64,000 nt of DNA from Candidatus Flemingiibacterium sp. (lineage in GTDB: Bacteria > Bacillota > Clostridia > Oscillospirales > CAG-272): NCBI GenBank assembly GCA_045636145.1, contig JAZTWV010000045.1:5800-69799 (forward strand), written 5' to 3'. Position numbers and translations under genes: made by a program. Each line of letters starts with the position of its first letter. The stretch's first letter is position 1. The notes beneath the pieces are model-generated. The model was not told where the DNA came from and made no database searches. It saw only the letters and a list, made by a program, of their open reading frames with translations. Below, piece after piece: positions 1 through 64,000 of the stretch.

Positions 1-99
1 TCCATAATTATACTTCTGTGCGCGCTTGGCGTTATCGTCACGTTCCGTGAAAACAGAGCGCGCCGCAAAATGCAGGATAACGGAAAGGAAACAAAATGA
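1..99 (+). CDS. 3' end of an upstream membrane protein (partial; possibly YybS/DUF2232 family by position before gdpP)
   Basis: Frame 1 is open from the window start (SIIILLCALGVIVTFRENRARRKMQDNGKETK*): a hydrophobic stretch plus basic tail. Its TGA overlaps the gdpP ATG (ATGA). Family is inferred from synteny only. Confidence 0.6.
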   Translation, partial: SIIILLCALGVIVTFRENRARRKMQDNGKETK

Positions 100-2138
100 G
101 CCACAAAAACAAATATGATAAAAAGCCGCTTGTATTTTCGCGGCGAGTAATGATCGTGCTTATCGTTGCTGTATTCTTCTTTGCTCTCTACGGCGTGCTC
201 ATGCATTTTTCCGAGCTTGACGCCCTTACTGTCGGTGGAGTTATGCTTGTATGCCTTGTTTTGGCTGAATTTACAGCACTTAAGCTTTACGGCTTTTTCA
301 GCTTCCGCATGGCTGATCCCGACGATGAAAAGCTGTCACCCATACTTGGGAATATTACGCTTGATTTTATACTTAAGCTGTATCTTCCCGTGGTTATATG
401 CGATGAATCGGGAAAGATCATATGGTACAACAACGCATTCACAGGTGCCGCAAATCCAAGGGAAGTGCTGTATGCCAAGTATATAGACAGTGTTGCGGAC
501 GTTACAATCGACCGCATTCTTGAAGATACATCCGCATCCCCCGATGACATAACCTATCCCGACGGTGTGGAGGCGGTTGCATATGACCGTGTATTCCGCA
601 TTAAAGGCTATAAAATAACCTCTCAGGGAAAGAATTATATAATCACCGTATGGAACGAGCGCACTGAGCTAAAACAGCTTGCAAAGCGACTTTCCGACGA
701 GGAGACAATCATTGCCTATGTTATGATTGATAATCTTGATGAGCTTATGCAGTTCGTTCAGGAGAAGTACCGCGCGGCGGCGGCACAGGTTGAGGCTATT
801 CTTAAAGAATGGGCTGATTCTGTTGGCGGTATTCTTAAGGAATACGAGCGCGACAAGTTTATATTCCTGTTTGAAGCGCGTTACCTTGATGAGTTCATTG
901 AACGAAAATTCGATGTGCTTGACCGAATCCGCGAGGTTCGGATCGGTGAGGGAAGTATGCCTGTTACCGTTTCTATCGGTATATCCCGTGTTAAGGGCAG
1001 TCTTGCCGACAAGGACCGCGATGCACACGCATCTCTCGATCTTGCGCTTCAGCGCGGCGGCGATCAGGTGGTGGTTAAAAACACCCACAATACAGAATTT
1101 TACGGTGGACGCACAAAGACCGTACAAAAACGTACAAAGGTTCGTGCCAGAGTTATTGCAAATCAGCTTTCACTTTGTATGGCAAAGGCAAACAATGTGC
1201 TTATCATGGGTCACAAGAACCCTGACTACGATTCAATCGGTGCGTGTATCGGTATCGCCCGACTTGCCATGTTCTGCGGCGTAAAAGCCAATATTGTGGC
1301 AGACCGCGAGGATGCCAATATAAAGAGTGCGATTGCACGTGTAGCACCGCTTCCCGAATATTCCGATATATTTGTTGACAGCATAACCGGGCAGGATATG
1401 ATACATTCGGACACGCTTCTTGTTATAGTTGACGTTAATAATCCCGTGCAGTTTGAAGCTCCCGATATTGCTGACAACGTAGGCATGATCGCCATAATCG
1501 ACCATCACAGAAAGACGGGCGATTATAAGCATGAGCCGGCTATCTCCTATATTGAGCCGTCCGCATCCTCTGCCTGCGAGCTTGTTTCGGAAATGCTTGA
1601 ACAGGCACTCCCCATCGGCGGACTTCACCGAGAGGAAGCTGACGCGCTTTATGCAGGTATGCTTCTTGATACAAAGCAGTTCTCCCGCAATACGGGTGTA
1701 AGAACCTTCAGTGCCGCGCTTTATCTGCGTTCTGAGGGAGCAAATCCCACCGAGGTACAGTGGTTCTTTAAATCAGGACTTGAAGATTTCATGAGAGAAG
1801 CGAAATTCTCCATGAATGTTGTCACATACCGTCAGATGTTTGCTATTTCCATGAGCGACAGCGACGGCGCGCCTCAAGATCGCGTGGCGGCGGCAAAGGC
1901 GGCGGACAAGCTGCTTTCCGTAAGCGGCGTTATGGCAAGCTTTGCGCTTGTTCAGATTGATGACAGCGTGCATATATCAGCTCGCTCCGCAGGAAATATA
2001 AACGTACAGCTTATACTTGAAAAGATGGGCGGCGGAGGATATTACGAGGCGGCAGGCGCATTCTTAAAGGATGTGTCCATGACCTCGGCACTGACGGCAC
2101 TTAAAGATGCAATAGACGATTATATGAAGAAAAATTAA
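96..2138 (+). CDS. gdpP: Cyclic-di-AMP phosphodiesterase GdpP/YybT (2 TM, PAS-like, degenerate GGDEF, DHH/DHHA1)
   Basis: Two N-terminal TM helices, RGGDQVVVK, GHKNPDYDSIG, DHHR, SSACELV and SARS motifs; classic position upstream of rplI-dnaB. Confidence 0.93.
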   Translation: MSHKNKYDKKPLVFSRRVMIVLIVAVFFFALYGVLMHFSELDALTVGGVMLVCLVLAEFTALKLYGFFSFRMADPDDEKLSPILGNITLDFILKLYLPVVICDESGKIIWYNNAFTGAANPREVLYAKYIDSVADVTIDRILEDTSASPDDITYPDGVEAVAYDRVFRIKGYKITSQGKNYIITVWNERTELKQLAKRLSDEETIIAYVMIDNLDELMQFVQEKYRAAAAQVEAILKEWADSVGGILKEYERDKFIFLFEARYLDEFIERKFDVLDRIREVRIGEGSMPVTVSIGISRVKGSLADKDRDAHASLDLALQRGGDQVVVKNTHNTEFYGGRTKTVQKRTKVRARVIANQLSLCMAKANNVLIMGHKNPDYDSIGACIGIARLAMFCGVKANIVADREDANIKSAIARVAPLPEYSDIFVDSITGQDMIHSDTLLVIVDVNNPVQFEAPDIADNVGMIAIIDHHRKTGDYKHEPAISYIEPSASSACELVSEMLEQALPIGGLHREEADALYAGMLLDTKQFSRNTGVRTFSAALYLRSEGANPTEVQWFFKSGLEDFMREAKFSMNVVTYRQMFAISMSDSDGAPQDRVAAAKAADKLLSVSGVMASFALVQIDDSVHISARSAGNINVQLILEKMGGGGYYEAAGAFLKDVSMTSALTALKDAIDDYMKKN

Positions 2139-2179
2139 GATTAGGTAGAAGAGTTACACACAAATAAGGAGTAAATAAA

Positions 2180-2629
2180 ATGAAAGTTGTATTGACACAG
2201 GATGTAAAATCTCAGGGCAAAAAGGGCCAGCTTATAAATGTTTCCGACGGATATGCACGTAATTTCCTGCTTCCCAAGGGACTTGCGATCATTGCCGACA
2301 ACAAGGCGCTTAACGAGATCAAGGGACGCGAGGAATCCGAAAAGCATAAGCGCGAGGTAGAGCTTCAGAATGCCAAGGACACTGCGGCAAAGCTTGAAAC
2401 TGTGGTTATTAAGCTCTCCGCAAAACCCGGTAAGGACGGCACTATCTACGGCTCCGTTACCACAAAGGACATCGCTGATGAACTTGCCGCACAGGCTGAT
2501 ATTACCGTTGACAAGCGTAAGATCATGCTTGATAATCCGCTTAAGACCTTCGGTATGCATACGGTTGAAGTAAAGCTTCATGCGCAGGTGGTAGGCAAGA
2601 TCAACGTTCTTGTGAACGAAGAAAAGTAA
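2180..2629 (+). CDS. rplI: 50S ribosomal protein L9
   Basis: [34 protein letters not shown] signature; RBS AAGGAG upstream. Confidence 0.98.
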
Positions 2630-2631
2630 TC

Positions 2632-3978
2632 ATGGCTGACAATATTACCGCTCGTAAGCTCCCCTTTTCTCTTGAAGCGGAGCAGTCGGTGCTCGGTTCG
2701 ATTCTAATTGACCCGGAATGCTTTAATGCTATTGCGGGCATACTGAAAAGTGAGGATTTTTACCTTGACGAGCACTCGCAGATATATCTTGCAATGCAGG
2801 ATATGTATATTAAAAACCGCGATATTGATATAGTTACGCTCATAGATACCTTGGTGCACCGCGGCGTGTATGACGAAAATAACAGCAAGTCCTACATAAA
2901 GCTGATTGCGGATGTTGTTCCGTCAGCGGCTAATGTGGAGGACTATGCACGCATTGTTAAGGATAAGAGCCTGCTTCACAGTCTTATTACCGCTTCTGAG
3001 GAAATTTCGGAATCGGCGTACAGTGCTGAGGACGAGGTATCGCATATACTGGGCAATGCTGAACAGAAGATATTTGCAATTGCCGAGGGCAATGAGCAGA
3101 AAGGCTTCACACATATCCGTGAGGTGCTTGTTCAGACCTACGAGCATCTTCATCAGCTTCAGACAAACCGTGCAGATACTATTGGTACTCCCACAGGCTT
3201 CGGCGACCTTGATAAGGTGCTGGTGGGCATGGGAAAGAGCGATATGATAATTGTCGGTGCACGTCCCGGTGTGGGTAAGACCTCGTTTGTTTTAAATATT
3301 GCTTCCAATGTGGCGCGCGAGTCAAAAAAAGCTGTGTGCATCTTCTCTCTTGAAATGTCGGCACAGCAGCTTGTGTCCCGTCTGCTTTCAAGCGAGGCAC
3401 TTGTGGACAGCCACAATATCCGTTCAGGTGAGCTTACCGATGAGGATTGGACAAAGCTTGCCCATGCATCTGCCACGCTGTCGGAATGCGATATCTTAAT
3501 TGACGATACCACCGGAATTACAGCAACAGGCATGAAAGCAAAGCTTCGCCGTGTGAAGAATCTGGGCCTTGTGGTTATTGACTATCTGCAGCTTATGCAA
3601 AGTGACCGCAGGATCGATAACCGTGTTCAGGAAGTAAGTGATATATCGAGAAATCTTAAGCTTCTTGCAAAGGAGCTTATGGTTCCCGTGATATGCTGCG
3701 CACAGCTGTCCCGTAATCCGGAATCCCGTAAGGGAAACGATAAAATGCCTATGCTTTCTGACCTTCGCGATTCGGGTGCAATTGAGCAGGATGCGGATAT
3801 AATCATGTTCCTGTCCCGTGACTATTATCAGACCGACCCCGAGAAGCAGAATGTTGCCGATGTTGTGGTGGCAAAGAACCGTCACGGCTCAACCGGTACT
3901 ATTCCTATGGGATGGTTCGGTCAGTACACCAAGTTTACTTCTCTCGCTCCGGACGGTACTGCCGAAGCACCTATGTGA
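2632..3978 (+). CDS. dnaB: Replicative DNA helicase (DnaB/DnaC family)
   Basis: PFSLEAEQSVLG N-terminus, Walker A GARPGVGKT, SLEMS, IDYLQLM, QLSR, SDLRDSGAIEQDAD, KNRHG. Confidence 0.98.
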   Translation: MADNITARKLPFSLEAEQSVLGSILIDPECFNAIAGILKSEDFYLDEHSQIYLAMQDMYIKNRDIDIVTLIDTLVHRGVYDENNSKSYIKLIADVVPSAANVEDYARIVKDKSLLHSLITASEEISESAYSAEDEVSHILGNAEQKIFAIAEGNEQKGFTHIREVLVQTYEHLHQLQTNRADTIGTPTGFGDLDKVLVGMGKSDMIIVGARPGVGKTSFVLNIASNVARESKKAVCIFSLEMSAQQLVSRLLSSEALVDSHNIRSGELTDEDWTKLAHASATLSECDILIDDTTGITATGMKAKLRRVKNLGLVVIDYLQLMQSDRRIDNRVQEVSDISRNLKLLAKELMVPVICCAQLSRNPESRKGNDKMPMLSDLRDSGAIEQDADIIMFLSRDYYQTDPEKQNVADVVVAKNRHGSTGTIPMGWFGQYTKFTSLAPDGTAEAPM

Positions 3979-3988
3979 TGAATTTCAG

Positions 3989-5404
3989 ATGAAGCAGAAA
4001 TTTGATTTATATGCCGAGGCTCTGAAAACCATAGATGAGTGTTCTATGCTTGATTCGGAGAGCGGTGTTCTTGTAGGGTATTCCGGCGGAGCTGATTCGT
4101 CGGCACTTCTCCATATTTTGGGGCGTGTGTGCCGTGAGCGCGGACTTGATATTCATGCAGTTCATGTTCATCACGGTATACGCGGTGCTGAAGCAGACCG
4201 CGATGCGGAATTTTGCAGAGAACAGTGCCAAAAGCTTGGTGTACCGTTTACTGTTCGCTATGCCGACATACCGCGCCTTGCAAAGGATAGCGGTAAAGGT
4301 ATTGAGGAGACGGCGCGTGAATACAGATATGCGGCGTTTGCCGAGATAATTTCCCAGAGCGAGAGTCTTACCTGCATTGCAACGGCACACAATGCCGATG
4401 ATAATGCGGAGACGGTGATTTTTAATCTTGCCCGCGGAAGCGGACTCGGCGGACTTCGCGGTATTCCGCCTGTTCGTACAGATTCAGGTATCAGGGTAAT
4501 AAGACCGCTTATCGGTGCCGCGAAAAGCGATATTTTGGGATATTGCGAGGAAAACGGCATAGAATATATATTTGACAGCACTAATGATGACACCGCTTAT
4601 ACGCGCAACTATATACGGCATGAGATAATTCCATCACTGCGGAGGATGAATCCCTCGGTGATTGATACTGTTTTTCGTATGTCATGCAGTCTCAGATGTG
4701 ACAGCAACTATATTGAGACCCAAGCGAAGTTGTTTGCCGATTCGTATGTGAAAAAAGGCAAAATAAAGGCAGAACTTATTGCAGATGCCCATGAAGCAAT
4801 TGCTTCAAGAGTCATTTTGGCAATGTATTCTGCCGCCGGCGGACGCTCACTTGAGCGCGTACACATTAAAGACGTGCTGAAGCTTGCCAAAAACGGCAAA
4901 AACGGTTCTTCGGTTTCCCTCACAGGCGGAGTACGGGCTAAAATCGAGAATGGAGACCTGTTTTTTACAAATGCACCTGATACAGAGGCCTTCGAGTTTC
5001 AAATGGAGCTTAAACCGGGCATAAACCGCTTTGAATCACCGGATTTTGCGATTTATGTCGCAAACGGGGATATATCCCGCCAGGATTTACAAAAAGATAA
5101 CGAAACCCTGCAAAATATTTACAAATTATCAATACTCATGCAGGTAAATTCTGATAAAATAAATCGTGTGCTTGTTGCGCGCTCCCGTCGCGACGGTGAT
5201 TCCTACGTTTTTGGCGGAATGACAAGGAAGCTGAAGAAGCTTTACAATGACAGGGGGATCAGCATAGAGCGCCGAATCAAAACTCCCGTAATTTGTGACG
5301 GTGATGGAATTGTTTGGGTTCCCGGATTCCCTGTTGCTGACCGGATAAAGGACGGCGGCGGAATCACACTTATATATTATTACAACGGAGAAGAAAATGA
5401 ATAA
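3989..5404 (+). CDS. tilS: tRNA(Ile)-lysidine synthetase
   Basis: PP-loop YSGGADS, HVHHGIRG, ATAHNADDNAET, IRPL, RNYIRH and a TilS C-terminal domain. Start moved to ATG 3989, just after the dnaB stop. Confidence 0.95.
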   Translation: MKQKFDLYAEALKTIDECSMLDSESGVLVGYSGGADSSALLHILGRVCRERGLDIHAVHVHHGIRGAEADRDAEFCREQCQKLGVPFTVRYADIPRLAKDSGKGIEETAREYRYAAFAEIISQSESLTCIATAHNADDNAETVIFNLARGSGLGGLRGIPPVRTDSGIRVIRPLIGAAKSDILGYCEENGIEYIFDSTNDDTAYTRNYIRHEIIPSLRRMNPSVIDTVFRMSCSLRCDSNYIETQAKLFADSYVKKGKIKAELIADAHEAIASRVILAMYSAAGGRSLERVHIKDVLKLAKNGKNGSSVSLTGGVRAKIENGDLFFTNAPDTEAFEFQMELKPGINRFESPDFAIYVANGDISRQDLQKDNETLQNIYKLSILMQVNSDKINRVLVARSRRDGDSYVFGGMTRKLKKLYNDRGISIERRIKTPVICDGDGIVWVPGFPVADRIKDGGGITLIYYYNGEENE

Positions 5405-5939
5405 CGACATAAAAAGCATACTTGTCAGCGAGGAAGAATGCCAGAATATTGTTTCTCGCATAGCACAAAAGATAAGTCAGGACTACAACGGAAAAAGACT
5501 GCTTCTCGTTTGTATTCTCAAAGGCTCTGTGGTATTTATGGGCGATCTTATGAAAAAGATCGGCATTCCCGTTGAGATAGACTTCATGAAGGTTTCTTCT
5601 TACGGCCGTTCCACAAAGTCTGGCGGATCTATAAATATTATTCTTGATCTCTACCGCTCAGATCTTCCGGAAACGGATATTCTGATCGTTGAGGATATTA
5701 TTGACAGCGGCAGGACGCTGTCGTACCTTGTAGATTATCTTAAACTAAAGGGTGCTCGCAGTGTAAAGACTGTTACCATGCTTGACAAACCGTCACGCCG
5801 CGAGGTGGATTTTACTCCCGATTACTGCGGCATGGAAATTCCGGACGAATTTGTTGTGGGATACGGGCTTGACTTTGCGGAGAAATACAGGGCTTTGCCT
5901 TACATAGGCATTCTGAAGCCCGAAGTTTATGAAAAGTAA
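5397..5939 (+). CDS. hpt: Hypoxanthine phosphoribosyltransferase
   Basis: ILKGSVVFMGDL, VSSYG, PRPP-binding IVEDIIDSGRTL, FVVGYGLD; tilS-hpt-ftsH synteny. Confidence 0.97.
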   Translation: MNNDIKSILVSEEECQNIVSRIAQKISQDYNGKRLLLVCILKGSVVFMGDLMKKIGIPVEIDFMKVSSYGRSTKSGGSINIILDLYRSDLPETDILIVEDIIDSGRTLSYLVDYLKLKGARSVKTVTMLDKPSRREVDFTPDYCGMEIPDEFVVGYGLDFAEKYRALPYIGILKPEVYEK

Positions 5940-6031
5940 TACCGGGGCTATAGTAGTAAGATAATATCTGAATCTAAAAAGTCTTTAAACAGTAAGGACT
6001 TGGCAATTATTATATTAAGATGGGGTAAGTA

Positions 6032-8023
6032 ATGAAATCAAACTACAAAATTTTGATCTTCTATGTCGTTCTGATTGGTGTGATTCTTGTTTCCACCGCT
6101 ATGCTATTTGGAAATCAGCCCGGCGAAGAAGTGATCTACAGTGACATTTACGAAGAATTTTATATTGAAAATGTCAAATCCTTTGAGATTGACAGCGACA
6201 ATAAGCTTACGCTGAACACCCACGACGGCGAGGTAAAGACATTTACTCTGCGCGATCTCGGTATGTTCTGGGATCAGTTCGGGGAGATGATCGACGAACA
6301 GCTCATTGACGGTAAGCTTGAATCCTATAATATTGCAGAGCCGCAGACTCTTCCTTGGTGGGTAGGTCTCATGCCTTATGCTATCGTCATCGTTCTGTTT
6401 ATTGTATTTTGGTTCATTCTTATGAATCAGGCAGGCGGCAGAGGCGGGAAGGTTGCCAATTTCGGCAAGGCACGTGCAAGACTTGGGGCTGATGAAAAGA
6501 AAAAGGTTTTCTTCAAGGATGTTGCCGGTGCGGATGAAGAAAAAGCTGAACTTCAGGAGGTTGTGGAATTTCTCCGCGATCCTGCAAAGTTCACAAAGCT
6601 TGGTGCTCACATACCCCACGGTGTACTGCTTGTAGGCCCTCCCGGTACAGGTAAGACCCTGCTTGCAAAAGCTGTGGCAGGTGAGGCAGGCGTTCCGTTC
6701 TATTCTATTTCCGGTTCGGACTTTGTTGAAATGTATGTCGGTGTTGGTGCATCCCGTGTACGCGACCTTTTTGATACTGCAAAGAAGAATCCGGCAAGTA
6801 TTGTATTCATTGACGAAATAGATGCAGTGGGACGTCATCGCGGAGCAGGACTCGGCGGCGGACATGATGAGCGCGAGCAAACGCTCAATCAGCTACTTGT
6901 TGAAATGGACGGCTTCGGCGCAAACGAGGGCGTTATTGTAATGGCGGCGACTAACCGTCCCGATATTCTTGACCCTGCGCTTCTCCGCCCGGGACGTTTT
7001 GACAGACAAATTACTGTAAATTACCCCGATGTTAAGGGTCGCGAAGAGATACTGAAGGTTCACGCAGGAAACAAACCTTTCGAGAATAATGTTGATCTCG
7101 GAACGCTTGCAAAAACAACCGTAGGATTTACCGGTGCTGACCTTGAAAATCTTCTTAATGAAGCGGCACTTCTTGCGGCAAGAAAGGATAAGAGCCTTAT
7201 TGGAAATGATGAGATCGAGGAAGCAACCATAAAGGTTATTGTCGGTCCCAATAAGAAGTCTAAGGTGGTACACGAGGAAGATAAGCGTATTACCGCTTAT
7301 CATGAAGCAGGTCATGCTATTGTCATGAAGAAGCTCCAGCCAAACACATCGGTACACCAGATATCCATAATTCCGGCAGGACGTGCGGCAGGATACACGC
7401 TTCCGCTTCCTATTGAGGACAGATCCCATATGTCAAAGAGCGATATGGAGCACGAGATCGTATCACTGCTTGGCGGACGTGTGGCAGAGAAGCTTATAAT
7501 CGGTGACATCTGCACGGGCGCTTCAAACGATATTCAGCGAGCTACCAACATCGCACGCAGCATGGTTACACGCTACGGCATGAGCGATCTTCTCGGACCT
7601 ATCGTGTACGGATCGGAGCATGAGGGTGACGAGGTGTTCCTCGGACGTGATTTCAACACCTCAAAGAACTATTCCGATGATACTGCATCGCTTATTGACA
7701 GCGAGATCAAGCGTCTTGTCAATACCGCGTATGATACTGCTATGGAGATTCTTTCCGAGAATGTTGACAAGCTTCATTTCGTGGCAGAGTTTCTCATGAA
7801 GAATGAGGTAATGGATGCCGATCAGTTTAATGCGGCTATGGAAGGAACTCCTACTATCGAGGAGCTTGAAGAAATGGCTGCCGAGAAGAAGCGCAGAAGT
7901 GCATCTGAAAACGAGGCTCGCGCAAAGGAAAATGAAGAAGAGCGTGCGCGCAAAGAAGCTGAGGAAGCTGCAAATCAAAACAACGACAAAAAAGATGAGT
8001 TTCCTCCGAGGATGAAAGAATAG
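6032..8023 (+). CDS. ftsH: ATP-dependent zinc metalloprotease FtsH
   Basis: Two TM helices, [17 protein letters not shown], second region of homology [24 protein letters not shown] zinc motif, GASND. Confidence 0.98.
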
Positions 8024-8088
8024 AAATATTTTATCGGCGGGGTATTAACCTCGCCGATGTCTATTGTTTTTAGAAAGGAAGAACAACT

Positions 8089-8976
8089 ATGGATACGCAA
8101 ATTAAGACCGCCCGTGCCAGCGCAGTGTGCTCTACTCTTGGCGGCGAGCTTATTTCCTATAAGCTTAATGGCAAGGAATATGTATGGGAGGGTATTCCCG
8201 AATATTGGGCAGGACATTCTCCGGTGCTTTTTCCCACTGTTGGCGCCAACATTGATGAAAGTGTAAAATTCGGAGGAGTGGCATACCCCCTGAAGAAGCA
8301 CGGTTTTGCCCGCAAGATGGAATTTACTCTTCTCGAGGCAGAAAATGACAGGCTGGTATACCTCCTTACCGATTCTGCTGAAACTAAAAAGGTATATCCC
8401 TACAAGTTCCGTTTGCTCATCACCCATAAGATCACCGACGAAGGATTTACTACAGAGTTTAAGGTGGTTAATACCGACGATAAGCCTATCGTATTCTGCA
8501 TAGGCGGTCATCCCGGATTCCGCTGTCCTATTAACGATGGCGAGAAATTCTCGGACTATAAGCTTGTATTTGAGAAGATTGAGGACGAGGAAGTTATATA
8601 TACAACCAATTACGGCGGAGGATACATTGACAAGTCCCTTCCTGCTGTTGACAAGCTTAAGAACACCAATGAGTGGGAGCTGACGCACGAGGATTACGAC
8701 GTGGACGTGCTTCTTACAAAGAAGCTTAAGAGCCGCAAGGTAAAGCTGGTACATAAAGTAACCGGTAAGGGCTTAGAGCTTGACTTTGACGGCTTTAACG
8801 CTCTCGGTGTTTGGACTCCTCCTAAAAAGAAGGCACCTTTTGTATGCATTGAGCCTTGGAACGGTCTGCCGGCCCACCTTGATGAAACAAGCAATTTTGA
8901 GGATAAGCCTTATGCTATCACTCTCCCTGTTGGCGCGGAGTATTCCGTAGGCTACAAGGTTAAGATTATCGACTGA
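8089..8976 (+). CDS. Aldose 1-epimerase family protein (LacX-like)
   Basis: GGELIS, W..HSPVLFPTVG, KHGFAR, GGHPGF and FVCIEPW motifs. Confidence 0.88.
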   Translation: MDTQIKTARASAVCSTLGGELISYKLNGKEYVWEGIPEYWAGHSPVLFPTVGANIDESVKFGGVAYPLKKHGFARKMEFTLLEAENDRLVYLLTDSAETKKVYPYKFRLLITHKITDEGFTTEFKVVNTDDKPIVFCIGGHPGFRCPINDGEKFSDYKLVFEKIEDEEVIYTTNYGGGYIDKSLPAVDKLKNTNEWELTHEDYDVDVLLTKKLKSRKVKLVHKVTGKGLELDFDGFNALGVWTPPKKKAPFVCIEPWNGLPAHLDETSNFEDKPYAITLPVGAEYSVGYKVKIID

Positions 8977-8991
8977 GCAAAATAGAGAAGT

Positions 8992-9019
8992 ACGACGCCG
9001 AATACAGCTTCGGCGGCGT
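8992..9019. terminator. Hairpin between convergent genes (probable bidirectional terminator)
   Basis: ACGACGCCGAA / TTCGGCGGCGT imperfect inverted repeat. Confidence 0.55.
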
Positions 9020-9030
9020 GTTCCGTATTT

Positions 9031-9681
9031 CTATTCAAGAATCTGTTTTTCAAGCGCAGGGGCAGTCGACACTGTGTTTTTTGCACCGTGACCCCGGAGA
9101 AATTCGGCATCTCTGAATCCCCAATCTACGCTGATACAGTCAAGTCCTGCGTTTTTTGCTGTTTCTATATCAACATCGGAGTCGCCTATGTATACGGCAT
9201 CTTTCGGAGAAACGGAAAGCTTCTCTAATATGTACATAACGCCGTTTGGTGCAGGCTTTCTCGGCACACCTGCTTTTTCGCCGCAGGCGATATGGAATAA
9301 TCCGGGGAAATACCGCTCGCACAGTGCCTTTGCAGGGGCATCAGGCTTGTTTGAGAGAACTGCCGTCATGCATCCTGCGGCGCGCAGATTGGTCAGCATA
9401 TCTATGATTCCGGGATACGGGCGTGTTTTTATATCGGAGTGCGTAGCGTAATATTCCTGGTAGTCACCAAGCACTTTGTCTGCGGTATCCGATGGGCTTC
9501 CCGCAAGAACGGCGCGTTCTATAAGCAGTCTTGCGCCGTTCCCAACAAAATTTCGTATTTCTTCAACAGTTCTCATCGGCATAGTATTTTTTATAAGTGC
9601 ATGATTTACCGAATCTGTTAGGTCTTCAAGTGTATCAAGAATAGTGCCGTCAAGGTCGAATATGGCAAGCTTGTATGACAT
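9031..9681 (-). CDS. HAD-superfamily hydrolase (phosphoglycolate phosphatase-like)
   Basis: Motif I FDLDGTILDT, LSNK, KPAP, YIGDSDVD. Start placed at MSYKLAIF. Confidence 0.9.
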   Translation of the reverse strand: MSYKLAIFDLDGTILDTLEDLTDSVNHALIKNTMPMRTVEEIRNFVGNGARLLIERAVLAGSPSDTADKVLGDYQEYYATHSDIKTRPYPGIIDMLTNLRAAGCMTAVLSNKPDAPAKALCERYFPGLFHIACGEKAGVPRKPAPNGVMYILEKLSVSPKDAVYIGDSDVDIETAKNAGLDCISVDWGFRDAEFLRGHGAKNTVSTAPALEKQILE

Positions 9682-9763
9682 TTTTCTAACTCCCCGTAAA
9701 TTTACTGATATCAATTATACCATTTTATTCTTATTTTGTAAATAGTAAAGGGGAAATATTGTA

Positions 9764-9792
9764 TTGACTTTTCCCTCGTTATATGCTACAAT
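9764..9792 (+). promoter_or_regulatory. Sigma-A promoter (extended -10)
   Basis: TTGACT(9764)-17 bp-TACAAT(9787) with TGn. Confidence 0.65.
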
Positions 9793-9829
9793 GTACGAAG
9801 TCAATTTTTGTGGTCTGGAGAAGGATTAT

Positions 9830-10417
9830 ATGCCAAAGAAAAAGCTTGAAAAATATGTTCGCACTGCGGACATGGGCGATAAGGCGGCTAGCACCTTTGT
9901 AAACTACGGTGTAAAAAAGAAGCCGGAGGGGAAGTACAAACTTTCGCGTATACTTATGATTATAGGATATGTGGTGTTTGCTCTGGCATACTTCTTGCTT
10001 TTTACTACAATGAATATTCTGCCGATCATTGCGCTTCTTCCTGTACTTACATGGATACTTATATTCTTTACATGGAGATTTGTTGAAGTTGAGTATGAAT
10101 ACTACATACTTGACGGCGAATTTAAACTCATAGAGGTGTACGGCGCAAAAAGTATGCGTGAGCTTTGCCGTGTGCGTATAAGTGCCATGGATGTTATTGC
10201 TCCGTACAGGGGTGAAAACAAGCCAAAGGCAGATGCATTTGATGAAAAGGACCGTATATGCGGTGTTTCTTCAATGGATAATCCCGACATCTATTATGCC
10301 GTATTTAAAGATGAGAGCGGAGCTTCTCGCGCAGTATTCTTTGAAGCCACTGAAAAGACACTGAAGGTAATAAAATATTACAAGTCGGACGTTGAAATCG
10401 TTAAGACCACCCATTAA
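9830..10417 (+). CDS. Hypothetical membrane protein (2 TM + soluble domain; DUF6106-like)
   Basis: RBS GGAG/AAGGA before ATG 9830; two TM helices followed by VEYEY..DGE and a VFFE motif. Family is tentative. Confidence 0.7.
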   Translation: MPKKKLEKYVRTADMGDKAASTFVNYGVKKKPEGKYKLSRILMIIGYVVFALAYFLLFTTMNILPIIALLPVLTWILIFFTWRFVEVEYEYYILDGEFKLIEVYGAKSMRELCRVRISAMDVIAPYRGENKPKADAFDEKDRICGVSSMDNPDIYYAVFKDESGASRAVFFEATEKTLKVIKYYKSDVEIVKTTH

Positions 10418-10422
10418 AAATG

Positions 10423-10454
10423 AAAGTCGCCTGCACAAACGTGCAGGCGGCTTT
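10423..10454. terminator. Bidirectional intrinsic terminator
   Basis: AAAGTCGCCTGCAC / GTGCAGGCGGCTTT between convergent genes. Confidence 0.75.
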
Positions 10455-10496
10455 GCGTATTGATTGCTGAAATATAGCACAAAACTATATATTCTA

Positions 10497-12002
10497 TTAG
10501 TTGTACACCTTGATTTTTGCGGCAACCGCGCGATTGACGGCATTTTTTAGATTATTGTACAGCGAATCAATGTTGTAGCGTGTTGTTACCGCTTTGTATA
10601 TCGCTCCGTATGTTGCAGATTCAAGATTTGAAATGCCGGAAGCGTACATATGGGCGAAATCTGTCCACGCTGTATCGCATATAAGCTCAAGCATATGGAT
10701 AGAACCGTCATCGCGCAGAACATAGTCGATGTGCCTGTTTATATAGGACTCTGTAACATACTCGTAGGAAGCCAGATTCAGTGCTTCGAGAATCAGTCCC
10801 GAGGTTTCATATTTCGGCGTGTTTTTAAGCACGCAGAACACAGGGGAGTCGTCCATCATGGGAGAGATGTACTCCTTTTGTGCTTCGTCAAACTTCGGAA
10901 GCGGAAGTATTCCCCAATCAGCATCGCTGTCTGATATCAGTTCCGCCGCATACAGTCCGTCTGTCATGAACATCAGCGCATCTCCGGTAAAAATATCGCG
11001 GAGTGCGGTTCCCTTGGTTTTAACAAATGAACTGTCCGAATATAAGAGAGAACGCAGTTTGTTAACAACAGCCTTTGCATTGGATGCGGTGGGTGTTGCG
11101 AGATAAGTCACGGTGGGAACAACACCTTCGGTATTGCTGATGTAGGAAATACCCTGCGAGGATGCGGCGACATCAATATAGTCGTAAAGCTCAAAGGTTG
11201 AACCGTGACCGTGGAGGCTGCCAACCGACTCTACTGTTTTGGCAAATTCAGCAAACTTATCCCAAGTCCATTTTCCCTCATTTACAAGAGCGTAGAGGTC
11301 CTCTCCCACAAACTGTTTTACCATTCCGCGGTTGAAGTATACACAGCTCAGATAATCGGGATTGAAGCTTGCGGCTCCCGATACAGCGTATATTCCGTTT
11401 CCTGCTATGGATGCAGAGGTTACGCTTGAATTGTAGTACGGAGCATCAAGGTTTACATAAGGAAGACTGCGGAGATTGGCAAGCATTCCTGCGGCGAAAT
11501 ATTGTCCCAGCATTGACTGGGGTATTGCCAATAGATCGGCATAATACATATCAGCATTGTACGCTTCGCGTGCCGCTTCGAACAGTGCTTCGGGAGAGGT
11601 GCCTATCTCTATAACAGATGTGTTGTATTTTTCCTCAACCGCCCGTTTGCTGTCCTGCCGAGACACCGCGTCGGGAGTATCTGTGCTGTCCGGGAAGAGA
11701 GGGGATGTGTCGGCAGCGGCGATGATTACCGAGACTTCGCTCATATCACGCTGAGGTAATGCAGACAGGCGTTCTCTGATGACAGCTTCAGGATCGGGAA
11801 CTTCCGTGCTTTGCACGGATGATGTATCATTGTGGGTATCACTTACAGGCAGTGCCTCAGTTGTCTCTCCGGTTTCGCTAAGTGTGTCGGATGTGATGTC
11901 AGCATTACCGTTAAAGACGATCAGTCCACAGGATGATACCGATGAAAGCATTACAGAGATCAGTGTGACAGCACCTATGGTGCGCAAAAACTTTTTGTTC
12001 AT
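10497..12002 (-). CDS. Orphan extracellular solute-binding lipoprotein (family 1-like)
   Basis: Signal peptide with lipobox VSSC, T/S/E-rich linker, VEEKYN, LYALVNEGKWTWDK, WGILPLPKFD. Confidence 0.8.
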   Translation of the reverse strand: MNKKFLRTIGAVTLISVMLSSVSSCGLIVFNGNADITSDTLSETGETTEALPVSDTHNDTSSVQSTEVPDPEAVIRERLSALPQRDMSEVSVIIAAADTSPLFPDSTDTPDAVSRQDSKRAVEEKYNTSVIEIGTSPEALFEAAREAYNADMYYADLLAIPQSMLGQYFAAGMLANLRSLPYVNLDAPYYNSSVTSASIAGNGIYAVSGAASFNPDYLSCVYFNRGMVKQFVGEDLYALVNEGKWTWDKFAEFAKTVESVGSLHGHGSTFELYDYIDVAASSQGISYISNTEGVVPTVTYLATPTASNAKAVVNKLRSLLYSDSSFVKTKGTALRDIFTGDALMFMTDGLYAAELISDSDADWGILPLPKFDEAQKEYISPMMDDSPVFCVLKNTPKYETSGLILEALNLASYEYVTESYINRHIDYVLRDDGSIHMLELICDTAWTDFAHMYASGISNLESATYGAIYKAVTTRYNIDSLYNNLKNAVNRAVAAKIKVYN

Positions 12003-12078
12003 CGAATTTTCTCCGAATTATTATTTTTTGGAACAAAACATTGATTTAGAACGTCAAAATTCTTAAAGCGGATATGTA

Positions 12079-12735
12079 TTATTTTTCCGCGTCAAGCCAT
12101 GCTTCCACTCGGTTTATGGTGAACCCTTTCTCCGAGAAGTTTTTCTCATATTCCGTCATGATATTATCCTCTGCCCATTCGCTGGCGTGGAGATCGTATG
12201 TAAGGTTTTCAAGGCGGAAACCGCAGTCACGAAATTCTTCAAGGGAAAAATCAAAGAGTCCGCGGTTGTCGGTTTTAAAAAAGATAGCTCCGTCGGGTTT
12301 CAGAATACGGCGGTACTGTTCAAGAAAGCGTCTGTGAGTCAGACGGCGTTTTGCGTGCCCCGCCTTTGGCCATGGGTCGGAAAAATTAAGGTAAATTCGG
12401 TCAATCGTGCCATTTTCAAAGATATCCCACAGCTTTGAAACATCGCCCACTATAAATCTTACATTTGGAAGCTCTGCCGCCTTGCATTTTTCCATTGCCA
12501 GCATAGCAACATCCGCAATGCGCTCAAGGGCAATTATATTGACGTCAGGGTGCCTTGCGGCGAGGGCACTTACGAATCCACCCTTTCCGCATCCTATCTC
12601 AAGCCACAGGGGACGTGTGGCAACACAACCGAAGATTTTATTTACATTATCAGTGTTAATTGTCGTATTTTGGATAATTATGTCGGAACATGCGTTAATT
12701 CTTTCGGCTCCATGCTTTTTTTTTCTCATTCTCAT
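12079..12735 (-). CDS. trmB: tRNA (guanine-N7)-methyltransferase
   Basis: MRMRKK start, LEIGCGKG, LNFSDPWPK.HAKRRL, FKTDN, MTEYE. Confidence 0.96.
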   Translation of the reverse strand: MRMRKKKHGAERINACSDIIIQNTTINTDNVNKIFGCVATRPLWLEIGCGKGGFVSALAARHPDVNIIALERIADVAMLAMEKCKAAELPNVRFIVGDVSKLWDIFENGTIDRIYLNFSDPWPKAGHAKRRLTHRRFLEQYRRILKPDGAIFFKTDNRGLFDFSLEEFRDCGFRLENLTYDLHASEWAEDNIMTEYEKNFSEKGFTINRVEAWLDAEK

Positions 12736-12925
12736 ATTGCATTTTGCTCCCTTTTTTGGTAAAATAGTATTGTGCATATGATTTTGCACCGTTTATGTAT
12801 GCATTATTTAATATTATACCACGGATTTGTTATAAAAGATATAGTGTTTTGAAAAAATTTACGTTTTTTGCGCGGGATATATCCTGTGCGATATTTAATC
12901 AATAATGGAGGAAGAAGACAGACCG

Positions 12926-13819
12926 ATGACAGACAAGCAAAGTTTTCTTGATAAGCTTACCGCGGCACTGTATGAGCGGAATATATCCGAGACGGATATC
13001 CGTCCTTATATAGAGCGCTTTGACCAATTCTATGACCGTATGGTCAACGATTCTATAGGCACAGACGGTGCACTTGATAATATTGAATCAATTGCAGACA
13101 ATATAGCATCTCAGATATCCGACCGATATGATGAGATCAACCGTCTTGCAGAGCGCACAATGACTGTAGATACAATTAAAATTGAGGATGTTATGCAGGA
13201 AGAGCCGGAGATCGATGCCGAGCCTACCGTAACTACGGATATCGGTGAGATTACCGTCATGTCCGAGGAGTATGAGCTTGCGGAGCCTGAGCTTGCTTCA
13301 GCAATTATTCCGGCGGAGGAGCTTGAGCGGCTTGATTTTGAGGATGCCAATGCTGAATATGCAAACGAGCCTGTGCGGCTTCCTGATTACACCGCAGAGG
13401 AGGAAATTCCAAACAGCAGGATGTTCTGGATACTTTTCGGAATAAGCCTTCCCATAACTTTGCCGCTGTTTTTGGCTGTAGTCGGCGCTTTTGCGGCAGT
13501 GTGGCTGGGACTTGCGGGCTTGCTTGCCGCAGCTGTGGGATTGCTTACAGCTCTTGTTGCCTGCGGTGCGGCTGTGTCCCTTGTTGGCATCGTGTACGGT
13601 GTAATTCAACTGTTTGTATCTGTACCGGTAGGACTTTATGAGATCGGTATCGGAGTTATTGCTGTGGGCATAGTCATGTTCGCGGGAATACTTATTTACA
13701 ATTTTGCAGTCAGACTGATACCGCTTGTCATGAAGCTTTGGTGGAGACTGTTTTTGTATGTGCTGTCACAGCTGAAGCACCTGTTTAATTTCTTAAGAAA
13801 GGAGAGTGTCAAGCTTTGA
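12926..13819 (+). CDS. DUF1700-like membrane protein with long acidic insert
   Basis: N-terminal K.SFL..L..AL helical domain, ~100-aa acidic linker, C-terminal multi-TM region; paired with a DUF4097-like gene. The start could also be 12905. Confidence 0.65.
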   Translation: MTDKQSFLDKLTAALYERNISETDIRPYIERFDQFYDRMVNDSIGTDGALDNIESIADNIASQISDRYDEINRLAERTMTVDTIKIEDVMQEEPEIDAEPTVTTDIGEITVMSEEYELAEPELASAIIPAEELERLDFEDANAEYANEPVRLPDYTAEEEIPNSRMFWILFGISLPITLPLFLAVVGAFAAVWLGLAGLLAAAVGLLTALVACGAAVSLVGIVYGVIQLFVSVPVGLYEIGIGVIAVGIVMFAGILIYNFAVRLIPLVMKLWWRLFLYVLSQLKHLFNFLRKESVKL

Positions 13820-14724
13820 AGCCAACGTCCATAATTTTTCTTATAGTGTCCGTATTTTTGGTTATAGGCGGATTTGCGACCGCAGGCGTTGCAAAGCAGC
13901 TTGCCGCCTCTGAGGGGATTGTACTTACCGATGAAATATCCGAAGAAGCCGGAGGATATATATACAGCTACGAATACGGCAAAGACAGTATCGGAAGAAT
14001 AACCGTAAATGTAAAAGAAGCCGATGTGAATATAATCGGCGGTGCGGAAAAGGCATATGTAGAGCTTGTAAACTTTCCTGAGGGAATGTACGAATTTTCA
14101 AGCTCTAACCGTATACTTTCCATAAAAAACAATACCGACCTGTCTGATATGTCCAATATAGCAAATCTCGCAATGAATTTCAGAGGACTTCGCAGTTTTG
14201 TAGGTTATCTGAATATGAGAAGCCTTCCCAAAACGGTAAATATATATATAAGCGGAGTAAATCCCGTTAAGATAGTTGATTGTCAGATTCAGAGCGGAAA
14301 TGTTACACTCAAAAACTGTGATGCTCCTGCTGATTATAATATTTCCATCGGCGATGGTAATCTCAGCGTGTCTGGAATTGATACAAAGTCCGCACTGAAT
14401 GTCACCGTTGGCAACGGCAATGCGGATATATCGAAATGCGATATTTCAAAGCTGGCTGTGAAGGTTGAAAAAGGAACAGTCACCGCCGAGGCGATGTTTG
14501 ATACCGTGGAAGCGAAAATCGGGAAGGGCGATTTTAACTATAACTGTTACGGAAGTGTGGGACTCACAAAGCTGGCGCTCTTTTCGAGCATCGGCAATAT
14601 CACCCTTGACGGTGTGAAGCACGGTGGATATTTTGAAAGCAGTGATATTCCCACCGACAACATTATAGATATAGACATCGGTGAGGGTGATATAAACATA
14701 GTTACCATGGTTCCGCGTGGCTGA
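13816..14724 (+). CDS. DUF4097 family beta-strand-repeat protein (membrane anchored)
   Basis: TTG start overlapping the upstream stop, RBS AAGGAG, N-terminal TM, repeated (S/G)GN(V/I)T beta motifs. Confidence 0.7.
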   Translation: MKPTSIIFLIVSVFLVIGGFATAGVAKQLAASEGIVLTDEISEEAGGYIYSYEYGKDSIGRITVNVKEADVNIIGGAEKAYVELVNFPEGMYEFSSSNRILSIKNNTDLSDMSNIANLAMNFRGLRSFVGYLNMRSLPKTVNIYISGVNPVKIVDCQIQSGNVTLKNCDAPADYNISIGDGNLSVSGIDTKSALNVTVGNGNADISKCDISKLAVKVEKGTVTAEAMFDTVEAKIGKGDFNYNCYGSVGLTKLALFSSIGNITLDGVKHGGYFESSDIPTDNIIDIDIGEGDINIVTMVPRG

Positions 14725-15031
14725 TGGACCTTTGCTTCTATATAAAATTGGTAAACTTGCCCTAAAAACTGCTGCTTTTTACTGCGTTTCGGGGTTGCTC
14801 GGAAGATAGATTTTTTAATAAATTAAAAAATATTAAAATTTAAAGAGGTCGAAATCAATAAAAAACGGCATTTAATTGTGCATCTGCAACAAATAATAAT
14901 ATGAAAATTTGGGGAAAAGAGCTCTACCATTTTTTGCGCAGATTTGATACAATATTATACGTTGAAGTAGACTGCTTAGATATCGACACCACAGGTGCCG
15001 TTCTATAAAATACTTAGGAGGAAAATTAAAA

Positions 15032-16147
15032 ATGGCAAGTCTTTCCCTTAAACACATTTACAAGAAGTATCCCGGCGGCGTTACCGCTGTATCTGATTTC
15101 TGCCTTGAAATCAAGGACAAGGAATTTATCATCTTCGTTGGACCTTCCGGATGCGGTAAGTCCACCACACTTCGTATGATCGCAGGTCTTGAAGAGATCA
15201 CCGAGGGTGAGCTTTTCATCGGCGATAAGCTGGTTAACGACGTAGCACCGAAGGACAGAGATATTGCGATGGTGTTCCAGAACTACGCTCTGTATCCTCA
15301 TATGTCCGTGTTCGACAACATGGCATTCGGTCTTAAGCTCCGCAAGACTCCCAAGGAAGAGATCAAGAGAAAGGTTGAGGAAGCAGCAAGAATTCTCGAC
15401 ATTACACACCTTCTTGACAGAAAGCCGAAGGCTCTCTCCGGCGGTCAGAAGCAGCGTGTTGCGCTCGGTCGTGCGATCGTCCGCGATCCTAAGGTATTCC
15501 TTCTTGACGAGCCGCTCTCTAACCTCGACGCTAAGCTTCGTGCTGCCATGAGAACAGAGCTTACCAAGCTCCACAAGAGACTCGGTACAACCTTTATCTA
15601 CGTTACTCACGACCAGGTCGAGGCTATGACCATGGCGAGCCGTATCGTTGTTATGAAGGACGGTCTTATCCAGCAGGTAGATACTCCTCAGAACCTTTAC
15701 GATTATCCTTGCAACATCTTCGTTGCAGGCTTCATCGGAACACCTCAGATGAACTTCATCAACGCAAAGCTTGTTAAGGCAGGCGACGGTGTTAACATCG
15801 AGTTCGCAGGCAATTCCATTAAGCTTCCTGCTGACAAGGCTAACAATGAGGCTCTTCGCGATTACATCGGCAAGGAGGTTATCGCAGGTCTTCGTCCCGA
15901 ATGTATCCATGACGAGCCTATGTACCTCTCCAGCATGGCTGACAGCGTTATCACCTGCAACGTTGACGTTACTGAGCTTATGGGTAACGAGATCTTCCTG
16001 TATCTCGCTGCTGACGAGGAGCAGAGCCTTACCGCTCGCGTATCTTCCAGATCCAGCGCAAGAGCAGGCGACTCCATCAAGGTTGCTCTTGATATCTCCA
16101 GACTCCACATCTTCGATAAGGACACTGAAAAGTACATTATCCACTAA
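15032..16147 (+). CDS. Stand-alone sugar ABC transporter ATP-binding subunit (MalK/MsmK/MsmX family)
   Basis: GPSGCGKST, VFQNYALYPHM, LSGGQKQRVALGRA, LLDEPLSNLDAKLR, YVTHDQVEAMT and a C-terminal TOBE region; strong RBS AGGAGG; monocistronic. Confidence 0.95.
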   Translation: MASLSLKHIYKKYPGGVTAVSDFCLEIKDKEFIIFVGPSGCGKSTTLRMIAGLEEITEGELFIGDKLVNDVAPKDRDIAMVFQNYALYPHMSVFDNMAFGLKLRKTPKEEIKRKVEEAARILDITHLLDRKPKALSGGQKQRVALGRAIVRDPKVFLLDEPLSNLDAKLRAAMRTELTKLHKRLGTTFIYVTHDQVEAMTMASRIVVMKDGLIQQVDTPQNLYDYPCNIFVAGFIGTPQMNFINAKLVKAGDGVNIEFAGNSIKLPADKANNEALRDYIGKEVIAGLRPECIHDEPMYLSSMADSVITCNVDVTELMGNEIFLYLAADEEQSLTARVSSRSSARAGDSIKVALDISRLHIFDKDTEKYIIH

Positions 16148-16173
16148 TCAGTGCGGCATAACTAAAAAAGAAT

Positions 16174-16210
16174 CGCTGCCCATCCGCGAAAGCGGAGGGC
16201 AGCGTTTTTT
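16174..16210. terminator. Intrinsic terminator (GAAA tetraloop), likely bidirectional
   Basis: CGCTGCCCATCCGC-GAAA-GCGGAGGGCAGCG followed by T-tract and preceded by A-tract. Confidence 0.85.
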
Positions 16211-16244
16211 GCGTTTATTTGAAAACAAAACAGGGAATCCTATC

Positions 16245-17204
16245 TTATATTCCTGCGGCGATAACAAGAGCACCGCTTGACTTAAGCGTAAACTCGCCCA
16301 TGCCTGCCGGCATATAGTAGGTCTCGCCCTTCTTGAAGGGATATTCGGTGCCGTTAAACAGTACCACCCCGTCGCCTTCGATAAAGGTGAGGGACAGGAA
16401 GCTGTCCTTGGTAGCGTTAAGAGAAAGCTCAGTAAATTCGTACTTGTTCACCTTGAATTTGTCACATGCCGCAAGAAGTGTGGATGTGCGCTCATCTGCT
16501 GCCGCAAAACGCATTTTTTCAATGTCTTCGTGAGTGTAGTTTACAATGACGTCGCGTGCCTTTTCTACATGGGTTTCGCGCGGCTTGCCATCCTTGCCGA
16601 GTCTTCCGTAATCGTATACGCGGTAGGTAACGTTGGAATTCTGCTGAATTTCACATATGAGATTGCCGGCACCAATTGCGTGCACAAGACCGGAGGGGAT
16701 GAAATATACGTCGCCTGCTTTTACTTTTACTTTTTCAAAAAGTTCTTCTACGGTGTTGTCGGCAACTGCTTTTTCGAATGCCTCGGCGCTGTAGCTGGGT
16801 TTTGTACCGATTACAAGCTCTGCGCCCTCATCTGCTTCCACTATGTACCACATCTCGGTTTTGCCTAACTCATTTTCGTTTTTAAGTGAATATTCATCCG
16901 AGGGGTGAACCTGAATGGACAGGCGGTCGCGAGCATCTATGAATTTAATGAGCAGAGGGAATCTGTCGCCGTCGTAACCGTCACCGATAACGGCATATGT
17001 GGCTTTGTCAATGTATTCGCCAAGTGTCATGCCGGCATATTCACCGTTTTCGATTACGTTCATGCCGTCGGGGCGTACAGTAAGTTCCCAGCTTTCGGCT
17101 ATGTTTTCAAAATCCGCTTTTTTGCCATACATATTTTTTAATTTGTTTCCGCCCCATATGATCTCTTTAACGGCGGGAGCTAATTTGAGTGGATAAAGTT
17201 TCAT
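16245..17204 (-). CDS. manA: Mannose-6-phosphate isomerase, type I
   Basis: IWGG, AESWE, FPLLIKFIDA, LSIQVHP, GKTEMWY, HAIG, EIQQNSNVTYRVYDY. Confidence 0.93.
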   Translation of the reverse strand: MKLYPLKLAPAVKEIIWGGNKLKNMYGKKADFENIAESWELTVRPDGMNVIENGEYAGMTLGEYIDKATYAVIGDGYDGDRFPLLIKFIDARDRLSIQVHPSDEYSLKNENELGKTEMWYIVEADEGAELVIGTKPSYSAEAFEKAVADNTVEELFEKVKVKAGDVYFIPSGLVHAIGAGNLICEIQQNSNVTYRVYDYGRLGKDGKPRETHVEKARDVIVNYTHEDIEKMRFAAADERTSTLLAACDKFKVNKYEFTELSLNATKDSFLSLTFIEGDGVVLFNGTEYPFKKGETYYMPAGMGEFTLKSSGALVIAAGI

Positions 17205-17350
17205 TGTGATACCTCCGAATTAAGTTTATGAATAATATTTTTTGATCTGCTAATACTTATTTATGTAAATTTTAATGCAAAGTTTTCGCGTGCGATGATT
17301 TCGCATTGAAATTTCAAATTGATCTCTCATGAGAAAAGGAGTATTTCAAG

Positions 17351-17548
17351 ATGAACAACCAGAACAATCAGAACCGTAACCAGAACAACAACCAGAATAG
17401 CCAGAATCAGAACAACAATCAGAACCAGAACAATCAGAACCGTAACCAGAACAACAACCAGAGCAACAACCAGAATAACAATCAGAATCGCAGCAATCAG
17501 AACAGAAACGAAAGCGAAAACAGCAACAATAGCAGATACGAGCGCTAA
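17351..17548 (+). CDS. 65-aa Asn/Gln-rich low-complexity small protein
   Basis: RBS AAGGAG (17336-17341), ATG start, 34 N + 14 Q of 65 residues, all Gln as CAG and Asn mostly AAC, followed by a terminator at 17591-17630. Confidence 0.75.
   Translation: MNNQNNQNRNQNNNQNSQNQNNNQNQNNQNRNQNNNQSNNQNNNQNRSNQNRNESENSNNSRYER
17357..17462 (+). repeat. Exact 40-bp direct repeat inside the N/Q ORF (encodes NQNNQNRNQNNNQ)
   Basis: 17357-17396 is identical to 17423-17462 (period 66 bp, in frame). Confidence 0.9.
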
Positions 17549-17590
17549 CGCTATATCTCGGCTGCGGTCTCACACGAGACAGTGTCCTTT

Positions 17591-17630
17591 CGTCGTACTC
17601 CGCTATTAGCGGAGTGCGGCGTTTTTATTT
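17591..17630 (+). terminator. Intrinsic terminator of the N/Q ORF
   Basis: CGTCGTACTCCGCT-ATT-AGCGGAGTGCGGCG followed by TTTTTATTT. Confidence 0.8.
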
Positions 17631-18383
17631 TCTGCTGTTCATTATGATTTCGGCAACAGCAAGATCAATAGGCGTTGTGATCTTTATGTTCTCTGTTCCG
17701 CAGTCCACAAGCTTTACTTCAAAGCCAATGTGCTCGGCAAGGGAATTGTCATCCGTGCAGACAAAGCCTTCTTCTTTGGCGATATATGCGGCGGCGCGGT
17801 ATAACTCGGTTTTGAACACCTGCGGAGTCTGTGCCATCCATAGGTTGTCACGCTCTATGGTTTCCGCTATAAATCTGTTCCTGTCGGCACGCTTTACAGT
17901 GTCTGATGCCTTTACAGCGGCTGTTGCCGCACCTCGGCGGAACGCTTCATCGAGTACGGCGGTTATAGCTTCGGGGGTGATAAGACAGCGCGCACCGTCG
18001 TGTATTGCCACGAAATCGGATTTGTCGGAAATAGCTTCAAAACCGCGAAGTACAGATTCCTGTCTTGTGTTGCCGCCGATTACCACGGCTGAAATCTTTG
18101 TAAAACCGTATTTTGCCTTATACTGTTCGTAGATATGGGCTTCGTCACTTCGGGTTACAATGATGATCTCGTTTATTTTTTCGCATTCCTCGAAGGCTTT
18201 GATGGTGTGAACGATTACGGGCATACCGCACAGCTCCATAAGCTGTTTTGTCTTTCCGGTGCCGTTTTGCATTCTCGAACCACAGCCTGCGGCGGCGATA
18301 ATCGCCGATGTGAAATGAGGCTTGTTTGCCGTTTTCGACAATGTGCGAAGCAGTGTAGCGATTTCTTTTGCGGATATCTGCAT
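17625..18383 (-). CDS. ispD: 2-C-methyl-D-erythritol 4-phosphate cytidylyltransferase
   Basis: AAAGCGSRM, KQL, GGNTRQESV, IHDGAR, QTPQVF, TDD, NIKITTPIDL. Confidence 0.95.
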   Translation of the reverse strand: MQISAKEIATLLRTLSKTANKPHFTSAIIAAAGCGSRMQNGTGKTKQLMELCGMPVIVHTIKAFEECEKINEIIIVTRSDEAHIYEQYKAKYGFTKISAVVIGGNTRQESVLRGFEAISDKSDFVAIHDGARCLITPEAITAVLDEAFRRGAATAAVKASDTVKRADRNRFIAETIERDNLWMAQTPQVFKTELYRAAAYIAKEEGFVCTDDNSLAEHIGFEVKLVDCGTENIKITTPIDLAVAEIIMNSRK

Positions 18384-18491
18384 TTGTGCCTTTTTCTCCT
18401 GTACCGTGATATTTATACTTACATTATACCATAAATTTCTGAAAATGCGTGAACAAAATTAAAATTTACAGAATAAATATGAATTTTGGCA

Positions 18492-18524
18492 TAAAAATAC
18501 GGCACCGCAGTATATGCGATGCCG
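18492..18524 (-). terminator. Terminator of the GntR-ABC operon
   Basis: CGGCACCGCA / TGCGATGCCG hairpin with a minus-strand U-tract. Confidence 0.55.
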
Positions 18525-18534
18525 CAGGGGAGTG

Positions 18535-20667
18535 TTAGTCAAGTTTTTCGGTCACAAAATCCGGAAGTTTGCCAAGCAGAAATGCTAGTCTCACAGGTTC
18601 GCTGTATATGCTTGTTTCTTTGGGGTCTGCCGGTCGTGTAGTGGCATATTCGTTGCCGTATTCGTCGTAATACACTTCAACTCCATAGTCATTTGAGATG
18701 TTGAGGGTGTATTCTGCGTAGTAATCTGTCTCCACAAAGGTATATACGGAGTGATCGCTTCCGGTTGGACTTACGGCGGATGCCAACAGCTCCTCAATTA
18801 AAGCCTTGTCTGATACAACCAACTTTTCGGTGCGATCCCTACCGACCTTGTAAACCGCTATCTCGTCGATTATACCGGCAAGCTTTTCACGCGTTTCCTC
18901 AGGCGTATGATGAAGCATACCGAGGTCTATATAGTGGGATATTAGGGTACTCATGGAATCAAACATATGGAGTCTCAGCGTGGAATGGTCATATCCGTCA
19001 AAGCTGTTTAAAATGATATTTCCGAAGGAAGGCTGTTGGAAGAAATCAAATCCGCAGGCCTTGTTTTCTTCGGGGAGCAGATGAAGCCCCATGTTTTGGG
19101 CGGAAACCGCCGAAATATCAAAAGTCGGATAATTCCAATGAGTTTGACCGGATTTCAGCATGGTTACAGTTCTGTTATCGTTGAATATGCGGTTCTGAAG
19201 GTTGAGATATACATATCCCTCACCCTTATGTATGGTATCGAAAGCATTTGCATATTGGATTTTGAACTCATCGCTGTCAAGCACAGTACGGAATTCCTCT
19301 ATCAGGTCGGATTTGTTGTATATCCGTACTGTTTTCGCATTGGGTATGCCAAATTTGGGATAGAATACGATCTCCATGTACAAATAATCGTACCAATATG
19401 TAGGATTGTCGTATTTGTAGTCACGTTCACGCTCGCTTTCGGTGTAGATTCGTCCAAGTGCCGCGATGACCTCTGGATCTTTGAATTCTATGCCGCACTC
19501 AGCATCACCAAAGTTGACCGATACACGGGAGGTGTTTCCCGGTGAGGGTATTCTAGTGTTTATCTCAAATGCATTGGTTACAAGCACGGTGAATGATACC
19601 GCCGCGCATACAGCGAATACACATAATCCCTTCCATCCCTTGAACATGGAGCGTGCGGTTTTATGGAGAATGGTGTTTGTAAGCATAAACACCAGCACCA
19701 TGCCGCAGATCATGCCGAACACTGTCCAGAAGAAGCTGTCCATGATGTAGTAGAATAGTAAACCGCCGAGAATCGTTCCAAGGAATACGAGTATGTATTT
19801 AATGACCTCGCCGAGAACGGGGAATACTACAGGTGTACCGGCGCGCTCACTTTTTCTCTGCATATAGATGAAATATGCGCCTGTAAGGATGATAGCCGAG
19901 AAGAGAAGCATTATTACCGCTTCCCACACAAACAGCGGCTCGGTATTGAAGATGAATCTGAATACGGGAGAAAGCTTTTCAAACAGTCTCATATTTGCGT
20001 AATAGCTAAACCACATGTTTTCATTGAATATATTTAAGAATCCGAGAACAGTGATGTATACGGCAGGAACTATGAAAACGGCGACAAGGGTCAGTGTGAG
20101 GTGAACTGCGCCAAGACCGCTGACCATTCCCACGAGCGTGGACAATGCATAGAAAAATACCGTGTATACAAGGCTTTCTGCGGTCATAACAAGTACGCCT
20201 GCAAGCAGAGCGTCGGTAATTAGCCCGTTTGAGGCTATAACGGTCAGCGTGAAAAGAATGTTGAATATGTACGGTATCAAAAGAGAAATGGCACTGACGC
20301 CAAGCTGTGTCAAAAAGAGCTGTCCGCGCTTTATGGGCAGGCTGTGGTAGAAATCTATGGAAACCTTGTTTTTAAGGTATTTGAATCTGGATATGGAAAG
20401 TACCACACCGAATACGGACATTATGGCAATTACCGCATAACGGATGCCGCTTACCCAATCTTCGGAAAGATCTCTTTTTAATCTTGCGATTTCCTCTACG
20501 CTGATAGGTGCTCTATCGCTTATCATCATAAGTATCGGAACAGGCAGAACGAAAAACAAAATTATGGTAAACAGCAGTATGGTTGTCCAGAACTGCTTTG
20601 TGCTGAACGAAAACAGCGGCATAAAACCGGCAGACTTTTTATCAGTAATTGAGCTTTGAGAAGTCAT
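18535..20667 (-). CDS. ABC-2 type transporter permease with large extracellular C-terminal domain
   Basis: About 9-10 TM helices, DFYHSLPIKR motif typical of Ytr-like exporters, ~340-aa soluble C-terminus. Start MTSQSS overlaps the ATPase end. Confidence 0.8.
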   Translation of the reverse strand: MTSQSSITDKKSAGFMPLFSFSTKQFWTTILLFTIILFFVLPVPILMMISDRAPISVEEIARLKRDLSEDWVSGIRYAVIAIMSVFGVVLSISRFKYLKNKVSIDFYHSLPIKRGQLFLTQLGVSAISLLIPYIFNILFTLTVIASNGLITDALLAGVLVMTAESLVYTVFFYALSTLVGMVSGLGAVHLTLTLVAVFIVPAVYITVLGFLNIFNENMWFSYYANMRLFEKLSPVFRFIFNTEPLFVWEAVIMLLFSAIILTGAYFIYMQRKSERAGTPVVFPVLGEVIKYILVFLGTILGGLLFYYIMDSFFWTVFGMICGMVLVFMLTNTILHKTARSMFKGWKGLCVFAVCAAVSFTVLVTNAFEINTRIPSPGNTSRVSVNFGDAECGIEFKDPEVIAALGRIYTESERERDYKYDNPTYWYDYLYMEIVFYPKFGIPNAKTVRIYNKSDLIEEFRTVLDSDEFKIQYANAFDTIHKGEGYVYLNLQNRIFNDNRTVTMLKSGQTHWNYPTFDISAVSAQNMGLHLLPEENKACGFDFFQQPSFGNIILNSFDGYDHSTLRLHMFDSMSTLISHYIDLGMLHHTPEETREKLAGIIDEIAVYKVGRDRTEKLVVSDKALIEELLASAVSPTGSDHSVYTFVETDYYAEYTLNISNDYGVEVYYDEYGNEYATTRPADPKETSIYSEPVRLAFLLGKLPDFVTEKLD

Positions 20668-21538
20668 AGCCTTTATCCTCCATTTCAGAGATGAATATTT
20701 CCTCAAGGGTGAGGGGCACGGTTTCGTAGAATGTGGGGCTCTTTTCGATCATAAAAGCGTTTATCTCGTCGATAGTACCCCGAGCTATAAAGGATACAAG
20801 ACTGCCGCGGCGGCTGTAGCCGAGAATGCTCATGGGTGTAAGCTGTGCCGCGTCGAACTCGCCCTCAAATATTGCCTGTACCTTGTGAAGTCCCGATTTC
20901 ATGTCGTCCAGCTCGCGAACAAATAACAGCTCGCCCTTATGAAGCAGACCCACAGTGTCGCAGATGTCCTCCATCTCGCGAAGGCTGTGAGAAGCTATGA
21001 CGGTGGTCATACCGTCTGCCGCTTCCTCAGCGAGTATGCGTTTAACAAGCTGACGCACCACGGGGTCGAGACCGTCAAAGGTTTCGTCGCAGAGAAGATA
21101 TTTTGGTCTTGCCGATATGCCGAGCATGACGGAAGCCTGCTTTTTCATGCCTTTTGAGAAGGTGTTTATCTTACGGTCGCAGTCAAGGGTAAATATACCC
21201 TGAAGCTTTTTAAAGGTTTCGTCGGAAAATCCGCTGTACACGCTTTTATAAAGTGTGCGCATATCATTTATCGTGCAGTGTGGCATAAAATATTGCTCGT
21301 CCGACAGATAAACGATATTTTGTTTAACAAGGGGATTTTCCCAAACGGGAAGCGAGTTGTATGCAACGTCCCCGCAGTCCGGCTTTATAATGCCGCAGAG
21401 AATACGGAGCATTGTAGATTTACCGGAGCCGTTTGAGCCGATAAGTCCGAATATGGAGCCGTCCTTCAAAACGGCATTTACGTTTTCAAGTGAGCGTATT
21501 TTTCCGTAGCTCATGCTGACGTTTTTTATTTCAATCAA
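20642..21538 (-). CDS. ABC transporter ATP-binding protein (YtrB-like)
   Basis: GSNGSGKST, FSKGMKKQ, LCDETFDGLDP, SHSL, LEEIF. Confidence 0.92.
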   Translation of the reverse strand: MIEIKNVSMSYGKIRSLENVNAVLKDGSIFGLIGSNGSGKSTMLRILCGIIKPDCGDVAYNSLPVWENPLVKQNIVYLSDEQYFMPHCTINDMRTLYKSVYSGFSDETFKKLQGIFTLDCDRKINTFSKGMKKQASVMLGISARPKYLLCDETFDGLDPVVRQLVKRILAEEAADGMTTVIASHSLREMEDICDTVGLLHKGELLFVRELDDMKSGLHKVQAIFEGEFDAAQLTPMSILGYSRRGSLVSFIARGTIDEINAFMIEKSPTFYETVPLTLEEIFISEMEDKGYDFSKLNY

Positions 21539-21912
21539 TTTTCATCCCTCCAAATACTGTCTATCATTGCGAGGACTGCATCTTTTTGTGCCCCTGCATC
21601 GTGCGCTGCCAAAAGTGCTGTGCTAAGCTCGGCAAGGGAATGTTCAAGCTGCATTTTTGAAAGCTCGCCGATATTGTCTGCCACGAAACTGCCGCGCCCC
21701 TTTAGTGTGTATATTATTCCGCACCGCTCAAGCTCGGTATAAGATTTTTGAATGGTGTTGGGGTTTATGGCAAGCTCGGATGCAAGTGTGCGTACACCGG
21801 GAAGCTGATCTCCGGGTTTCAGGACACCGTGAAGCACGAGGCTTTTGATATTGTCGATAAGCTGTTCGTATATTGGCTTTCTGTCGCGGGTGTCAACACT
21901 TATTTCGCTCAT
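21535..21912 (-). CDS. GntR family transcriptional regulator (YtrA subfamily)
   Basis: PIYEQL, LKPGDQLPGVRTLA, INPNTIQKSY, GRGSFV; short C-terminus. Confidence 0.93.
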   Translation of the reverse strand: MSEISVDTRDRKPIYEQLIDNIKSLVLHGVLKPGDQLPGVRTLASELAINPNTIQKSYTELERCGIIYTLKGRGSFVADNIGELSKMQLEHSLAELSTALLAAHDAGAQKDAVLAMIDSIWRDEN

Positions 21913-21936
21913 GCGCTCCCTCCTTTAATGTGTTCT

Positions 21937-21994
21937 AACTGTACTATATGTGCTAGTACAGTTGTATTATAGCATAGCTTGCGGAAAATGTCAA
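21937..21994 (-). promoter_or_regulatory. Consensus sigma-A promoter with YtrA-type operator palindrome
   Basis: Minus strand TTGACA(21994-21989)-17-TATAAT(21971-21966) with TGn; perfect inverted repeat AACTGTACTA-N7-TAGTACAGTT (21937-21963) over the start site. Confidence 0.85.
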
Positions 21995-22103
21995 GGGAAA
22001 AAGAAAAAAATTCAAAATTTATGCGATTTTACATTTTACTATTGAAAATCAGATGAATTTATATTACAATAATGGTATAATTAAAACTCAAAGGGGTCAT
22101 GGT

Positions 22104-23474
22104 ATGCGAATAATAATTGTAGGCTGCGGCAAAGTTGGCGATTTGCTTACCTCATATATTTCGGCAGAGGGTCACGATGTCATCGTTGTTGATACAGACC
22201 AGGCAATCATCGAAAACGTAGTTAATCAATATGACGTGCTTGGAGTTGTGGGCAACGGTGCCAGCAATTCGGTGCAGATGGAGGCAGGAGCGGATAAAGC
22301 CAATCTGCTTATAGCCGTTACTGCTTCGGATGAGCTTAATATAATGTGCTGTATGGTGGCAAGGAAGCTTGGGACTCGTCATACTATAGCGCGTGTGCGA
22401 AATCCCGAATATTCGGAGCAGATAGTTTTCATGCGAAGTGAATTCGGACTTTCCATGGCGGTAAATCCCGAATACAGTGCGGCACAGGAAATACAGCGGA
22501 TAATCCGATTCCCGGCGGCTCTTAAGGTGGATACATTCTGCAAGGGCAGGGTAGACCTCGTTGAGGTGAAGATCGGCAATGAGCACCCTCTTTGCGGAAG
22601 AAAGCTTAGTGAGCTTGTTTCTGTATGCGGTGTGAATGTGCTTGTATGTGCTGTAAAGCGCGGCGACGAAGTAATAATCCCGAGGGGTGATTTTACCCCC
22701 GAAGCAGGAGATGTTATTCATATTACCGCTTCTCATGCCGATCTTGTCAGCTTTTTCAAGAAGCTTGGTATTTCAGACAAGCGTATACGCAGTGTCATGA
22801 TACTCGGCGGCGGAAAAATTGCATACTTCCTTGCAAGACGTCTGGAAAGCTTAGGTATTGACGTAAAGCTTGTGGAGCGTGACCGTGAAAGAGCCGAGCA
22901 GTTAGCAGAGCTTTTACCGCGTTCCATGATAATACATGGGGACGCCGCTGACAGTGATCTTCTCGATGAAGAGGGAATTGCCGATATAGATGCGGTGGTT
23001 ACACTGACGGGTGTAGACGAAGAAAATATCATGATTTCGCTGTATGCCGCAAAGTGCGGTGTGGATAAGGTTATCACGAAAATAAACCGTCCCGGTATCA
23101 TGAAGCTTCTTTCGTCCATAGGACTTGAGTGTGTGGTTTCCCCCAAGGCCATTACCGCAAACAGTATACTCAGATATATACGCGGACTTGAACACTCTGA
23201 CAGCAGCAGTATTGAGACGCTATACAAAATAGTTGACGGAGAGGTTGAAGCCATAGAATTTGTTGCGGCTGAGGGATTTGATGATCTCGGCAAGCCTATA
23301 AAGACAATGAAGATAAAACGAGATATCATCATTGCCTGCATAATACGTGGGTCCAAAATTATATACCCACACGGTGACGATACCATTGAAAAGGGTGATA
23401 CGGTGATAGTTGTTGCCAAGAGTGAGCAGGCTGTACACGACCTTGACGATATTCTTGAAAATCCTGTAAAATAA
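22104..23474 (+). CDS. trkA: Trk potassium uptake system regulatory subunit (tandem RCK domains)
   Basis: MRIIIVGCGKVG and second MILGGGKIAY Rossmann motifs, DELN, TIARVRNPEY; promoter TTGAAA(22042)-17-TACAAT(22065). Confidence 0.95.
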   Translation: MRIIIVGCGKVGDLLTSYISAEGHDVIVVDTDQAIIENVVNQYDVLGVVGNGASNSVQMEAGADKANLLIAVTASDELNIMCCMVARKLGTRHTIARVRNPEYSEQIVFMRSEFGLSMAVNPEYSAAQEIQRIIRFPAALKVDTFCKGRVDLVEVKIGNEHPLCGRKLSELVSVCGVNVLVCAVKRGDEVIIPRGDFTPEAGDVIHITASHADLVSFFKKLGISDKRIRSVMILGGGKIAYFLARRLESLGIDVKLVERDRERAEQLAELLPRSMIIHGDAADSDLLDEEGIADIDAVVTLTGVDEENIMISLYAAKCGVDKVITKINRPGIMKLLSSIGLECVVSPKAITANSILRYIRGLEHSDSSSIETLYKIVDGEVEAIEFVAAEGFDDLGKPIKTMKIKRDIIIACIIRGSKIIYPHGDDTIEKGDTVIVVAKSEQAVHDLDDILENPVK

Positions 23475-23485
23475 AGGGAAATTTT

Positions 23486-24940
23486 ATGAACTACAGAATG
23501 ATAGCCTATATAATAGGTCACATTGTAAGGGTTGAGGGAATACTAATGACACTCCCTCTTGTGTGTGCTCTTGTATACGGAGAGGGTTCGTGGCTTGCCT
23601 TTGTGATTCCGATAACCTTTTCCTTGCTTGTCGGCACACTGCTTACAATAAGAAAAAACGAAAATACACAGATATATGCCAAAGAGGGATTTGTCATTGT
23701 GGCACTCTCATGGATAATAATGTCTGTTATAGGTGCTGTGCCTTTTGTACTCGATGGGTGCATTCCATCCTTTGTTGATGCGTTTTTTGAAACGGTTTCC
23801 GGATTTACTACCACGGGAGCGACGATCCTTACCCATGTGGAAGCCCTCGATCACTCTATGCTGCTTTGGCGCAGCTTTACCCATTGGATCGGCGGTATGG
23901 GAGTTCTTGTGTTTGTTATGGCTATACTTCCGCAGTCAGACACACGCTCGGTAAAGCTTATGCACATAATGCGTGCCGAGGTGCCCGGTCCGAAGGTTGG
24001 CAAGCTTGTGTCTAAAATAAGCCGTACCGCACGCATAATGTACGGCATTTATATCGTCATGACACTGATTGAGGCAATATTACTTATTTTTGGTGGTATG
24101 CCGGTGTTTGACAGTATTCTTAATTCTTTTGCTACGGCAGGTACGGGCGGATTTGGCATTAAATCCGCAAGCATTGCAGCGTACGACAGTGTATATGTGG
24201 ATTATGTTATCGGCGTGTTTATGATACTGTTCGGCATAAATTTCAATCTGTATTATTTTATTATAATAGGTCAGGGACTTCAGGCTCTGAAAAGCGAGGA
24301 GCTTCGCTGGTACGGTGCGATTGCCGCAGTTTCAATTACACTGATCGCATTTGATATATACAATATATACGGTGGTGTGGGAGAGTCTGTGAGATATGCA
24401 TTTTTTCAGGTAGCATCTATTGTTACTACCACCGGTTTTACCACCGCAGATTTCAACACATGGCCTGTGCTTTCGCAGACAATATTGGTGCTGTTAATGT
24501 TTTGTGGTGCCTGTGCCGGGTCTACGGCAGGCGGTATTAAAGTGGGACGCATAATACTGCTTGTGAAAACAGGACTTCGTGAGATCAAATATATGCTTCA
24601 CCCTCGTGCAGTCATTGCTGTTAACGTTGAAGGAAAGCCGGTAGAGCGCGAGGTTATTCGTGGAGCAACATCATATATTATAGTTTATATTATGCTTTAT
24701 GCGGCATCTTTCTTCTGTCTTACTTTTGCGGAGGAGTGCGATCTTATTACAGGCTTTACCGCCGTGGCGGCTACTATTAACAATGTAGGACCGGGACTCG
24801 GTGCTGTGGGACCGACAGGCAGCTTTGCCGGATTTACGAAGTTTACCAAATTGCTTCTTTCCTTTGTTATGCTTGCCGGAAGGCTTGAAATATTCCCCAT
24901 GATAATGCTCCTTGCACCGTCTACATGGCGAAGAAGATAA
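23486..24940 (+). CDS. trkH: Trk potassium uptake system membrane subunit
   Basis: FETVSGFTTTGAT, TGGF, TTTGF, GSTAGGIK, NNVGPGLG and GRLEI pore-loop motifs. Confidence 0.96.
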   Translation: MNYRMIAYIIGHIVRVEGILMTLPLVCALVYGEGSWLAFVIPITFSLLVGTLLTIRKNENTQIYAKEGFVIVALSWIIMSVIGAVPFVLDGCIPSFVDAFFETVSGFTTTGATILTHVEALDHSMLLWRSFTHWIGGMGVLVFVMAILPQSDTRSVKLMHIMRAEVPGPKVGKLVSKISRTARIMYGIYIVMTLIEAILLIFGGMPVFDSILNSFATAGTGGFGIKSASIAAYDSVYVDYVIGVFMILFGINFNLYYFIIIGQGLQALKSEELRWYGAIAAVSITLIAFDIYNIYGGVGESVRYAFFQVASIVTTTGFTTADFNTWPVLSQTILVLLMFCGACAGSTAGGIKVGRIILLVKTGLREIKYMLHPRAVIAVNVEGKPVEREVIRGATSYIIVYIMLYAASFFCLTFAEECDLITGFTAVAATINNVGPGLGAVGPTGSFAGFTKFTKLLLSFVMLAGRLEIFPMIMLLAPSTWRRR

Positions 24941-24980
24941 TGGGTGAGCCATCGGCTATTGCAAAATAAGATTTAATAAT

Positions 24981-25020
24981 AAATCCCCGATTTGTGTTGA
25001 CAAAAACGCTTCGGGGATTT
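24981..25020 (+). terminator. Hairpin after trkH (probable terminator)
   Basis: AAATCCCCGA / TCGGGGATTT perfect 10-bp inverted repeat. Confidence 0.6.
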
Positions 25021-25274
25021 ATAATTATATTGGAGTGTTTAAATTTGTCACTGTGCGGCACATTTTTAATAAAAGTGTTGTTTTGATTGAATTTTGGGAG
25101 TAGGATTTGATGATTTTTACAAAAACAAGAGCTGTAATTGTATAAGTTGTTCAAAATCCTCATTATATTTTTCGCACAGACAATAAACTTCGGCATATTT
25201 TGACATTTACTAAAAACATAAAAAATGTTAAAATATATAGAGTGGTATATTTTTTGCATTACCCTAGATTTTTC

Positions 25275-26612
25275 ATGTATCCTGAGGTGTTAGAAATAGA
25301 AAACAAGATAAACCGCAAAGTAGGAATCATGACTCTCGGCTGCAAGGTGAATCAGTATGAAAGCACCGCAATTGCCGAGGAGTTTGAGAAGCATGGCTTT
25401 ACTATCGGCAAGTTTTCCGAAAAATGCGGTATATATATAATAAATTCCTGCACAGTTACTGCCGAAAGTGACAGAAAGACCCGTCAAATGATCCGCCGTG
25501 CCGCACGGCACAATCCTAATGCATATGTACTTGTAACCGGATGTTATTCACAGCTTAATCCCGGAAAGACAGCCGGAATTGACGGAGTGGATTTCATCTG
25601 CGGCAACAGCAACAAAACAAGACTTGTAGATGCGGCGCTTGGACTTGTGGCATCCGGTGAAAAGAACCATGCCGCTGATATTAAGGTGGACAACATAGAT
25701 GAGGCACCGTTTGAGCATATGGTCATCCATTCCTCGGAGCGCACACGCGCCTATGTTAAAATTGAGGACGGCTGTGACAATCACTGTGCCTACTGCATAG
25801 TTCCCCACGCACGCGGACGTGTACGCTCAAAGTCGCCTGAGACGGTTATGGCAGAAGTTCGCGGACTTGTATCAAACGGTTATCGTGAGATCGTTCTGAC
25901 CGGTATTGAAACTGCTTCCTACGGTAAAGATTTTGCTGATAGCTACAGACTTATCGATCTTATGGAAGCTGTTGACAAAATTGACGGAATCGAGCGTATA
26001 CGCCTCGGTTCACTTGATCCGTCTATCCTCAAACCTGAGTTTGTCGACCGCGTGGCAAAGCTTAAGCATTTTGCCCCCAATTTCCATATTTCCATGCAGG
26101 CGGCATCTGACCGTGTGCTTTCCGCTATGCGCCGTAAGTATAACACTGCAATGGTTTGGGAATATGTAAAGAATCTTCGCGAAAAAATGCCGGAAGTCAC
26201 CTTCTGCGCAGATTTCATCGTAGGATTCCCCGGTGAAACGGAGTCTGATTTTGATGAAACCGCGGAGTTTATCCGCCGCATAGGATTTACCCATCTCCAT
26301 ATCTTCCCGTACTCGAAGCGTGCAGGCACAGAGGCGGCTGAAATGGACGGACAGGTTCCCGATACCGTAAAGGCTGACCGTCTTGCAAGATTAACGTCAG
26401 TAGGACGCGAATGCGCATACAAAATGGCGGAGAATTACATCGGACAGCAGAAGGAAGTGCTCTTTGAGCTGTGCGAGGACGGCAGAGCCGTGGGTCACAC
26501 TCCGGAATTTCTTGAGGTTGCGGTCATTACATCGGATGATCTGCACAATCAGATAAAAACTGTCAAGCTCAATGGCTTTGACGGTGAGGTTTATACCGGA
26601 TTTATTATTTAA
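25275..26612 (+). CDS. mtaB: tRNA t6A37 methylthiotransferase MtaB (radical SAM)
   Basis: TLGCKVNQYES, INSCTVT, VTGCY, CDNHCAYC, HIFPYSKRAGT. Start uncertain (ATG 25275 or ATA 25296). Confidence 0.92.
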   Translation: MYPEVLEIENKINRKVGIMTLGCKVNQYESTAIAEEFEKHGFTIGKFSEKCGIYIINSCTVTAESDRKTRQMIRRAARHNPNAYVLVTGCYSQLNPGKTAGIDGVDFICGNSNKTRLVDAALGLVASGEKNHAADIKVDNIDEAPFEHMVIHSSERTRAYVKIEDGCDNHCAYCIVPHARGRVRSKSPETVMAEVRGLVSNGYREIVLTGIETASYGKDFADSYRLIDLMEAVDKIDGIERIRLGSLDPSILKPEFVDRVAKLKHFAPNFHISMQAASDRVLSAMRRKYNTAMVWEYVKNLREKMPEVTFCADFIVGFPGETESDFDETAEFIRRIGFTHLHIFPYSKRAGTEAAEMDGQVPDTVKADRLARLTSVGRECAYKMAENYIGQQKEVLFELCEDGRAVGHTPEFLEVAVITSDDLHNQIKTVKLNGFDGEVYTGFII

Positions 26613-26655
26613 AGCGTTTTATACCGATAAAAATATATTTTTTAGGAGTCGAATA

Positions 26656-29600
26656 ATGGTTTACAGAATATTTGTAGAAAAACAGCCAGCACACGCAGTT
26701 GAAGCCCGCTCGCTTTTCGCGGATATCCGTGAAAATCTGATGATTACCTCTCTTAGCGGAATAAGAGTACTGAACCGCTATGATATTGAGGGTATTTCTG
26801 AAGATATCTTTGGCAAGGCGAAAAATACTATTTTTTCCGAGCCTCAGAGTGACATAGTTTTCGACGATATTAAAATAGGTGCTAATGACCGCATTTTTGC
26901 AGTTGAATATCTGCCCGGTCAGTTTGATCAGCGCGCCGATTCCTGTGCACAGTGCGTTCAGCTTATTACATACGAGGACAGACCTGCTGTTCGTACCGCA
27001 CGTGTATATATACTGTCGGGTGACATCACTGACAGTGAGCTTGAACGTATAAAGGCATACGTTATTAACCCCGTTGAGTCCCGTGAGGCATCACTTGCAA
27101 AGCCGGAGACTCTTGCGGAAAGCTTTGATATCCCTACCACCGTTGAAACCATCTCAGGATTCATCGGTTACGGTGAGGATGAACTTAAGGAGTTCCTTAA
27201 GAAGTACGCACTTGCGATGGACCTTGACGATGTGAAGTTCTGCCAGAGCTATTTCAAAAATGAGGAAAAGCGTGACCCCACTATTTCCGAAATCAGACTT
27301 ATTGACTCCTACTGGTCTGACCATTGCCGCCATACCACATTCCTCACCGCTATCGACGAGGTAAAGATCGGCGACAAGTATATTGAAGATACATATAACG
27401 ACTATCTTGAAAAACGCAAATTCGTTTACGGCGAGCGCAAAAAGAACATTTCTCTCATGGATATGGGTACTATCGCGGCTAAGTATCTTAAGAAACGCGG
27501 TGTGCTTAAGAATATGGACGAATCCGAGGAGATCAACGCTTGCTCCATCAAGATAAAGGTAGACGTTGACGGTGAGCTTCAGGATTGGCTTCTCATGTTC
27601 AAGAACGAAACTCATAATCATCCTACCGAAATCGAGCCTTTCGGCGGCGCGGCAACCTGCCTTGGCGGTGCTATCCGCGACCCGCTGTCCGGACGTGCTT
27701 ATGTTTATCAGGCAATGCGTGTAACCGGATGCGCAGACCCCAGAACCTCTGTTGCAGACACCATCCCCGGAAAGCTTCCTCAGAGTAAGATCACACACGG
27801 TGCATCCGCAGGTTACTCCTCATACGGTAACCAGATCGGTCTTGCTACCGGTGCGGTATATGAGCTTTATCACCCCAACTATGTTGCAAAGCATCTGGAG
27901 ATCGGCGCAGTTGTAGGTGCGGCTCCCGAATGCAATGTTGTAAGAGAGCGTCCCGAGCCCGGTGACGTTATCGTGCTTCTTGGCGGTAAGACCGGACGTG
28001 ACGGCTGCGGCGGTGCTACCGGTTCGTCAAAGGCTCATACTACCGAATCTCTCACTACCTGTGGGGCTGAGGTGCAGAAGGGTAATCCCCCCGAAGAAAG
28101 AAAGATACAGCGCCTTTTCAGAAACGGAGATGTTACACGCCTTATCAAGCGCTGCAATGACTTTGGTGCAGGCGGTGTTTCCGTTGCTATCGGTGAGCTT
28201 GCAGACGGCCTTGATATTGACCTGTCCAAGGTTCCGAAGAAGTACGAGGGTCTTGACGGCACTGAGCTTGCTATATCCGAATCTCAGGAGCGTATGGCTG
28301 TAGTTGTAGCGGCTGAAAATGTTGAAAAGTTCCGCGAGTATGCATCACGCGAGAATCTTGAGTCCACTGTTGTGGCAACTGTTACAGAGGAAGCAAGACT
28401 TAAGATGCTCTGGAACGGCAAGTATATTATTGACCTTAACCGTGAATTCCTTAATTCCAACGGCGCAGAGAAGCATACAAAGATCGAGATCACGCCTGTA
28501 AACGAGGACGGACTTCTTGACGGATATGCTGAAACTCTTGATACAAAGAATACCGAAAAGGCTATGCGTGAGCTTATTTCCGACCTTAATATCTGCTCAC
28601 AGCGCGGACTTGTTGAAAAGTTCGACAGCTCCATCGGTGCAGGTACTGTCGTAATGCCTTACGGCGGTAAGTATCAGCTGACACAGCCTCAGTACATGGC
28701 GGCGAAGATTCCTGTACTTGAAGGCGAGACTGACACCGCTTCTGTTATGGCATACGGTTATGATCCGTTCCTTTCCGAAAAGAGTCCCTACCACGGTGCG
28801 GCTTATGCTGTAGTTGAATCTGTAGCAAAGCTTGTGGCGGCTGGTATTGATTACAAGACCGCATATCTCACATTCCAGGAATATTTTGAGCGTACAAACG
28901 GAAAGCCTGAGCGTTGGGGCAAGCCTATGGCAGCACTTCTCGGCTCACTTAAGGCTCAGCTTGAGCTTAATATCGCGGCAATCGGCGGTAAGGACTCCAT
29001 GTCCGGTACATTTGAAAATATCGACGTTCCGCCGACTCTGGTATCCTTTGCTATCGCTCCCATGGATGCAAAGAAGATAGTGACTCCCGAATTCAAAGCG
29101 GCAGGCGACAAGGTATATTACTTTGCTCCTAAATATAACGAGGACAAGCTTCCCGATTTCGCAAGCCTTCGAGAGCTCTTTGAAAAGGTATACGATATCG
29201 CGGCAAGCGGCAAGGCAAAAGCTATTTACACTGTTGATGCCGGCGGTGTTGCTGAGGGCCTCATGAAGATGAGCTTCGGTAATCGCATCGGATTCAAGTC
29301 CGAGGGCATTGATGAAAATACTCTGTTTGCTCTTAACTACGGTGCATTTATCATCGAATCCGCAGAGGAGCTTGACGGCAAGCTTATCGGTTATACCACC
29401 GACGACGGCAAGATCACTGTAGGCGGCACATCCGTAGCTGTTACCGAGCTTTCCGAGCTTTGGGAAAATACACTTGAAAAGGTATTCCCCACAAAGGCGG
29501 CTGAGGTTAAGCCGGAAATTACCGAAAAGTTCTCCTGCACCGCACGAGCAAAGGCTCACCATACGGACAGCTTCGCAAAGCCTCGCGTAGTCATTCCTGT

Positions 29601-30378
29601 ATTCCCCGGTACAAACTGCGAATACGATACCATGCGTCGCTTTGTTAAGGCAGGTGCGCACGCCGACATCTTCGTGCTTCGCAATCTTGATGCAAAGGCT
29701 CTCGGAGATGCGGTTGAGGAGTTCGTTTCACTGCTTGACAACGCGCAGATGCTCATGATCCCCGGCGGATTCTCCGGCGGTGACGAGCCTGACGGATCCG
29801 GTAAGTTTATTACGGCGGTGCTTCGCAATCCTCGCGTAAAGGAAGCAGTAACAAGACTGCTTGACCAGCGTGATGGCTTGGCACTTGGTATCTGCAACGG
29901 CTTCCAGGCTCTTGTTAAGTCGGGACTTCTCCCCTATGGCAAGATAATGGATGAAATGAGGGCTGATTGTCCTACCCTTACATTCAACGCTATCGGACGT
30001 CATCAGTCCATGATGGTTCGCACAAGAATTTCTTGCACCAAATCTCCTTGGCTCATGGGTGTTAATGAGGGTGATATCCACTCCATTCCGATATCCCACG
30101 GCGAGGGCAGATTCTGGGCGAGCGAGGAGCTTGTGAGAAGCCTTGCGGCAAACGGTCAGATAGCAACACAGTATGTTGACATGAACGGCAATCCCACTAT
30201 GGATATCCGCTATAATCCCAACGGCTCTACATATGCTATTGAGGGTATTCTCAGTCCCGACGGACGCATCCTCGGTAAGATGGGTCACAGCGAGCGTATT
30301 GGCAGAAACGTTGCTGTCAACATTGAAGGCGATAAGGATCAGAAGATCTTTGAGTCCGGCGTTAAGTACTTTAAATAA
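26656..30378 (+). CDS. purL: Phosphoribosylformylglycinamidine synthase (single-chain clostridial type)
   Basis: YWSDHCRH, KNETHNHPTEIEPFGGAATC, NDFGAGG, SESQERM, and a glutaminase domain with GICNGFQ and GHSER; RBS AGGAG before ATG 26656. Confidence 0.96.
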   Translation: MVYRIFVEKQPAHAVEARSLFADIRENLMITSLSGIRVLNRYDIEGISEDIFGKAKNTIFSEPQSDIVFDDIKIGANDRIFAVEYLPGQFDQRADSCAQCVQLITYEDRPAVRTARVYILSGDITDSELERIKAYVINPVESREASLAKPETLAESFDIPTTVETISGFIGYGEDELKEFLKKYALAMDLDDVKFCQSYFKNEEKRDPTISEIRLIDSYWSDHCRHTTFLTAIDEVKIGDKYIEDTYNDYLEKRKFVYGERKKNISLMDMGTIAAKYLKKRGVLKNMDESEEINACSIKIKVDVDGELQDWLLMFKNETHNHPTEIEPFGGAATCLGGAIRDPLSGRAYVYQAMRVTGCADPRTSVADTIPGKLPQSKITHGASAGYSSYGNQIGLATGAVYELYHPNYVAKHLEIGAVVGAAPECNVVRERPEPGDVIVLLGGKTGRDGCGGATGSSKAHTTESLTTCGAEVQKGNPPEERKIQRLFRNGDVTRLIKRCNDFGAGGVSVAIGELADGLDIDLSKVPKKYEGLDGTELAISESQERMAVVVAAENVEKFREYASRENLESTVVATVTEEARLKMLWNGKYIIDLNREFLNSNGAEKHTKIEITPVNEDGLLDGYAETLDTKNTEKAMRELISDLNICSQRGLVEKFDSSIGAGTVVMPYGGKYQLTQPQYMAAKIPVLEGETDTASVMAYGYDPFLSEKSPYHGAAYAVVESVAKLVAAGIDYKTAYLTFQEYFERTNGKPERWGKPMAALLGSLKAQLELNIAAIGGKDSMSGTFENIDVPPTLVSFAIAPMDAKKIVTPEFKAAGDKVYYFAPKYNEDKLPDFASLRELFEKVYDIAASGKAKAIYTVDAGGVAEGLMKMSFGNRIGFKSEGIDENTLFALNYGAFIIESAEELDGKLIGYTTDDGKITVGGTSVAVTELSELWENTLEKVFPTKAAEVKPEITEKFSCTARAKAHHTDSFAKPRVVIPVFPGTNCEYDTMRRFVKAGAHADIFVLRNLDAKALGDAVEEFVSLLDNAQMLMIPGGFSGGDEPDGSGKFITAVLRNPRVKEAVTRLLDQRDGLALGICNGFQALVKSGLLPYGKIMDEMRADCPTLTFNAIGRHQSMMVRTRISCTKSPWLMGVNEGDIHSIPISHGEGRFWASEELVRSLAANGQIATQYVDMNGNPTMDIRYNPNGSTYAIEGILSPDGRILGKMGHSERIGRNVAVNIEGDKDQKIFESGVKYFK

Positions 30379-30391
30379 TTGCAATTATTTT

Positions 30392-30422
30392 GGGATGCAG
30401 TCGTTGACTGCATCCCTCTTTG
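30392..30422 (+). terminator. Intrinsic terminator after purL
   Basis: GGGATGCAGTC-GTT-GACTGCATCCC followed by TCTTT. Confidence 0.8.
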
Positions 30423-30616
30423 TATAGCTCCAAGTGGCGGAAAATATGGGCTTTATGCGGCTACACTGTCAATTCACACAAAATATATGGAAATATTTAT
30501 GCGAATTTTTCAAGTATGACTTATATAAATATTTGAAAAAAGGTTGAAAGTGTGGTATAATATAATGTGGAGTGCTTTTATTGCTGCACGAAACAAACTT
30601 TATGGGCGGTGATGGT

Positions 30617-31303
30617 ATGCTTTATAAATATGAGCCTCATTGTCATACATCTGAGGGAAGTAAATGCGGCAAGCTTGACGGTGCTTCTTTTGCGCGATTT
30701 TACAAAGGACTCGGATATACGGGGCTTATTATTACCGACCACTTTTATAAAGGTAATACAGCAGTGCCGCGGGAGCTTCCGTGGGATCGTTGGGTTGCTG
30801 AGTTCGTTAAGGGATACGAAAACGCTAAGGCTGAGGGAGGCCGCATAGGTCTTGATGTGTTTTTTGCCTGGGAATATTCCGGTGCTCATAGGGCGGATTT
30901 TCTTATCTACGGACTTGACAGGGAATGGCTTTTGGAGCACCCCGAACAAATCGAGCTTGATACCTGTGATTATCTTACTCTTGTGCGTCAGTCGGGCGGT
31001 ACGGTTATTCATGCGCATCCGTTCAGACGTCCCGAAAAGCTGCTGCTTCCGGAATGGACAGATGGAGTTGAAGTGATAAACGCGTCTGCCGGCGATGCGG
31101 ACAATGAACGGGCACAGTGGTATGCTGACAGCTACGGGCTTCCGAAAATAGGCGGCTCCGACAATCATGTGGGAGCACGCAAAAAGCTTGCAGGGGTGTA
31201 TTTACCGGAGATGGTCACGAGCACTGCGGAGTTTGCCGAGCGCATAAAAGCCGGTGAGACGGTTGTGTTTTCTGATGTGTATGATGACGTCAGTAAATTA
31301 TAA
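30617..31303 (+). CDS. PHP-domain metallophosphoesterase
   Basis: HCHT, ITDH, HAHPFR, GVEVIN, GGSDNH; promoter TTGAAA(30533)-17-TATAAT(30556). Confidence 0.85.
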   Translation: MLYKYEPHCHTSEGSKCGKLDGASFARFYKGLGYTGLIITDHFYKGNTAVPRELPWDRWVAEFVKGYENAKAEGGRIGLDVFFAWEYSGAHRADFLIYGLDREWLLEHPEQIELDTCDYLTLVRQSGGTVIHAHPFRRPEKLLLPEWTDGVEVINASAGDADNERAQWYADSYGLPKIGGSDNHVGARKKLAGVYLPEMVTSTAEFAERIKAGETVVFSDVYDDVSKL

Positions 31304-31318
31304 TTTAAGGAATATTGC

Positions 31319-31759
31319 TTGATGAAACATGTTGATATTTATACGGACGGTGCCTGCAAGCACAATCCCGGACCGGGAGGTTGGGGTGCTGTAATCGTTT
31401 TCAAGGGCATCGAAAAAGAGCTGTCCGGCGGAGAGGCTCACACCACAAACAACAGAATGGAGCTCATGGCTGTAATCAGCGCACTTGAAGCACTGAAGGA
31501 GCCGTGCGAGGTTACACTCACATCCGATTCAAAATATGTAATTGATTCTATAGAAAAAAGATGGGTCTACGGATGGAAACAGCGAGGCTGGGTCAAGTCA
31601 GACAAGTCTCCGGCACTGAATCCCGATTTGTGGGAGCGGTTGCTTCAGCTTCTTGAAATTCATGAAGTAAAGCTTGTGTGGGTCAAGGGTCACGCGGGAC
31701 ATCCTTACAATGAGCGCTGTGATGAGCTTGCCTGTATGCAGGCAGAACGGTACAGATAA
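31319..31759 (+). CDS. rnhA: Ribonuclease HI
   Basis: [41 protein letters not shown]. Confidence 0.97.
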
Positions 31760-31900
31760 ACAGTTCACGAATTATTTACATGAAATGTATATTCGGTATA
31801 TTGAAATCCGCACTAAAATGGTATACAATATATGTGCAGTCATATATACTGCTAAAAATACAACTAATATCTTTCAAAAGCGAAAGGATGACTTAATATT

Positions 31901-33067
31901 ATGGCAGACAGATTGGTTTATGCCGACAATGCGGCGACCACATCAATTTCTCCGGCAGTGCTTGAAGCTATGATGCCTTATTTCGGTGAGGTTTACGGTA
32001 ATCCCTCGAGCCTTCATCAAAAGGGCAGAGCGGCAAAGGCAGCTATAACCGAGGCGAGAGAAAAAATAGCCGCGCTTCTTGGCGCGAAGCCAAACGAAAT
32101 ATATTTTACCGCCAGCGGCTCTGAAGCCGACAACTGGGCGATAAAGGGTGCGGCTCATGCAATGCAGCACAGAGGCAAGCATATAATATCTACTAAGATC
32201 GAGCACCATGCAGTTCTTCATGCTCTCGAATCACTTGAAAAAGAGGGCTTTGAGGTGACATATCTTGACACTGACGAGGTGGGCAGAGTTACACCTGAGG
32301 CGGTGGCATCTGCTATGCGCGAGGATACGATTCTTGTTGAGGTCATGTTTGCAAACAACGAGATCGGAACAATTGAGCCTATCCGTGAAATTGCCGCGGC
32401 CGTAAAGGCTAAAAATCCCAAGACCCTCGTGTTTACCGATGCTGTGCAGGCGGTGGGTGCTGTTGATATAAATGTAGCGGAGCTTGGTGTTGATATGCTG
32501 GCAATGTCCGGACACAAAATACATGCTCCCAAAGGAATCGGCGCGCTTTATATAAGAAACGGTGTGCGCATTCTCAATCTTATTGACGGCGGCGGTCAGG
32601 AAAGAAGCCGTCGCGGTGGTACCGAGAACGTTGCATATATAGTTGGCTTTGCAAAAGCGCTTGAGGATGCCGTTTCCGGAATATCCGAGGGCACTCGCGT
32701 TGAAAAAATGCGCGACAGACTCATTGACGAGATAATGAAGATACCGAATACCCGTCTTAACGGACCGCGAGAGGGAAGACTTCCCGGAAATGTGAATGTT
32801 TCCTTTGAATTTATTGAGGGGGAGAGCTTGCTCCTGCTTCTTGATATGGCGGGCATCTGCGCATCTACCGGATCGGCTTGCTCTTCTGCATCTTTGGAAC
32901 CCTCACACGTTCTTCTGACTATCGGAGTGCCTGTGGAACAGGCACACGGTTCGCTGAGACTTTCGATCGGCAGAGATACCACGAATGAGGATGTGGATTA
33001 TATCCTTGAAAAGCTGCCGGCTATAGTTGAACGCCTTCGAATGATGAGTCCGCTATATAATGCGTAA
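31901..33067 (+). CDS. nifS: Cysteine desulfurase (IscS/NifS type)
   Basis: DNAATT, GNPSSLH, EHHAV, SGHK (PLP lysine), STGSACSS; promoter TTGAAA(31801)-17-TACAAT(31824). Confidence 0.95.
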
Positions 33068-33098
33068 AAAATAACAATACCTATTAAGGAGATATACA

Positions 33099-33530
33099 AT
33101 GTACAGCGAAAAAGTAATGGATCACTTTGCCAATCCGAGAAATGTTGGCGAGATTGAAAATGCAGATGCTGTAGGCGAGGTTGGAAACGCTACCTGCGGC
33201 GATATTATGAGAATGTACCTTAAAATCGACGAAAATGAGGTCATACAGGACGTAAAATTCAAGACCTTCGGCTGCGGCGCGGCTATTGCTACATCCTCTA
33301 TGGCGACAGAGCTTATTAAGGGAAAAACTGTAGAGGAGGCACTTAAGCTTACCAATAAAGCTGTTATCGAGGCACTTGACGGCCTTCCGCCGCAGAAGAT
33401 ACACTGTTCAGTGCTTGCTGAGGAAGCGGTCAAAGAGGCGATTGCCAACTACTACGATAAAAAGGGGATAAAGCATGATTTGCGTAAGGGTTGCGCCGGA
33501 CACTGCGCTACCTGCACCAAGCATCATTGA
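33099..33530 (+). CDS. nifU: Fe-S cluster scaffold protein (IscU/NifU N-terminal type)
   Basis: MYSEKVMDHF.NPRNVG, CGD, FGCGAAIA, LPPQKIHCS. Confidence 0.95.
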   Translation: MYSEKVMDHFANPRNVGEIENADAVGEVGNATCGDIMRMYLKIDENEVIQDVKFKTFGCGAAIATSSMATELIKGKTVEEALKLTNKAVIEALDGLPPQKIHCSVLAEEAVKEAIANYYDKKGIKHDLRKGCAGHCATCTKHH

Positions 33531-33536
33531 TTATGA

Positions 33537-33583
33537 TGGGGGTGTCTCAAATGCTCTGTTGTTTTGCGTTTGGGACACCCCCA
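33537..33583 (+). terminator. Long hairpin after nifU (probable terminator)
   Basis: TGGGGGTGTCTCAAATGC / GCGTTTGGGACACCCCCA, 18-bp stem with GU pairs. Confidence 0.65.
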
Positions 33584-34076
33584 ATATGTTTACAAAACAC
33601 GCGCCGTGGGTTTGTGTTCATCTGCGGACCGTACTGCGCGTTAGTTGTTTTCTATTAGGATAAATAAACGGTTTTGAATCGGTGATGCAATATGAAAATG
33701 TAAAAAACATCGAAATGGAGATATTTGTCAAAAAAACAGCAAATTTGTGTGTTTTGCATATGTGTAGAAAAAAGAGTGAAATTTTTGTGCAAAATGCCTT
33801 ATAAAATGGAGCCTATATTGCATTATGAAAACTCTGTTAAAACGATAAAATGAGTAATTTTGAATTACCTGTGCAGGATAACCTTTAAATACGCCTTTAA
33901 AAATGCCGTGTTTTATGGAAAAACGGTAAATAATTATTACATATATAATACTACAAGTATAAAACAAGCGGCGCGGCAAAAAGAAAAATGAAAAAATGGA
34001 AATGTGAACAAATACTAAGTGTGCAATATCGAAGATTTGAAGCTGTAACTGAAAACATCGATATATAATACCGCTC

Positions 34077-34105
34077 TTGACTTTTTCTTGATGTTATGTT
34101 ATTAT
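34077..34105 (+). promoter_or_regulatory. Sigma-A promoter of the 7-gene transporter locus
   Basis: TTGACT(34077)-17-TATTAT(34100) with TGn; implies a ~205-nt leader. Confidence 0.65.
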
Positions 34106-34315
34106 ATTGGTATGAAAAAATCGGCAGGTTCTCCGAAAAACAGGGGAACGGTCGGTTGGTTCAATGCTTTGTGCCGCCATTTTTCGCATCGGTACGCACC
34201 GTTTTTACATTTTTGCCACGCTTAAAACGGTTGCGGCAATGCAGATTGTGAGGGGGCACAGGGTTTTTATGCGATTCTATACCCTTCAAAAGTAATTCTT
34301 GGCAGGAGGAAAAGG

Positions 34316-37282
34316 TTGATGAGAAAAACCAGATTAACACGGTTAACTGCTGTTTTTTTATCATTGATTATGCTCGGCTCCGCATTCAGTACTACAACTG
34401 CTGCGGAAAAAACTGATGATAAGCTGTCGTCCACAGTCGGCTATGATATAGACGATGTGCGCGACCTGCTCAGTGCCGAAGAGTACGCTAAATATGCAGA
34501 AAGAAATGCTGATGTTGCGCGTGCACGAAAGACAATAGTGATAAACGCAGTTGATTACAACAAAGAGGAGACTGATGCCAATGTTGAGCTCCGCGACGGA
34601 GGTATTTATACTCCGGGAAGCGGAAGCGTAACATGGAATGTTGAGATTCCGTCTACGGCGAAATACGCGCTGAAAATAGAATACAACTTCCCGGAGGACG
34701 GAAAATCTACCTCCATTGAGCGCAGACTTCGCATCGACGGTGAATATCCGTTCAAAGGTGCGAGATACCTCTCAATAACAAAAGTGTGGCGCGACGAATA
34801 TGTGATTGCCGACGATGGCAGCGTAGCCTTTGAGACAGACCTTGCAGGCAATGATATCAGACCTCACAAGTACATAACTCCCGAATGGAGTACCTATGTG
34901 GCGAGCGACTCTACAGGTTATGATATTCATCCTTACGAGTTCGTTCTTGAAGAGGGTGAGCATACCATTTCGCTTGAAGCTACCCGTGAGGATCTGATTA
35001 TCAAATCAATCACACTTTATCCGTATGAGGAGCTTCCAACATACGCCGAGATAAAGGCGGAGTATGAGAAAAAGGGCTATAAGCCGGCCGATGGTGCTGA
35101 GCCTATAATTCTTCAGGCAGAGCTTGCGGATGCAACATCTGACAGTACCATCTATCCTGCCAATGACAGAAGCTCCGCGCTTACACAGCCGCAGCATCCC
35201 TCGCTTTCAAAGCTTAACTACATTGGCGGTACGAAATGGCAGAGCGTAGGTCAGTGGATAGAATATTCCTTTACTCCCGACGTATCCGGACTTTATGAGA
35301 TCGTTCCGCGCTACAAGCAGGCTGATCTTTCGGGTATGTACACCTCCCGCCGTATTTACATAAACGGTGAAGTGCCTTTTGAAGATGCGAATTTCCTTCA
35401 GTTCAACTATTCCGATGTATGGCAGACAGCTCCCATCGGAGGTGAGGAAGGCTCTTTCGAATTTTACTTTGAGGCAGGCGAGAAATATACGATTCGCTTT
35501 GAAGTCGTTCTTGGTGATATGAGTGAAATCATCGGACGAGTACAGGCGGCTCTTGACGCTATCAACGCCGATTATCTGAAAATACTTCAGATTACCGGTG
35601 CAGACCCCGATGAATACCGTGACTACAATTTCAGAAATCTTATTCCAGATACCATCAGGAATTTGTATGAACAGTACATTGAGCTTACCAAGATTTCAGA
35701 GATTCTCGTTGAAATCAACGGCGAAAAGGGCAACAATACTGCAACCCTTGATAACATTGCACGTGTGCTCAAGACTATGGCTACGGACGAAGACCAGGTT
35801 GCAAGAAACCTTAGCTCTTTGAAGTCCTATATCGGTACTCTCGGTACATGGCTTAACAATGTAAGAAAGCAGCCGCTTTCCTTTGACTATATTTCCATTC
35901 AACCCTCCGGATCAAAGATGCCTAAGGCTGAGGCTAACTTCTTCGAAGCGGCAGGATTTGAAATCAGCGCGTTTGTAATGTCCTTCTTCACCGATTACTC
36001 CAACCTCGGTGCAACAATTGAGCTTGATGAGTCATCTGTAATTGATGTTTGGACACAGACTGATCGCGACTCCGCTCAGGTTATCCGCGCTCTTTGCGAT
36101 AACTACTTTACATCCACTCAGAACATAGGCGTTAATCTTCGTCTTGTTGCCGCCGGTACTCTGCTTCCCGCAACTCTTGCGGGCATGGGTCCTGATGTAG
36201 CAATGGAGAATGCACAGACAATTCCCGTTCAGTACGCAATTCGTAACGCGGTACAGCCGCTTAACGACTTTGATACATTCGACGAGGTGGTTTCCAGATT
36301 CTCCGAGTCTGCTACTGTTCCGCTTTCACTGTACGGTACTACCTACGGTCTGCCCGAAACTCAGACCTTTAGCATGGTATTCTACCGTAAGGACGTATTT
36401 GCTGAGCTTGGTGTTGATATTCCCAAGACATGGGATGACCTTATGTCGATCGTTCCCGTACTTCAGTACAATAATATGCAGGTAGGTATTCCCGGAAACT
36501 ACGGCGGACTCCAGCTGTTCCTCTATCAGATGGGCGGAGAGCTCTATGCGGATGATGGCATGAGAGTTAACCTTGACTCCAACCTGGCACTTGAAGCTTT
36601 TGATACTATGTGTTCGTACTTCACACAGTATTCCTTCCCGATCACCTATGATGCGGCTAACCGCTTCAGAACCGGTGAAATGCCTCTTATCTTCGCTGAC
36701 TATATTACAATGTACAATCAGCTGACGGTATTCGCAACTGAAATACGCGATCGTTGGGAGTTCGTTCCCTCTATCGGTATGGAGGACGAAGAAGGCAACA
36801 TCAATAACACAGCTATCTCCACTGTTACCGCTATTGTTATGATGAATGGTTGCGAGAAGCGTGAGAATGCTTGGAAGTACATGGATTGGTTTACTACTGC
36901 TGAGACACAGTCAAGCTACGCTAACGAAAAGATTGCTATCGTAGGTCCCGGTTCTATGTATGCAACGGCTAATAAGGAAGCACTTGCCTCCTTGCCGTGG
37001 TCAACTACCGACCTTGATAACATCCTTGCACAGTACAACAATCTGGCGACTATTCCTGAGATGCCCGGCGGATATATTATTTCCCGTTATGTAGGATTTG
37101 CATTCCTTGATGCTTACAACAACCATGCAGATCCCGTTGAAGGACTCCTCGGTTATATTGATGATATGAACAAGGAGATCACCAGAAAGCGTAAAGAGTT
37201 TGATCTTGATACGCTTGAGCTTGGTGAAACTCTTGCTGACAGAGAAGCTAAGAAAAATCAGCAGAGCGAATCCGATAAATAA
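34316..37282 (+). CDS. Giant extracellular solute-binding protein (two CBM-like beta-sandwich domains + helical linker + family-1 SBP domain)
   Basis: Sec signal without lipobox; two repeats of a CBM6/35-like pattern (VTWNVEIP..AKYAL...RIDG; WIEYSF...GLYEI...YING); C-terminal SBP motifs YGLPETQTF.MVFYRKDVF, PKTWDDL, AWKYMDW; RBS AGGAGG. Confidence 0.85.
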   Translation: MMRKTRLTRLTAVFLSLIMLGSAFSTTTAAEKTDDKLSSTVGYDIDDVRDLLSAEEYAKYAERNADVARARKTIVINAVDYNKEETDANVELRDGGIYTPGSGSVTWNVEIPSTAKYALKIEYNFPEDGKSTSIERRLRIDGEYPFKGARYLSITKVWRDEYVIADDGSVAFETDLAGNDIRPHKYITPEWSTYVASDSTGYDIHPYEFVLEEGEHTISLEATREDLIIKSITLYPYEELPTYAEIKAEYEKKGYKPADGAEPIILQAELADATSDSTIYPANDRSSALTQPQHPSLSKLNYIGGTKWQSVGQWIEYSFTPDVSGLYEIVPRYKQADLSGMYTSRRIYINGEVPFEDANFLQFNYSDVWQTAPIGGEEGSFEFYFEAGEKYTIRFEVVLGDMSEIIGRVQAALDAINADYLKILQITGADPDEYRDYNFRNLIPDTIRNLYEQYIELTKISEILVEINGEKGNNTATLDNIARVLKTMATDEDQVARNLSSLKSYIGTLGTWLNNVRKQPLSFDYISIQPSGSKMPKAEANFFEAAGFEISAFVMSFFTDYSNLGATIELDESSVIDVWTQTDRDSAQVIRALCDNYFTSTQNIGVNLRLVAAGTLLPATLAGMGPDVAMENAQTIPVQYAIRNAVQPLNDFDTFDEVVSRFSESATVPLSLYGTTYGLPETQTFSMVFYRKDVFAELGVDIPKTWDDLMSIVPVLQYNNMQVGIPGNYGGLQLFLYQMGGELYADDGMRVNLDSNLALEAFDTMCSYFTQYSFPITYDAANRFRTGEMPLIFADYITMYNQLTVFATEIRDRWEFVPSIGMEDEEGNINNTAISTVTAIVMMNGCEKRENAWKYMDWFTTAETQSSYANEKIAIVGPGSMYATANKEALASLPWSTTDLDNILAQYNNLATIPEMPGGYIISRYVGFAFLDAYNNHADPVEGLLGYIDDMNKEITRKRKEFDLDTLELGETLADREAKKNQQSESDK

Positions 37283-37295
37283 TCTTCCTGCAAAA

Positions 37296-37333
37296 TCCGC
37301 ATACCGCCCTGCATTACAGGGCGGTGGAGCGGG
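37296..37333 (+). other. Intercistronic stem-loop after the SBP gene (mRNA stabiliser or partial terminator)
   Basis: ACCGCCCTG-CATTA-CAGGGCGGT with flanking TCCGC/GCGGG and no U-tract. Confidence 0.6.
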
Positions 37334-37373
37334 TGTAACGGGATAATCAAAATCTGTAAAGGAGACAACACAC

Positions 37374-38330
37374 ATGTCACAGAATGCAGCGGCTGTTAAA
37401 ACGCCGAAGCCGACATCTCGTAAAGACATGACCAAATTTCAGTGGACTATCAAAGAGATTGCCCGTAATAAGACTGCGTATTTTATGATCGCACCTTTTA
37501 TGATTCTCTTCCTTATCTTTACTGTGTTTCCGGTTATTCTTTCGATGATTCTCAGCTTCACAGAGTTTAACCTGCTTGAATTCCCCAAATTCATTTTCAT
37601 GGACAACTATATAAGACTGTTCCTTGACGATGATATATTCCTGACCGCGTGCCAGAATACTCTTGTATTTGCTTCGATCACCGGTCCTGCGTCTTACCTT
37701 ATTTCACTGCTTGTAGCATGGTTCATTAACGAGCTTGCTCCCAAGATCCGTGCGATAGTAACACTTATCTTCTATGCTCCGTCCATTGCAGGTTCGGTAT
37801 ACCTCATTTGGGCAACCCTTTTCTCCGGTGACTCATACGGTTATGTTAATGCATGGCTTATAGAATTTGGACTCATTACTGACCCGATCCTTTGGTTCAG
37901 CGATGCAAACTACGTTATGCCTCTTTGTATCGTGGTTGCTCTTTGGACATCGCTCGGTACTTCCTTCCTCTCATTTATTGCAGGTCTTCAGACTATTGAT
38001 AAATCCCTTTATGAGGCGGGTGCCGTTGACGGCATAAAGAACAGATGGCAGGAGCTTTGGTATATCACCCTTCCGACCATGAAGCCTCAGCTTATGTTCG
38101 GTGCGGTCATGAGTATTACCAATTCATTCAGCTTTGGTGCAGTCGTTACAGCACTTGCGGGCTTCCCTTCAGTTGACTATGCGGCACACACTATCATGCA
38201 TCACCTTGATGACTATGGCGGACAACGATTTGAGGTAGGTTATTCCTCCACAATTGCGGTTATCCTCTTTGTTATCATGGTAGGATGCAACTTGGTAATC
38301 AAGAAACTCTTATCGAAGGTGGGACAATAA
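37374..38330 (+). CDS. Carbohydrate ABC permease (MalF-like), pair 1
   Basis: 6 TM, SFTEFN, NY..LF, EAA loop LQTIDKSLYEAGAVDG, ITLP. Confidence 0.92.
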   Translation: MSQNAAAVKTPKPTSRKDMTKFQWTIKEIARNKTAYFMIAPFMILFLIFTVFPVILSMILSFTEFNLLEFPKFIFMDNYIRLFLDDDIFLTACQNTLVFASITGPASYLISLLVAWFINELAPKIRAIVTLIFYAPSIAGSVYLIWATLFSGDSYGYVNAWLIEFGLITDPILWFSDANYVMPLCIVVALWTSLGTSFLSFIAGLQTIDKSLYEAGAVDGIKNRWQELWYITLPTMKPQLMFGAVMSITNSFSFGAVVTALAGFPSVDYAAHTIMHHLDDYGGQRFEVGYSSTIAVILFVIMVGCNLVIKKLLSKVGQ

Positions 38331-38331
38331 A

Positions 38332-39204
38332 ATGGCAAGATTAAGAACCAGAAAACATAAAGTTGTCCTCAACCGTTCGGTTGGAGGCGACATCGGAATC
38401 AATGTAATGCTTATTCTTCTTGGTGCTTTCATGTTCCTGCCTATGGTTTATGTTATCATGCAGTCGCTGAAGCCCCTTGATGAACTTTGGATGTTCCCCC
38501 CGCGTTTCTATGTAAAGAGCCCCACGCTTAAGAACTTTACCGACCTGTTTAAGCTTATGAGCACCTCGTGGGTACCTTTCTCAAGATACATATTCAACAC
38601 GGTGTTTATTTCGGTTGCAGGTACAGCAGGTAATCTTATGTTCTCGTCGCTTGCGGCTTACGCTCTTGCAAAGATTAAATTCCCCGGACGTAAGTGGATA
38701 TTCGAGGTTATCGTTCTCTCCCTTATGTTCCATACCACAGTTACTGCAATTGCCAACTATCTCACCATGAGTATGCTCCATTGGGTAGATACCTATCTTG
38801 CGATAGTCGTTCCCGCTTGGTGTACTTCGCTTGGTCTGTACCTTATGAAGCAGTTTATGGAGTCTTCGGTTTCCGATGCGGTGCTTGAATCTGCCCGTCT
38901 TGACGGTGCTTCCGAGTTCTATACATTCCTTAAGATTGCGATGCCAATGGTTAAGCCTGCTTGGCTTACCCTCATCATCTACTCCTTCCAGGGCCTTTGG
39001 AACTCCGGTAACTCCATCTACATTTATTCCGAGCAACTTAAGACCTTTAACTACGCAATTAACCAGATCGTAGCCGGCGGTATCGCTCGTGCGGGCGCGG
39101 CGGCAGCTTCTCAGGTAATTATGATGGCTGTGCCGATCTCCGTTTTTGTTATCTCGCAGAGTAACATTATCGAGACGATGGGTTCGTCGGGTATGAAGGA
39201 CTAA
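38332..39204 (+). CDS. Carbohydrate ABC permease (MalG-like), pair 1
   Basis: SLKP, AAYALAK..FPGR, EAA loop VLESARLDGAS, PMVKP. Confidence 0.92.
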   Translation: MARLRTRKHKVVLNRSVGGDIGINVMLILLGAFMFLPMVYVIMQSLKPLDELWMFPPRFYVKSPTLKNFTDLFKLMSTSWVPFSRYIFNTVFISVAGTAGNLMFSSLAAYALAKIKFPGRKWIFEVIVLSLMFHTTVTAIANYLTMSMLHWVDTYLAIVVPAWCTSLGLYLMKQFMESSVSDAVLESARLDGASEFYTFLKIAMPMVKPAWLTLIIYSFQGLWNSGNSIYIYSEQLKTFNYAINQIVAGGIARAGAAAASQVIMMAVPISVFVISQSNIIETMGSSGMKD

Positions 39205-39215
39205 GGAGGGTAATA

Positions 39216-41342
39216 ATGAAGAAACTTACAAAGATTTTTGCCCTCGCAGCGTGTGTCATCCTCGTTCTCGGATGTATGCCGCTCGGTGCTATCACACCTT
39301 ATTCCACCTACACCTATTCTATAGACGGATTTGCACTTATGTCTCCGGATGCTTATGTGCCCGACAGACAGGTTGACTCCGCTTATATGGGGCTTGAAAC
39401 ACCCATTGACGACCCCAGAGACATGGTTGTGGACGGCAGAAAGAATATTTATATTGCAGATGCCGCAAACAACCGTATAGTGGTGCTTGACAGATATTTC
39501 AAGGTTAAGTTTACCATTGACGAGTTTATTAACCAGAACGGTGTTCCGGATGCTCTTAAATCTCCTTCCGGTGTATATGTGACCGATGAGAAGATATACG
39601 TTGCTGATACGGATAATAACCGTATTGTAATGTTTGAGCTTGACGGTACTTTTTACAAGGTTATCAAGGAACCCGATGCGGACGTGTTCCCCGCAGGTTC
39701 CATCTATAAGCCGGTAGCTATTGCAGTTGATGAATACGGCCGTATTTACGTCGTATCTTCCACTACATACATGGGTGTTATTGCTATCAATGAGGATGGT
39801 GTATTCCAGGGCTTTATCGGTGCTCAGAAGGTTACAGTGGATCCCCTTCAGGTTATCTGGAGAAGATTCCAGACCGCTGACCAGAGAGCACGGTCTCAGC
39901 GGTACGTATCTACCGAATTCAACAATATTACTATTGATGAAAACGGATTTATTTACGTTACTACCTCATCTGTAAAAGAGGCCTCACAGCAGGCAGCACT
40001 TCGGGATAAGAGCGGCACATATGCTCCTGTTAAGAAGCTCAACACCGCAGGCTCGGATATCATGAAGCGTAACGGCTTTTTCGGTCCTGGCGGCGAGGTT
40101 AACGTAACTAACCTCTCTACCGCAGAGATCACAGGTCCTTCCAAGATCATCGACGCAGCTGTAGGACCGGAAAACACATGGTCAATAATCGACGAAAAGC
40201 GTTCCAAGATCTACACATACGATGAAGACGGAAATCTCCTCTTTATCTTTGGTGATAAGGGTCAGCAGCTCGGTAATATTCAGTCTGTTGAGGCTATCGC
40301 TTACCTTGACAATGATATTTTGATTCTTGACAAGACTGCCGACAATATTACGGTATTCAGACGCACCGAATACGGCGATTTGCTCCTCGATGCTATCAGA
40401 AATACCAATGAGCGCAACTACGACACAACTATTAACTATTGGACAGAGATTCTTAAGAGAAACAACAACTTCGATACTGCATATATCGGCATTGGTAAGA
40501 GCCTTTACAGAAGTGCCGAGTATGAGGAGTCTCTTTCGTACTACAAGTCCGCTTATGATACCGAAAACTATTCTGAATCCTTTAAGGAAATCAGAAAAGA
40601 GTGGATTTCCAACTATATTCTTCTTATTCCGCTCTTTGCAATAGTATTTATTGTACTTTTCGTGCTTTTCAACAAGTATGCTGCAAATCTCAACAAGAAA
40701 ACTCAGCTTAAGAAAGGAAGAAAGACCTTCTGGGAAGAGATTATCTACGCTTTCCACCTCATCCTGCATCCGTTTGACGGATTCTGGGATCTGAAGCATG
40801 AGCAGCGCGGTTCAATGAGAGCTGCGTTTGTATGGCTGGCGATAGCTATCCTTACATTCTTCTATCAGGGCGTTGGAACCGGTTATATATTCAATCCTCG
40901 TCAGGCTTCAACAACTATTCTGGTGCAGATAACCGCAGTTGTAGTTCCTGTAATCCTTTGGGTTGTTGCTAACTGGTGTCTCACCACTCTGTTTGACGGT
41001 GAGGGCAGTCTTAAGGATATTTTCATAGCAACCTGCTATGCACTTGTTCCCCTGCCTATACTTATCATTCCTTCAGTTCTCATTTCCAATATCGCACTTT
41101 CATCTGAGGCAGCCATCATCAATCTTCTTGTAAGTTTTGCATTTGTATGGTGCGGACTTCTCCTCTTCTTCGGTATGATGGTAACTCATGACTACACATT
41201 CTCAAAGAACGTGCTCACATCGGTCGGTACTATAATCGGTATGGCGATCATCATGTTTATCGGTATTCTGTTCTCGACACTGCTTGCGAAGATCGTAAGC
41301 TTTGTTTCCAGCATCATTACCGAGATCGCGTTCCGTATGTAA
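39216..41342 (+). CDS. NHL-repeat beta-propeller + TPR + Yip1-domain membrane protein
   Basis: Signal peptide, NHL repeats (IYIADAANNRIVV, IYVADTDNNRIV, AVDEYGRIYV), TPR-like AYIGIGKSLY, a TM helix, then Yip1-like ILHPFDGFWDLK plus 5 TM. Confidence 0.82.
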   Translation: MKKLTKIFALAACVILVLGCMPLGAITPYSTYTYSIDGFALMSPDAYVPDRQVDSAYMGLETPIDDPRDMVVDGRKNIYIADAANNRIVVLDRYFKVKFTIDEFINQNGVPDALKSPSGVYVTDEKIYVADTDNNRIVMFELDGTFYKVIKEPDADVFPAGSIYKPVAIAVDEYGRIYVVSSTTYMGVIAINEDGVFQGFIGAQKVTVDPLQVIWRRFQTADQRARSQRYVSTEFNNITIDENGFIYVTTSSVKEASQQAALRDKSGTYAPVKKLNTAGSDIMKRNGFFGPGGEVNVTNLSTAEITGPSKIIDAAVGPENTWSIIDEKRSKIYTYDEDGNLLFIFGDKGQQLGNIQSVEAIAYLDNDILILDKTADNITVFRRTEYGDLLLDAIRNTNERNYDTTINYWTEILKRNNNFDTAYIGIGKSLYRSAEYEESLSYYKSAYDTENYSESFKEIRKEWISNYILLIPLFAIVFIVLFVLFNKYAANLNKKTQLKKGRKTFWEEIIYAFHLILHPFDGFWDLKHEQRGSMRAAFVWLAIAILTFFYQGVGTGYIFNPRQASTTILVQITAVVVPVILWVVANWCLTTLFDGEGSLKDIFIATCYALVPLPILIIPSVLISNIALSSEAAIINLLVSFAFVWCGLLLFFGMMVTHDYTFSKNVLTSVGTIIGMAIIMFIGILFSTLLAKIVSFVSSIITEIAFRM

Positions 41343-41364
41343 TAACAGGATAGGAGTTATAGTA

Positions 41365-44300
41365 ATGAAAAAATTCAGATTATTATCGGCGTTCCTGTCT
41401 GTTGTTATGGCGATGGGAATCCTTACAGCCGCAATGCCGGTCACAGCGACTGCTTCAAATACCGAGGCCCTAGTTCCCGGTATTGATGATGAGACCGGCG
41501 AACCTACAATTGATTATCTGACTCAAATCTATGAAACTCCCGAGGAAAAGCTTGCTACAATGACAAAATACCTTGAAAAAGGTGATATGGCACTGTATGT
41601 TGAGCCTGTTTCCGGTGAGGTTGCATATGTAAACAACAAGACCGGTCAGATACTCTTCTCAAATCCTTATGATGTTTCACAGACCGGTGCTGCAAAGGCT
41701 ACAAAGCAGGAGCTTCTCTCTCAGATCGCTGTTAAATACACCGATAATTCTTCAGAGATTGAAATGTTCAGCTTTGTTGAAGCTTGCCAGAGAGGTCAGA
41801 TCAACGTAAAGAAGATCAAGAACGGTGTTCGCGTTGAGTACACGATGGGTCGTGAGGAGACCCGTAAGCTTGTACCAAAGCAGATTAAGCGAGAGCGTTT
41901 CGAAGAGCTTATTCTTGCGAACATTCCCGAGGGCGGTACAAAGCAGCGCCTTCTTGCATACTACACTCTTCAGGATCCGTATGATAATAGCCTTACAGAG
42001 CGTGGAAAGCGTGAGCTCGTTGCGGCTTTCCCGATATGTAGTCAGATGGCTATCTATGTATTTGATCCGGGTGCAACAGACCGTGAGCTTAACCTTGTTG
42101 AGGGTTGGATCAAGACTTACTGCCCCGAATATTCATGGAGTCATCTTGAAGAGGACCACACAATCACCGGCTATGTAGGTACAGACAAGGCACCGGTTCT
42201 GTTCAGACTTTCTCTTGAGTATAAGCTTGATGATGACGGAACTCTTGATGTGCGTCTTCCCGCAAACGGTATCCGTTTCGATGAAAGCGCATATCAGCTC
42301 ACCTATATCAGTATGCTTCCTTGGTTCGGAGCAGGTTCTTCGGATTGGAAGGGTTACACCTTTATTCCTGACGGTTCCGGTACGTTAGTTCGCTTTGAGG
42401 ATGTTAAAAACAAACCTCTTACCCTTACCGGTAAAATCTACGGTCAGGACTATGCTTATCAGGAAGTAGGCGGACAAAATAAGGAGGTTATGCGTCTCCC
42501 TGTATACGGTATAGTGGAGAGCGCGGAATTTAATCCTCCGGCACTTACCGCAGAGCAGATTGAGACCGGATTCGAGTATAAGGCTCCCGAAGGCAAGCAG
42601 AGCAACGGTTTTATTGCAATCATCGAGGAAGGTGACTCCCTCGCCGAGATCAGTACCGAGCACGGCGGAAACCTTCACAAGTACAATACGGTTTACACTA
42701 CATTCTACCCGAGACCTAAGGATACATACAACCTGGCAGATGCTATTTCGGTAGGTGCGAATGCTACTTATACTGTTGTTTCCGAGCGTAAGTATACCGG
42801 AAGCTACCGCATAAAGTATATCATGCTTACAAGCGATGAGACTGCTGAGGCTGTTGGCCTTAAGAATTACTACGAGGACAGCTATGTAGGTATGGCAAAG
42901 GCATACAGAGATTATCTCATAGCCGAAGGCGTTCTTACCGAGATCGAAGATCCTAAGGACAGCATTCCGCTCTACATTGAGTCCTTCGGTGCTATAGAGA
43001 CTATCGAAAAGGTGCTTTCCATTCCTGTTACTGTGCTTAAGCCTCTCACCACATTCGAAGACCTTAAGACAATGTATACCGCACTCACTGAGGCAGGCAT
43101 TACCAACATCAATTACAAGTTGACAGGTTATGCTAACGGCGGTATGAATGACACTGCGCCTTACCATGTTAAGTTTGAAAAGGTAGTGGGCGGTAATGAC
43201 GGATTTACTGATTTTGTTGCTTATGCAAATGAGAATGATATTGGCGTATATCCGGACTTCGATTTTGCAAACGTAACTAAGTTCGAGTCGTTTGACGGTA
43301 TTTCCAATGGAAAACATCTTGTAAAGACTATGGATGGTCGTTATACCACCAAGCGTTTCTACGATTCTACTCTTCAGTCATTCCAGCGCGGATATTCCTT
43401 GGCGTTGTCTCCGGCGGTTTACGATTATCTTTTTGAGAATTTCAACAAGGAATTTGCTAAGCTTGTTCCGAACGGAATTTCGGTTTCTACACTTGGTACT
43501 GACCTTAACTCCGACTTCAACGATGATGAACCGTACAACCGCGAGGATACCAAGGCATTTACCAAAGACCTCCTTGCTGATATCGAAGAGGCTTACGGTG
43601 ATGTTATGGTAGACGGCGGCAATATGTACGCTATCAAGTATGCAGATCATATTATTGGCGTATCTCTTGACTCCAGCCGTTATTCCAATGCAAGTGAGGC
43701 TGTTCCTTTCACAGGACTTGTGCTCCACGGATGCGTGGAATTTGCCGGAAATGCCATCAACATGGCAGGTGATATGCAGTATGAGCTTCTCAAGGCAATT
43801 GAGAACGGTGCGTCGCTGTATTTCACCCTTTCCATGCAGAACACTTCACTTCTTAAGGAAGATGTTGAATTCAACAAGTATTATTCTGTTGCATTTGACA
43901 TCTGGAAGGATGAGGTTGTGAATGTATACACGACCCTTAACAATGCTCTTGCAGATCTTCAGGATAAGCAGATCGTTGACCATGAGTTCCTTATAGGCGA
44001 GCGAGTTCCTTCCGAAGAGGAAGCTGAGGCAGACAGAATTGCAGCCGAGGAGGCAGCACTACGTGCAGAGGAAGAAGAAAAGCTTGCAGCAGATAAGGCT
44101 GAAAAAGCACAGAAGCTTGCTGACCGTCTTGCAGCTCTCAAGGCAGCAGAGACAGGTGAAGCTGCTTCTGCAGGTCCTACCGTAGTAGGCGGCACTTCGG
44201 ATGCTTTCAATAAGGAAGACGAAGTTGATTCCAATGCTTATGCCTATACCAAGTATACATCTGATGACGGACGTATCGTAAAGGTCACCTACGAGGGCGG

Positions 44301-44400
44301 CAAAGCATTTATCCTTAACTACAATAACTTTGAGATCACTGTCGAGGATGGCGGAAAGACTTACACCATCGGCGCTCTTGATTTCGTAAAGGTTAAATAA
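41365..44400 (+). CDS. Large secreted protein, DUF5696-like (possibly glycoside-hydrolase-like fold)
   Basis: RBS AGGAG, signal peptide, LPWFGAG, FIPDGSG.L, LPVYG, SYVGMAKAYRDYL, GYANGG, VPF..LVLHG motifs that I recognise as DUF5696-type. Confidence 0.75.
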   Translation: MKKFRLLSAFLSVVMAMGILTAAMPVTATASNTEALVPGIDDETGEPTIDYLTQIYETPEEKLATMTKYLEKGDMALYVEPVSGEVAYVNNKTGQILFSNPYDVSQTGAAKATKQELLSQIAVKYTDNSSEIEMFSFVEACQRGQINVKKIKNGVRVEYTMGREETRKLVPKQIKRERFEELILANIPEGGTKQRLLAYYTLQDPYDNSLTERGKRELVAAFPICSQMAIYVFDPGATDRELNLVEGWIKTYCPEYSWSHLEEDHTITGYVGTDKAPVLFRLSLEYKLDDDGTLDVRLPANGIRFDESAYQLTYISMLPWFGAGSSDWKGYTFIPDGSGTLVRFEDVKNKPLTLTGKIYGQDYAYQEVGGQNKEVMRLPVYGIVESAEFNPPALTAEQIETGFEYKAPEGKQSNGFIAIIEEGDSLAEISTEHGGNLHKYNTVYTTFYPRPKDTYNLADAISVGANATYTVVSERKYTGSYRIKYIMLTSDETAEAVGLKNYYEDSYVGMAKAYRDYLIAEGVLTEIEDPKDSIPLYIESFGAIETIEKVLSIPVTVLKPLTTFEDLKTMYTALTEAGITNINYKLTGYANGGMNDTAPYHVKFEKVVGGNDGFTDFVAYANENDIGVYPDFDFANVTKFESFDGISNGKHLVKTMDGRYTTKRFYDSTLQSFQRGYSLALSPAVYDYLFENFNKEFAKLVPNGISVSTLGTDLNSDFNDDEPYNREDTKAFTKDLLADIEEAYGDVMVDGGNMYAIKYADHIIGVSLDSSRYSNASEAVPFTGLVLHGCVEFAGNAINMAGDMQYELLKAIENGASLYFTLSMQNTSLLKEDVEFNKYYSVAFDIWKDEVVNVYTTLNNALADLQDKQIVDHEFLIGERVPSEEEAEADRIAAEEAALRAEEEEKLAADKAEKAQKLADRLAALKAAETGEAASAGPTVVGGTSDAFNKEDEVDSNAYAYTKYTSDDGRIVKVTYEGGKAFILNYNNFEITVEDGGKTYTIGALDFVKVK

Positions 44401-44419
44401 GAAAAGAGAGGTGTATTAA

Positions 44420-45394
44420 ATGAATAGCGAAGCAAAGCTCACTAAGGCCGGCGCTGTAAAAAAGCGTAAGCGTATAGCCTCTCTTGATGCACGCAAGGCG
44501 CGTGCAGGTTGGGTGTTCGTACTTCCGTTCGTGCTCAGCTTTATCATCATCTATCTTCCCATAGTAATCGACTCTATAAAGTACAGCTTTAACAAGCTTA
44601 AGGTTGGACAGGGCGGCGGATATACGCTGCAGTTTGTAGGCTGGGAAAACTATCAGGATGCTCTCTTTGTAGACCCTAAGTTTGTACAGACTCTTACTTC
44701 CGGTATACAGCAGCTCATATTTGATATTCCTGCGATCGTAATTTTCTCGCTCTTCGTTGCGGTTCTTCTGAATCAGAAGATGGCAGGACGTGCAGCGTTC
44801 CGTGCGATCTTCTTCATTCCGGTTATTATTTCCACAGGTATTGTTGATAATATCGACCAGTCCAACACCATGCTCGACTACATGAACACTACCGAAGAGG
44901 GTATCAATGACGGTTCGGGACAGAATGCCACGGCAGAAATATTGTCAGCAGTGGATATTGAGCGGCTTTTCGAAAACATGAAGGTAGGTACTGAGCTGGT
45001 TCAATACGTTGTAAATATGGTTAACAACATTTACGACATTATTAACCGTTCAGGTGTACAGATGCTTATTTATCTTGCAGGTCTTCAGTCCATTTCTCCT
45101 GCTATCTACGAGTCTTGTTCCATAGACGGTGCAAGTGCTTGGGAGACATTCTGGAAAGTAACCTTCCCGATGATAAGCCCCATGATCCTCGTAAATGCTA
45201 TCTACACGGTTATTGACTCGTTCACATCGCAGTCAAATACGGTTATGACTTACATCGCTGCCGTATATGATACTGCGGGCGGTAACGTACTCAGCTCGGC
45301 AATGTCTTGGATCTACTTCTTGATAGTTCTGGTCATTATCGGCTTGGTAGCGGCACTTCTCAGTGCATACGTCTTCTATCAGAAACGCGATTAA
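44420..45394 (+). CDS. Carbohydrate ABC permease (MalF-like), pair 2
   Basis: FVGWENY, FRAIFFIPVII, EAA loop LQSISPAIYESCSIDGASAWE, VTFP. Confidence 0.9.
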   Translation: MNSEAKLTKAGAVKKRKRIASLDARKARAGWVFVLPFVLSFIIIYLPIVIDSIKYSFNKLKVGQGGGYTLQFVGWENYQDALFVDPKFVQTLTSGIQQLIFDIPAIVIFSLFVAVLLNQKMAGRAAFRAIFFIPVIISTGIVDNIDQSNTMLDYMNTTEEGINDGSGQNATAEILSAVDIERLFENMKVGTELVQYVVNMVNNIYDIINRSGVQMLIYLAGLQSISPAIYESCSIDGASAWETFWKVTFPMISPMILVNAIYTVIDSFTSQSNTVMTYIAAVYDTAGGNVLSSAMSWIYFLIVLVIIGLVAALLSAYVFYQKRD

Positions 45395-45407
45395 GGAGGG
45401 ATAAGAT

Positions 45408-46466
45408 ATGAATTCTCAACAGACATCCAATGCTCCCCGCGTTATGAAGGAGAGCAAAAACAAAATCAGAGTTGAGTTTGAAAGAACCCCTCTGAAAGAG
45501 CGTCTCAAGGCGAAATTCCTCAACATGAACTTCTTTAAGAATGTTGTTGTAAGAGTTTTCACCTACGTTCTTCTTATCGGTATTTCCTATGTCATCCTTT
45601 TCCCGTTCTTCGCTAAGATCTCCGGCTCTTTCATGAGCAAAGAGGACTTCGTTGATGTAACGGTAAAGCTGATTCCGAAGTATCCCACACTTGATACCTA
45701 TAAGGCTATCATAAATGAAAACGGTTATTTTACGGCATTGTTCAACACGTTCACCCTTTCGGTGCTCTGCGGACTGATTCAGACATTTGTATGCTGTGTT
45801 ATCGGCTACGGTCTTGCAAAGTTTAAGTTCAAGGGTAATAAGCTGATATTCTTCCTCGTAATCTTTACGATGGTTATTCCTCACAGAACTCTTCAGCTTT
45901 CAATGTTCATGAAGTTCAGATACTTTGATATTCTCGGTATCTTCGACTTACTTGGCGGCGGCGTGTTTGAATGGCTCCGTATACTTCCGTTCTCCTCGCT
46001 TAACCTTAACAATACCTATTGGCCGCTTGCCCTTCTGTCATTTGGCGGACTTGCATTCAAGAACGGACTTTATATCTTCATGATGCGTCAGTTCTTCCAC
46101 GGTGTGCCGGATGAACTTGAAGAGTCGGCTTACATCGACGGATCGGGCGTGTTCAGAACATTCCTTCAGATCATTCTTCCGCTTTCCGTTCCGATGATGA
46201 TCACCATCTTCCTGTTTGCTTTCTCATGGCAGTGGACGGATAACTTCTATACTACCGTGTTCTTTACAAAGACAGGTATGACGCTTATGCCGGATATTGT
46301 CGGCGTGCCCACATCTCTTGATACCCAGTATGCAGCTCAGAATCTTTATGAGTCTGCTATCAGAAATACTTGCGGTCTGCTCATCCTGCTTCCTCTGCTT
46401 ATTATGTATGTGTTCTTACAGAGATATCTTATCGGTGGTATCGAGCGTTCCGGTATCGTTGGTTAA
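45408..46466 (+). CDS. Carbohydrate ABC permease (MalG-like), pair 2
   Basis: GYGLAKFKFKG, MRQFF, EAA loop VPDELEESAYIDG, FSWQWTD, GIERSGIVG. Confidence 0.9.
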   Translation: MNSQQTSNAPRVMKESKNKIRVEFERTPLKERLKAKFLNMNFFKNVVVRVFTYVLLIGISYVILFPFFAKISGSFMSKEDFVDVTVKLIPKYPTLDTYKAIINENGYFTALFNTFTLSVLCGLIQTFVCCVIGYGLAKFKFKGNKLIFFLVIFTMVIPHRTLQLSMFMKFRYFDILGIFDLLGGGVFEWLRILPFSSLNLNNTYWPLALLSFGGLAFKNGLYIFMMRQFFHGVPDELEESAYIDGSGVFRTFLQIILPLSVPMMITIFLFAFSWQWTDNFYTTVFFTKTGMTLMPDIVGVPTSLDTQYAAQNLYESAIRNTCGLLILLPLLIMYVFLQRYLIGGIERSGIVG

Positions 46467-46514
46467 TCAAACAAAAATAACTGCTGTACATTGTACAGCA
46501 GTCCAGACTGTCGA

Positions 46515-46543
46515 AAAAAGTCACCCCGAGGGGTGGCTTTTTT
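46515..46543 (+). terminator. Intrinsic terminator of the transporter locus
   Basis: AAAAAGTCACCCC-GA-GGGGTGGCTTTTTT. Confidence 0.8.
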
Positions 46544-46562
46544 GCATGAAATATGGTATAAT

Positions 46563-46735
46563 AGAGGCTCTATATCAATAGTTGGGGTGAACCTACACGT
46601 TGGAGCCTGCTGACGGTTAATATACGACCGTAATATAGTAGATTAACCGGATTATTATTTTTAGCGATTTCATATAGTTCACGAAAGCCAAAATTCATGG
46701 AAGCTGCTATCAGAATTCACGCAGAAAATAATTTT
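46563..46735 (+). ncRNA. Candidate structured small RNA (unclassified, possibly 6S-like)
   Basis: Extended -10 TGGTATAAT (46554-46562), no ORF, several complementary segments (see findings). Confidence 0.35.
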
Positions 46736-46746
46736 TCAGATAACTA

Positions 46747-46775
46747 TTGACATTTTGCTTTATATGTGGTATAAT
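46747..46775 (+). promoter_or_regulatory. Consensus sigma-A promoter of rplU-prp-rpmA
   Basis: TTGACA(46747)-17-TATAAT(46770) with TGn. Confidence 0.85.
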
Positions 46776-46780
46776 AAATA

Positions 46781-46841
46781 GCCGCTTGATTTGTACGGTC
46801 TTTTAATTTGCGCCTTTTTGCGCAAAACCGACATCAGCGAG
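46781..46841 (+). ncRNA. L21 leader-like cis-regulatory RNA
   Basis: Hairpin CGCTTGATTTGTACGGT / ACCGACATCAGCG with inner TTTGCGC/GCGCAAA, ending in GCGAG, between the promoter and rplU. Confidence 0.6.
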
Positions 46842-46879
46842 TTCATGGCATAAGCCATTCAGAAAGTGAGGTGCTTTTC

Positions 46880-47191
46880 GTGTTTGCAGTTATCGTAACA
46901 GGCGGAAAGCAGTACAAGGTTAACGAAGGCGATGTTATCTTCATCGAGAAGCTCGATGTTGAAGCCGGAGAAAAGGTTACTTTTGACAAGGTGCTTGCAA
47001 TCTCCAACGACGGCAAGTTCACCGCAGGCGCTCCTTATGTAGAGGGTGCAAGCGTTGAGGCTAGCGTTGTTAAGAACGGTAAGGGTCCCAAGATCCATAT
47101 CCTTAAGTACAAGCCCAAGAAGGATTCCAAGAAGAAGATCGGTCACAGACAGCCTTACACAAAGGTTCAGATCGAAAAGATCGTTGGTTAA
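46880..47191 (+). CDS. rplU: 50S ribosomal protein L21
   Basis: GTG start after GAGGTG; (M)[20 protein letters not shown]. Confidence 0.97.
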
Positions 47192-47200
47192 TCCCTGAAA

Positions 47201-47557
47201 ATGACAAAGATAGTTTTTTATAAGTGGGATAACGTATTTTACGGCTTCAGTGAGCAGGGTCATACCGGTTACGGTGAATCCGGAGACGATGTGCTTTGTG
47301 CCGCGCTCTCCGCAATGACTATGCTTATAATCAACACCATAGAGGTGGCATACGCCTCGGATGTTAATTATACCATTGATGAAAAAACAACCGATATCAA
47401 GGTCGTAGCACACGGTGCTCTCAAGGATTTTGAGGAGGACGAGTGCAAACGGTTTGCGATTTCGGGACTTATCCAGGCTTATTACTACCAGCTCAACGAT
47501 ATGCTTGAGGAATATTACGATTTCCTTGATGTTGATGTGGTGGAGGAACTAATCTGA
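47201..47557 (+). CDS. prp: Ribosomal-processing cysteine protease Prp
   Basis: GHTGY...GDDVLCAALS catalytic His/Cys motif; lies between rplU and rpmA. Confidence 0.93.
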   Translation: MTKIVFYKWDNVFYGFSEQGHTGYGESGDDVLCAALSAMTMLIINTIEVAYASDVNYTIDEKTTDIKVVAHGALKDFEEDECKRFAISGLIQAYYYQLNDMLEEYYDFLDVDVVEELI

Positions 47558-47610
47558 CCTTTAATCGGGAGTTCGAATTTCTCAAATAAGATAACGGAGG
47601 TAAGTTAACA

Positions 47611-47889
47611 ATGTTAAAGCTTAGTTTACAGTTTTTTGCTCATAAGAAGGGCGTCGGCTCAACTAAGAACGGTCGCGACAGCGAAGCAAAGCGTCTCGGC
47701 GTTAAGAAGTCCGACGGTCAGGCTGTAAAGGCAGGCAATATCATCATCCGCCAGAGAGGCACTGCTGTACATCCCGGCAACAATGTGGGAATCGGCAAGG
47801 ATGACACCCTGTTTGCTCTTATTGACGGTACTGTTAAGTTTGAGCACATCGCAGGCGGCAAGAAGGCTGTCAGCGTTTACGGCGCGTGA
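47611..47889 (+). CDS. rpmA: 50S ribosomal protein L27 with Prp-cleaved N-terminal extension
   Basis: [31 protein letters not shown]. Confidence 0.98.
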
Positions 47890-47911
47890 GTCACGCACGA
47901 GTAAGTACAAT

Positions 47912-47948
47912 AAAAAATCTCCGCACAGCTTGTGTGCGGAGATTTTTT
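47912..47948. terminator. Bidirectional intrinsic terminator
   Basis: AAAAAATCTCCGCACA / TGTGCGGAGATTTTTT. Confidence 0.88.
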
Positions 47949-47952
47949 ATTA

Positions 47953-49686
47953 TTATTCGTCAGTAACATATACCGACACATTGTCGGGAAAATTATATCC
48001 AGATGGGGAAAGTCCCACAAATTCCACTGTTTCAAGATTTTCAAAATATCCGAAAGAGGATGCATCGAACTCGGTGGAGGAAAGTATCCAAGGCTCAAGC
48101 AGACCTGCCGCACCGAGATGTTCAATAAGCTTGTTTATTTCACGTTCTGTGGAAAATGGATCAAGCATATACACACATCCGTACTTTTCAAGATCGGGGA
48201 TGTCAGCAAGCATCACATTTTTGTCGCTTTGTGTAAGTTCTTCGCTATTAAGATCCTTTAGGCAGTAGTACGCTGCAAAACGACCTGCGATTTTGTCATC
48301 CGGTACGGTGTCTGCATATTTTTCGATTCCGGGCATGATTATTTGCTCCATGTAGTTGACCTTTGCTAATGAAGGCAACGGGGAAGTGAAGCGGTTGTCG
48401 CCGTTTACTGTGAAATGTACCGCAGTCTGCCCGGTTGAAAGGGTCTTTGCTTCAAGTCGAACAGAGGTTATGCCGTCTACCATTTCCGGCGTTATGTAAT
48501 CTTCAGAGTCAAGGCCGTAATATGCTCTGACCATTATATCTACGGGCGGTGAGAGCTTTATGGCTGTTCCGAGAGTGTTTGTATCAATCGCGGAACAGGA
48601 GGAAAGTGCAAGCATACTGCCTATTGCTGAAATAACCGTGAAAAGTGCAATAAGCGCAACGGTGGGATAATCTTTTTTGAAATTCTTCATATTCGCATAT
48701 CTCCTTTTCAAAAATGTCATTCCGGACGGCTGATTTAAAAACAGACCGCCGCTTACCTTTTCACGAAAAACAGATTTGCAGTTATCGGAACAGCTTTGTG
48801 CCAAGTCTATAATAGCTTCCATATACAGCGAGCTTATGCCTGTGCCGTATCCCATGATTACGCTGTAATCGCAGGATAATTCACAGTCTTCAATGAATGT
48901 GTTCCTTACACGGTATGAAGTGGGATTGAACCAGTGCACACATACAACCAAAAAGCAGAACAGCCTTGATGCAGTATCGAAGCGTTTGATATGCGTAAGC
49001 TCGTGTGTAAGCACACATTCAAGCTTGCGGCTGTCAAGACCGGTACAGTTTTGGCTTATATACAGAGTCGGTTTCAGTATTCCGCCTGTACAGGGGGATG
49101 ACAGAAGATCAATATCAAACATACGCACCTCGACCTTGCGACGAAGATGCATTTTTTCCTGAAGGCATTCAAATGTCTGAAGTATGTGCTTATCTTGACA
49201 TACTGATGAATGGCATCTCATAAGCCGGTGTGTCTTTACGTGCTTTAAGACTGTACTTGCCACGCTGAACAGCGCACCTGACAACCATAGGATAAATAAC
49301 ACACCTGCGGCATCATCAGCGTATTCTGCGCTTGCCGCAGCCATGCGGCGAAGCTTCATTACGATTAAATTTTTGACAGTCAGTGCCTTGTTTTCAATCG
49401 GAGATGAACTTTTGTCCTGCGTAGTGTTGGCATCAGAATATTCGACCTGTCCGCTTATATTATTTGAGGCGGTGATGCCGGCGGTGTCAGTATAACTAAA
49501 GTGGTCAGTAATCGCAGGAACATGGAAACGGAGCGGAAGTATGGATATAATGAGAATTATTATCCAAAAGGGATACATAATGCCTTCCCGTCCGCGAAGC
49601 TTAGTACTGCGAATCAAAAATGCCGCACTGCTGATAAAAGTGAACATGGCGCTGAGCACAAGCAGGCTCAAAATGAAGCTGAACAT
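47953..49686 (-). CDS. BlaR1/MecR1-like M56 metallopeptidase with non-PBP C-terminal domain
   Basis: N-terminal TMs, SPCTGGILKP, HELTHIKRFD zinc motif, HWFNP, ELSCD, LKRR; downstream of a BlaI-like gene. Confidence 0.88.
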   Translation of the reverse strand: MFSFILSLLVLSAMFTFISSAAFLIRSTKLRGREGIMYPFWIIILIISILPLRFHVPAITDHFSYTDTAGITASNNISGQVEYSDANTTQDKSSSPIENKALTVKNLIVMKLRRMAAASAEYADDAAGVLFILWLSGALFSVASTVLKHVKTHRLMRCHSSVCQDKHILQTFECLQEKMHLRRKVEVRMFDIDLLSSPCTGGILKPTLYISQNCTGLDSRKLECVLTHELTHIKRFDTASRLFCFLVVCVHWFNPTSYRVRNTFIEDCELSCDYSVIMGYGTGISSLYMEAIIDLAQSCSDNCKSVFREKVSGGLFLNQPSGMTFLKRRYANMKNFKKDYPTVALIALFTVISAIGSMLALSSCSAIDTNTLGTAIKLSPPVDIMVRAYYGLDSEDYITPEMVDGITSVRLEAKTLSTGQTAVHFTVNGDNRFTSPLPSLAKVNYMEQIIMPGIEKYADTVPDDKIAGRFAAYYCLKDLNSEELTQSDKNVMLADIPDLEKYGCVYMLDPFSTEREINKLIEHLGAAGLLEPWILSSTEFDASSFGYFENLETVEFVGLSPSGYNFPDNVSVYVTDE

Positions 49687-49701
49687 TGCGCCTCACCGCC
49701 C

Positions 49702-50109
49702 TTAGTTGCTGTCATTCTCTATTTCACGGCGAAGCTCTGAAATATCTTCCTTGCTGAGTATGCCGTCATCAAAGAGTGCACAGATGAGTCCTTTGGTGTT
49801 GTTTTTATAGACCGTAGCAACGAAATCAGCCGCCGCCTTACGTTTATACTCTGTCTCGTCGGCAAGAACTATCGCACAGTTAGTTCGTCCATGCTTTTCG
49901 AGACGAATAAACCCCTTATTTTGAAGTCTTGTAATAAGCGTAAGCACGGTTGTGAGAGCCAGGTGTCCGATCTCATCCGGGAAAGCGGCAAGAAGTGCAC
50001 CGGCGTGAATATCCTTCACTCCCTGCTTGTCTAAATCCCAGATAAGCTGCATGATCTGTAATTCCGATTCGGGAAGCTTTGTAAAGTTTTTCTTTGTGGG
50101 TTGCAGCAT
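49702..50109 (-). CDS. BlaI/MecI/CopY family transcriptional repressor
   Basis: LPESELQIMQLIW, TTVLTLITRLQNKGF, LSKEDISELR. Confidence 0.92.
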   Translation of the reverse strand: MLQPTKKNFTKLPESELQIMQLIWDLDKQGVKDIHAGALLAAFPDEIGHLALTTVLTLITRLQNKGFIRLEKHGRTNCAIVLADETEYKRKAAADFVATVYKNNTKGLICALFDDGILSKEDISELRREIENDSN

Positions 50110-50190
50110 AATCTAATCTCCATTCCTTATCAGTCTGTACATCGGGATAAGGAGACCTTTGTACAGACTATGGTTTTAGCTTACGGTTAT

Positions 50191-50219
50191 ATTATACACT
50201 GTTATTCTACATTTGTCAA
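50191..50219 (-). promoter_or_regulatory. Sigma-A promoter of the blaI-like operon with overlapping BlaI/CopY-type operator
   Basis: Minus strand TTGACA(50219-50214)-17-TATAAT(50196-50191); TACA-TT-TGTC (50208-50217) is one mismatch from TACA-NN-TGTA. Confidence 0.75.
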
Positions 50220-50353
50220 GTGCTTTTTGAGCGAAAGTGAAAATAAGCGGTAAACCGCGGAAAATGTGCGAAATCTTCGGGGGTATTGATTTTTCGTGGA
50301 TTATGTGCTATAATCTTGATGCGGTGATGCATTAAAGTGGGAGGATTATATTT

Positions 50354-50740
50354 ATGAATGACCATAAATTTATATATCATGTTGAGCCGAAGCTTGCTAA
50401 AAGAATAATAGCATTATTTGATAGTCTCGCATTGCCGGCCAATCTGCATGGATATGAGTATCTCGCCTCTGCTGTCGCTATCGCAGTGGAAAATCCGGAT
50501 ACTATATACGCAGTTACCAAAAAAATATATCCGGATATCGCAAAGCGTTATGATACCAATGTGGCCTGCGTGGAAGCCGCCATACGAAATGCTATAGATA
50601 CATCATGGCTTATAGGTGATCCGGATATTTTGTACAGCATTTTCGGTCATACAGTTCGCCATTCCAGCGGAAGACCAAGTGATGCGGAATATATCGCCAT
50701 GGTTTCAAGTAAGCTTCTTGTTGACGGCGACACACTGTGA
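50354..50740 (+). CDS. Stand-alone Spo0A C-terminal (DNA-binding) domain protein
   Basis: LPANLHGYEYL, VTKKIYPDIAKRY, VEAAIRNAI..SW, GRPSDAEYIAM; no receiver domain; promoter TTGATT(50286)-17-TATAAT(50309). Confidence 0.88.
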   Translation: MNDHKFIYHVEPKLAKRIIALFDSLALPANLHGYEYLASAVAIAVENPDTIYAVTKKIYPDIAKRYDTNVACVEAAIRNAIDTSWLIGDPDILYSIFGHTVRHSSGRPSDAEYIAMVSSKLLVDGDTL

Positions 50741-50773
50741 TAATTACTGTAGAAATTTGATATTCGCAAATAG

Positions 50774-50817
50774 AAAGCACCAAAATCAGTCATTTGGGTT
50801 GATTTTGGCGCTTTTTT
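50774..50817. terminator. Bidirectional intrinsic terminator
   Basis: AAAGCACCAAAATCAG / TTGATTTTGGCGCTTT with T-tracts on both strands. Confidence 0.8.
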
Positions 50818-51084
50818 GTTTATCTATATATTTATTTCTTCATGGTTTTGTCGCTAATGTTGCGTGCTACATTTGAGTTTACATTGCCGGCAGCTGAAGT
50901 GCCGTCGGAATATAAAGTTTTAAGCTGCTCCAAGGTTACAGTTGTGTGGGGCGTGAAGGAACTTCCGGACATATAGGAGAGCAGATTTGCGCGCTACCAC
51001 TTTGACGCGGCATTGCCGCTTCCAAGATTGAATGTGGATAAATGATATCACATCAAAAACAGTTTGTCAATTGGAAATGGCGGT

Positions 51085-51112
51085 TTCGATATGTTTCGAC
51101 AATATTTCAATA
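51085..51112 (-). promoter_or_regulatory. Three tandem Spo0A (0A) boxes
   Basis: Plus strand TTCGATA (51085), TTCGACA (51095, perfect TGTCGAA on minus) and TTCAATA (51106), spaced 10-11 bp. Confidence 0.65.
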
Positions 51113-51276
51113 TGCTCCATTAACCTTATGTAAAATATACCCAAAAACTATCTCCAAATTTTGGAAAAAATAATATAAGAAAAGTATTGCATTTTATGGA
51201 ATTATATGGTAAAATAATATAGCAATGGAAAATGCCGCCGAACAAAGCGGAAAAATATAATTTTAAGGAGTAAACT

Positions 51277-52107
51277 ATGATTACGGAAAAACAAAGCAGA
51301 CTTTTGGTGTGCGGTGCTGATATTGAGAGAAGACGGGAATTGGCGTCTGTCCTTGAACGTATAGGATTTGCCGCTGTAGATGAATCACGTGATGCACGCG
51401 AAGCGGAACGGATACTTTGCGAACGCAGGTACTCATTGGTAGTGTGTGACAGTTCTATTGCGGGCGCCGAAGCGATGCAGCTTGCCTATAACGAGGGAAA
51501 GAGGCAAGAGCGCGGCGGATGCACAACGGCATTTCTGTTTATCGGAGAGCATAATTACGAGGATGTACTGCGCGAGGTCTGCCGGATGACAGATACACAC
51601 TATCTTATCAGACCGTTTTCTGTATCAGAGTTTTGCGATGCTGTGTTCGGTGCGCTTTCCGGACGCAGAGCCGCCGGGGAAAATATGGGAAGTGAGCGCG
51701 TAAGGGGCAGTGTGTGTGATGCTACATCATTTTCCGGCGGCGATGTATCTGCGGATGAACCCCTTGAAACACAGATAACCTCTATACTCCATAACCTCGG
51801 TATACCGGCACATATTAAAGGATTTACTTATCTCAGGTGTGCAATCGGGATGACAGTAGCTGACCCCGATATGATAAACTATGTTACAAAATCCCTTTAT
51901 CCCGGGGTTGCCAAGGCATACAACACCACTACATCCCGTGTTGAGCGTGCAATACGTCATGCCATTGAAGTAGCGTGGGACAGAGGTGAGCTTGAAACGC
52001 TTAACCGTTATTTCGGATATACCATAAGCCGCCAGCGCGGTAAGCCTACCAATTCGGAGATTATTGCAATGATATCGGATAAGCTGAGTCTTGGTGTAGG
52101 GATGTAA
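51277..52107 (+). CDS. Spo0A-like transcription factor with degenerate receiver domain
   Basis: Canonical Spo0A C-terminus ([54 protein letters not shown]) but an atypical N-terminal receiver; promoter TTGCAT(51187)-17-TAAAAT(51210). Confidence 0.85.
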
Positions 52108-52187
52108 CACCGAAAATCACTCAAAATGGACAGAAAAAGGGTTGTGCATACGTGAAAACGGCGTATGTACAGCCTTTTTTCTGATAT

Positions 52188-53681
52188 TTATGCTAATATC
52201 TCCCTCATTGCGGCAGGTATCGCTCTCACCGTGTCGCCTGCCGTCATTGCCGCTTCCGGAATATCCCGTGAGGCGATCTCGCCTGCAAGACCTGCAAGAT
52301 ATGCACCTGCCGCAACTCCTAAAAGAAGCTCGCTGTCTTTCGCGTAACCGCAGATTCCGGCAAGTATGCCGCTCAGAACGTCACCGCTTCCTGCGGTCGC
52401 CATTCCGCCGCAGCCGCGGTCGGCAAGATATACGGTATCACCGTCGGTTATGACGGTTGTGGGACCTTTGAGAAGCAGAATAGTGCCGGTGTCCCCGGCG
52501 TAGGTCTTTGCCGCGGCTATTATATCATGTCTGAGATTTTCGATTTTCACACCGCACAGCCGCTCAAATTCCTTGGGATGAGGTGTGAGAATAACACGGC
52601 AGGATGCAGTCCTCAGTACCCGTCTGTCCATTCCGGAAAGCACATTTAATCCGTCGGCATCAATCACAAGATTTCCGCTGTATTCGCTGAGAAGATATCG
52701 CAGAAGATGGGCTATCTCCTCCGAGCGCCCCATTCCCATGCCTACCGCCGCAGAAGCGGTGTGAGTCATAAGCTCCGAGATTTCGGCTTTGGAAAAACGG
52801 TATTCGCCGTCTTTATCGTCGAGTGGGAACAGAGTGGATTCAAGAAGATAAGGAAGTACCGCAGAACATAGAGTTTTGGGGACTGCCAATTTTGATACCC
52901 CTGCTCCGGAGCGAAGCACCGCAAGGGAGAGATTCGACAGCTTTGCCGCGCCGCTGTACCTGAGTGAGCCGCCAATCAGTGCCACATATCCGTAGTCGCC
53001 CTTGTTTGAATTATGGGGGCGTTTTGCGAATAAGTGACGTATATCTTCCTTTTCGATAAGATAGGCAGGCTTGTCAATAAGCTCTATTCCTATATCGCAG
53101 TTTATTTTACTTTTTATATGATCCTTGGCGGAGTTAAGAAAAAGTCCGCTTTTGTATGAGCCGATGGAGACTGTAAGATCGGAGTTAACGCAGATCTCGC
53201 AGAGTCCACTGTCACCGTTAAGACCGGAGTTTATGTCCGCGCTGACAGTATATGCTCCGCTATGATTTATCCGCTCTATAGCGGTGCGGTATGGCTCGGT
53301 GACATCCCCTCTGAAGCCTGTGCCGAATATGCAGTCAAGTACCGTCCCAAACCCGTCAAGGCAGAGATTTTCGATGCCGCGGCGGATGTCGACTCCAAGA
53401 GACACGCATTTATTAAAGAAAAATTGGGAGGTTTCCGATATTTTATCTGACAGGAGAAATACTGTGCACGGGATTTTTGCATCTTTGAGCAGTGCCGCCA
53501 CAGCAAAACCGTCGCCTGCATTGTTTCCCGCGCCGCATACGACAGCAACGGGCGGACGCCATTCCACAGCGGCGAAAATTGCACTGCCTGCCCGCGCCAT
53601 AAGCTCGCGGAACGATACTGTGTGTTCTCCCGTATATGCATCGCTTTTTCTCATGTTTTCAACAGAAACGACTTTAATCAT
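52188..53681 (-). CDS. nnr: Bifunctional NAD(P)H-hydrate epimerase/dehydratase
   Basis: CGAGNNAGDG, DCIFGTG, NKGDYG, YSGAA, VIDADGLN, LTPHPKEF, MATAGSGDVLSG. Confidence 0.93.
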   Translation of the reverse strand: MIKVVSVENMRKSDAYTGEHTVSFRELMARAGSAIFAAVEWRPPVAVVCGAGNNAGDGFAVAALLKDAKIPCTVFLLSDKISETSQFFFNKCVSLGVDIRRGIENLCLDGFGTVLDCIFGTGFRGDVTEPYRTAIERINHSGAYTVSADINSGLNGDSGLCEICVNSDLTVSIGSYKSGLFLNSAKDHIKSKINCDIGIELIDKPAYLIEKEDIRHLFAKRPHNSNKGDYGYVALIGGSLRYSGAAKLSNLSLAVLRSGAGVSKLAVPKTLCSAVLPYLLESTLFPLDDKDGEYRFSKAEISELMTHTASAAVGMGMGRSEEIAHLLRYLLSEYSGNLVIDADGLNVLSGMDRRVLRTASCRVILTPHPKEFERLCGVKIENLRHDIIAAAKTYAGDTGTILLLKGPTTVITDGDTVYLADRGCGGMATAGSGDVLSGILAGICGYAKDSELLLGVAAGAYLAGLAGEIASRDIPEAAMTAGDTVRAIPAAMREILA

Positions 53682-53764
53682 GAAACCGTCCTCCCAAAAG
53701 ACCAAATCACTGTGTAATAATTATACTACAAAGATCGTGCTAATGCAATACAGGTGAGGAATTT

Positions 53765-55066
53765 TTAATCTTTAAGATCGTGCTGGGCGGGATCGTTTAA
53801 AAGTGTGCCGCATTCGTCGAATCTTGAGCCGTGACACGGGCAATCCCAGCTACGCTCGGCGGCGTTCCATTTAAGCGCACAGCCGAGATGCGGACAGCGG
53901 CGTGGGATGGGGAGAAGAAAGTTTCCGAGGGTTATACCTATATTCTTGAAAAGCTGTGGTGTCAGCATATTTTGTGACGGATCGAATACTTTAGCGGCAG
54001 GATTTTTCTTGCCGAATATAAGATCGCGCAGTATAAGTGCCGCCGTCATTGATCCTATAAATCCGTAGCCGCCAAAGCCTGTGGCTACGAAAAATTTGTC
54101 GCTTGCAGGCGTAAGCCGTCCGATGTACGGAAGACTGTCAAGGGATACTGTGTCCTGTGTTGCCCATGAGGTGACTATCTTTGAATCTTTAAAATTGTCA
54201 GCACGGTATTTTAGAACTGCATCATACCCACCGCCCTTTGTTCCTGTCCTGTGATCTCCGCCCCCAAGCAGAAGATACTTTTTGTACATACGCATATATA
54301 CCCCGTCGTCTGCAATATCCTCATATGCGCCGCCGATATCTCCGACGCCTTCAAGTGCCAGCACATAGGATCGCTTTTGGTAGAGTTTAAGAGAAAACAT
54401 CCCCCGAAGCTTGGGGAGAGGGAAATGTGTTGCGATAATCACGTGCTTTGCAGATATTTTGTGTTTTTCGGTTTTCGCACCGTAAGGGGTGATTTTTTGT
54501 ATTCGTGTATTCTCGCGTATGCAGAGATTTTCCGCAAGTCTTGCACAGAAATCGGTAGGGTCGAGCATAAGCTGATTTGAAAATTTCAAGGCGGCGGAAA
54601 TGCTTATATCAATGGGCAAATCTCTGTGCAGGGAAGCATGGATGCCAAAGCGCCGCATTCGGTCGTATTCCTGCTCTATTTTTAAGGGACTTCCAAGGGA
54701 GTAAAGATAAAAATCGTCCGTACGGCATACACAGCCAAGCTCACGGCATAGTATGCGGTATTCATTAAGCGCATCAAGCCGTGTTTTCATAACACTTCGT
54801 GCGGCGTCAAAGCCCCGTGATTTTTCGATGTCACCGCAGAGAATGTCCTGCCCAAGGGATATTACGGCAGTGGAGCGCGCACTTACAGCTCCTGCGATGC
54901 GTTCCGCCTCACAGACAAGCACGTTTACGCCTGCGCTTTGCAGATAATGGGCGCACAGCAGACCGCATAAGCCGCCGCCGATAACAAGTACGTCGCATTC
55001 CGCATCATCTGCAAGTGTGGAGAAATGCGGCATGAAATTTGTGCTGTAAATAAGATCGGATGACAT
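53765..55066 (-). CDS. FAD-dependent oxidoreductase with C-terminal Rieske [2Fe-2S] domain (YhfW-like)
   Basis: VIGGGLCG dinucleotide motif, ATHFP, LPYIG, CPHLGC...WDCPCHGSRF. Confidence 0.9.
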   Translation of the reverse strand: MSSDLIYSTNFMPHFSTLADDAECDVLVIGGGLCGLLCAHYLQSAGVNVLVCEAERIAGAVSARSTAVISLGQDILCGDIEKSRGFDAARSVMKTRLDALNEYRILCRELGCVCRTDDFYLYSLGSPLKIEQEYDRMRRFGIHASLHRDLPIDISISAALKFSNQLMLDPTDFCARLAENLCIRENTRIQKITPYGAKTEKHKISAKHVIIATHFPLPKLRGMFSLKLYQKRSYVLALEGVGDIGGAYEDIADDGVYMRMYKKYLLLGGGDHRTGTKGGGYDAVLKYRADNFKDSKIVTSWATQDTVSLDSLPYIGRLTPASDKFFVATGFGGYGFIGSMTAALILRDLIFGKKNPAAKVFDPSQNMLTPQLFKNIGITLGNFLLPIPRRCPHLGCALKWNAAERSWDCPCHGSRFDECGTLLNDPAQHDLKD

Positions 55067-55233
55067 ATATATGACCTCGTTTTTGTGAATTTATTATTAA
55101 TTTGCACCGCTTCAGCATAAATAAACGGATTGGGGGTTGAATTTAGTGTTAATTTTTAATGTAATCCCTTGAAATTTAACTGTAATAATGGTATCATTAT
55201 AGATAATGAGATGTTTTTGCGAAAGGAACGGTT

Positions 55234-56511
55234 ATGACTGCAACAAAAAAGCCGGAGCTTCTGTCTCCGGCAGGAAATTTTGATAAAATGAAAGCGGCGA
55301 TTCTGTACGGTGCAGATGCGGTATATCTTGCCGGTGACGATTTCGGAATGCGTGCCGCCGCAGATAATTTTACAGTTGAGGAGCTTTATGAGGCGACAAA
55401 GTATGCCCACGAGCGCGGCGTGCGTGTAAATCTTACCCTGAATACCATGCCCCATACTGATGAATACCCCAAGCTTACGGAATTTGTCAAGGCTGTACGC
55501 GGTGCCGGCATTGATGCGGTTATTGCCGCAGACCTCGGCGTGATGGCACTTGTGAGAGAGCATTTGCCGGACACGGAGATACACGTTTCAACACAGCAAA
55601 GTACCGTCAGTGCGGCGGCGTGCCGTGAATGGTATCGGCTTGGTGCAAGCCGTGTGGTGCTGGCGCGTGAGCTGAATCTTGAGGAGATAAGGCAGATACG
55701 CGAAAATGTTCCGCCGGAGCTTGAGCTTGAGGCGTTTATACACGGCTCAATGTGCATATCCTACAGCGGTCGCTGTCTTCTTTCCCAGCATTTTGTTGGC
55801 AGAGATGCCAACCGCGGAAGATGCGCACAGCCATGCAGATGGAATATGTCCTATGCACCGTCAAGTGCGCCCGGATATGAAGGATGTGCGCAATATGAAG
55901 TGGCGGAAGAGAAGCGTCCCGACAACCGTGTACCGGTTATTGAAAATGAAATGGGAACATTCTTTCTATCGTCAAAGGATATGTGCATGATAGAGCATAT
56001 TCCGGAGCTTATGGAAAGCGGTATTGACAGCTTCAAAATCGAGGGGCGCATGAAAAGCGAATACTATGCCGCTGTGGTGACTAACGTTTATCGAATGGCA
56101 ATGGACCGCTATGCGGCTGACCCAAAAGGATATGAATACGATCCTGCGTGGCTTCGCGAGCTTGAATCGGTAAGCCACCGCGAGTACAATACCGGCTACT
56201 ACTTTGCAAAGCCCATGGAGGATGCCAATACAGCAAAACAGCCGGGATATATGAAGGAAAAGGCATATCTGTGCCGAGTTACAGCATACGATAAAGACAC
56301 CGGAATAGCGCATTTTGTTCAGCGCAATAAGGTGTTTGCAGACTCGGATGCGGAGATAATTACCCCCGGTAAGATAGGACGTCCGCTTCATCTTGGCGAG
56401 CTGTATGACAGAGAGGGCAATTCTATCCCGTCAGCGCCGCACCCCTATATGGAATTCAGCGCAAAAGTTCCCTTTCCGGTGAATCCCGGCGACATAATAA
56501 GAGCTGTGTGA
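55234..56511 (+). CDS. Peptidase U32 family protein (TrhP-like tRNA hydroxylation protein)
   Basis: PELLSPAG, GADAVY, HVSTQ, VVLAREL, HGSMCISYSGRCLLS, NRGRCAQPCR, KIEGRMK. Confidence 0.92.
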   Translation: MTATKKPELLSPAGNFDKMKAAILYGADAVYLAGDDFGMRAAADNFTVEELYEATKYAHERGVRVNLTLNTMPHTDEYPKLTEFVKAVRGAGIDAVIAADLGVMALVREHLPDTEIHVSTQQSTVSAAACREWYRLGASRVVLARELNLEEIRQIRENVPPELELEAFIHGSMCISYSGRCLLSQHFVGRDANRGRCAQPCRWNMSYAPSSAPGYEGCAQYEVAEEKRPDNRVPVIENEMGTFFLSSKDMCMIEHIPELMESGIDSFKIEGRMKSEYYAAVVTNVYRMAMDRYAADPKGYEYDPAWLRELESVSHREYNTGYYFAKPMEDANTAKQPGYMKEKAYLCRVTAYDKDTGIAHFVQRNKVFADSDAEIITPGKIGRPLHLGELYDREGNSIPSAPHPYMEFSAKVPFPVNPGDIIRAV

Positions 56512-56522
56512 GGTGATTTTTC

Positions 56523-57365
56523 ATGGCTATGATTATTGAAATGTTAAAATCCCTGCTTTTCGGCATAGTCGAGGGCATTACCGAGTGGCTTCCCATATCG
56601 TCCACCGGTCATCTTATACTGCTTGAGGAGTTTGTAAGCTTCAAGGGCGTTTCGGAGGATTTTTCCGAGATGTTCAATGTAGTGATACAGCTTGGTGCAA
56701 TACTTGCCGTTGCGGTGATATTCTTTAAAAAGATATGGCCCTTTTCAAAAAAAGAGGGGGAGATACTCGGCATCATTCGCCGCGACAAGCTTACTTTATG
56801 GCTTAAAATAATAGTGGCGTGCCTTCCTGCCGCTGTAGTTGGACTACTGTTCGATGATATTATTGACGCGGTGTTCTACAATCCCATAACCGTAGCAGTT
56901 ATGCTTATTCTTGTGGGCGCGGCGTTTATAGTTGTGGAATTGCGCAAAAAGAGCAGAGAAGCAAAGGTGGATTCTCTTGACGGTATCACATGGATGCAGG
57001 CTGCGGGCATAGGAGTATTTCAGCTTGCGGCGGCTGTATTCCCCGGTACATCACGCTCCGGTTCAACCATTCTCGGCGGACTTATGCTTGGCGTTTCAAG
57101 GACAACAGCGGCGGAATTTACATTCTTCCTCGGTATTCCCGTAATGTTCGGTGCATCGCTTCTCAAAATTGTTAAATTCGGCTTTTCCTTTACCGTGACG
57201 GAAGCGATTATACTTCTTATCGGAATGGTATCGGCGTTTCTTGTATCTATGGCGTGCATCCGCTTCCTTATGGACTACATAAAGCGCCACGACTTCAAGA
57301 TATTCGGCTGGTATCGCATTATTCTCGGTATAGCCGTGCTTGTATATTTCTTCTTAATAAAATAA
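56523..57365 (+). CDS. uppP: Undecaprenyl-diphosphate phosphatase
   Basis: GIVEGITEWLPISSTGH, VIQLGAILA, PGTSRSGSTI, FGWYRI. Confidence 0.96.
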   Translation: MAMIIEMLKSLLFGIVEGITEWLPISSTGHLILLEEFVSFKGVSEDFSEMFNVVIQLGAILAVAVIFFKKIWPFSKKEGEILGIIRRDKLTLWLKIIVACLPAAVVGLLFDDIIDAVFYNPITVAVMLILVGAAFIVVELRKKSREAKVDSLDGITWMQAAGIGVFQLAAAVFPGTSRSGSTILGGLMLGVSRTTAAEFTFFLGIPVMFGASLLKIVKFGFSFTVTEAIILLIGMVSAFLVSMACIRFLMDYIKRHDFKIFGWYRIILGIAVLVYFFLIK

Positions 57366-57378
57366 TAATTTCATGGCA

Positions 57379-57411
57379 GCACGCCGACGTTAAGTCGGCG
57401 TGTGGTTTTTT
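57379..57411 (+). terminator. Intrinsic terminator after uppP
   Basis: GCACGCCGAC / GTCGGCGTGT followed by a T-tract. Confidence 0.75.
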
Positions 57412-57544
57412 CTGTTAGAAGCTTAATTTTTTGCAAGAAACGCTGTGTGAATGTCAAAATATACATCAATTGGTAAAAGCATGCTGCAAAAATTGTGCTA
57501 AACCGAAAAAGTTTTTAAATTGACGAGAATTTCACAAATTTGTG

Positions 57545-57573
57545 TTGATAAAATTCCATAAATGTGGTAAAAT
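57545..57573 (+). promoter_or_regulatory. Sigma-A promoter of pgk-tpiA
   Basis: TTGATA(57545)-17-TAAAAT(57568) with TGn. Confidence 0.65.
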
Positions 57574-57647
57574 ATTCTTTGATTGCAGAGTGCTTTGCTT
57601 ATGCGATCCACAATACACAGTAAAATTTTTTATAGGGGTGAAAATAT

Positions 57648-58940
57648 ATGTACAACAAGAAATCCGTAGAAGATATCGCGGTTGCAGGCAAGAGAGTTCT
57701 TTGCCGCTGCGATTTCAATGTGCCCGTAAAGGATGGTGTTATTACCGATGATAAGCGTATCGTCGGTGCTATGAAGACCATCAAATATCTCGTTGACAAC
57801 GGAGCTAAGGTTATTCTCTGCTCTCATATGGGAAGACCTCACAATGTTCTTGACGCAGAGCTTAAGCTTGATAAGAAAGAAAAGAAGAAGATCGAAGCTC
57901 TTCCTGCTGAGGAGCAGGAGGCTGCAAAGGCGGCGGCTCTTGAAAAGGGCAAGGGCGACATCACAAAGCTTTCTCTTAAGATCGTTGCTGATGACCTTAT
58001 TAAGAAGGGCATCAACGTAACTCTTGCAAAGGATGTTGTAGGTCCTGATGCACAGGCTAAGGCTGCGGCTCTTAAGGACGGCGAGGTTCTCCTTCTTGAA
58101 AATGTTCGTTTCCATGCGGCTGAGGAAAAGAATGAGCCTGAGTTTGCTAAGGCTCTCGCAAGTCTTGCTGACATTTACGTAAACGATGCATTCGGTACTG
58201 CTCACAGAGCACACGCATCTACTGCCGGTGTTGCAGATTATCTTGATACCGCAGTTTGCGGCTACCTTATTCAGAAGGAAATTGAGATAATGGGCAAGGC
58301 TCTTGAGGATCCGGTAAGACCTTTCGTTGCTATTCTCGGCGGTGCAAAGGTATCCGACAAGATCGGTGTTATCAACAATCTTCTCAACAAGTGCGATACT
58401 ATCATCATCGGCGGCGGTATGGCATACACCTTCTTCAAGGCTATGGGTCTGCCGATCGGTACTTCCATTTGCGAGCACGACAAGCTTGATCTTGCAAAGG
58501 ATCTTATAGCAAGAGCGAAGGAAAAGGGCGTAAACTTCCTTCTCCCTGTTGACAACAAGATCGGTCGCGAGTACAAGGAAGATACCGTTTGCATGGAAAT
58601 CTACAGCGATTCCATTCCGGACGGTTGGATGGGTCTTGATATCGGTGAAAAGACCGAAGAGCTTTTCTCAAAGTCTCTCGTAGGCGCAGGCACTGTTATC
58701 TGGAACGGTCCTATGGGTGTTTCCGAGTGGGAAAACTTTGCGTCCGGTACTCGTTCTGTAGCTAAGGCTATTGCAGAGTCCGGTGCTATCTCCATCATCG
58801 GCGGCGGCGACTCCGCGGCGGCTGTAGAGACTCTCGGCTACGCTGACAAGATGACTCACGTTTCCACCGGTGGCGGTGCTTCCCTTGAATTCCTTGAGGG
58901 ACTTGAGCTTCCCGGCATCGCGTGCCTCAACGAAAAATAA
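57648..58940 (+). CDS. pgk: Phosphoglycerate kinase (with ~36-aa insertion)
   Basis: [62 protein letters not shown]. Confidence 0.98.
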
Positions 58941-58955
58941 TAATTATATATAAAT

Positions 58956-58992
58956 ACCGTAGGGGCGGATTCCATATCCGCCCACGGTTTTT
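58956..58992 (+). repeat. GTAG-type REP-like palindrome between pgk and tpiA
   Basis: GTAG + GGGCGGAT-TCCAT-ATCCGCCC, extended by ACCGT/ACGGT and followed by Ts. Confidence 0.5.
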
Positions 58993-59016
58993 GAACTACC
59001 GAAAGGAACATAAAAA

Positions 59017-59784
59017 ATGAATAAGGCAACAAGAAAAACTGTTATCGCAGGCAATTGGAAGATGAATATGACTCCCGATGCGGCATCCGCGTTTATGAAG
59101 GAGCTTGCTCCTATGGTGGCTGGCAAAGACGAGTGCGATATCGTGCTCTGCGTACCTGCGGTTGATATTGCCGCGGCTGTTGAAGCTGTAAAGGGTACAA
59201 ACATAAAGATCGGTGCACAGAATGTACATTTCAAGGCATCCGGTGCATACACAGGTGAGCTTTCCGCTGAGATGCTTACTGCGGCAGGCGTTAAGTACGT
59301 TGTTATCGGTCACTCCGAGCGCCGTCAGTATTTCGGCGAGACAGATCAGACCGTTAACCTCCGCACTCTCGCGGCTGTGAATGCGGGTCTCACCGCTATC
59401 GTTTGTGTTGGTGAAACTCTTGAGCAGAGAGAGCTTGGTTACACCGAGACACTTCTCAAGTTCCAGACCAAGATGGCTCTTACCAATGTAACAAAGGATC
59501 AGCTTAAGAATATTATAGTTGCATACGAGCCTGTATGGGCTATCGGAACAGGCGTTACCGCAACAGCAGATCAGGCTGACGAGGGCAACGGCTATGTTCG
59601 TGCGGCAATCGCAGAGATGTTCGGTGCTGATGTGGCAGAGACAGTTACCGTTCAGTACGGCGGCTCGATGAACGATGCCAATGCGGCAGAGCTTCTCTCC
59701 AAGGTAAATGTTGACGGCGGTCTCATCGGCGGCGCATCCCTTAAGACAGACAAGTTTACCGCTATTGTTGATGCGGCTCAGTAA
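59017..59784 (+). CDS. tpiA: Triosephosphate isomerase
   Basis: AGNWKMN, GHSERR, AYEPVWAIGTG, YGGS, GGLIGGASL. Confidence 0.98.
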   Translation: MNKATRKTVIAGNWKMNMTPDAASAFMKELAPMVAGKDECDIVLCVPAVDIAAAVEAVKGTNIKIGAQNVHFKASGAYTGELSAEMLTAAGVKYVVIGHSERRQYFGETDQTVNLRTLAAVNAGLTAIVCVGETLEQRELGYTETLLKFQTKMALTNVTKDQLKNIIVAYEPVWAIGTGVTATADQADEGNGYVRAAIAEMFGADVAETVTVQYGGSMNDANAAELLSKVNVDGGLIGGASLKTDKFTAIVDAAQ

Positions 59785-59798
59785 TCAGTAAAGATTTG

Positions 59799-59830
59799 AA
59801 AAACGCTGTGTGAAAACGCAGCGTTTTTTT
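59799..59830 (+). terminator. Intrinsic terminator after tpiA
   Basis: AAAAACGCTGTGT / ACGCAGCGTTTTTTT. Confidence 0.8.
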
Positions 59831-59925
59831 GCGAGAAAAGCAAATAATTTCACGGATAGGAATATAATCATACAATTTAGGCGATAATCATTGACAAATC
59901 ACGAATTTTGTGATAGAATGAAAAT

Positions 59926-60120
59926 GCCAAACCAACTGAATAATGTCGCAAGAACTATCTCTGTTTATATGGGATAGTTGTGCATTTGTGCGTTTTTATC
60001 GAAATTTGATAAAATACAAATTCCGGCTGAAAACGCGCAATTGTTCTTGCTGTTTCAGTTGGTTTGGCGACTATCGGAGTTTGTGTTTTTGTGCGCTTAC
60101 TGCGGTAGGCGCACTTTTTT
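59926..60120 (+). ncRNA. Candidate ~195-nt highly structured RNA with its own promoter and terminator
   Basis: TTGACA(59891)-17-TAGAAT(59914); perfect 15-bp stem 59926-59940/60054-60068; terminator GTGCGCTTAC/GTAGGCGCAC + T6. Confidence 0.65.
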
Positions 60121-60151
60121 ATTTTATAATTACTTTTGGAGGAAATAGAAG

Positions 60152-61708
60152 ATGAAAAAATTGGTGTTAGCTATTTTATTGATGTGTGTCATTTTTTTGA
60201 GTGTTCTCACAGGATGTGCTAAGGATAATGTAGGCGATAAAAATGGAGATATGTCTGTAGATAAGCAAGAATCAAATTTTGGAACAGATGCAGAAATAGA
60301 AAATATTGAAAACTCTGACTATATTGAAAAGATACCTTCTATTAAAAAAACAGTTACCGAGGTTGTCTACCAAGAGGTAACCCCGTATTTTGACAACAGA
60401 ATCTTAGTGAAACAAGCGGGCAAATACGGAATTATTGACAATTTGGGTAATATCATTATGCCAATAGCTCAACCATATACTATAAAACCATTAAATATGA
60501 ATGCGGTAGCATTTGTTGACAATAAAAAACTCGGTGTTTTATCACTAAGTGGCGAAGTACTGGTTCCGGCAATATATAATGATATTGACACTGTGAATGA
60601 GGATTTAATACGACTAAAGAAGACTAATATATATGAGAAAGACAGCTCTTCTTATGATGATATCAACAAGTTTTATTCTATAAAAAAAGGAGATTATTTA
60701 AATTTAGAAATCGTTGGTTATGTTGAAAATGTTGTTGCAGGTCAAGATTTCTTTATTATAACATATTCAACAAGAGAAAAACAAGACATGAGGAAAATAA
60801 TCACATTTGAGGGCGAAATAGTTGATATTGATGCAAACATTCCATCTTCCTATATAAAGATGGATCTAACGGGAGGAGGATCACGTTTCAACTACGGTAC
60901 AATATATAAGACTTCTAATAATAATGAGTATATAGTGTACCATAAACATTTAATAGATATTAACGGAAATACGGTAGTTGACCTTTCTGGTGAAGACTGT
61001 CATTTTGTTTTTGATGATAGCAGAGATTTTTGTTGTTCAGATGAAATAATAATATCAGAAAATATACAAGAAAGTGGAGAAAAAAATTACTATAACCATT
61101 ATGTATTTAATTTAATGACGTACGAAAAGAAAAAGATTGACGTGCTTGACGAGAATGCTTTAGTAACAGATGTAATGTCGAATGGTTTTTTTGAAATCAA
61201 CGTTTGGTATGAAGATATTTGGAATGATTATTATGGTTTGATGAACGACAAGTATGAAATTGTGCTAGAGCCAATATATGATGCTGTTGATGATTATGTT
61301 AATGGATATTGCCCCATAGAATTAAATGGATATATCGGTTTTGTTGATGAGAACGGAAACAGTTTCCCACCGCAAATACCAGAAGAAAATGTGGTAGAAG
61401 ATGATATATTCACATACTTGTATACGCCTCCTTATGGTAGAGGATCTTTAATAAATCCTCGTACAGGAGAAATCCTCCCATATGAAGAGGCGGATTTGAA
61501 GGATGATTTTGATGGCGCAGAAAAACTTGGGATTTTTGAAGCAATTTTGTGGGACGAAGATACTGGCGCAAAATATAAGAGCTTTGTTACGTGGGATGGA
61601 CCGATTGTTGAACACAAATTCCCTAACACAGAGATCAAGTTAAGCGATGACGGCAAAGTGGCGGTCTACAGTCAAGGTGCAGTATACACTATAGTAGAAT
61701 TAGAATAA
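60152..61708 (+). CDS. WG-repeat-like lipoprotein, AT-rich
   Basis: Lipobox LTGC, repeats KYGIIDNLG, KLGVLSLSG, YYGLMNDK, YIGFVDENG; visibly much lower GC than its neighbours. Confidence 0.78.
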   Translation: MKKLVLAILLMCVIFLSVLTGCAKDNVGDKNGDMSVDKQESNFGTDAEIENIENSDYIEKIPSIKKTVTEVVYQEVTPYFDNRILVKQAGKYGIIDNLGNIIMPIAQPYTIKPLNMNAVAFVDNKKLGVLSLSGEVLVPAIYNDIDTVNEDLIRLKKTNIYEKDSSSYDDINKFYSIKKGDYLNLEIVGYVENVVAGQDFFIITYSTREKQDMRKIITFEGEIVDIDANIPSSYIKMDLTGGGSRFNYGTIYKTSNNNEYIVYHKHLIDINGNTVVDLSGEDCHFVFDDSRDFCCSDEIIISENIQESGEKNYYNHYVFNLMTYEKKKIDVLDENALVTDVMSNGFFEINVWYEDIWNDYYGLMNDKYEIVLEPIYDAVDDYVNGYCPIELNGYIGFVDENGNSFPPQIPEENVVEDDIFTYLYTPPYGRGSLINPRTGEILPYEEADLKDDFDGAEKLGIFEAILWDEDTGAKYKSFVTWDGPIVEHKFPNTEIKLSDDGKVAVYSQGAVYTIVELE

Positions 61709-61890
61709 AGAGAATGGGTGTAAAACAACTGTTTAACACATTTTGGAGGGAATCAGAAATTAATAAAACAGTTCTCTGTATCTTGCTTATTATGACAGCT
61801 CGTTCAAACAGATTGTTTTGATGAATATATACGATTATTACTTTAAAATTCCTTAATCTCTCAAAATATGGCAAATGCAAAATGTTAAAG

Positions 61891-61924
61891 AAAGAGGATA
61901 CCGTTAGGTATCCCCTTTTCTTTT
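61891..61924 (+). terminator. Intrinsic terminator before the mnmA promoter
   Basis: AAAGAGGATACC / GGTATCCCCTTT followed by Ts. Confidence 0.65.
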
Positions 61925-61990
61925 ACCTTGACACATTTGCGTAAATGTGGTATACTTATTACATCAAAATTCCGTGAAAGGGGTGTGCGA

Positions 61991-63064
61991 ATGCCCGAAA
62001 AGATACTTGTAGCCATGAGCGGCGGAGTGGACAGCTCCGTTGCGGCTTATCTTATAAAAAAACAGGGACTTCCAACAGTGGGAGTCACCTTGAAGCTTTT
62101 TTCAAACGATGATATAAATATGGATGAAGAAAAGACCTGCTGTTCGCTTTCGGATGCAGAGGATGCCAGAAGCGTTGCAGTGAGACTCGGTATGGAGCAC
62201 CATGTGTTTAATTTCAGAGATAATTTCAAAGAAAAGGTTATTGACAGATTTGTGTCTGCCTATGAATCGGGCGGCACTCCCAATCCGTGTATTGACTGTA
62301 ATCGCTTTATTAAATGGCGTCAGCTTCTCGCAAGGGCGGATATTATGGAATGCGGCAAAATCGCAACAGGGCATTACGCAAGAATTGAGCGAGACACAGC
62401 CGGAGGTAGAATGCTCCTGAAGCGTGCGGTGGATACGAGCAAGGACCAGACATATGTGCTGTACGCACTGACGCAGGAGCAGCTTTCAAGAACTATCCTT
62501 CCCCTTGGCGGACTTCTTAAAAATGAAGTCCGCGCCATAGCGGATGACCTCGGATTCATTAACGCGGACAAGCCGGACAGCCAGGATATATGCTTTGTCC
62601 CCGATGGTGATTATGCCGGATTTATCGAAAAATATACGGGAAGAACATCGACTCCCGGCAATTTTGTGGATGTCTGCGGCAATCTGTTGGGACGGCATAA
62701 GGGAATAATTCGGTATACCGTAGGTCAGAGGAAGGGGCTTGGCATTTCCTTTGGCAAACCCGTGTATGTAAGCGAAATAAACCCTGCTTCAAATACGGTT
62801 ACGCTTGCCGATGAGTCAGCGCTGTTTTCGCGAGTTCTCCATGCGAACGATATAAACCTTATTGCAGTTGACAGAATCAATCAGCCGCTTCGTGTTACAG
62901 CCAAGGTACGGTACAGCCATAAAGAATCCGCGGCGACTGTTTGGCAGACGGGTGATGATGAGATAAGGGTAGAGTTCGATGAGCCGCAGAGAGCCGTTAC
63001 GCGCGGTCAGGCAGTTGTGCTGTATTCGGGCGACGTGGTCATTGGCGGCGGCACCATACGTTAG
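61991..63064 (+). CDS. mnmA: tRNA-specific 2-thiouridylase
   Basis: AMSGGVDSS, TPNPCIDCN, ATGHYAR, KDQTY, DSQDICF, YTVGQRKGLG, GQAVVLY; promoter TTGACA(61928)-17-TATACT(61951). Confidence 0.97.
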   Translation: MPEKILVAMSGGVDSSVAAYLIKKQGLPTVGVTLKLFSNDDINMDEEKTCCSLSDAEDARSVAVRLGMEHHVFNFRDNFKEKVIDRFVSAYESGGTPNPCIDCNRFIKWRQLLARADIMECGKIATGHYARIERDTAGGRMLLKRAVDTSKDQTYVLYALTQEQLSRTILPLGGLLKNEVRAIADDLGFINADKPDSQDICFVPDGDYAGFIEKYTGRTSTPGNFVDVCGNLLGRHKGIIRYTVGQRKGLGISFGKPVYVSEINPASNTVTLADESALFSRVLHANDINLIAVDRINQPLRVTAKVRYSHKESAATVWQTGDDEIRVEFDEPQRAVTRGQAVVLYSGDVVIGGGTIR

Positions 63065-63355
63065 TTACGCAATGAGGTCGTAAATTATATCGTAAAGATG
63101 GCAGGGGTAGACATTGTGTGTACAAATAAGATTAAAAATATGCTCTGCCTCGTCGCGATTTACGGTCACATTCTCTACAGTTTCCGATTCCGCAGATGCG
63201 CCGTGTGAGAGACTCAAAGAAAAGGTATACGAGGTGCAGTGAAATTCTTTTTGCGGCATCAGTATCACCTCACAGCTAAGGCGTGCATTACAGCTTAAAG
63301 CTTTTGAACAGTAAAAAACGGGTGTTGGAGACGGATTGGGCGTATTTTTGTTCAT
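63065..63355 (-). CDS. Small hypothetical protein, DUF6514-like
   Basis: C-terminal VENVT.NRDEAEHIFNLI..HNVYPCHLYDIIYD pattern; AAAGGT upstream. Confidence 0.65.
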   Translation of the reverse strand: MNKNTPNPSPTPVFYCSKALSCNARLSCEVILMPQKEFHCTSYTFSLSLSHGASAESETVENVTVNRDEAEHIFNLICTHNVYPCHLYDIIYDLIA

Positions 63356-63796
63356 TTTTACAGATACCTTTCGGTTATTCGTATCTGCATACCGGTATGT
63401 AATTACAACAATATAATATCATATTTTACAGATGATGTAAAGCACAATCGGCGGCGTATTTCGACAATAAAGTGTGAAACATTCCCAAAATATGTCGAAT
63501 TTATTTGGGATATATGCAAAACCACTACCTTGCGGTGTAAAAATCACAAATAATACGTCGAAGTGACGATATTGTGCGCAGTGGTATTGCAAATTTATCA
63601 TATATTTGATATAATATACAGTGTATTTTGAATTTTGAGGTAAAAACAATGTTGTTTACGGTGATACTTGATATAGACGTCTCCCTCACCGATTTTTGCA
63701 GAGCCTAAGCGTTATTTTACGTTTGTCGGCGGAGGGTAATATAAAGGCTCTTATATATAAAAATAACATTCAAAAACGAAAGTGAAGGATAACAAT

Positions 63797-64000
63797 ATGG
63801 GTGCACAACTTACAAAAAACGATAAGCGTACTTGCTATGTTGCGGAGCTTTCCGCAAAGAATATCGGCGAGCGTGTCTGCCTTATGGGCTGGGTACAGCG
63901 TCAGCGTGACCTTGGCGGTCTTATTTTCGTTGACCTTCGTGACCGTTCCGGTATTATTCAGCTTGCATTTGACGACAACACCGATAAGGCAATATTCGAT
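63797..64000 (+). CDS. aspS: Aspartate--tRNA ligase, 5' part (truncated by window end)
   Basis: Manual translation [56 protein letters not shown] (OB-fold signature GWV..RRDLGG.IF.DLRD). Confidence 0.95.

What the first reader, a model, noticed from the sequence alone, without database searches (positions are those of the whole stretch)
34316..46466. Seven-gene double-permease carbohydrate importer with NHL-TPR-Yip1 and DUF5696-like subunits: candidate Gram-positive polysaccharide uptake machine
Seen: one tightly packed co-directional locus (promoter 34077-34105, terminator 46515-46543). It encodes a 988-aa binding protein, MalF+MalG pair 1, a 708-aa NHL/TPR/Yip1 membrane protein, a ~1011-aa secreted DUF5696-like protein, and MalF+MalG pair 2. 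All four permeases keep EAA loops. There is no ATPase, recognisable glycosidase or regulator. Codon choice (GGT, CTT, ATC, AAG) resembles pgk/tpiA, suggesting high expression. Established: a CUT1 ABC importer needs only one SBP, one permease pair and an ATPase dimer. Inference: the extra subunits form a larger surface complex that captures polymeric glycan and feeds two translocation channels, analogous to the Bacteroidetes SusC/D utilisome. The DUF5696-like protein could act as binding partner or trimming enzyme for pair 2, with the Yip1 protein as membrane scaffold. I recall similar gene orders in other Firmicutes annotations but know of no mechanistic description.
Basis: partly seen in the sequence, partly recalled or inferred. 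Interest (0 to 1): 0.85.

Follow-up and report, generated by a model that had tools for sequence, protein, structure and literature searches.

The report
Two-module sugar importer with novel accessory proteins
This gut Clostridia locus encodes a widely conserved but undescribed sugar-uptake system in which one of two ABC permease pairs always travels with a propeller-bearing Yip1 membrane protein and a glycosidase-shaped surface protein that seems to have lost its catalytic nucleophile.

Summary
The seven co-directional genes are real and lie where stated. They form two separable modules. Module A is a giant membrane-tethered binding protein (two CBM35-like sandwiches, a helical bundle, a CUT1 oligosaccharide-binding fold) plus permeases F1/G1. 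Module B is an NHL-propeller/TPR/Yip1 membrane protein, a DUF5696 protein, and permeases F2/G2.

Across 50 related loci, Yip1 sits directly upstream of DUF5696 in 50 and F2-G2 directly downstream in 48; the other two are cut by contig ends. In a 401-genome phylum sample, DUF5696 and this Yip1 family occur in exactly the same 32 genomes, and the giant binding protein occurs in 31 of them. Flanking genes are classical binding proteins and varied CAZymes.

DUF5696 folds like GH129 (Z about 28), but profile alignment puts Ser where GH129 has its nucleophile Asp. A complex model docks the Yip1 membrane part onto F2/G2 (0.69 against 0.03 for the best control). The only clear MalK-type ATPase lies 18 kb upstream.

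I read it as two cooperating CUT1 importers, the second carrying new accessory subunits. One seven-protein "utilisome" is not shown, because the modules also occur apart. No paper describing it was found. It is a new variant of a known kind.

The parts
34077..34105 (+). sigma-70-like promoter (TTGACT, 17 nt, TATTAT, with TG)
   Evidence: 10 of 12 matches. Conserved in the 4 relatives whose sequence covers it.
34112..34318 (+). conserved, structured 5' leader; its last hairpin pairs CCUUC with the ribosome-binding site
   Evidence: MFE -66.4 kcal/mol, z -2.77; 61 predicted pairs, 11 with compensatory change among 5 sequences; no Rfam family.
34319..37282 (+). giant binding protein: N-terminal hydrophobic helix, linker, two CBM35-like beta-sandwiches (~74-235, ~264-398), helical bundle (402-517), CUT1 oligosaccharide-binding fold (522-960)
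   Evidence: Pfam. (model pLDDT 86.0, pTM 0.82). (5ysb Z 34.9, rmsd 2.8, 370 aligned). (CBM35 of 5x7g E 3.8e-8; CBM35 2vzp E 7.8e-5).
37374..38330 (+). permease F1 (MalF/UgpA-like)
   Evidence: EAA-type loop read.
38332..39204 (+). permease G1 (MalG/UgpE-like)
39216..41342 (+). signal peptide, NHL beta-propeller, TPR hairpins, one transmembrane helix (467-485), five-helix Yip1 domain (about 514-691)
   Evidence: Yip1 5e-16, NHL 4.9e-11. (NHL domains E 1.6e-14, PknD sensor 2.2e-12, consensus TPR 1.2e-8). (hydrophobic segments). Split into two genes in 9 loci.
41365..44400 (+). DUF5696 protein: N-terminal hydrophobic helix; GH129-like ectodomain (N beta-sandwich, (beta/alpha)8 barrel, C beta-sandwich); a clade-specific long helix 884-930
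   Evidence: E 2.8e-149. (pLDDT 83.6, pTM 0.79). (5opq E 2.2e-9). (E 5.2e-28). (5opq_D Z 27.9, rmsd 4.1, 585 aligned). (hhalign against GH129).
44420..45394 (+). permease F2, with a long extracellular loop (~145-205)
   Evidence: Residues 178-204 and 241-249 lie in the predicted Yip1 interface.
45408..46466 (+). permease G2
   Evidence: Residues 51-65 and 85-91 lie in the predicted Yip1 interface.
46520..46545 (.). G+C hairpin flanked by an A-run and a T-run (terminator-like in both directions); a second hairpin lies at 46479-46503
   Evidence: Sequence read; scan.
15032..16147 (+). MalK/MsmK-type ATPase, the likely energiser acting in trans
   Evidence: ABC_tran, OB_MalK, TOBE_2. It is the only OB_MalK match above cut-off in the assembly, which is 84.6% complete.

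Best explanation
The locus encodes two cooperating CUT1-type ABC carbohydrate importers that share a MalK/MsmK-type ATPase encoded elsewhere.

Module A: a membrane-tethered giant binding protein holds polymer or long oligosaccharide with two CBM35-like domains. Its C-terminal binding fold loads permeases F1/G1.

Module B: permeases F2/G2 carry a Yip1-type membrane protein as an extra integral subunit. Its outward-facing NHL propeller and TPR stalk, together with the GH129-shaped DUF5696 ectoprotein, form a cap or receptor over that permease pair. DUF5696 is more likely a glycan-binding pseudo-glycosidase or scaffold than a canonical retaining glycosidase.

Shown here: gene content, folds, strict synteny, genome-level co-occurrence and the CAZyme neighbourhoods.

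Model only: the Yip1-F2/G2 contact.

Inferred: the roles of the NHL propeller and DUF5696, the substrate, and any contact between the two modules.
For: Gene content and folds:
- (genes and families).
- Binding fold: (5ysb Z 34.9).
- CBM35-like domains: (E 3.8e-8 and 7.8e-5).
- DUF5696 is GH129-like over all three domains: (Z 27.9 and 27.8, against 19.3 for GH101).

Synteny (50 loci from about 35 genomes):
- Yip1 lies directly upstream of DUF5696 in 50 of 50.
- F2-G2 lies directly downstream in 48 of 50. The other two are cut by contig ends.

Genome-level co-occurrence:
- DUF5696 at E <= 1e-100 in 32 of 401 genomes.
- This Yip1 family at E <= 1e-10 in 32 of 401, the same 32 handles.
- The N-terminal part of the giant binding protein in 31 of those 32.

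Neighbourhoods:
- Of 112 flanking ORFs from 36 loci, 22 are classical SBP_bac_1 proteins. The rest include GH10, GH3, GH5, GH42, GH43, beta-helix proteins and LacI/AraC regulators.
- GH26, GH38, GH35, GH31, GH106, apiosidase and pectate lyase also flank the cassette.

Complex model of F2, G2 and Yip1 residues 455-708:
- Score 0.69; best of 3 controls 0.03.
- That mark was reached by 58 of 80 solved complexes and 2 of 110 mismatched pairs.
- The runs agree in at least 80% of contacts; partner pLDDT is at least 73.
- My own alignments and three chains were used, so the calibration holds only roughly.

ATPase in trans:
- Only one OB_MalK match exceeds the cut-off in the assembly.
- In Anaerocellum bescii one MsmK powers the oligosaccharide ABC transporters (PMC12838199, passages).

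Precedent: a Yip1-family protein, YknW, is a fourth component of an ABC transporter (PMC4338810, passages).

Pseudo-enzyme reading (hhalign probability 87%, E 4.1e-6):
- The GH129 nucleophile Asp aligns to Ser706.
- Window residues 704-712 hold no acidic residue.
- The acid/base position is D or E in only 14 of 25 orthologues.
Against: - No experiment and no RNA data bear on this locus.
- Only one interface was modelled. Yip1 was not tested against F1/G1, so its specificity for pair 2 rests on gene order.
- The catalytic-site reading comes from a profile alignment of 87% probability, bridged to NagBb by a very weak phmmer stretch. It is not a 3D superposition.
- D717 (23 of 25), D336 (22 of 25), D362 (23 of 25, plus 2 Glu) and E813 (25 of 25) are conserved. 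They could form a non-canonical active site.
- The window protein does have Asp at the acid/base position (D750).
- Both modules also occur alone, so cooperation between them is inferred from co-occurrence only.
- Kin are not independent, so the genome counts overstate the number of independent events.
- The window's own locus has no CAZyme or classical binding protein beside it. Its substrate is therefore unknown.
Confidence: 0.55

Rival explanations
1. DUF5696 is an active extracellular glycosidase of a new GH129-related family. It trims captured oligosaccharides to a size that F2/G2 can import, and Yip1/NHL merely holds it at the membrane.
For: - GH129-like fold over about 585 residues.
- A shared GGN motif, and Asp750 at the GH129 acid/base position in the window protein.
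- A conserved set of acidic and polar residues: D336, D362, D717, N753, N799, E813.
- The ZgGH129-like enzyme itself departs from the NagBb catalytic pair (PMC5698469, passages), so non-canonical sites exist in this fold.
Against: - The canonical nucleophile aligns to Ser706, and no acid lies in 704-712.
- Asp at the neighbouring position 709 occurs in only 8 of 25 orthologues; an acid at position 750 in only 14 of 25.
- The protein keeps the same partners beside mannan-, xylan-, pectin- and N-glycan-type CAZymes. That is odd for a linkage-specific exo-enzyme.
- The catalytic half of the barrel alone finds no glycosidase by sequence.
Confidence: 0.3
2. All seven proteins form one obligate surface supercomplex that feeds two translocation channels: the first reader's Gram-positive 'utilisome'.
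For: - The seven-gene order is conserved in 27 of 50 loci, counting L089 whose G1 is split, and a permuted order occurs in 4.
- The giant binding protein's N-terminal part was found essentially only in genomes that carry DUF5696: 31 of 33 strong hits.
- One interface inside module B is predicted.
Against: - The four-gene module stands alone in 14 loci.
- The three-gene module stands alone in 4 of 12 further loci.
- Genomes carry unequal and unlinked copies of the two modules.
- Classical binding proteins often flank module B (22 of 112 flanking ORFs), which suggests it can work with its own binding protein.
- No contact between the modules was modelled or measured.
Confidence: 0.15
3. Module B is not primarily a transporter. 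It is a surface sensor or signalling device, in which an NHL propeller like the PknD sensor domain reports glycan presence.
For: - The NHL part resembles the extracellular sensor domain of PknD (E 2.2e-12).
- Some flanking genes are AraC- or LacI-type regulators.
Against: - No kinase, HAMP, GGDEF or DNA-binding domain was found in any of the seven proteins.
- F2 and G2 keep EAA-type ATPase-docking loops and are conserved in 48 of 50 loci.
Confidence: 0.05

Closest known systems
CUT1-family ABC sugar importers (MalEFGK2 type; for example Anaerocellum bescii Athe_0595-0598 powered by MsmK Athe_1803)
   Same: - A binding protein of the SBP_bac_1/8 fold.
- Two BPD_transp_1 permeases with EAA-type loops.
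- A MalK-type ATPase encoded elsewhere and probably shared.
(PMC12838199 abstract and passages.)
   Different: - Two permease pairs.
- A 987-aa binding protein with two CBM35-like domains and a helical bundle in front of the binding fold.
- An invariant Yip1/NHL protein and a DUF5696 protein coupled to the second permease pair.
- No lipobox cysteine in the binding protein's N-terminus.
GH129 glycosidases (NagBb of Bifidobacterium bifidum; the GH129-like DagB/ZGAL_3152 of Zobellia galactanivorans)
   Same: The same three-domain architecture: N-terminal beta-sandwich, (beta/alpha)8 barrel, C-terminal beta-sandwich. Z 27.9 and 27.8 over 572-585 residues. Profile E 2.2e-9. A shared GGN motif.
   Different: - No match to the GH129 Pfam model; only DUF5696 matches.
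- Ser aligns at the nucleophile Asp.
- The acid/base position is not conserved across the family.
- It has an N-terminal membrane or signal helix.
- It is always encoded between a Yip1 gene and a permease pair.
YknWXYZ of Bacillus subtilis (the Yip1-family protein YknW as fourth component of an ABC transporter)
   Same: A bacterial Yip1-family membrane protein acts as an accessory component of an ABC transporter (PMC4338810, passages).
   Different: - YknYZ is a MacB-type exporter with a membrane-fusion protein. Here the partner is a type I importer permease pair.
- The Yip1 domain here is fused, or adjacent, to a large NHL/TPR ectodomain.
SusC/SusD utilisomes of Bacteroidota
   Same: - Paralogous copies expanded within genomes: at least 6 Yip1 copies scored in 5 genomes.
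- They lie beside CAZymes of differing families.
- Surface glycan-binding modules are coupled to a transporter.
   Different: - No TonB-dependent barrel and no SusD-like lipoprotein.
- Transport is across the single cytoplasmic membrane by ABC permeases.
- This is an analogy of logic, not homology.
SLC3 heavy chains (4F2hc, rBAT) of heteromeric amino-acid transporters (recalled, not read here)
   Same: A single N-terminal membrane helix followed by a glycosidase-fold ectodomain that, in 4F2hc, lacks catalytic residues and serves as an ancillary subunit sitting over a transporter.
   Different: - Eukaryotic, of GH13 rather than GH129 type, and partnered with an SLC7 secondary transporter.
- The only trace here is a non-significant sequence hit to 4F2hc (E 2.5).
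- Some DUF5696 orthologues look secreted rather than anchored (N-termini).

Membership tests
CUT1 ABC carbohydrate importer | Extracytoplasmic binding protein of the SBP_bac_1/SBP_bac_8 (MalE-like) fold | tested here: met
   (E 8.9e-21). (TMt up to 0.83). (5ysb Z 34.9, rmsd 2.8, 370 aligned).
CUT1 ABC carbohydrate importer | Two integral permeases with the BPD_transp_1 domain and an EAA-type ATPase-docking loop | tested here: met
   (all four above the 26.4-bit cut-off, though low at 29-53 bits). (best to UgpA/UgpE, MalF/MalG). Loops read; they are E-A-G and E-S-x variants.
CUT1 ABC carbohydrate importer | MalK/MsmK-type ATPase with a C-terminal regulatory OB/TOBE domain | tested here: met
   Not in the locus. 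One lies at 15032-16147 and is the only OB_MalK match above cut-off in the assembly. That it serves this locus is inferred.
CUT1 ABC carbohydrate importer | Transport of an oligosaccharide | not testable with these tools
   Supported only by context: CAZymes beside orthologous loci.
Pfam DUF5696 (PF18952) | Match above the gathering score | tested here: met
   498.9 bits against a cut-off of 25.6.
GH129 | Three-domain fold with a central (beta/alpha)8 barrel | tested here: met
   (E 5.2e-28). (Z 27.9 and 27.8).
GH129 | Match to the family's sequence model (PF11308) | tested here: not met
   One search lists only DUF5696. One search finds no PF11308 match in the window's own genome at E <= 1e-20.
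GH129 | Catalytic nucleophile Asp at the end of barrel strand 4 (NagBb Asp435, equal to ZGAL_3152 Asp486) | tested here: not met
   One search aligns it to Ser706, and residues 704-712 hold no acid. Caveats: the hhalign probability is 87%, the bridge to NagBb numbering is a weak phmmer stretch, and no 3D superposition was possible.
GH129 | Acid/base Glu (NagBb Glu478; the residue number is recalled) | tested here: inconclusive
   It aligns to Asp750 in the window protein, but the column is D or E in only 14 of 25 orthologues.
Yip1 family (PF04893) | Match above the gathering score, with five hydrophobic helices | tested here: met
   (59.5 bits against a cut-off of 28.6). (segments 536-691).
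CBM35/CBM6-type carbohydrate-binding module (the two N-terminal sandwiches of the binding protein) | Sequence or profile match to solved CBM35 modules | tested here: met
   5x7g CBM35 region E 3.8e-8 (second sandwich); 2vzp CBM35 E 7.8e-5 (first sandwich). The Pfam CBM_35 model itself scores only 15.6 bits, below its cut-off of 28. Ligand-binding residues were not examined.
SusC/SusD utilisome | TonB-dependent outer-membrane barrel paired with a SusD-like lipoprotein | tested here: not met
   None of the seven proteins matches such families.

The most novel reading that the evidence does not exclude
A large, undescribed class of Gram-positive glycan importers exists in which a type I ABC permease pair has acquired two dedicated extra subunits. 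One is a Yip1 membrane protein bearing an NHL propeller. The other is a GH129-derived pseudo-glycosidase that acts as a non-canonical substrate receptor or gate. Polymer-sized or branched glycans captured by a CBM-bearing giant binding protein would then be threaded or handed over at the membrane. Functionally this would be the Firmicute answer to the SusC/D utilisome, expanded to six or more paralogues in some gut species.
Probability: 0.2. Interest if true: 0.9.

Novelty: new variant of a known kind. Interest (0 to 1): 0.72.

Why it matters
Gram-positive gut and biomass-degrading bacteria are thought to take up glycans with simple importers: one binding protein and one permease pair. Here a conserved cassette adds three large surface proteins to that scheme. 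It occurs in 32 of 401 sampled genomes of the phylum, including Caldicellulosiruptor, Paenibacillus, Oscillospiraceae and Lachnospiraceae.

The cassette ties them to the permeases as strictly as SusD is tied to SusC. It is multiplied beside different CAZyme sets in some species. If the accessory proteins do bind or gate glycans, three things follow:
- It would explain how these organisms handle long or branched oligosaccharides.
- It would give DUF5696 a function.
- It would add a bacterial example of a glycosidase fold recruited as a transporter subunit.

A genetically tractable carrier, Anaerocellum/Caldicellulosiruptor bescii, makes this directly testable.

Tried and rejected
- Sequencing runs: the one search listed 6 DNA holders and no RNA holder. 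No RNA holder listed.
- A profile of the catalytic half of the DUF5696 barrel alone (A2, 10 sequences) found no glycosidase in the PDB sequences. Its best hits were chance-level at E 0.14 or worse. Residue-level mapping therefore had to go through a four-sequence GH129 alignment and a weak phmmer bridge.
- A relaxed Pfam scan of the binding protein's N-terminal pieces gave only a sub-threshold CBM_35 hit.
- The protein atlas gave only unnamed clusters, plus GH115_C at 0.78, which is a lead only.
- VIA-align on the whole binding-protein model was filled by the binding fold and says nothing on the N-terminal domains.
- Literature:
  - 'DUF5696': 0 papers.
  - Yip1 / ABC transporter / solute-binding protein / glycoside hydrolase: nothing relevant among 20 listed.
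  - Yip1 / NHL repeat / ABC transporter / polysaccharide: nothing relevant among 14.
  - Caldicellulosiruptor with Yip1: 0 papers.
  - The main text of PMC8579813 does not mention this cassette in the passages found. Its data sets may list the Caldicellulosiruptor copy and its expression, but they are supplements and were closed.
- The codon-usage index started from two presumed glycolytic genes, drifted to a self-derived top set, and was not checked against annotated ribosomal genes. I treat it as weak.
- I considered that the two permease pairs might be a recent tandem duplication. This is rejected: F1 and F2 share only a 59-residue stretch at 32% identity, and G1 and G2 share 27% over 169 residues.
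- I considered a lipoprotein anchor for the binding protein. No cysteine follows the hydrophobic helix.

Full report
**Observation**

The window is contig C45 (5800-69799) of a 1.74-Mb assembly, 84.6% complete. Its nearest relatives are gut MAGs labelled Candidatus Flemingiibacterium or Clostridia.

Seven + strand ORFs fill 34316-46466 with gaps of 1 to 91 bases. Pfam gives:
- SBP_bac_8/SBP_bac_1, matching only residues 590-872 of the 988-aa first protein.
- BPD_transp_1 for four proteins.
- NHL plus Yip1 for the 708-aa protein.
- DUF5696 at E 2.8e-149 for the fifth protein.

NCBIfam adds nothing beyond weak UgpA/UgpE and MalF/MalG likeness.

The flanks are housekeeping genes. Upstream lie a radical-SAM enzyme, FGAM synthase, RNase H, and NifS/NifU-like genes. 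Downstream lie L21 and Prp, with a BlaR1/BlaI pair on the other strand.

The likely true starts are ATG 34319 and ATG 41365. The promoter is conserved in relatives.

**The giant binding protein**

An AlphaFold model built from 17 orthologues (pLDDT 86.0, pTM 0.82) shows:
- an N-terminal hydrophobic helix;
- a low-confidence linker;
- two beta-sandwiches (~74-235 and ~264-398);
- a helical bundle (402-517);
- a binding fold (522-960).

The binding fold matches CUT1 oligosaccharide-binding proteins. Foldseek gives E 1.8e-18 with TMt up to 0.83. VIA-align gives 5ysb at Z 34.9, rmsd 2.8, 370 aligned.

A profile of residues 62-400 hits solved CBM35 modules. The second sandwich matches the CBM35 of a cycloisomaltooligosaccharide glucanotransferase (E 3.8e-8). 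The first matches the CBM35 of CsxA (E 7.8e-5). Weaker CBM6 and CBM35 hits lie below these. The Pfam CBM_35 model alone is sub-threshold.

No cysteine follows the N-terminal helix. The protein is therefore helix-anchored or secreted, not a lipoprotein.

**The DUF5696 protein**

- Sequence: a profile of 25 orthologues hits the GH129-like 3,6-anhydro-D-galactosidase 5opq (E 2.2e-9) and the GH129 enzyme NagBb (E 4.9e-7).
- Model: pLDDT 83.6, pTM 0.79.
- Fold: it matches those two enzymes over all three domains. Foldseek gives E 5.2e-28. VIA-align gives Z 27.9 and 27.8 with 585 and 572 aligned. That is well above GH101 (19.3), GH13 (18.4) and GH36 (17.8).
- Weak matches of the Pfam model in other genomes turned out to be GH13 amylases, a GH129 member and DUF6259 proteins.

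The fold assignment is solid. Catalytic competence is not.

The ZGAL_3152 paper (passages read) names Asp486, equal to NagBb Asp435, as the conserved catalytic Asp. The second NagBb residue is not conserved even there.

I built a four-sequence GH129 alignment. Such genes occur in only 4 of 401 genomes. In it the motif that aligns with NagBb Asp435 (weak phmmer bridge) holds an invariant Asp, and an invariant Glu precedes a GGN motif. hhalign against the DUF5696 alignment (probability 87%, E 4.1e-6, 324 columns) gives:
- nucleophile Asp aligned to window Ser706;
- the next invariant Asp aligned to Thr709, which is Asp in 8 of 25 orthologues;
- a third Asp aligned to Asp717, conserved in 23 of 25;
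- the acid/base Glu aligned to Asp750, which is D or E in 14 of 25.

Residues 704-712 of the window protein contain no acidic residue at all, so small alignment shifts do not rescue a canonical nucleophile. Conserved D336, D362, D717, N753, N799 and E813 still mark a conserved site of unknown role.

**The Yip1 protein**

- Hydrophobic segments: a signal-like helix (7-25), one helix at 467-485, and five helices from 536 to 691.
- The ectodomain matches NHL propellers (E 1.6e-14), including the extracellular sensor domain of PknD (2.2e-12). Residues ~399-454 match consensus TPR proteins (1.2e-8).
- In 9 loci the gene is split into an NHL part of ~500 aa and a Yip1 part of ~210 aa.

**Conservation**

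I scored their six-frame ORFs with HMMs built from first-round orthologues.
- Yip1 is directly upstream of DUF5696 in 50 of 50. One hit, L087, is weak.
- F2-G2 is directly downstream in 48 of 50. L006 and L079 end at contig ends.

By order (score above 150):

| Arrangement | Loci |
|---|---|
| Seven-gene order, including 9 with split Yip1 | 26 |
| Seven-gene order with G1 in two frames (L089) | 1 |
| Module B followed by module A | 4 |
| Module B alone | 14 |
| Cut by contig ends or odd | 5 |

One of the 14 module-B-alone loci, L011, is cut at its start.

Twelve further loci around giant-binding-protein hits gave:
- 4 stand-alone SBP-F1-G1 modules, all from one genus;
- 6 modules joined to module B;
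- 2 contigs too short to judge.

At genome level, in one sample of 401 genomes of the phylum:
- DUF5696 at E <= 1e-100 is in 32 genomes.
- The Yip1 membrane family at E <= 1e-10 is in 32, the same 32 handles.
- The N-terminal part of the giant binding protein at E <= 1e-24 is in 33, of which 31 are among those 32.
- The two extra genomes, G108 and G171, hold it on contigs of 3.8 and 4.3 kb. The one DUF5696 genome without it, G350, has a divergent copy.
- Five genomes show at least six Yip1 copies; six is the scoring limit.

These genomes are kin, so the counts are not independent events.

Named carriers include Caldicellulosiruptor (bescii, acetigenus, hydrothermalis), Paenibacillus, Lachnospiraceae, Oscillospiraceae and Acutalibacteraceae. 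All are labelled hypothetical or DUF5696.

**Neighbourhoods**

- Directed scans found classical 430-490-aa binding proteins beside the cassette in many loci.
- They also found GH26 (with or without CBM35), GH10, GH38, GH35/42, a PF10091 'glycoamylase', GH5, GH31, GH106, an apiosidase, a pectate lyase and a LacI regulator.
- A tally of the two nearest ORFs on each side in 36 loci covered 112 ORFs, two large ones having been left out. It gave SBP_bac_1 in 22, beta-helix in 4, GH42 in 3, LacI in 3, and GH10, GH3, GH43 and GH5 in 2 each.
- The window's own copy has none of these beside it.
- The assembly holds only three SBP_bac_1 matches in all.

**ATPase**

The gene at 15032-16147 carries ABC_tran, OB_MalK and TOBE_2. 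It is the only OB_MalK match above cut-off in the assembly. In Anaerocellum bescii a single MsmK is reported to power the oligosaccharide ABC transporters (PMC12838199, abstract and passages). An ATPase-less sugar locus is therefore ordinary in this group.

**Complex model**

F2, G2 and Yip1 residues 455-708 were folded together, each with a 40-row alignment.
- The verdict was that the model supports binding but does not show it.
- Score 0.69; best of 3 controls 0.03.
- The mark was reached by 58 of 80 solved complexes and 2 of 110 mismatched pairs.
- The runs agree in at least 80% of contacts; partner pLDDT is at least 73.
- The calibration holds only roughly, because my own alignments and three chains were used.
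- The interface joins the last Yip1 helix and tail (protein residues ~673-707) to the first helix of G2 (51-65, 85-91) and to the long outer loop of F2 (178-204, 241-249).
- I know of no solved Yip1-importer complex (recalled), so a pass from memory seems unlikely.

**Reading**

The evidence fits two CUT1 importers that are co-selected and usually co-transcribed.
- Module A is a conventional importer, with CBM35-like modules added to its binding protein.
- Module B is a permease pair with two invariant partners.
- The Yip1 part most likely sits in the membrane against F2/G2. The NHL/TPR ectodomain and the GH129-shaped protein then lie above the permeases.
- Some DUF5696 orthologues have signal-peptide-like rather than anchor-like N-termini. 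Retention by the NHL/TPR part is a reasonable inference but is untested.
- DUF5696 keeps the same partners beside very different CAZyme sets and lacks the canonical nucleophile. I therefore favour a binding or gating role over a linkage-specific enzyme, at roughly 50 to 30.

Two comparisons help:
- YknW is a Yip1-family fourth component of an ABC exporter (PMC4338810, passages).
- From memory, the SLC3 heavy chains are glycosidase-fold ectodomains that serve as transporter subunits.

The SusC/D comparison holds for logic only (paralogue expansion beside CAZymes, surface capture coupled to transport), not for parts.

**Novelty**

No paper in the searchable library mentions DUF5696 or this gene combination. 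Supplements that might list the Caldicellulosiruptor copy were closed. I rate it a new variant of a known kind: a CUT1 importer family with undescribed accessory subunits. It is widespread enough to matter and testable in a tractable host.

Noticed in passing
window 34112-34318: The ~200-nt leader between the promoter and the first gene is conserved in four related genomes. It folds stably (MFE -66.4 kcal/mol, z -2.77). Of 61 predicted pairs, 11 show compensatory changes among 5 sequences. It ends in an invariant hairpin that pairs CCUUC with the ribosome-binding site. No Rfam family matches. It is a candidate cis-regulatory RNA for the operon.
   Followed up: partly
G006, G057, G099, G139, G175; L067, L068: One family (f16) has 530-560-aa proteins that match only the CBM-like N-terminal part of the giant binding protein (E 1e-7 to 1e-12). 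G006 and G175 also hold 664-aa ORFs that weakly match DUF5696; the G006 one (L067) carries DUF6259, as does L068 from another family. This may be a distant, differently built relative of the system.
   Followed up: no
window 44014-44235 (DUF5696 residues 884-957): The window's clade has a ~47-residue Ala/Glu/Lys-rich single helix followed by a disordered stretch, inserted before the C-terminal beta-sandwich. Most orthologues (740-960 aa) lack it.
   Followed up: no
G044, G054, G088, G172, G236: Five small genomes (2.2-3.0 Mb) each show at least six copies of the Yip1 module, six being the scoring limit. Their modules lie beside pectin-, hemicellulose- and glucan-type CAZymes, an expansion reminiscent of PUL paralogy.
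   Followed up: partly
L087 (G350:C60): A divergent copy: DUF5696 E 3.4e-104, Yip1 only 2.7e-15, no giant binding protein found in that genome. It may be a reduced or older form of module B.
   Followed up: no
window 10497-12002 (-), 12905-14724 (+), 18535-20706 (-): Four sizeable ORFs (501, 304, 302 and 723 aa) near the MalK-type ATPase have no Pfam match at E 0.001. The 723-aa ORF overlaps the end of an ABC_tran ATPase gene (20642-21538) and may be its permease.
   Followed up: no
window 47953-50109 (-): A BlaR1-type M56 peptidase sensor and a BlaI-type repressor lie just downstream of the ribosomal L21/Prp genes.
   Followed up: no
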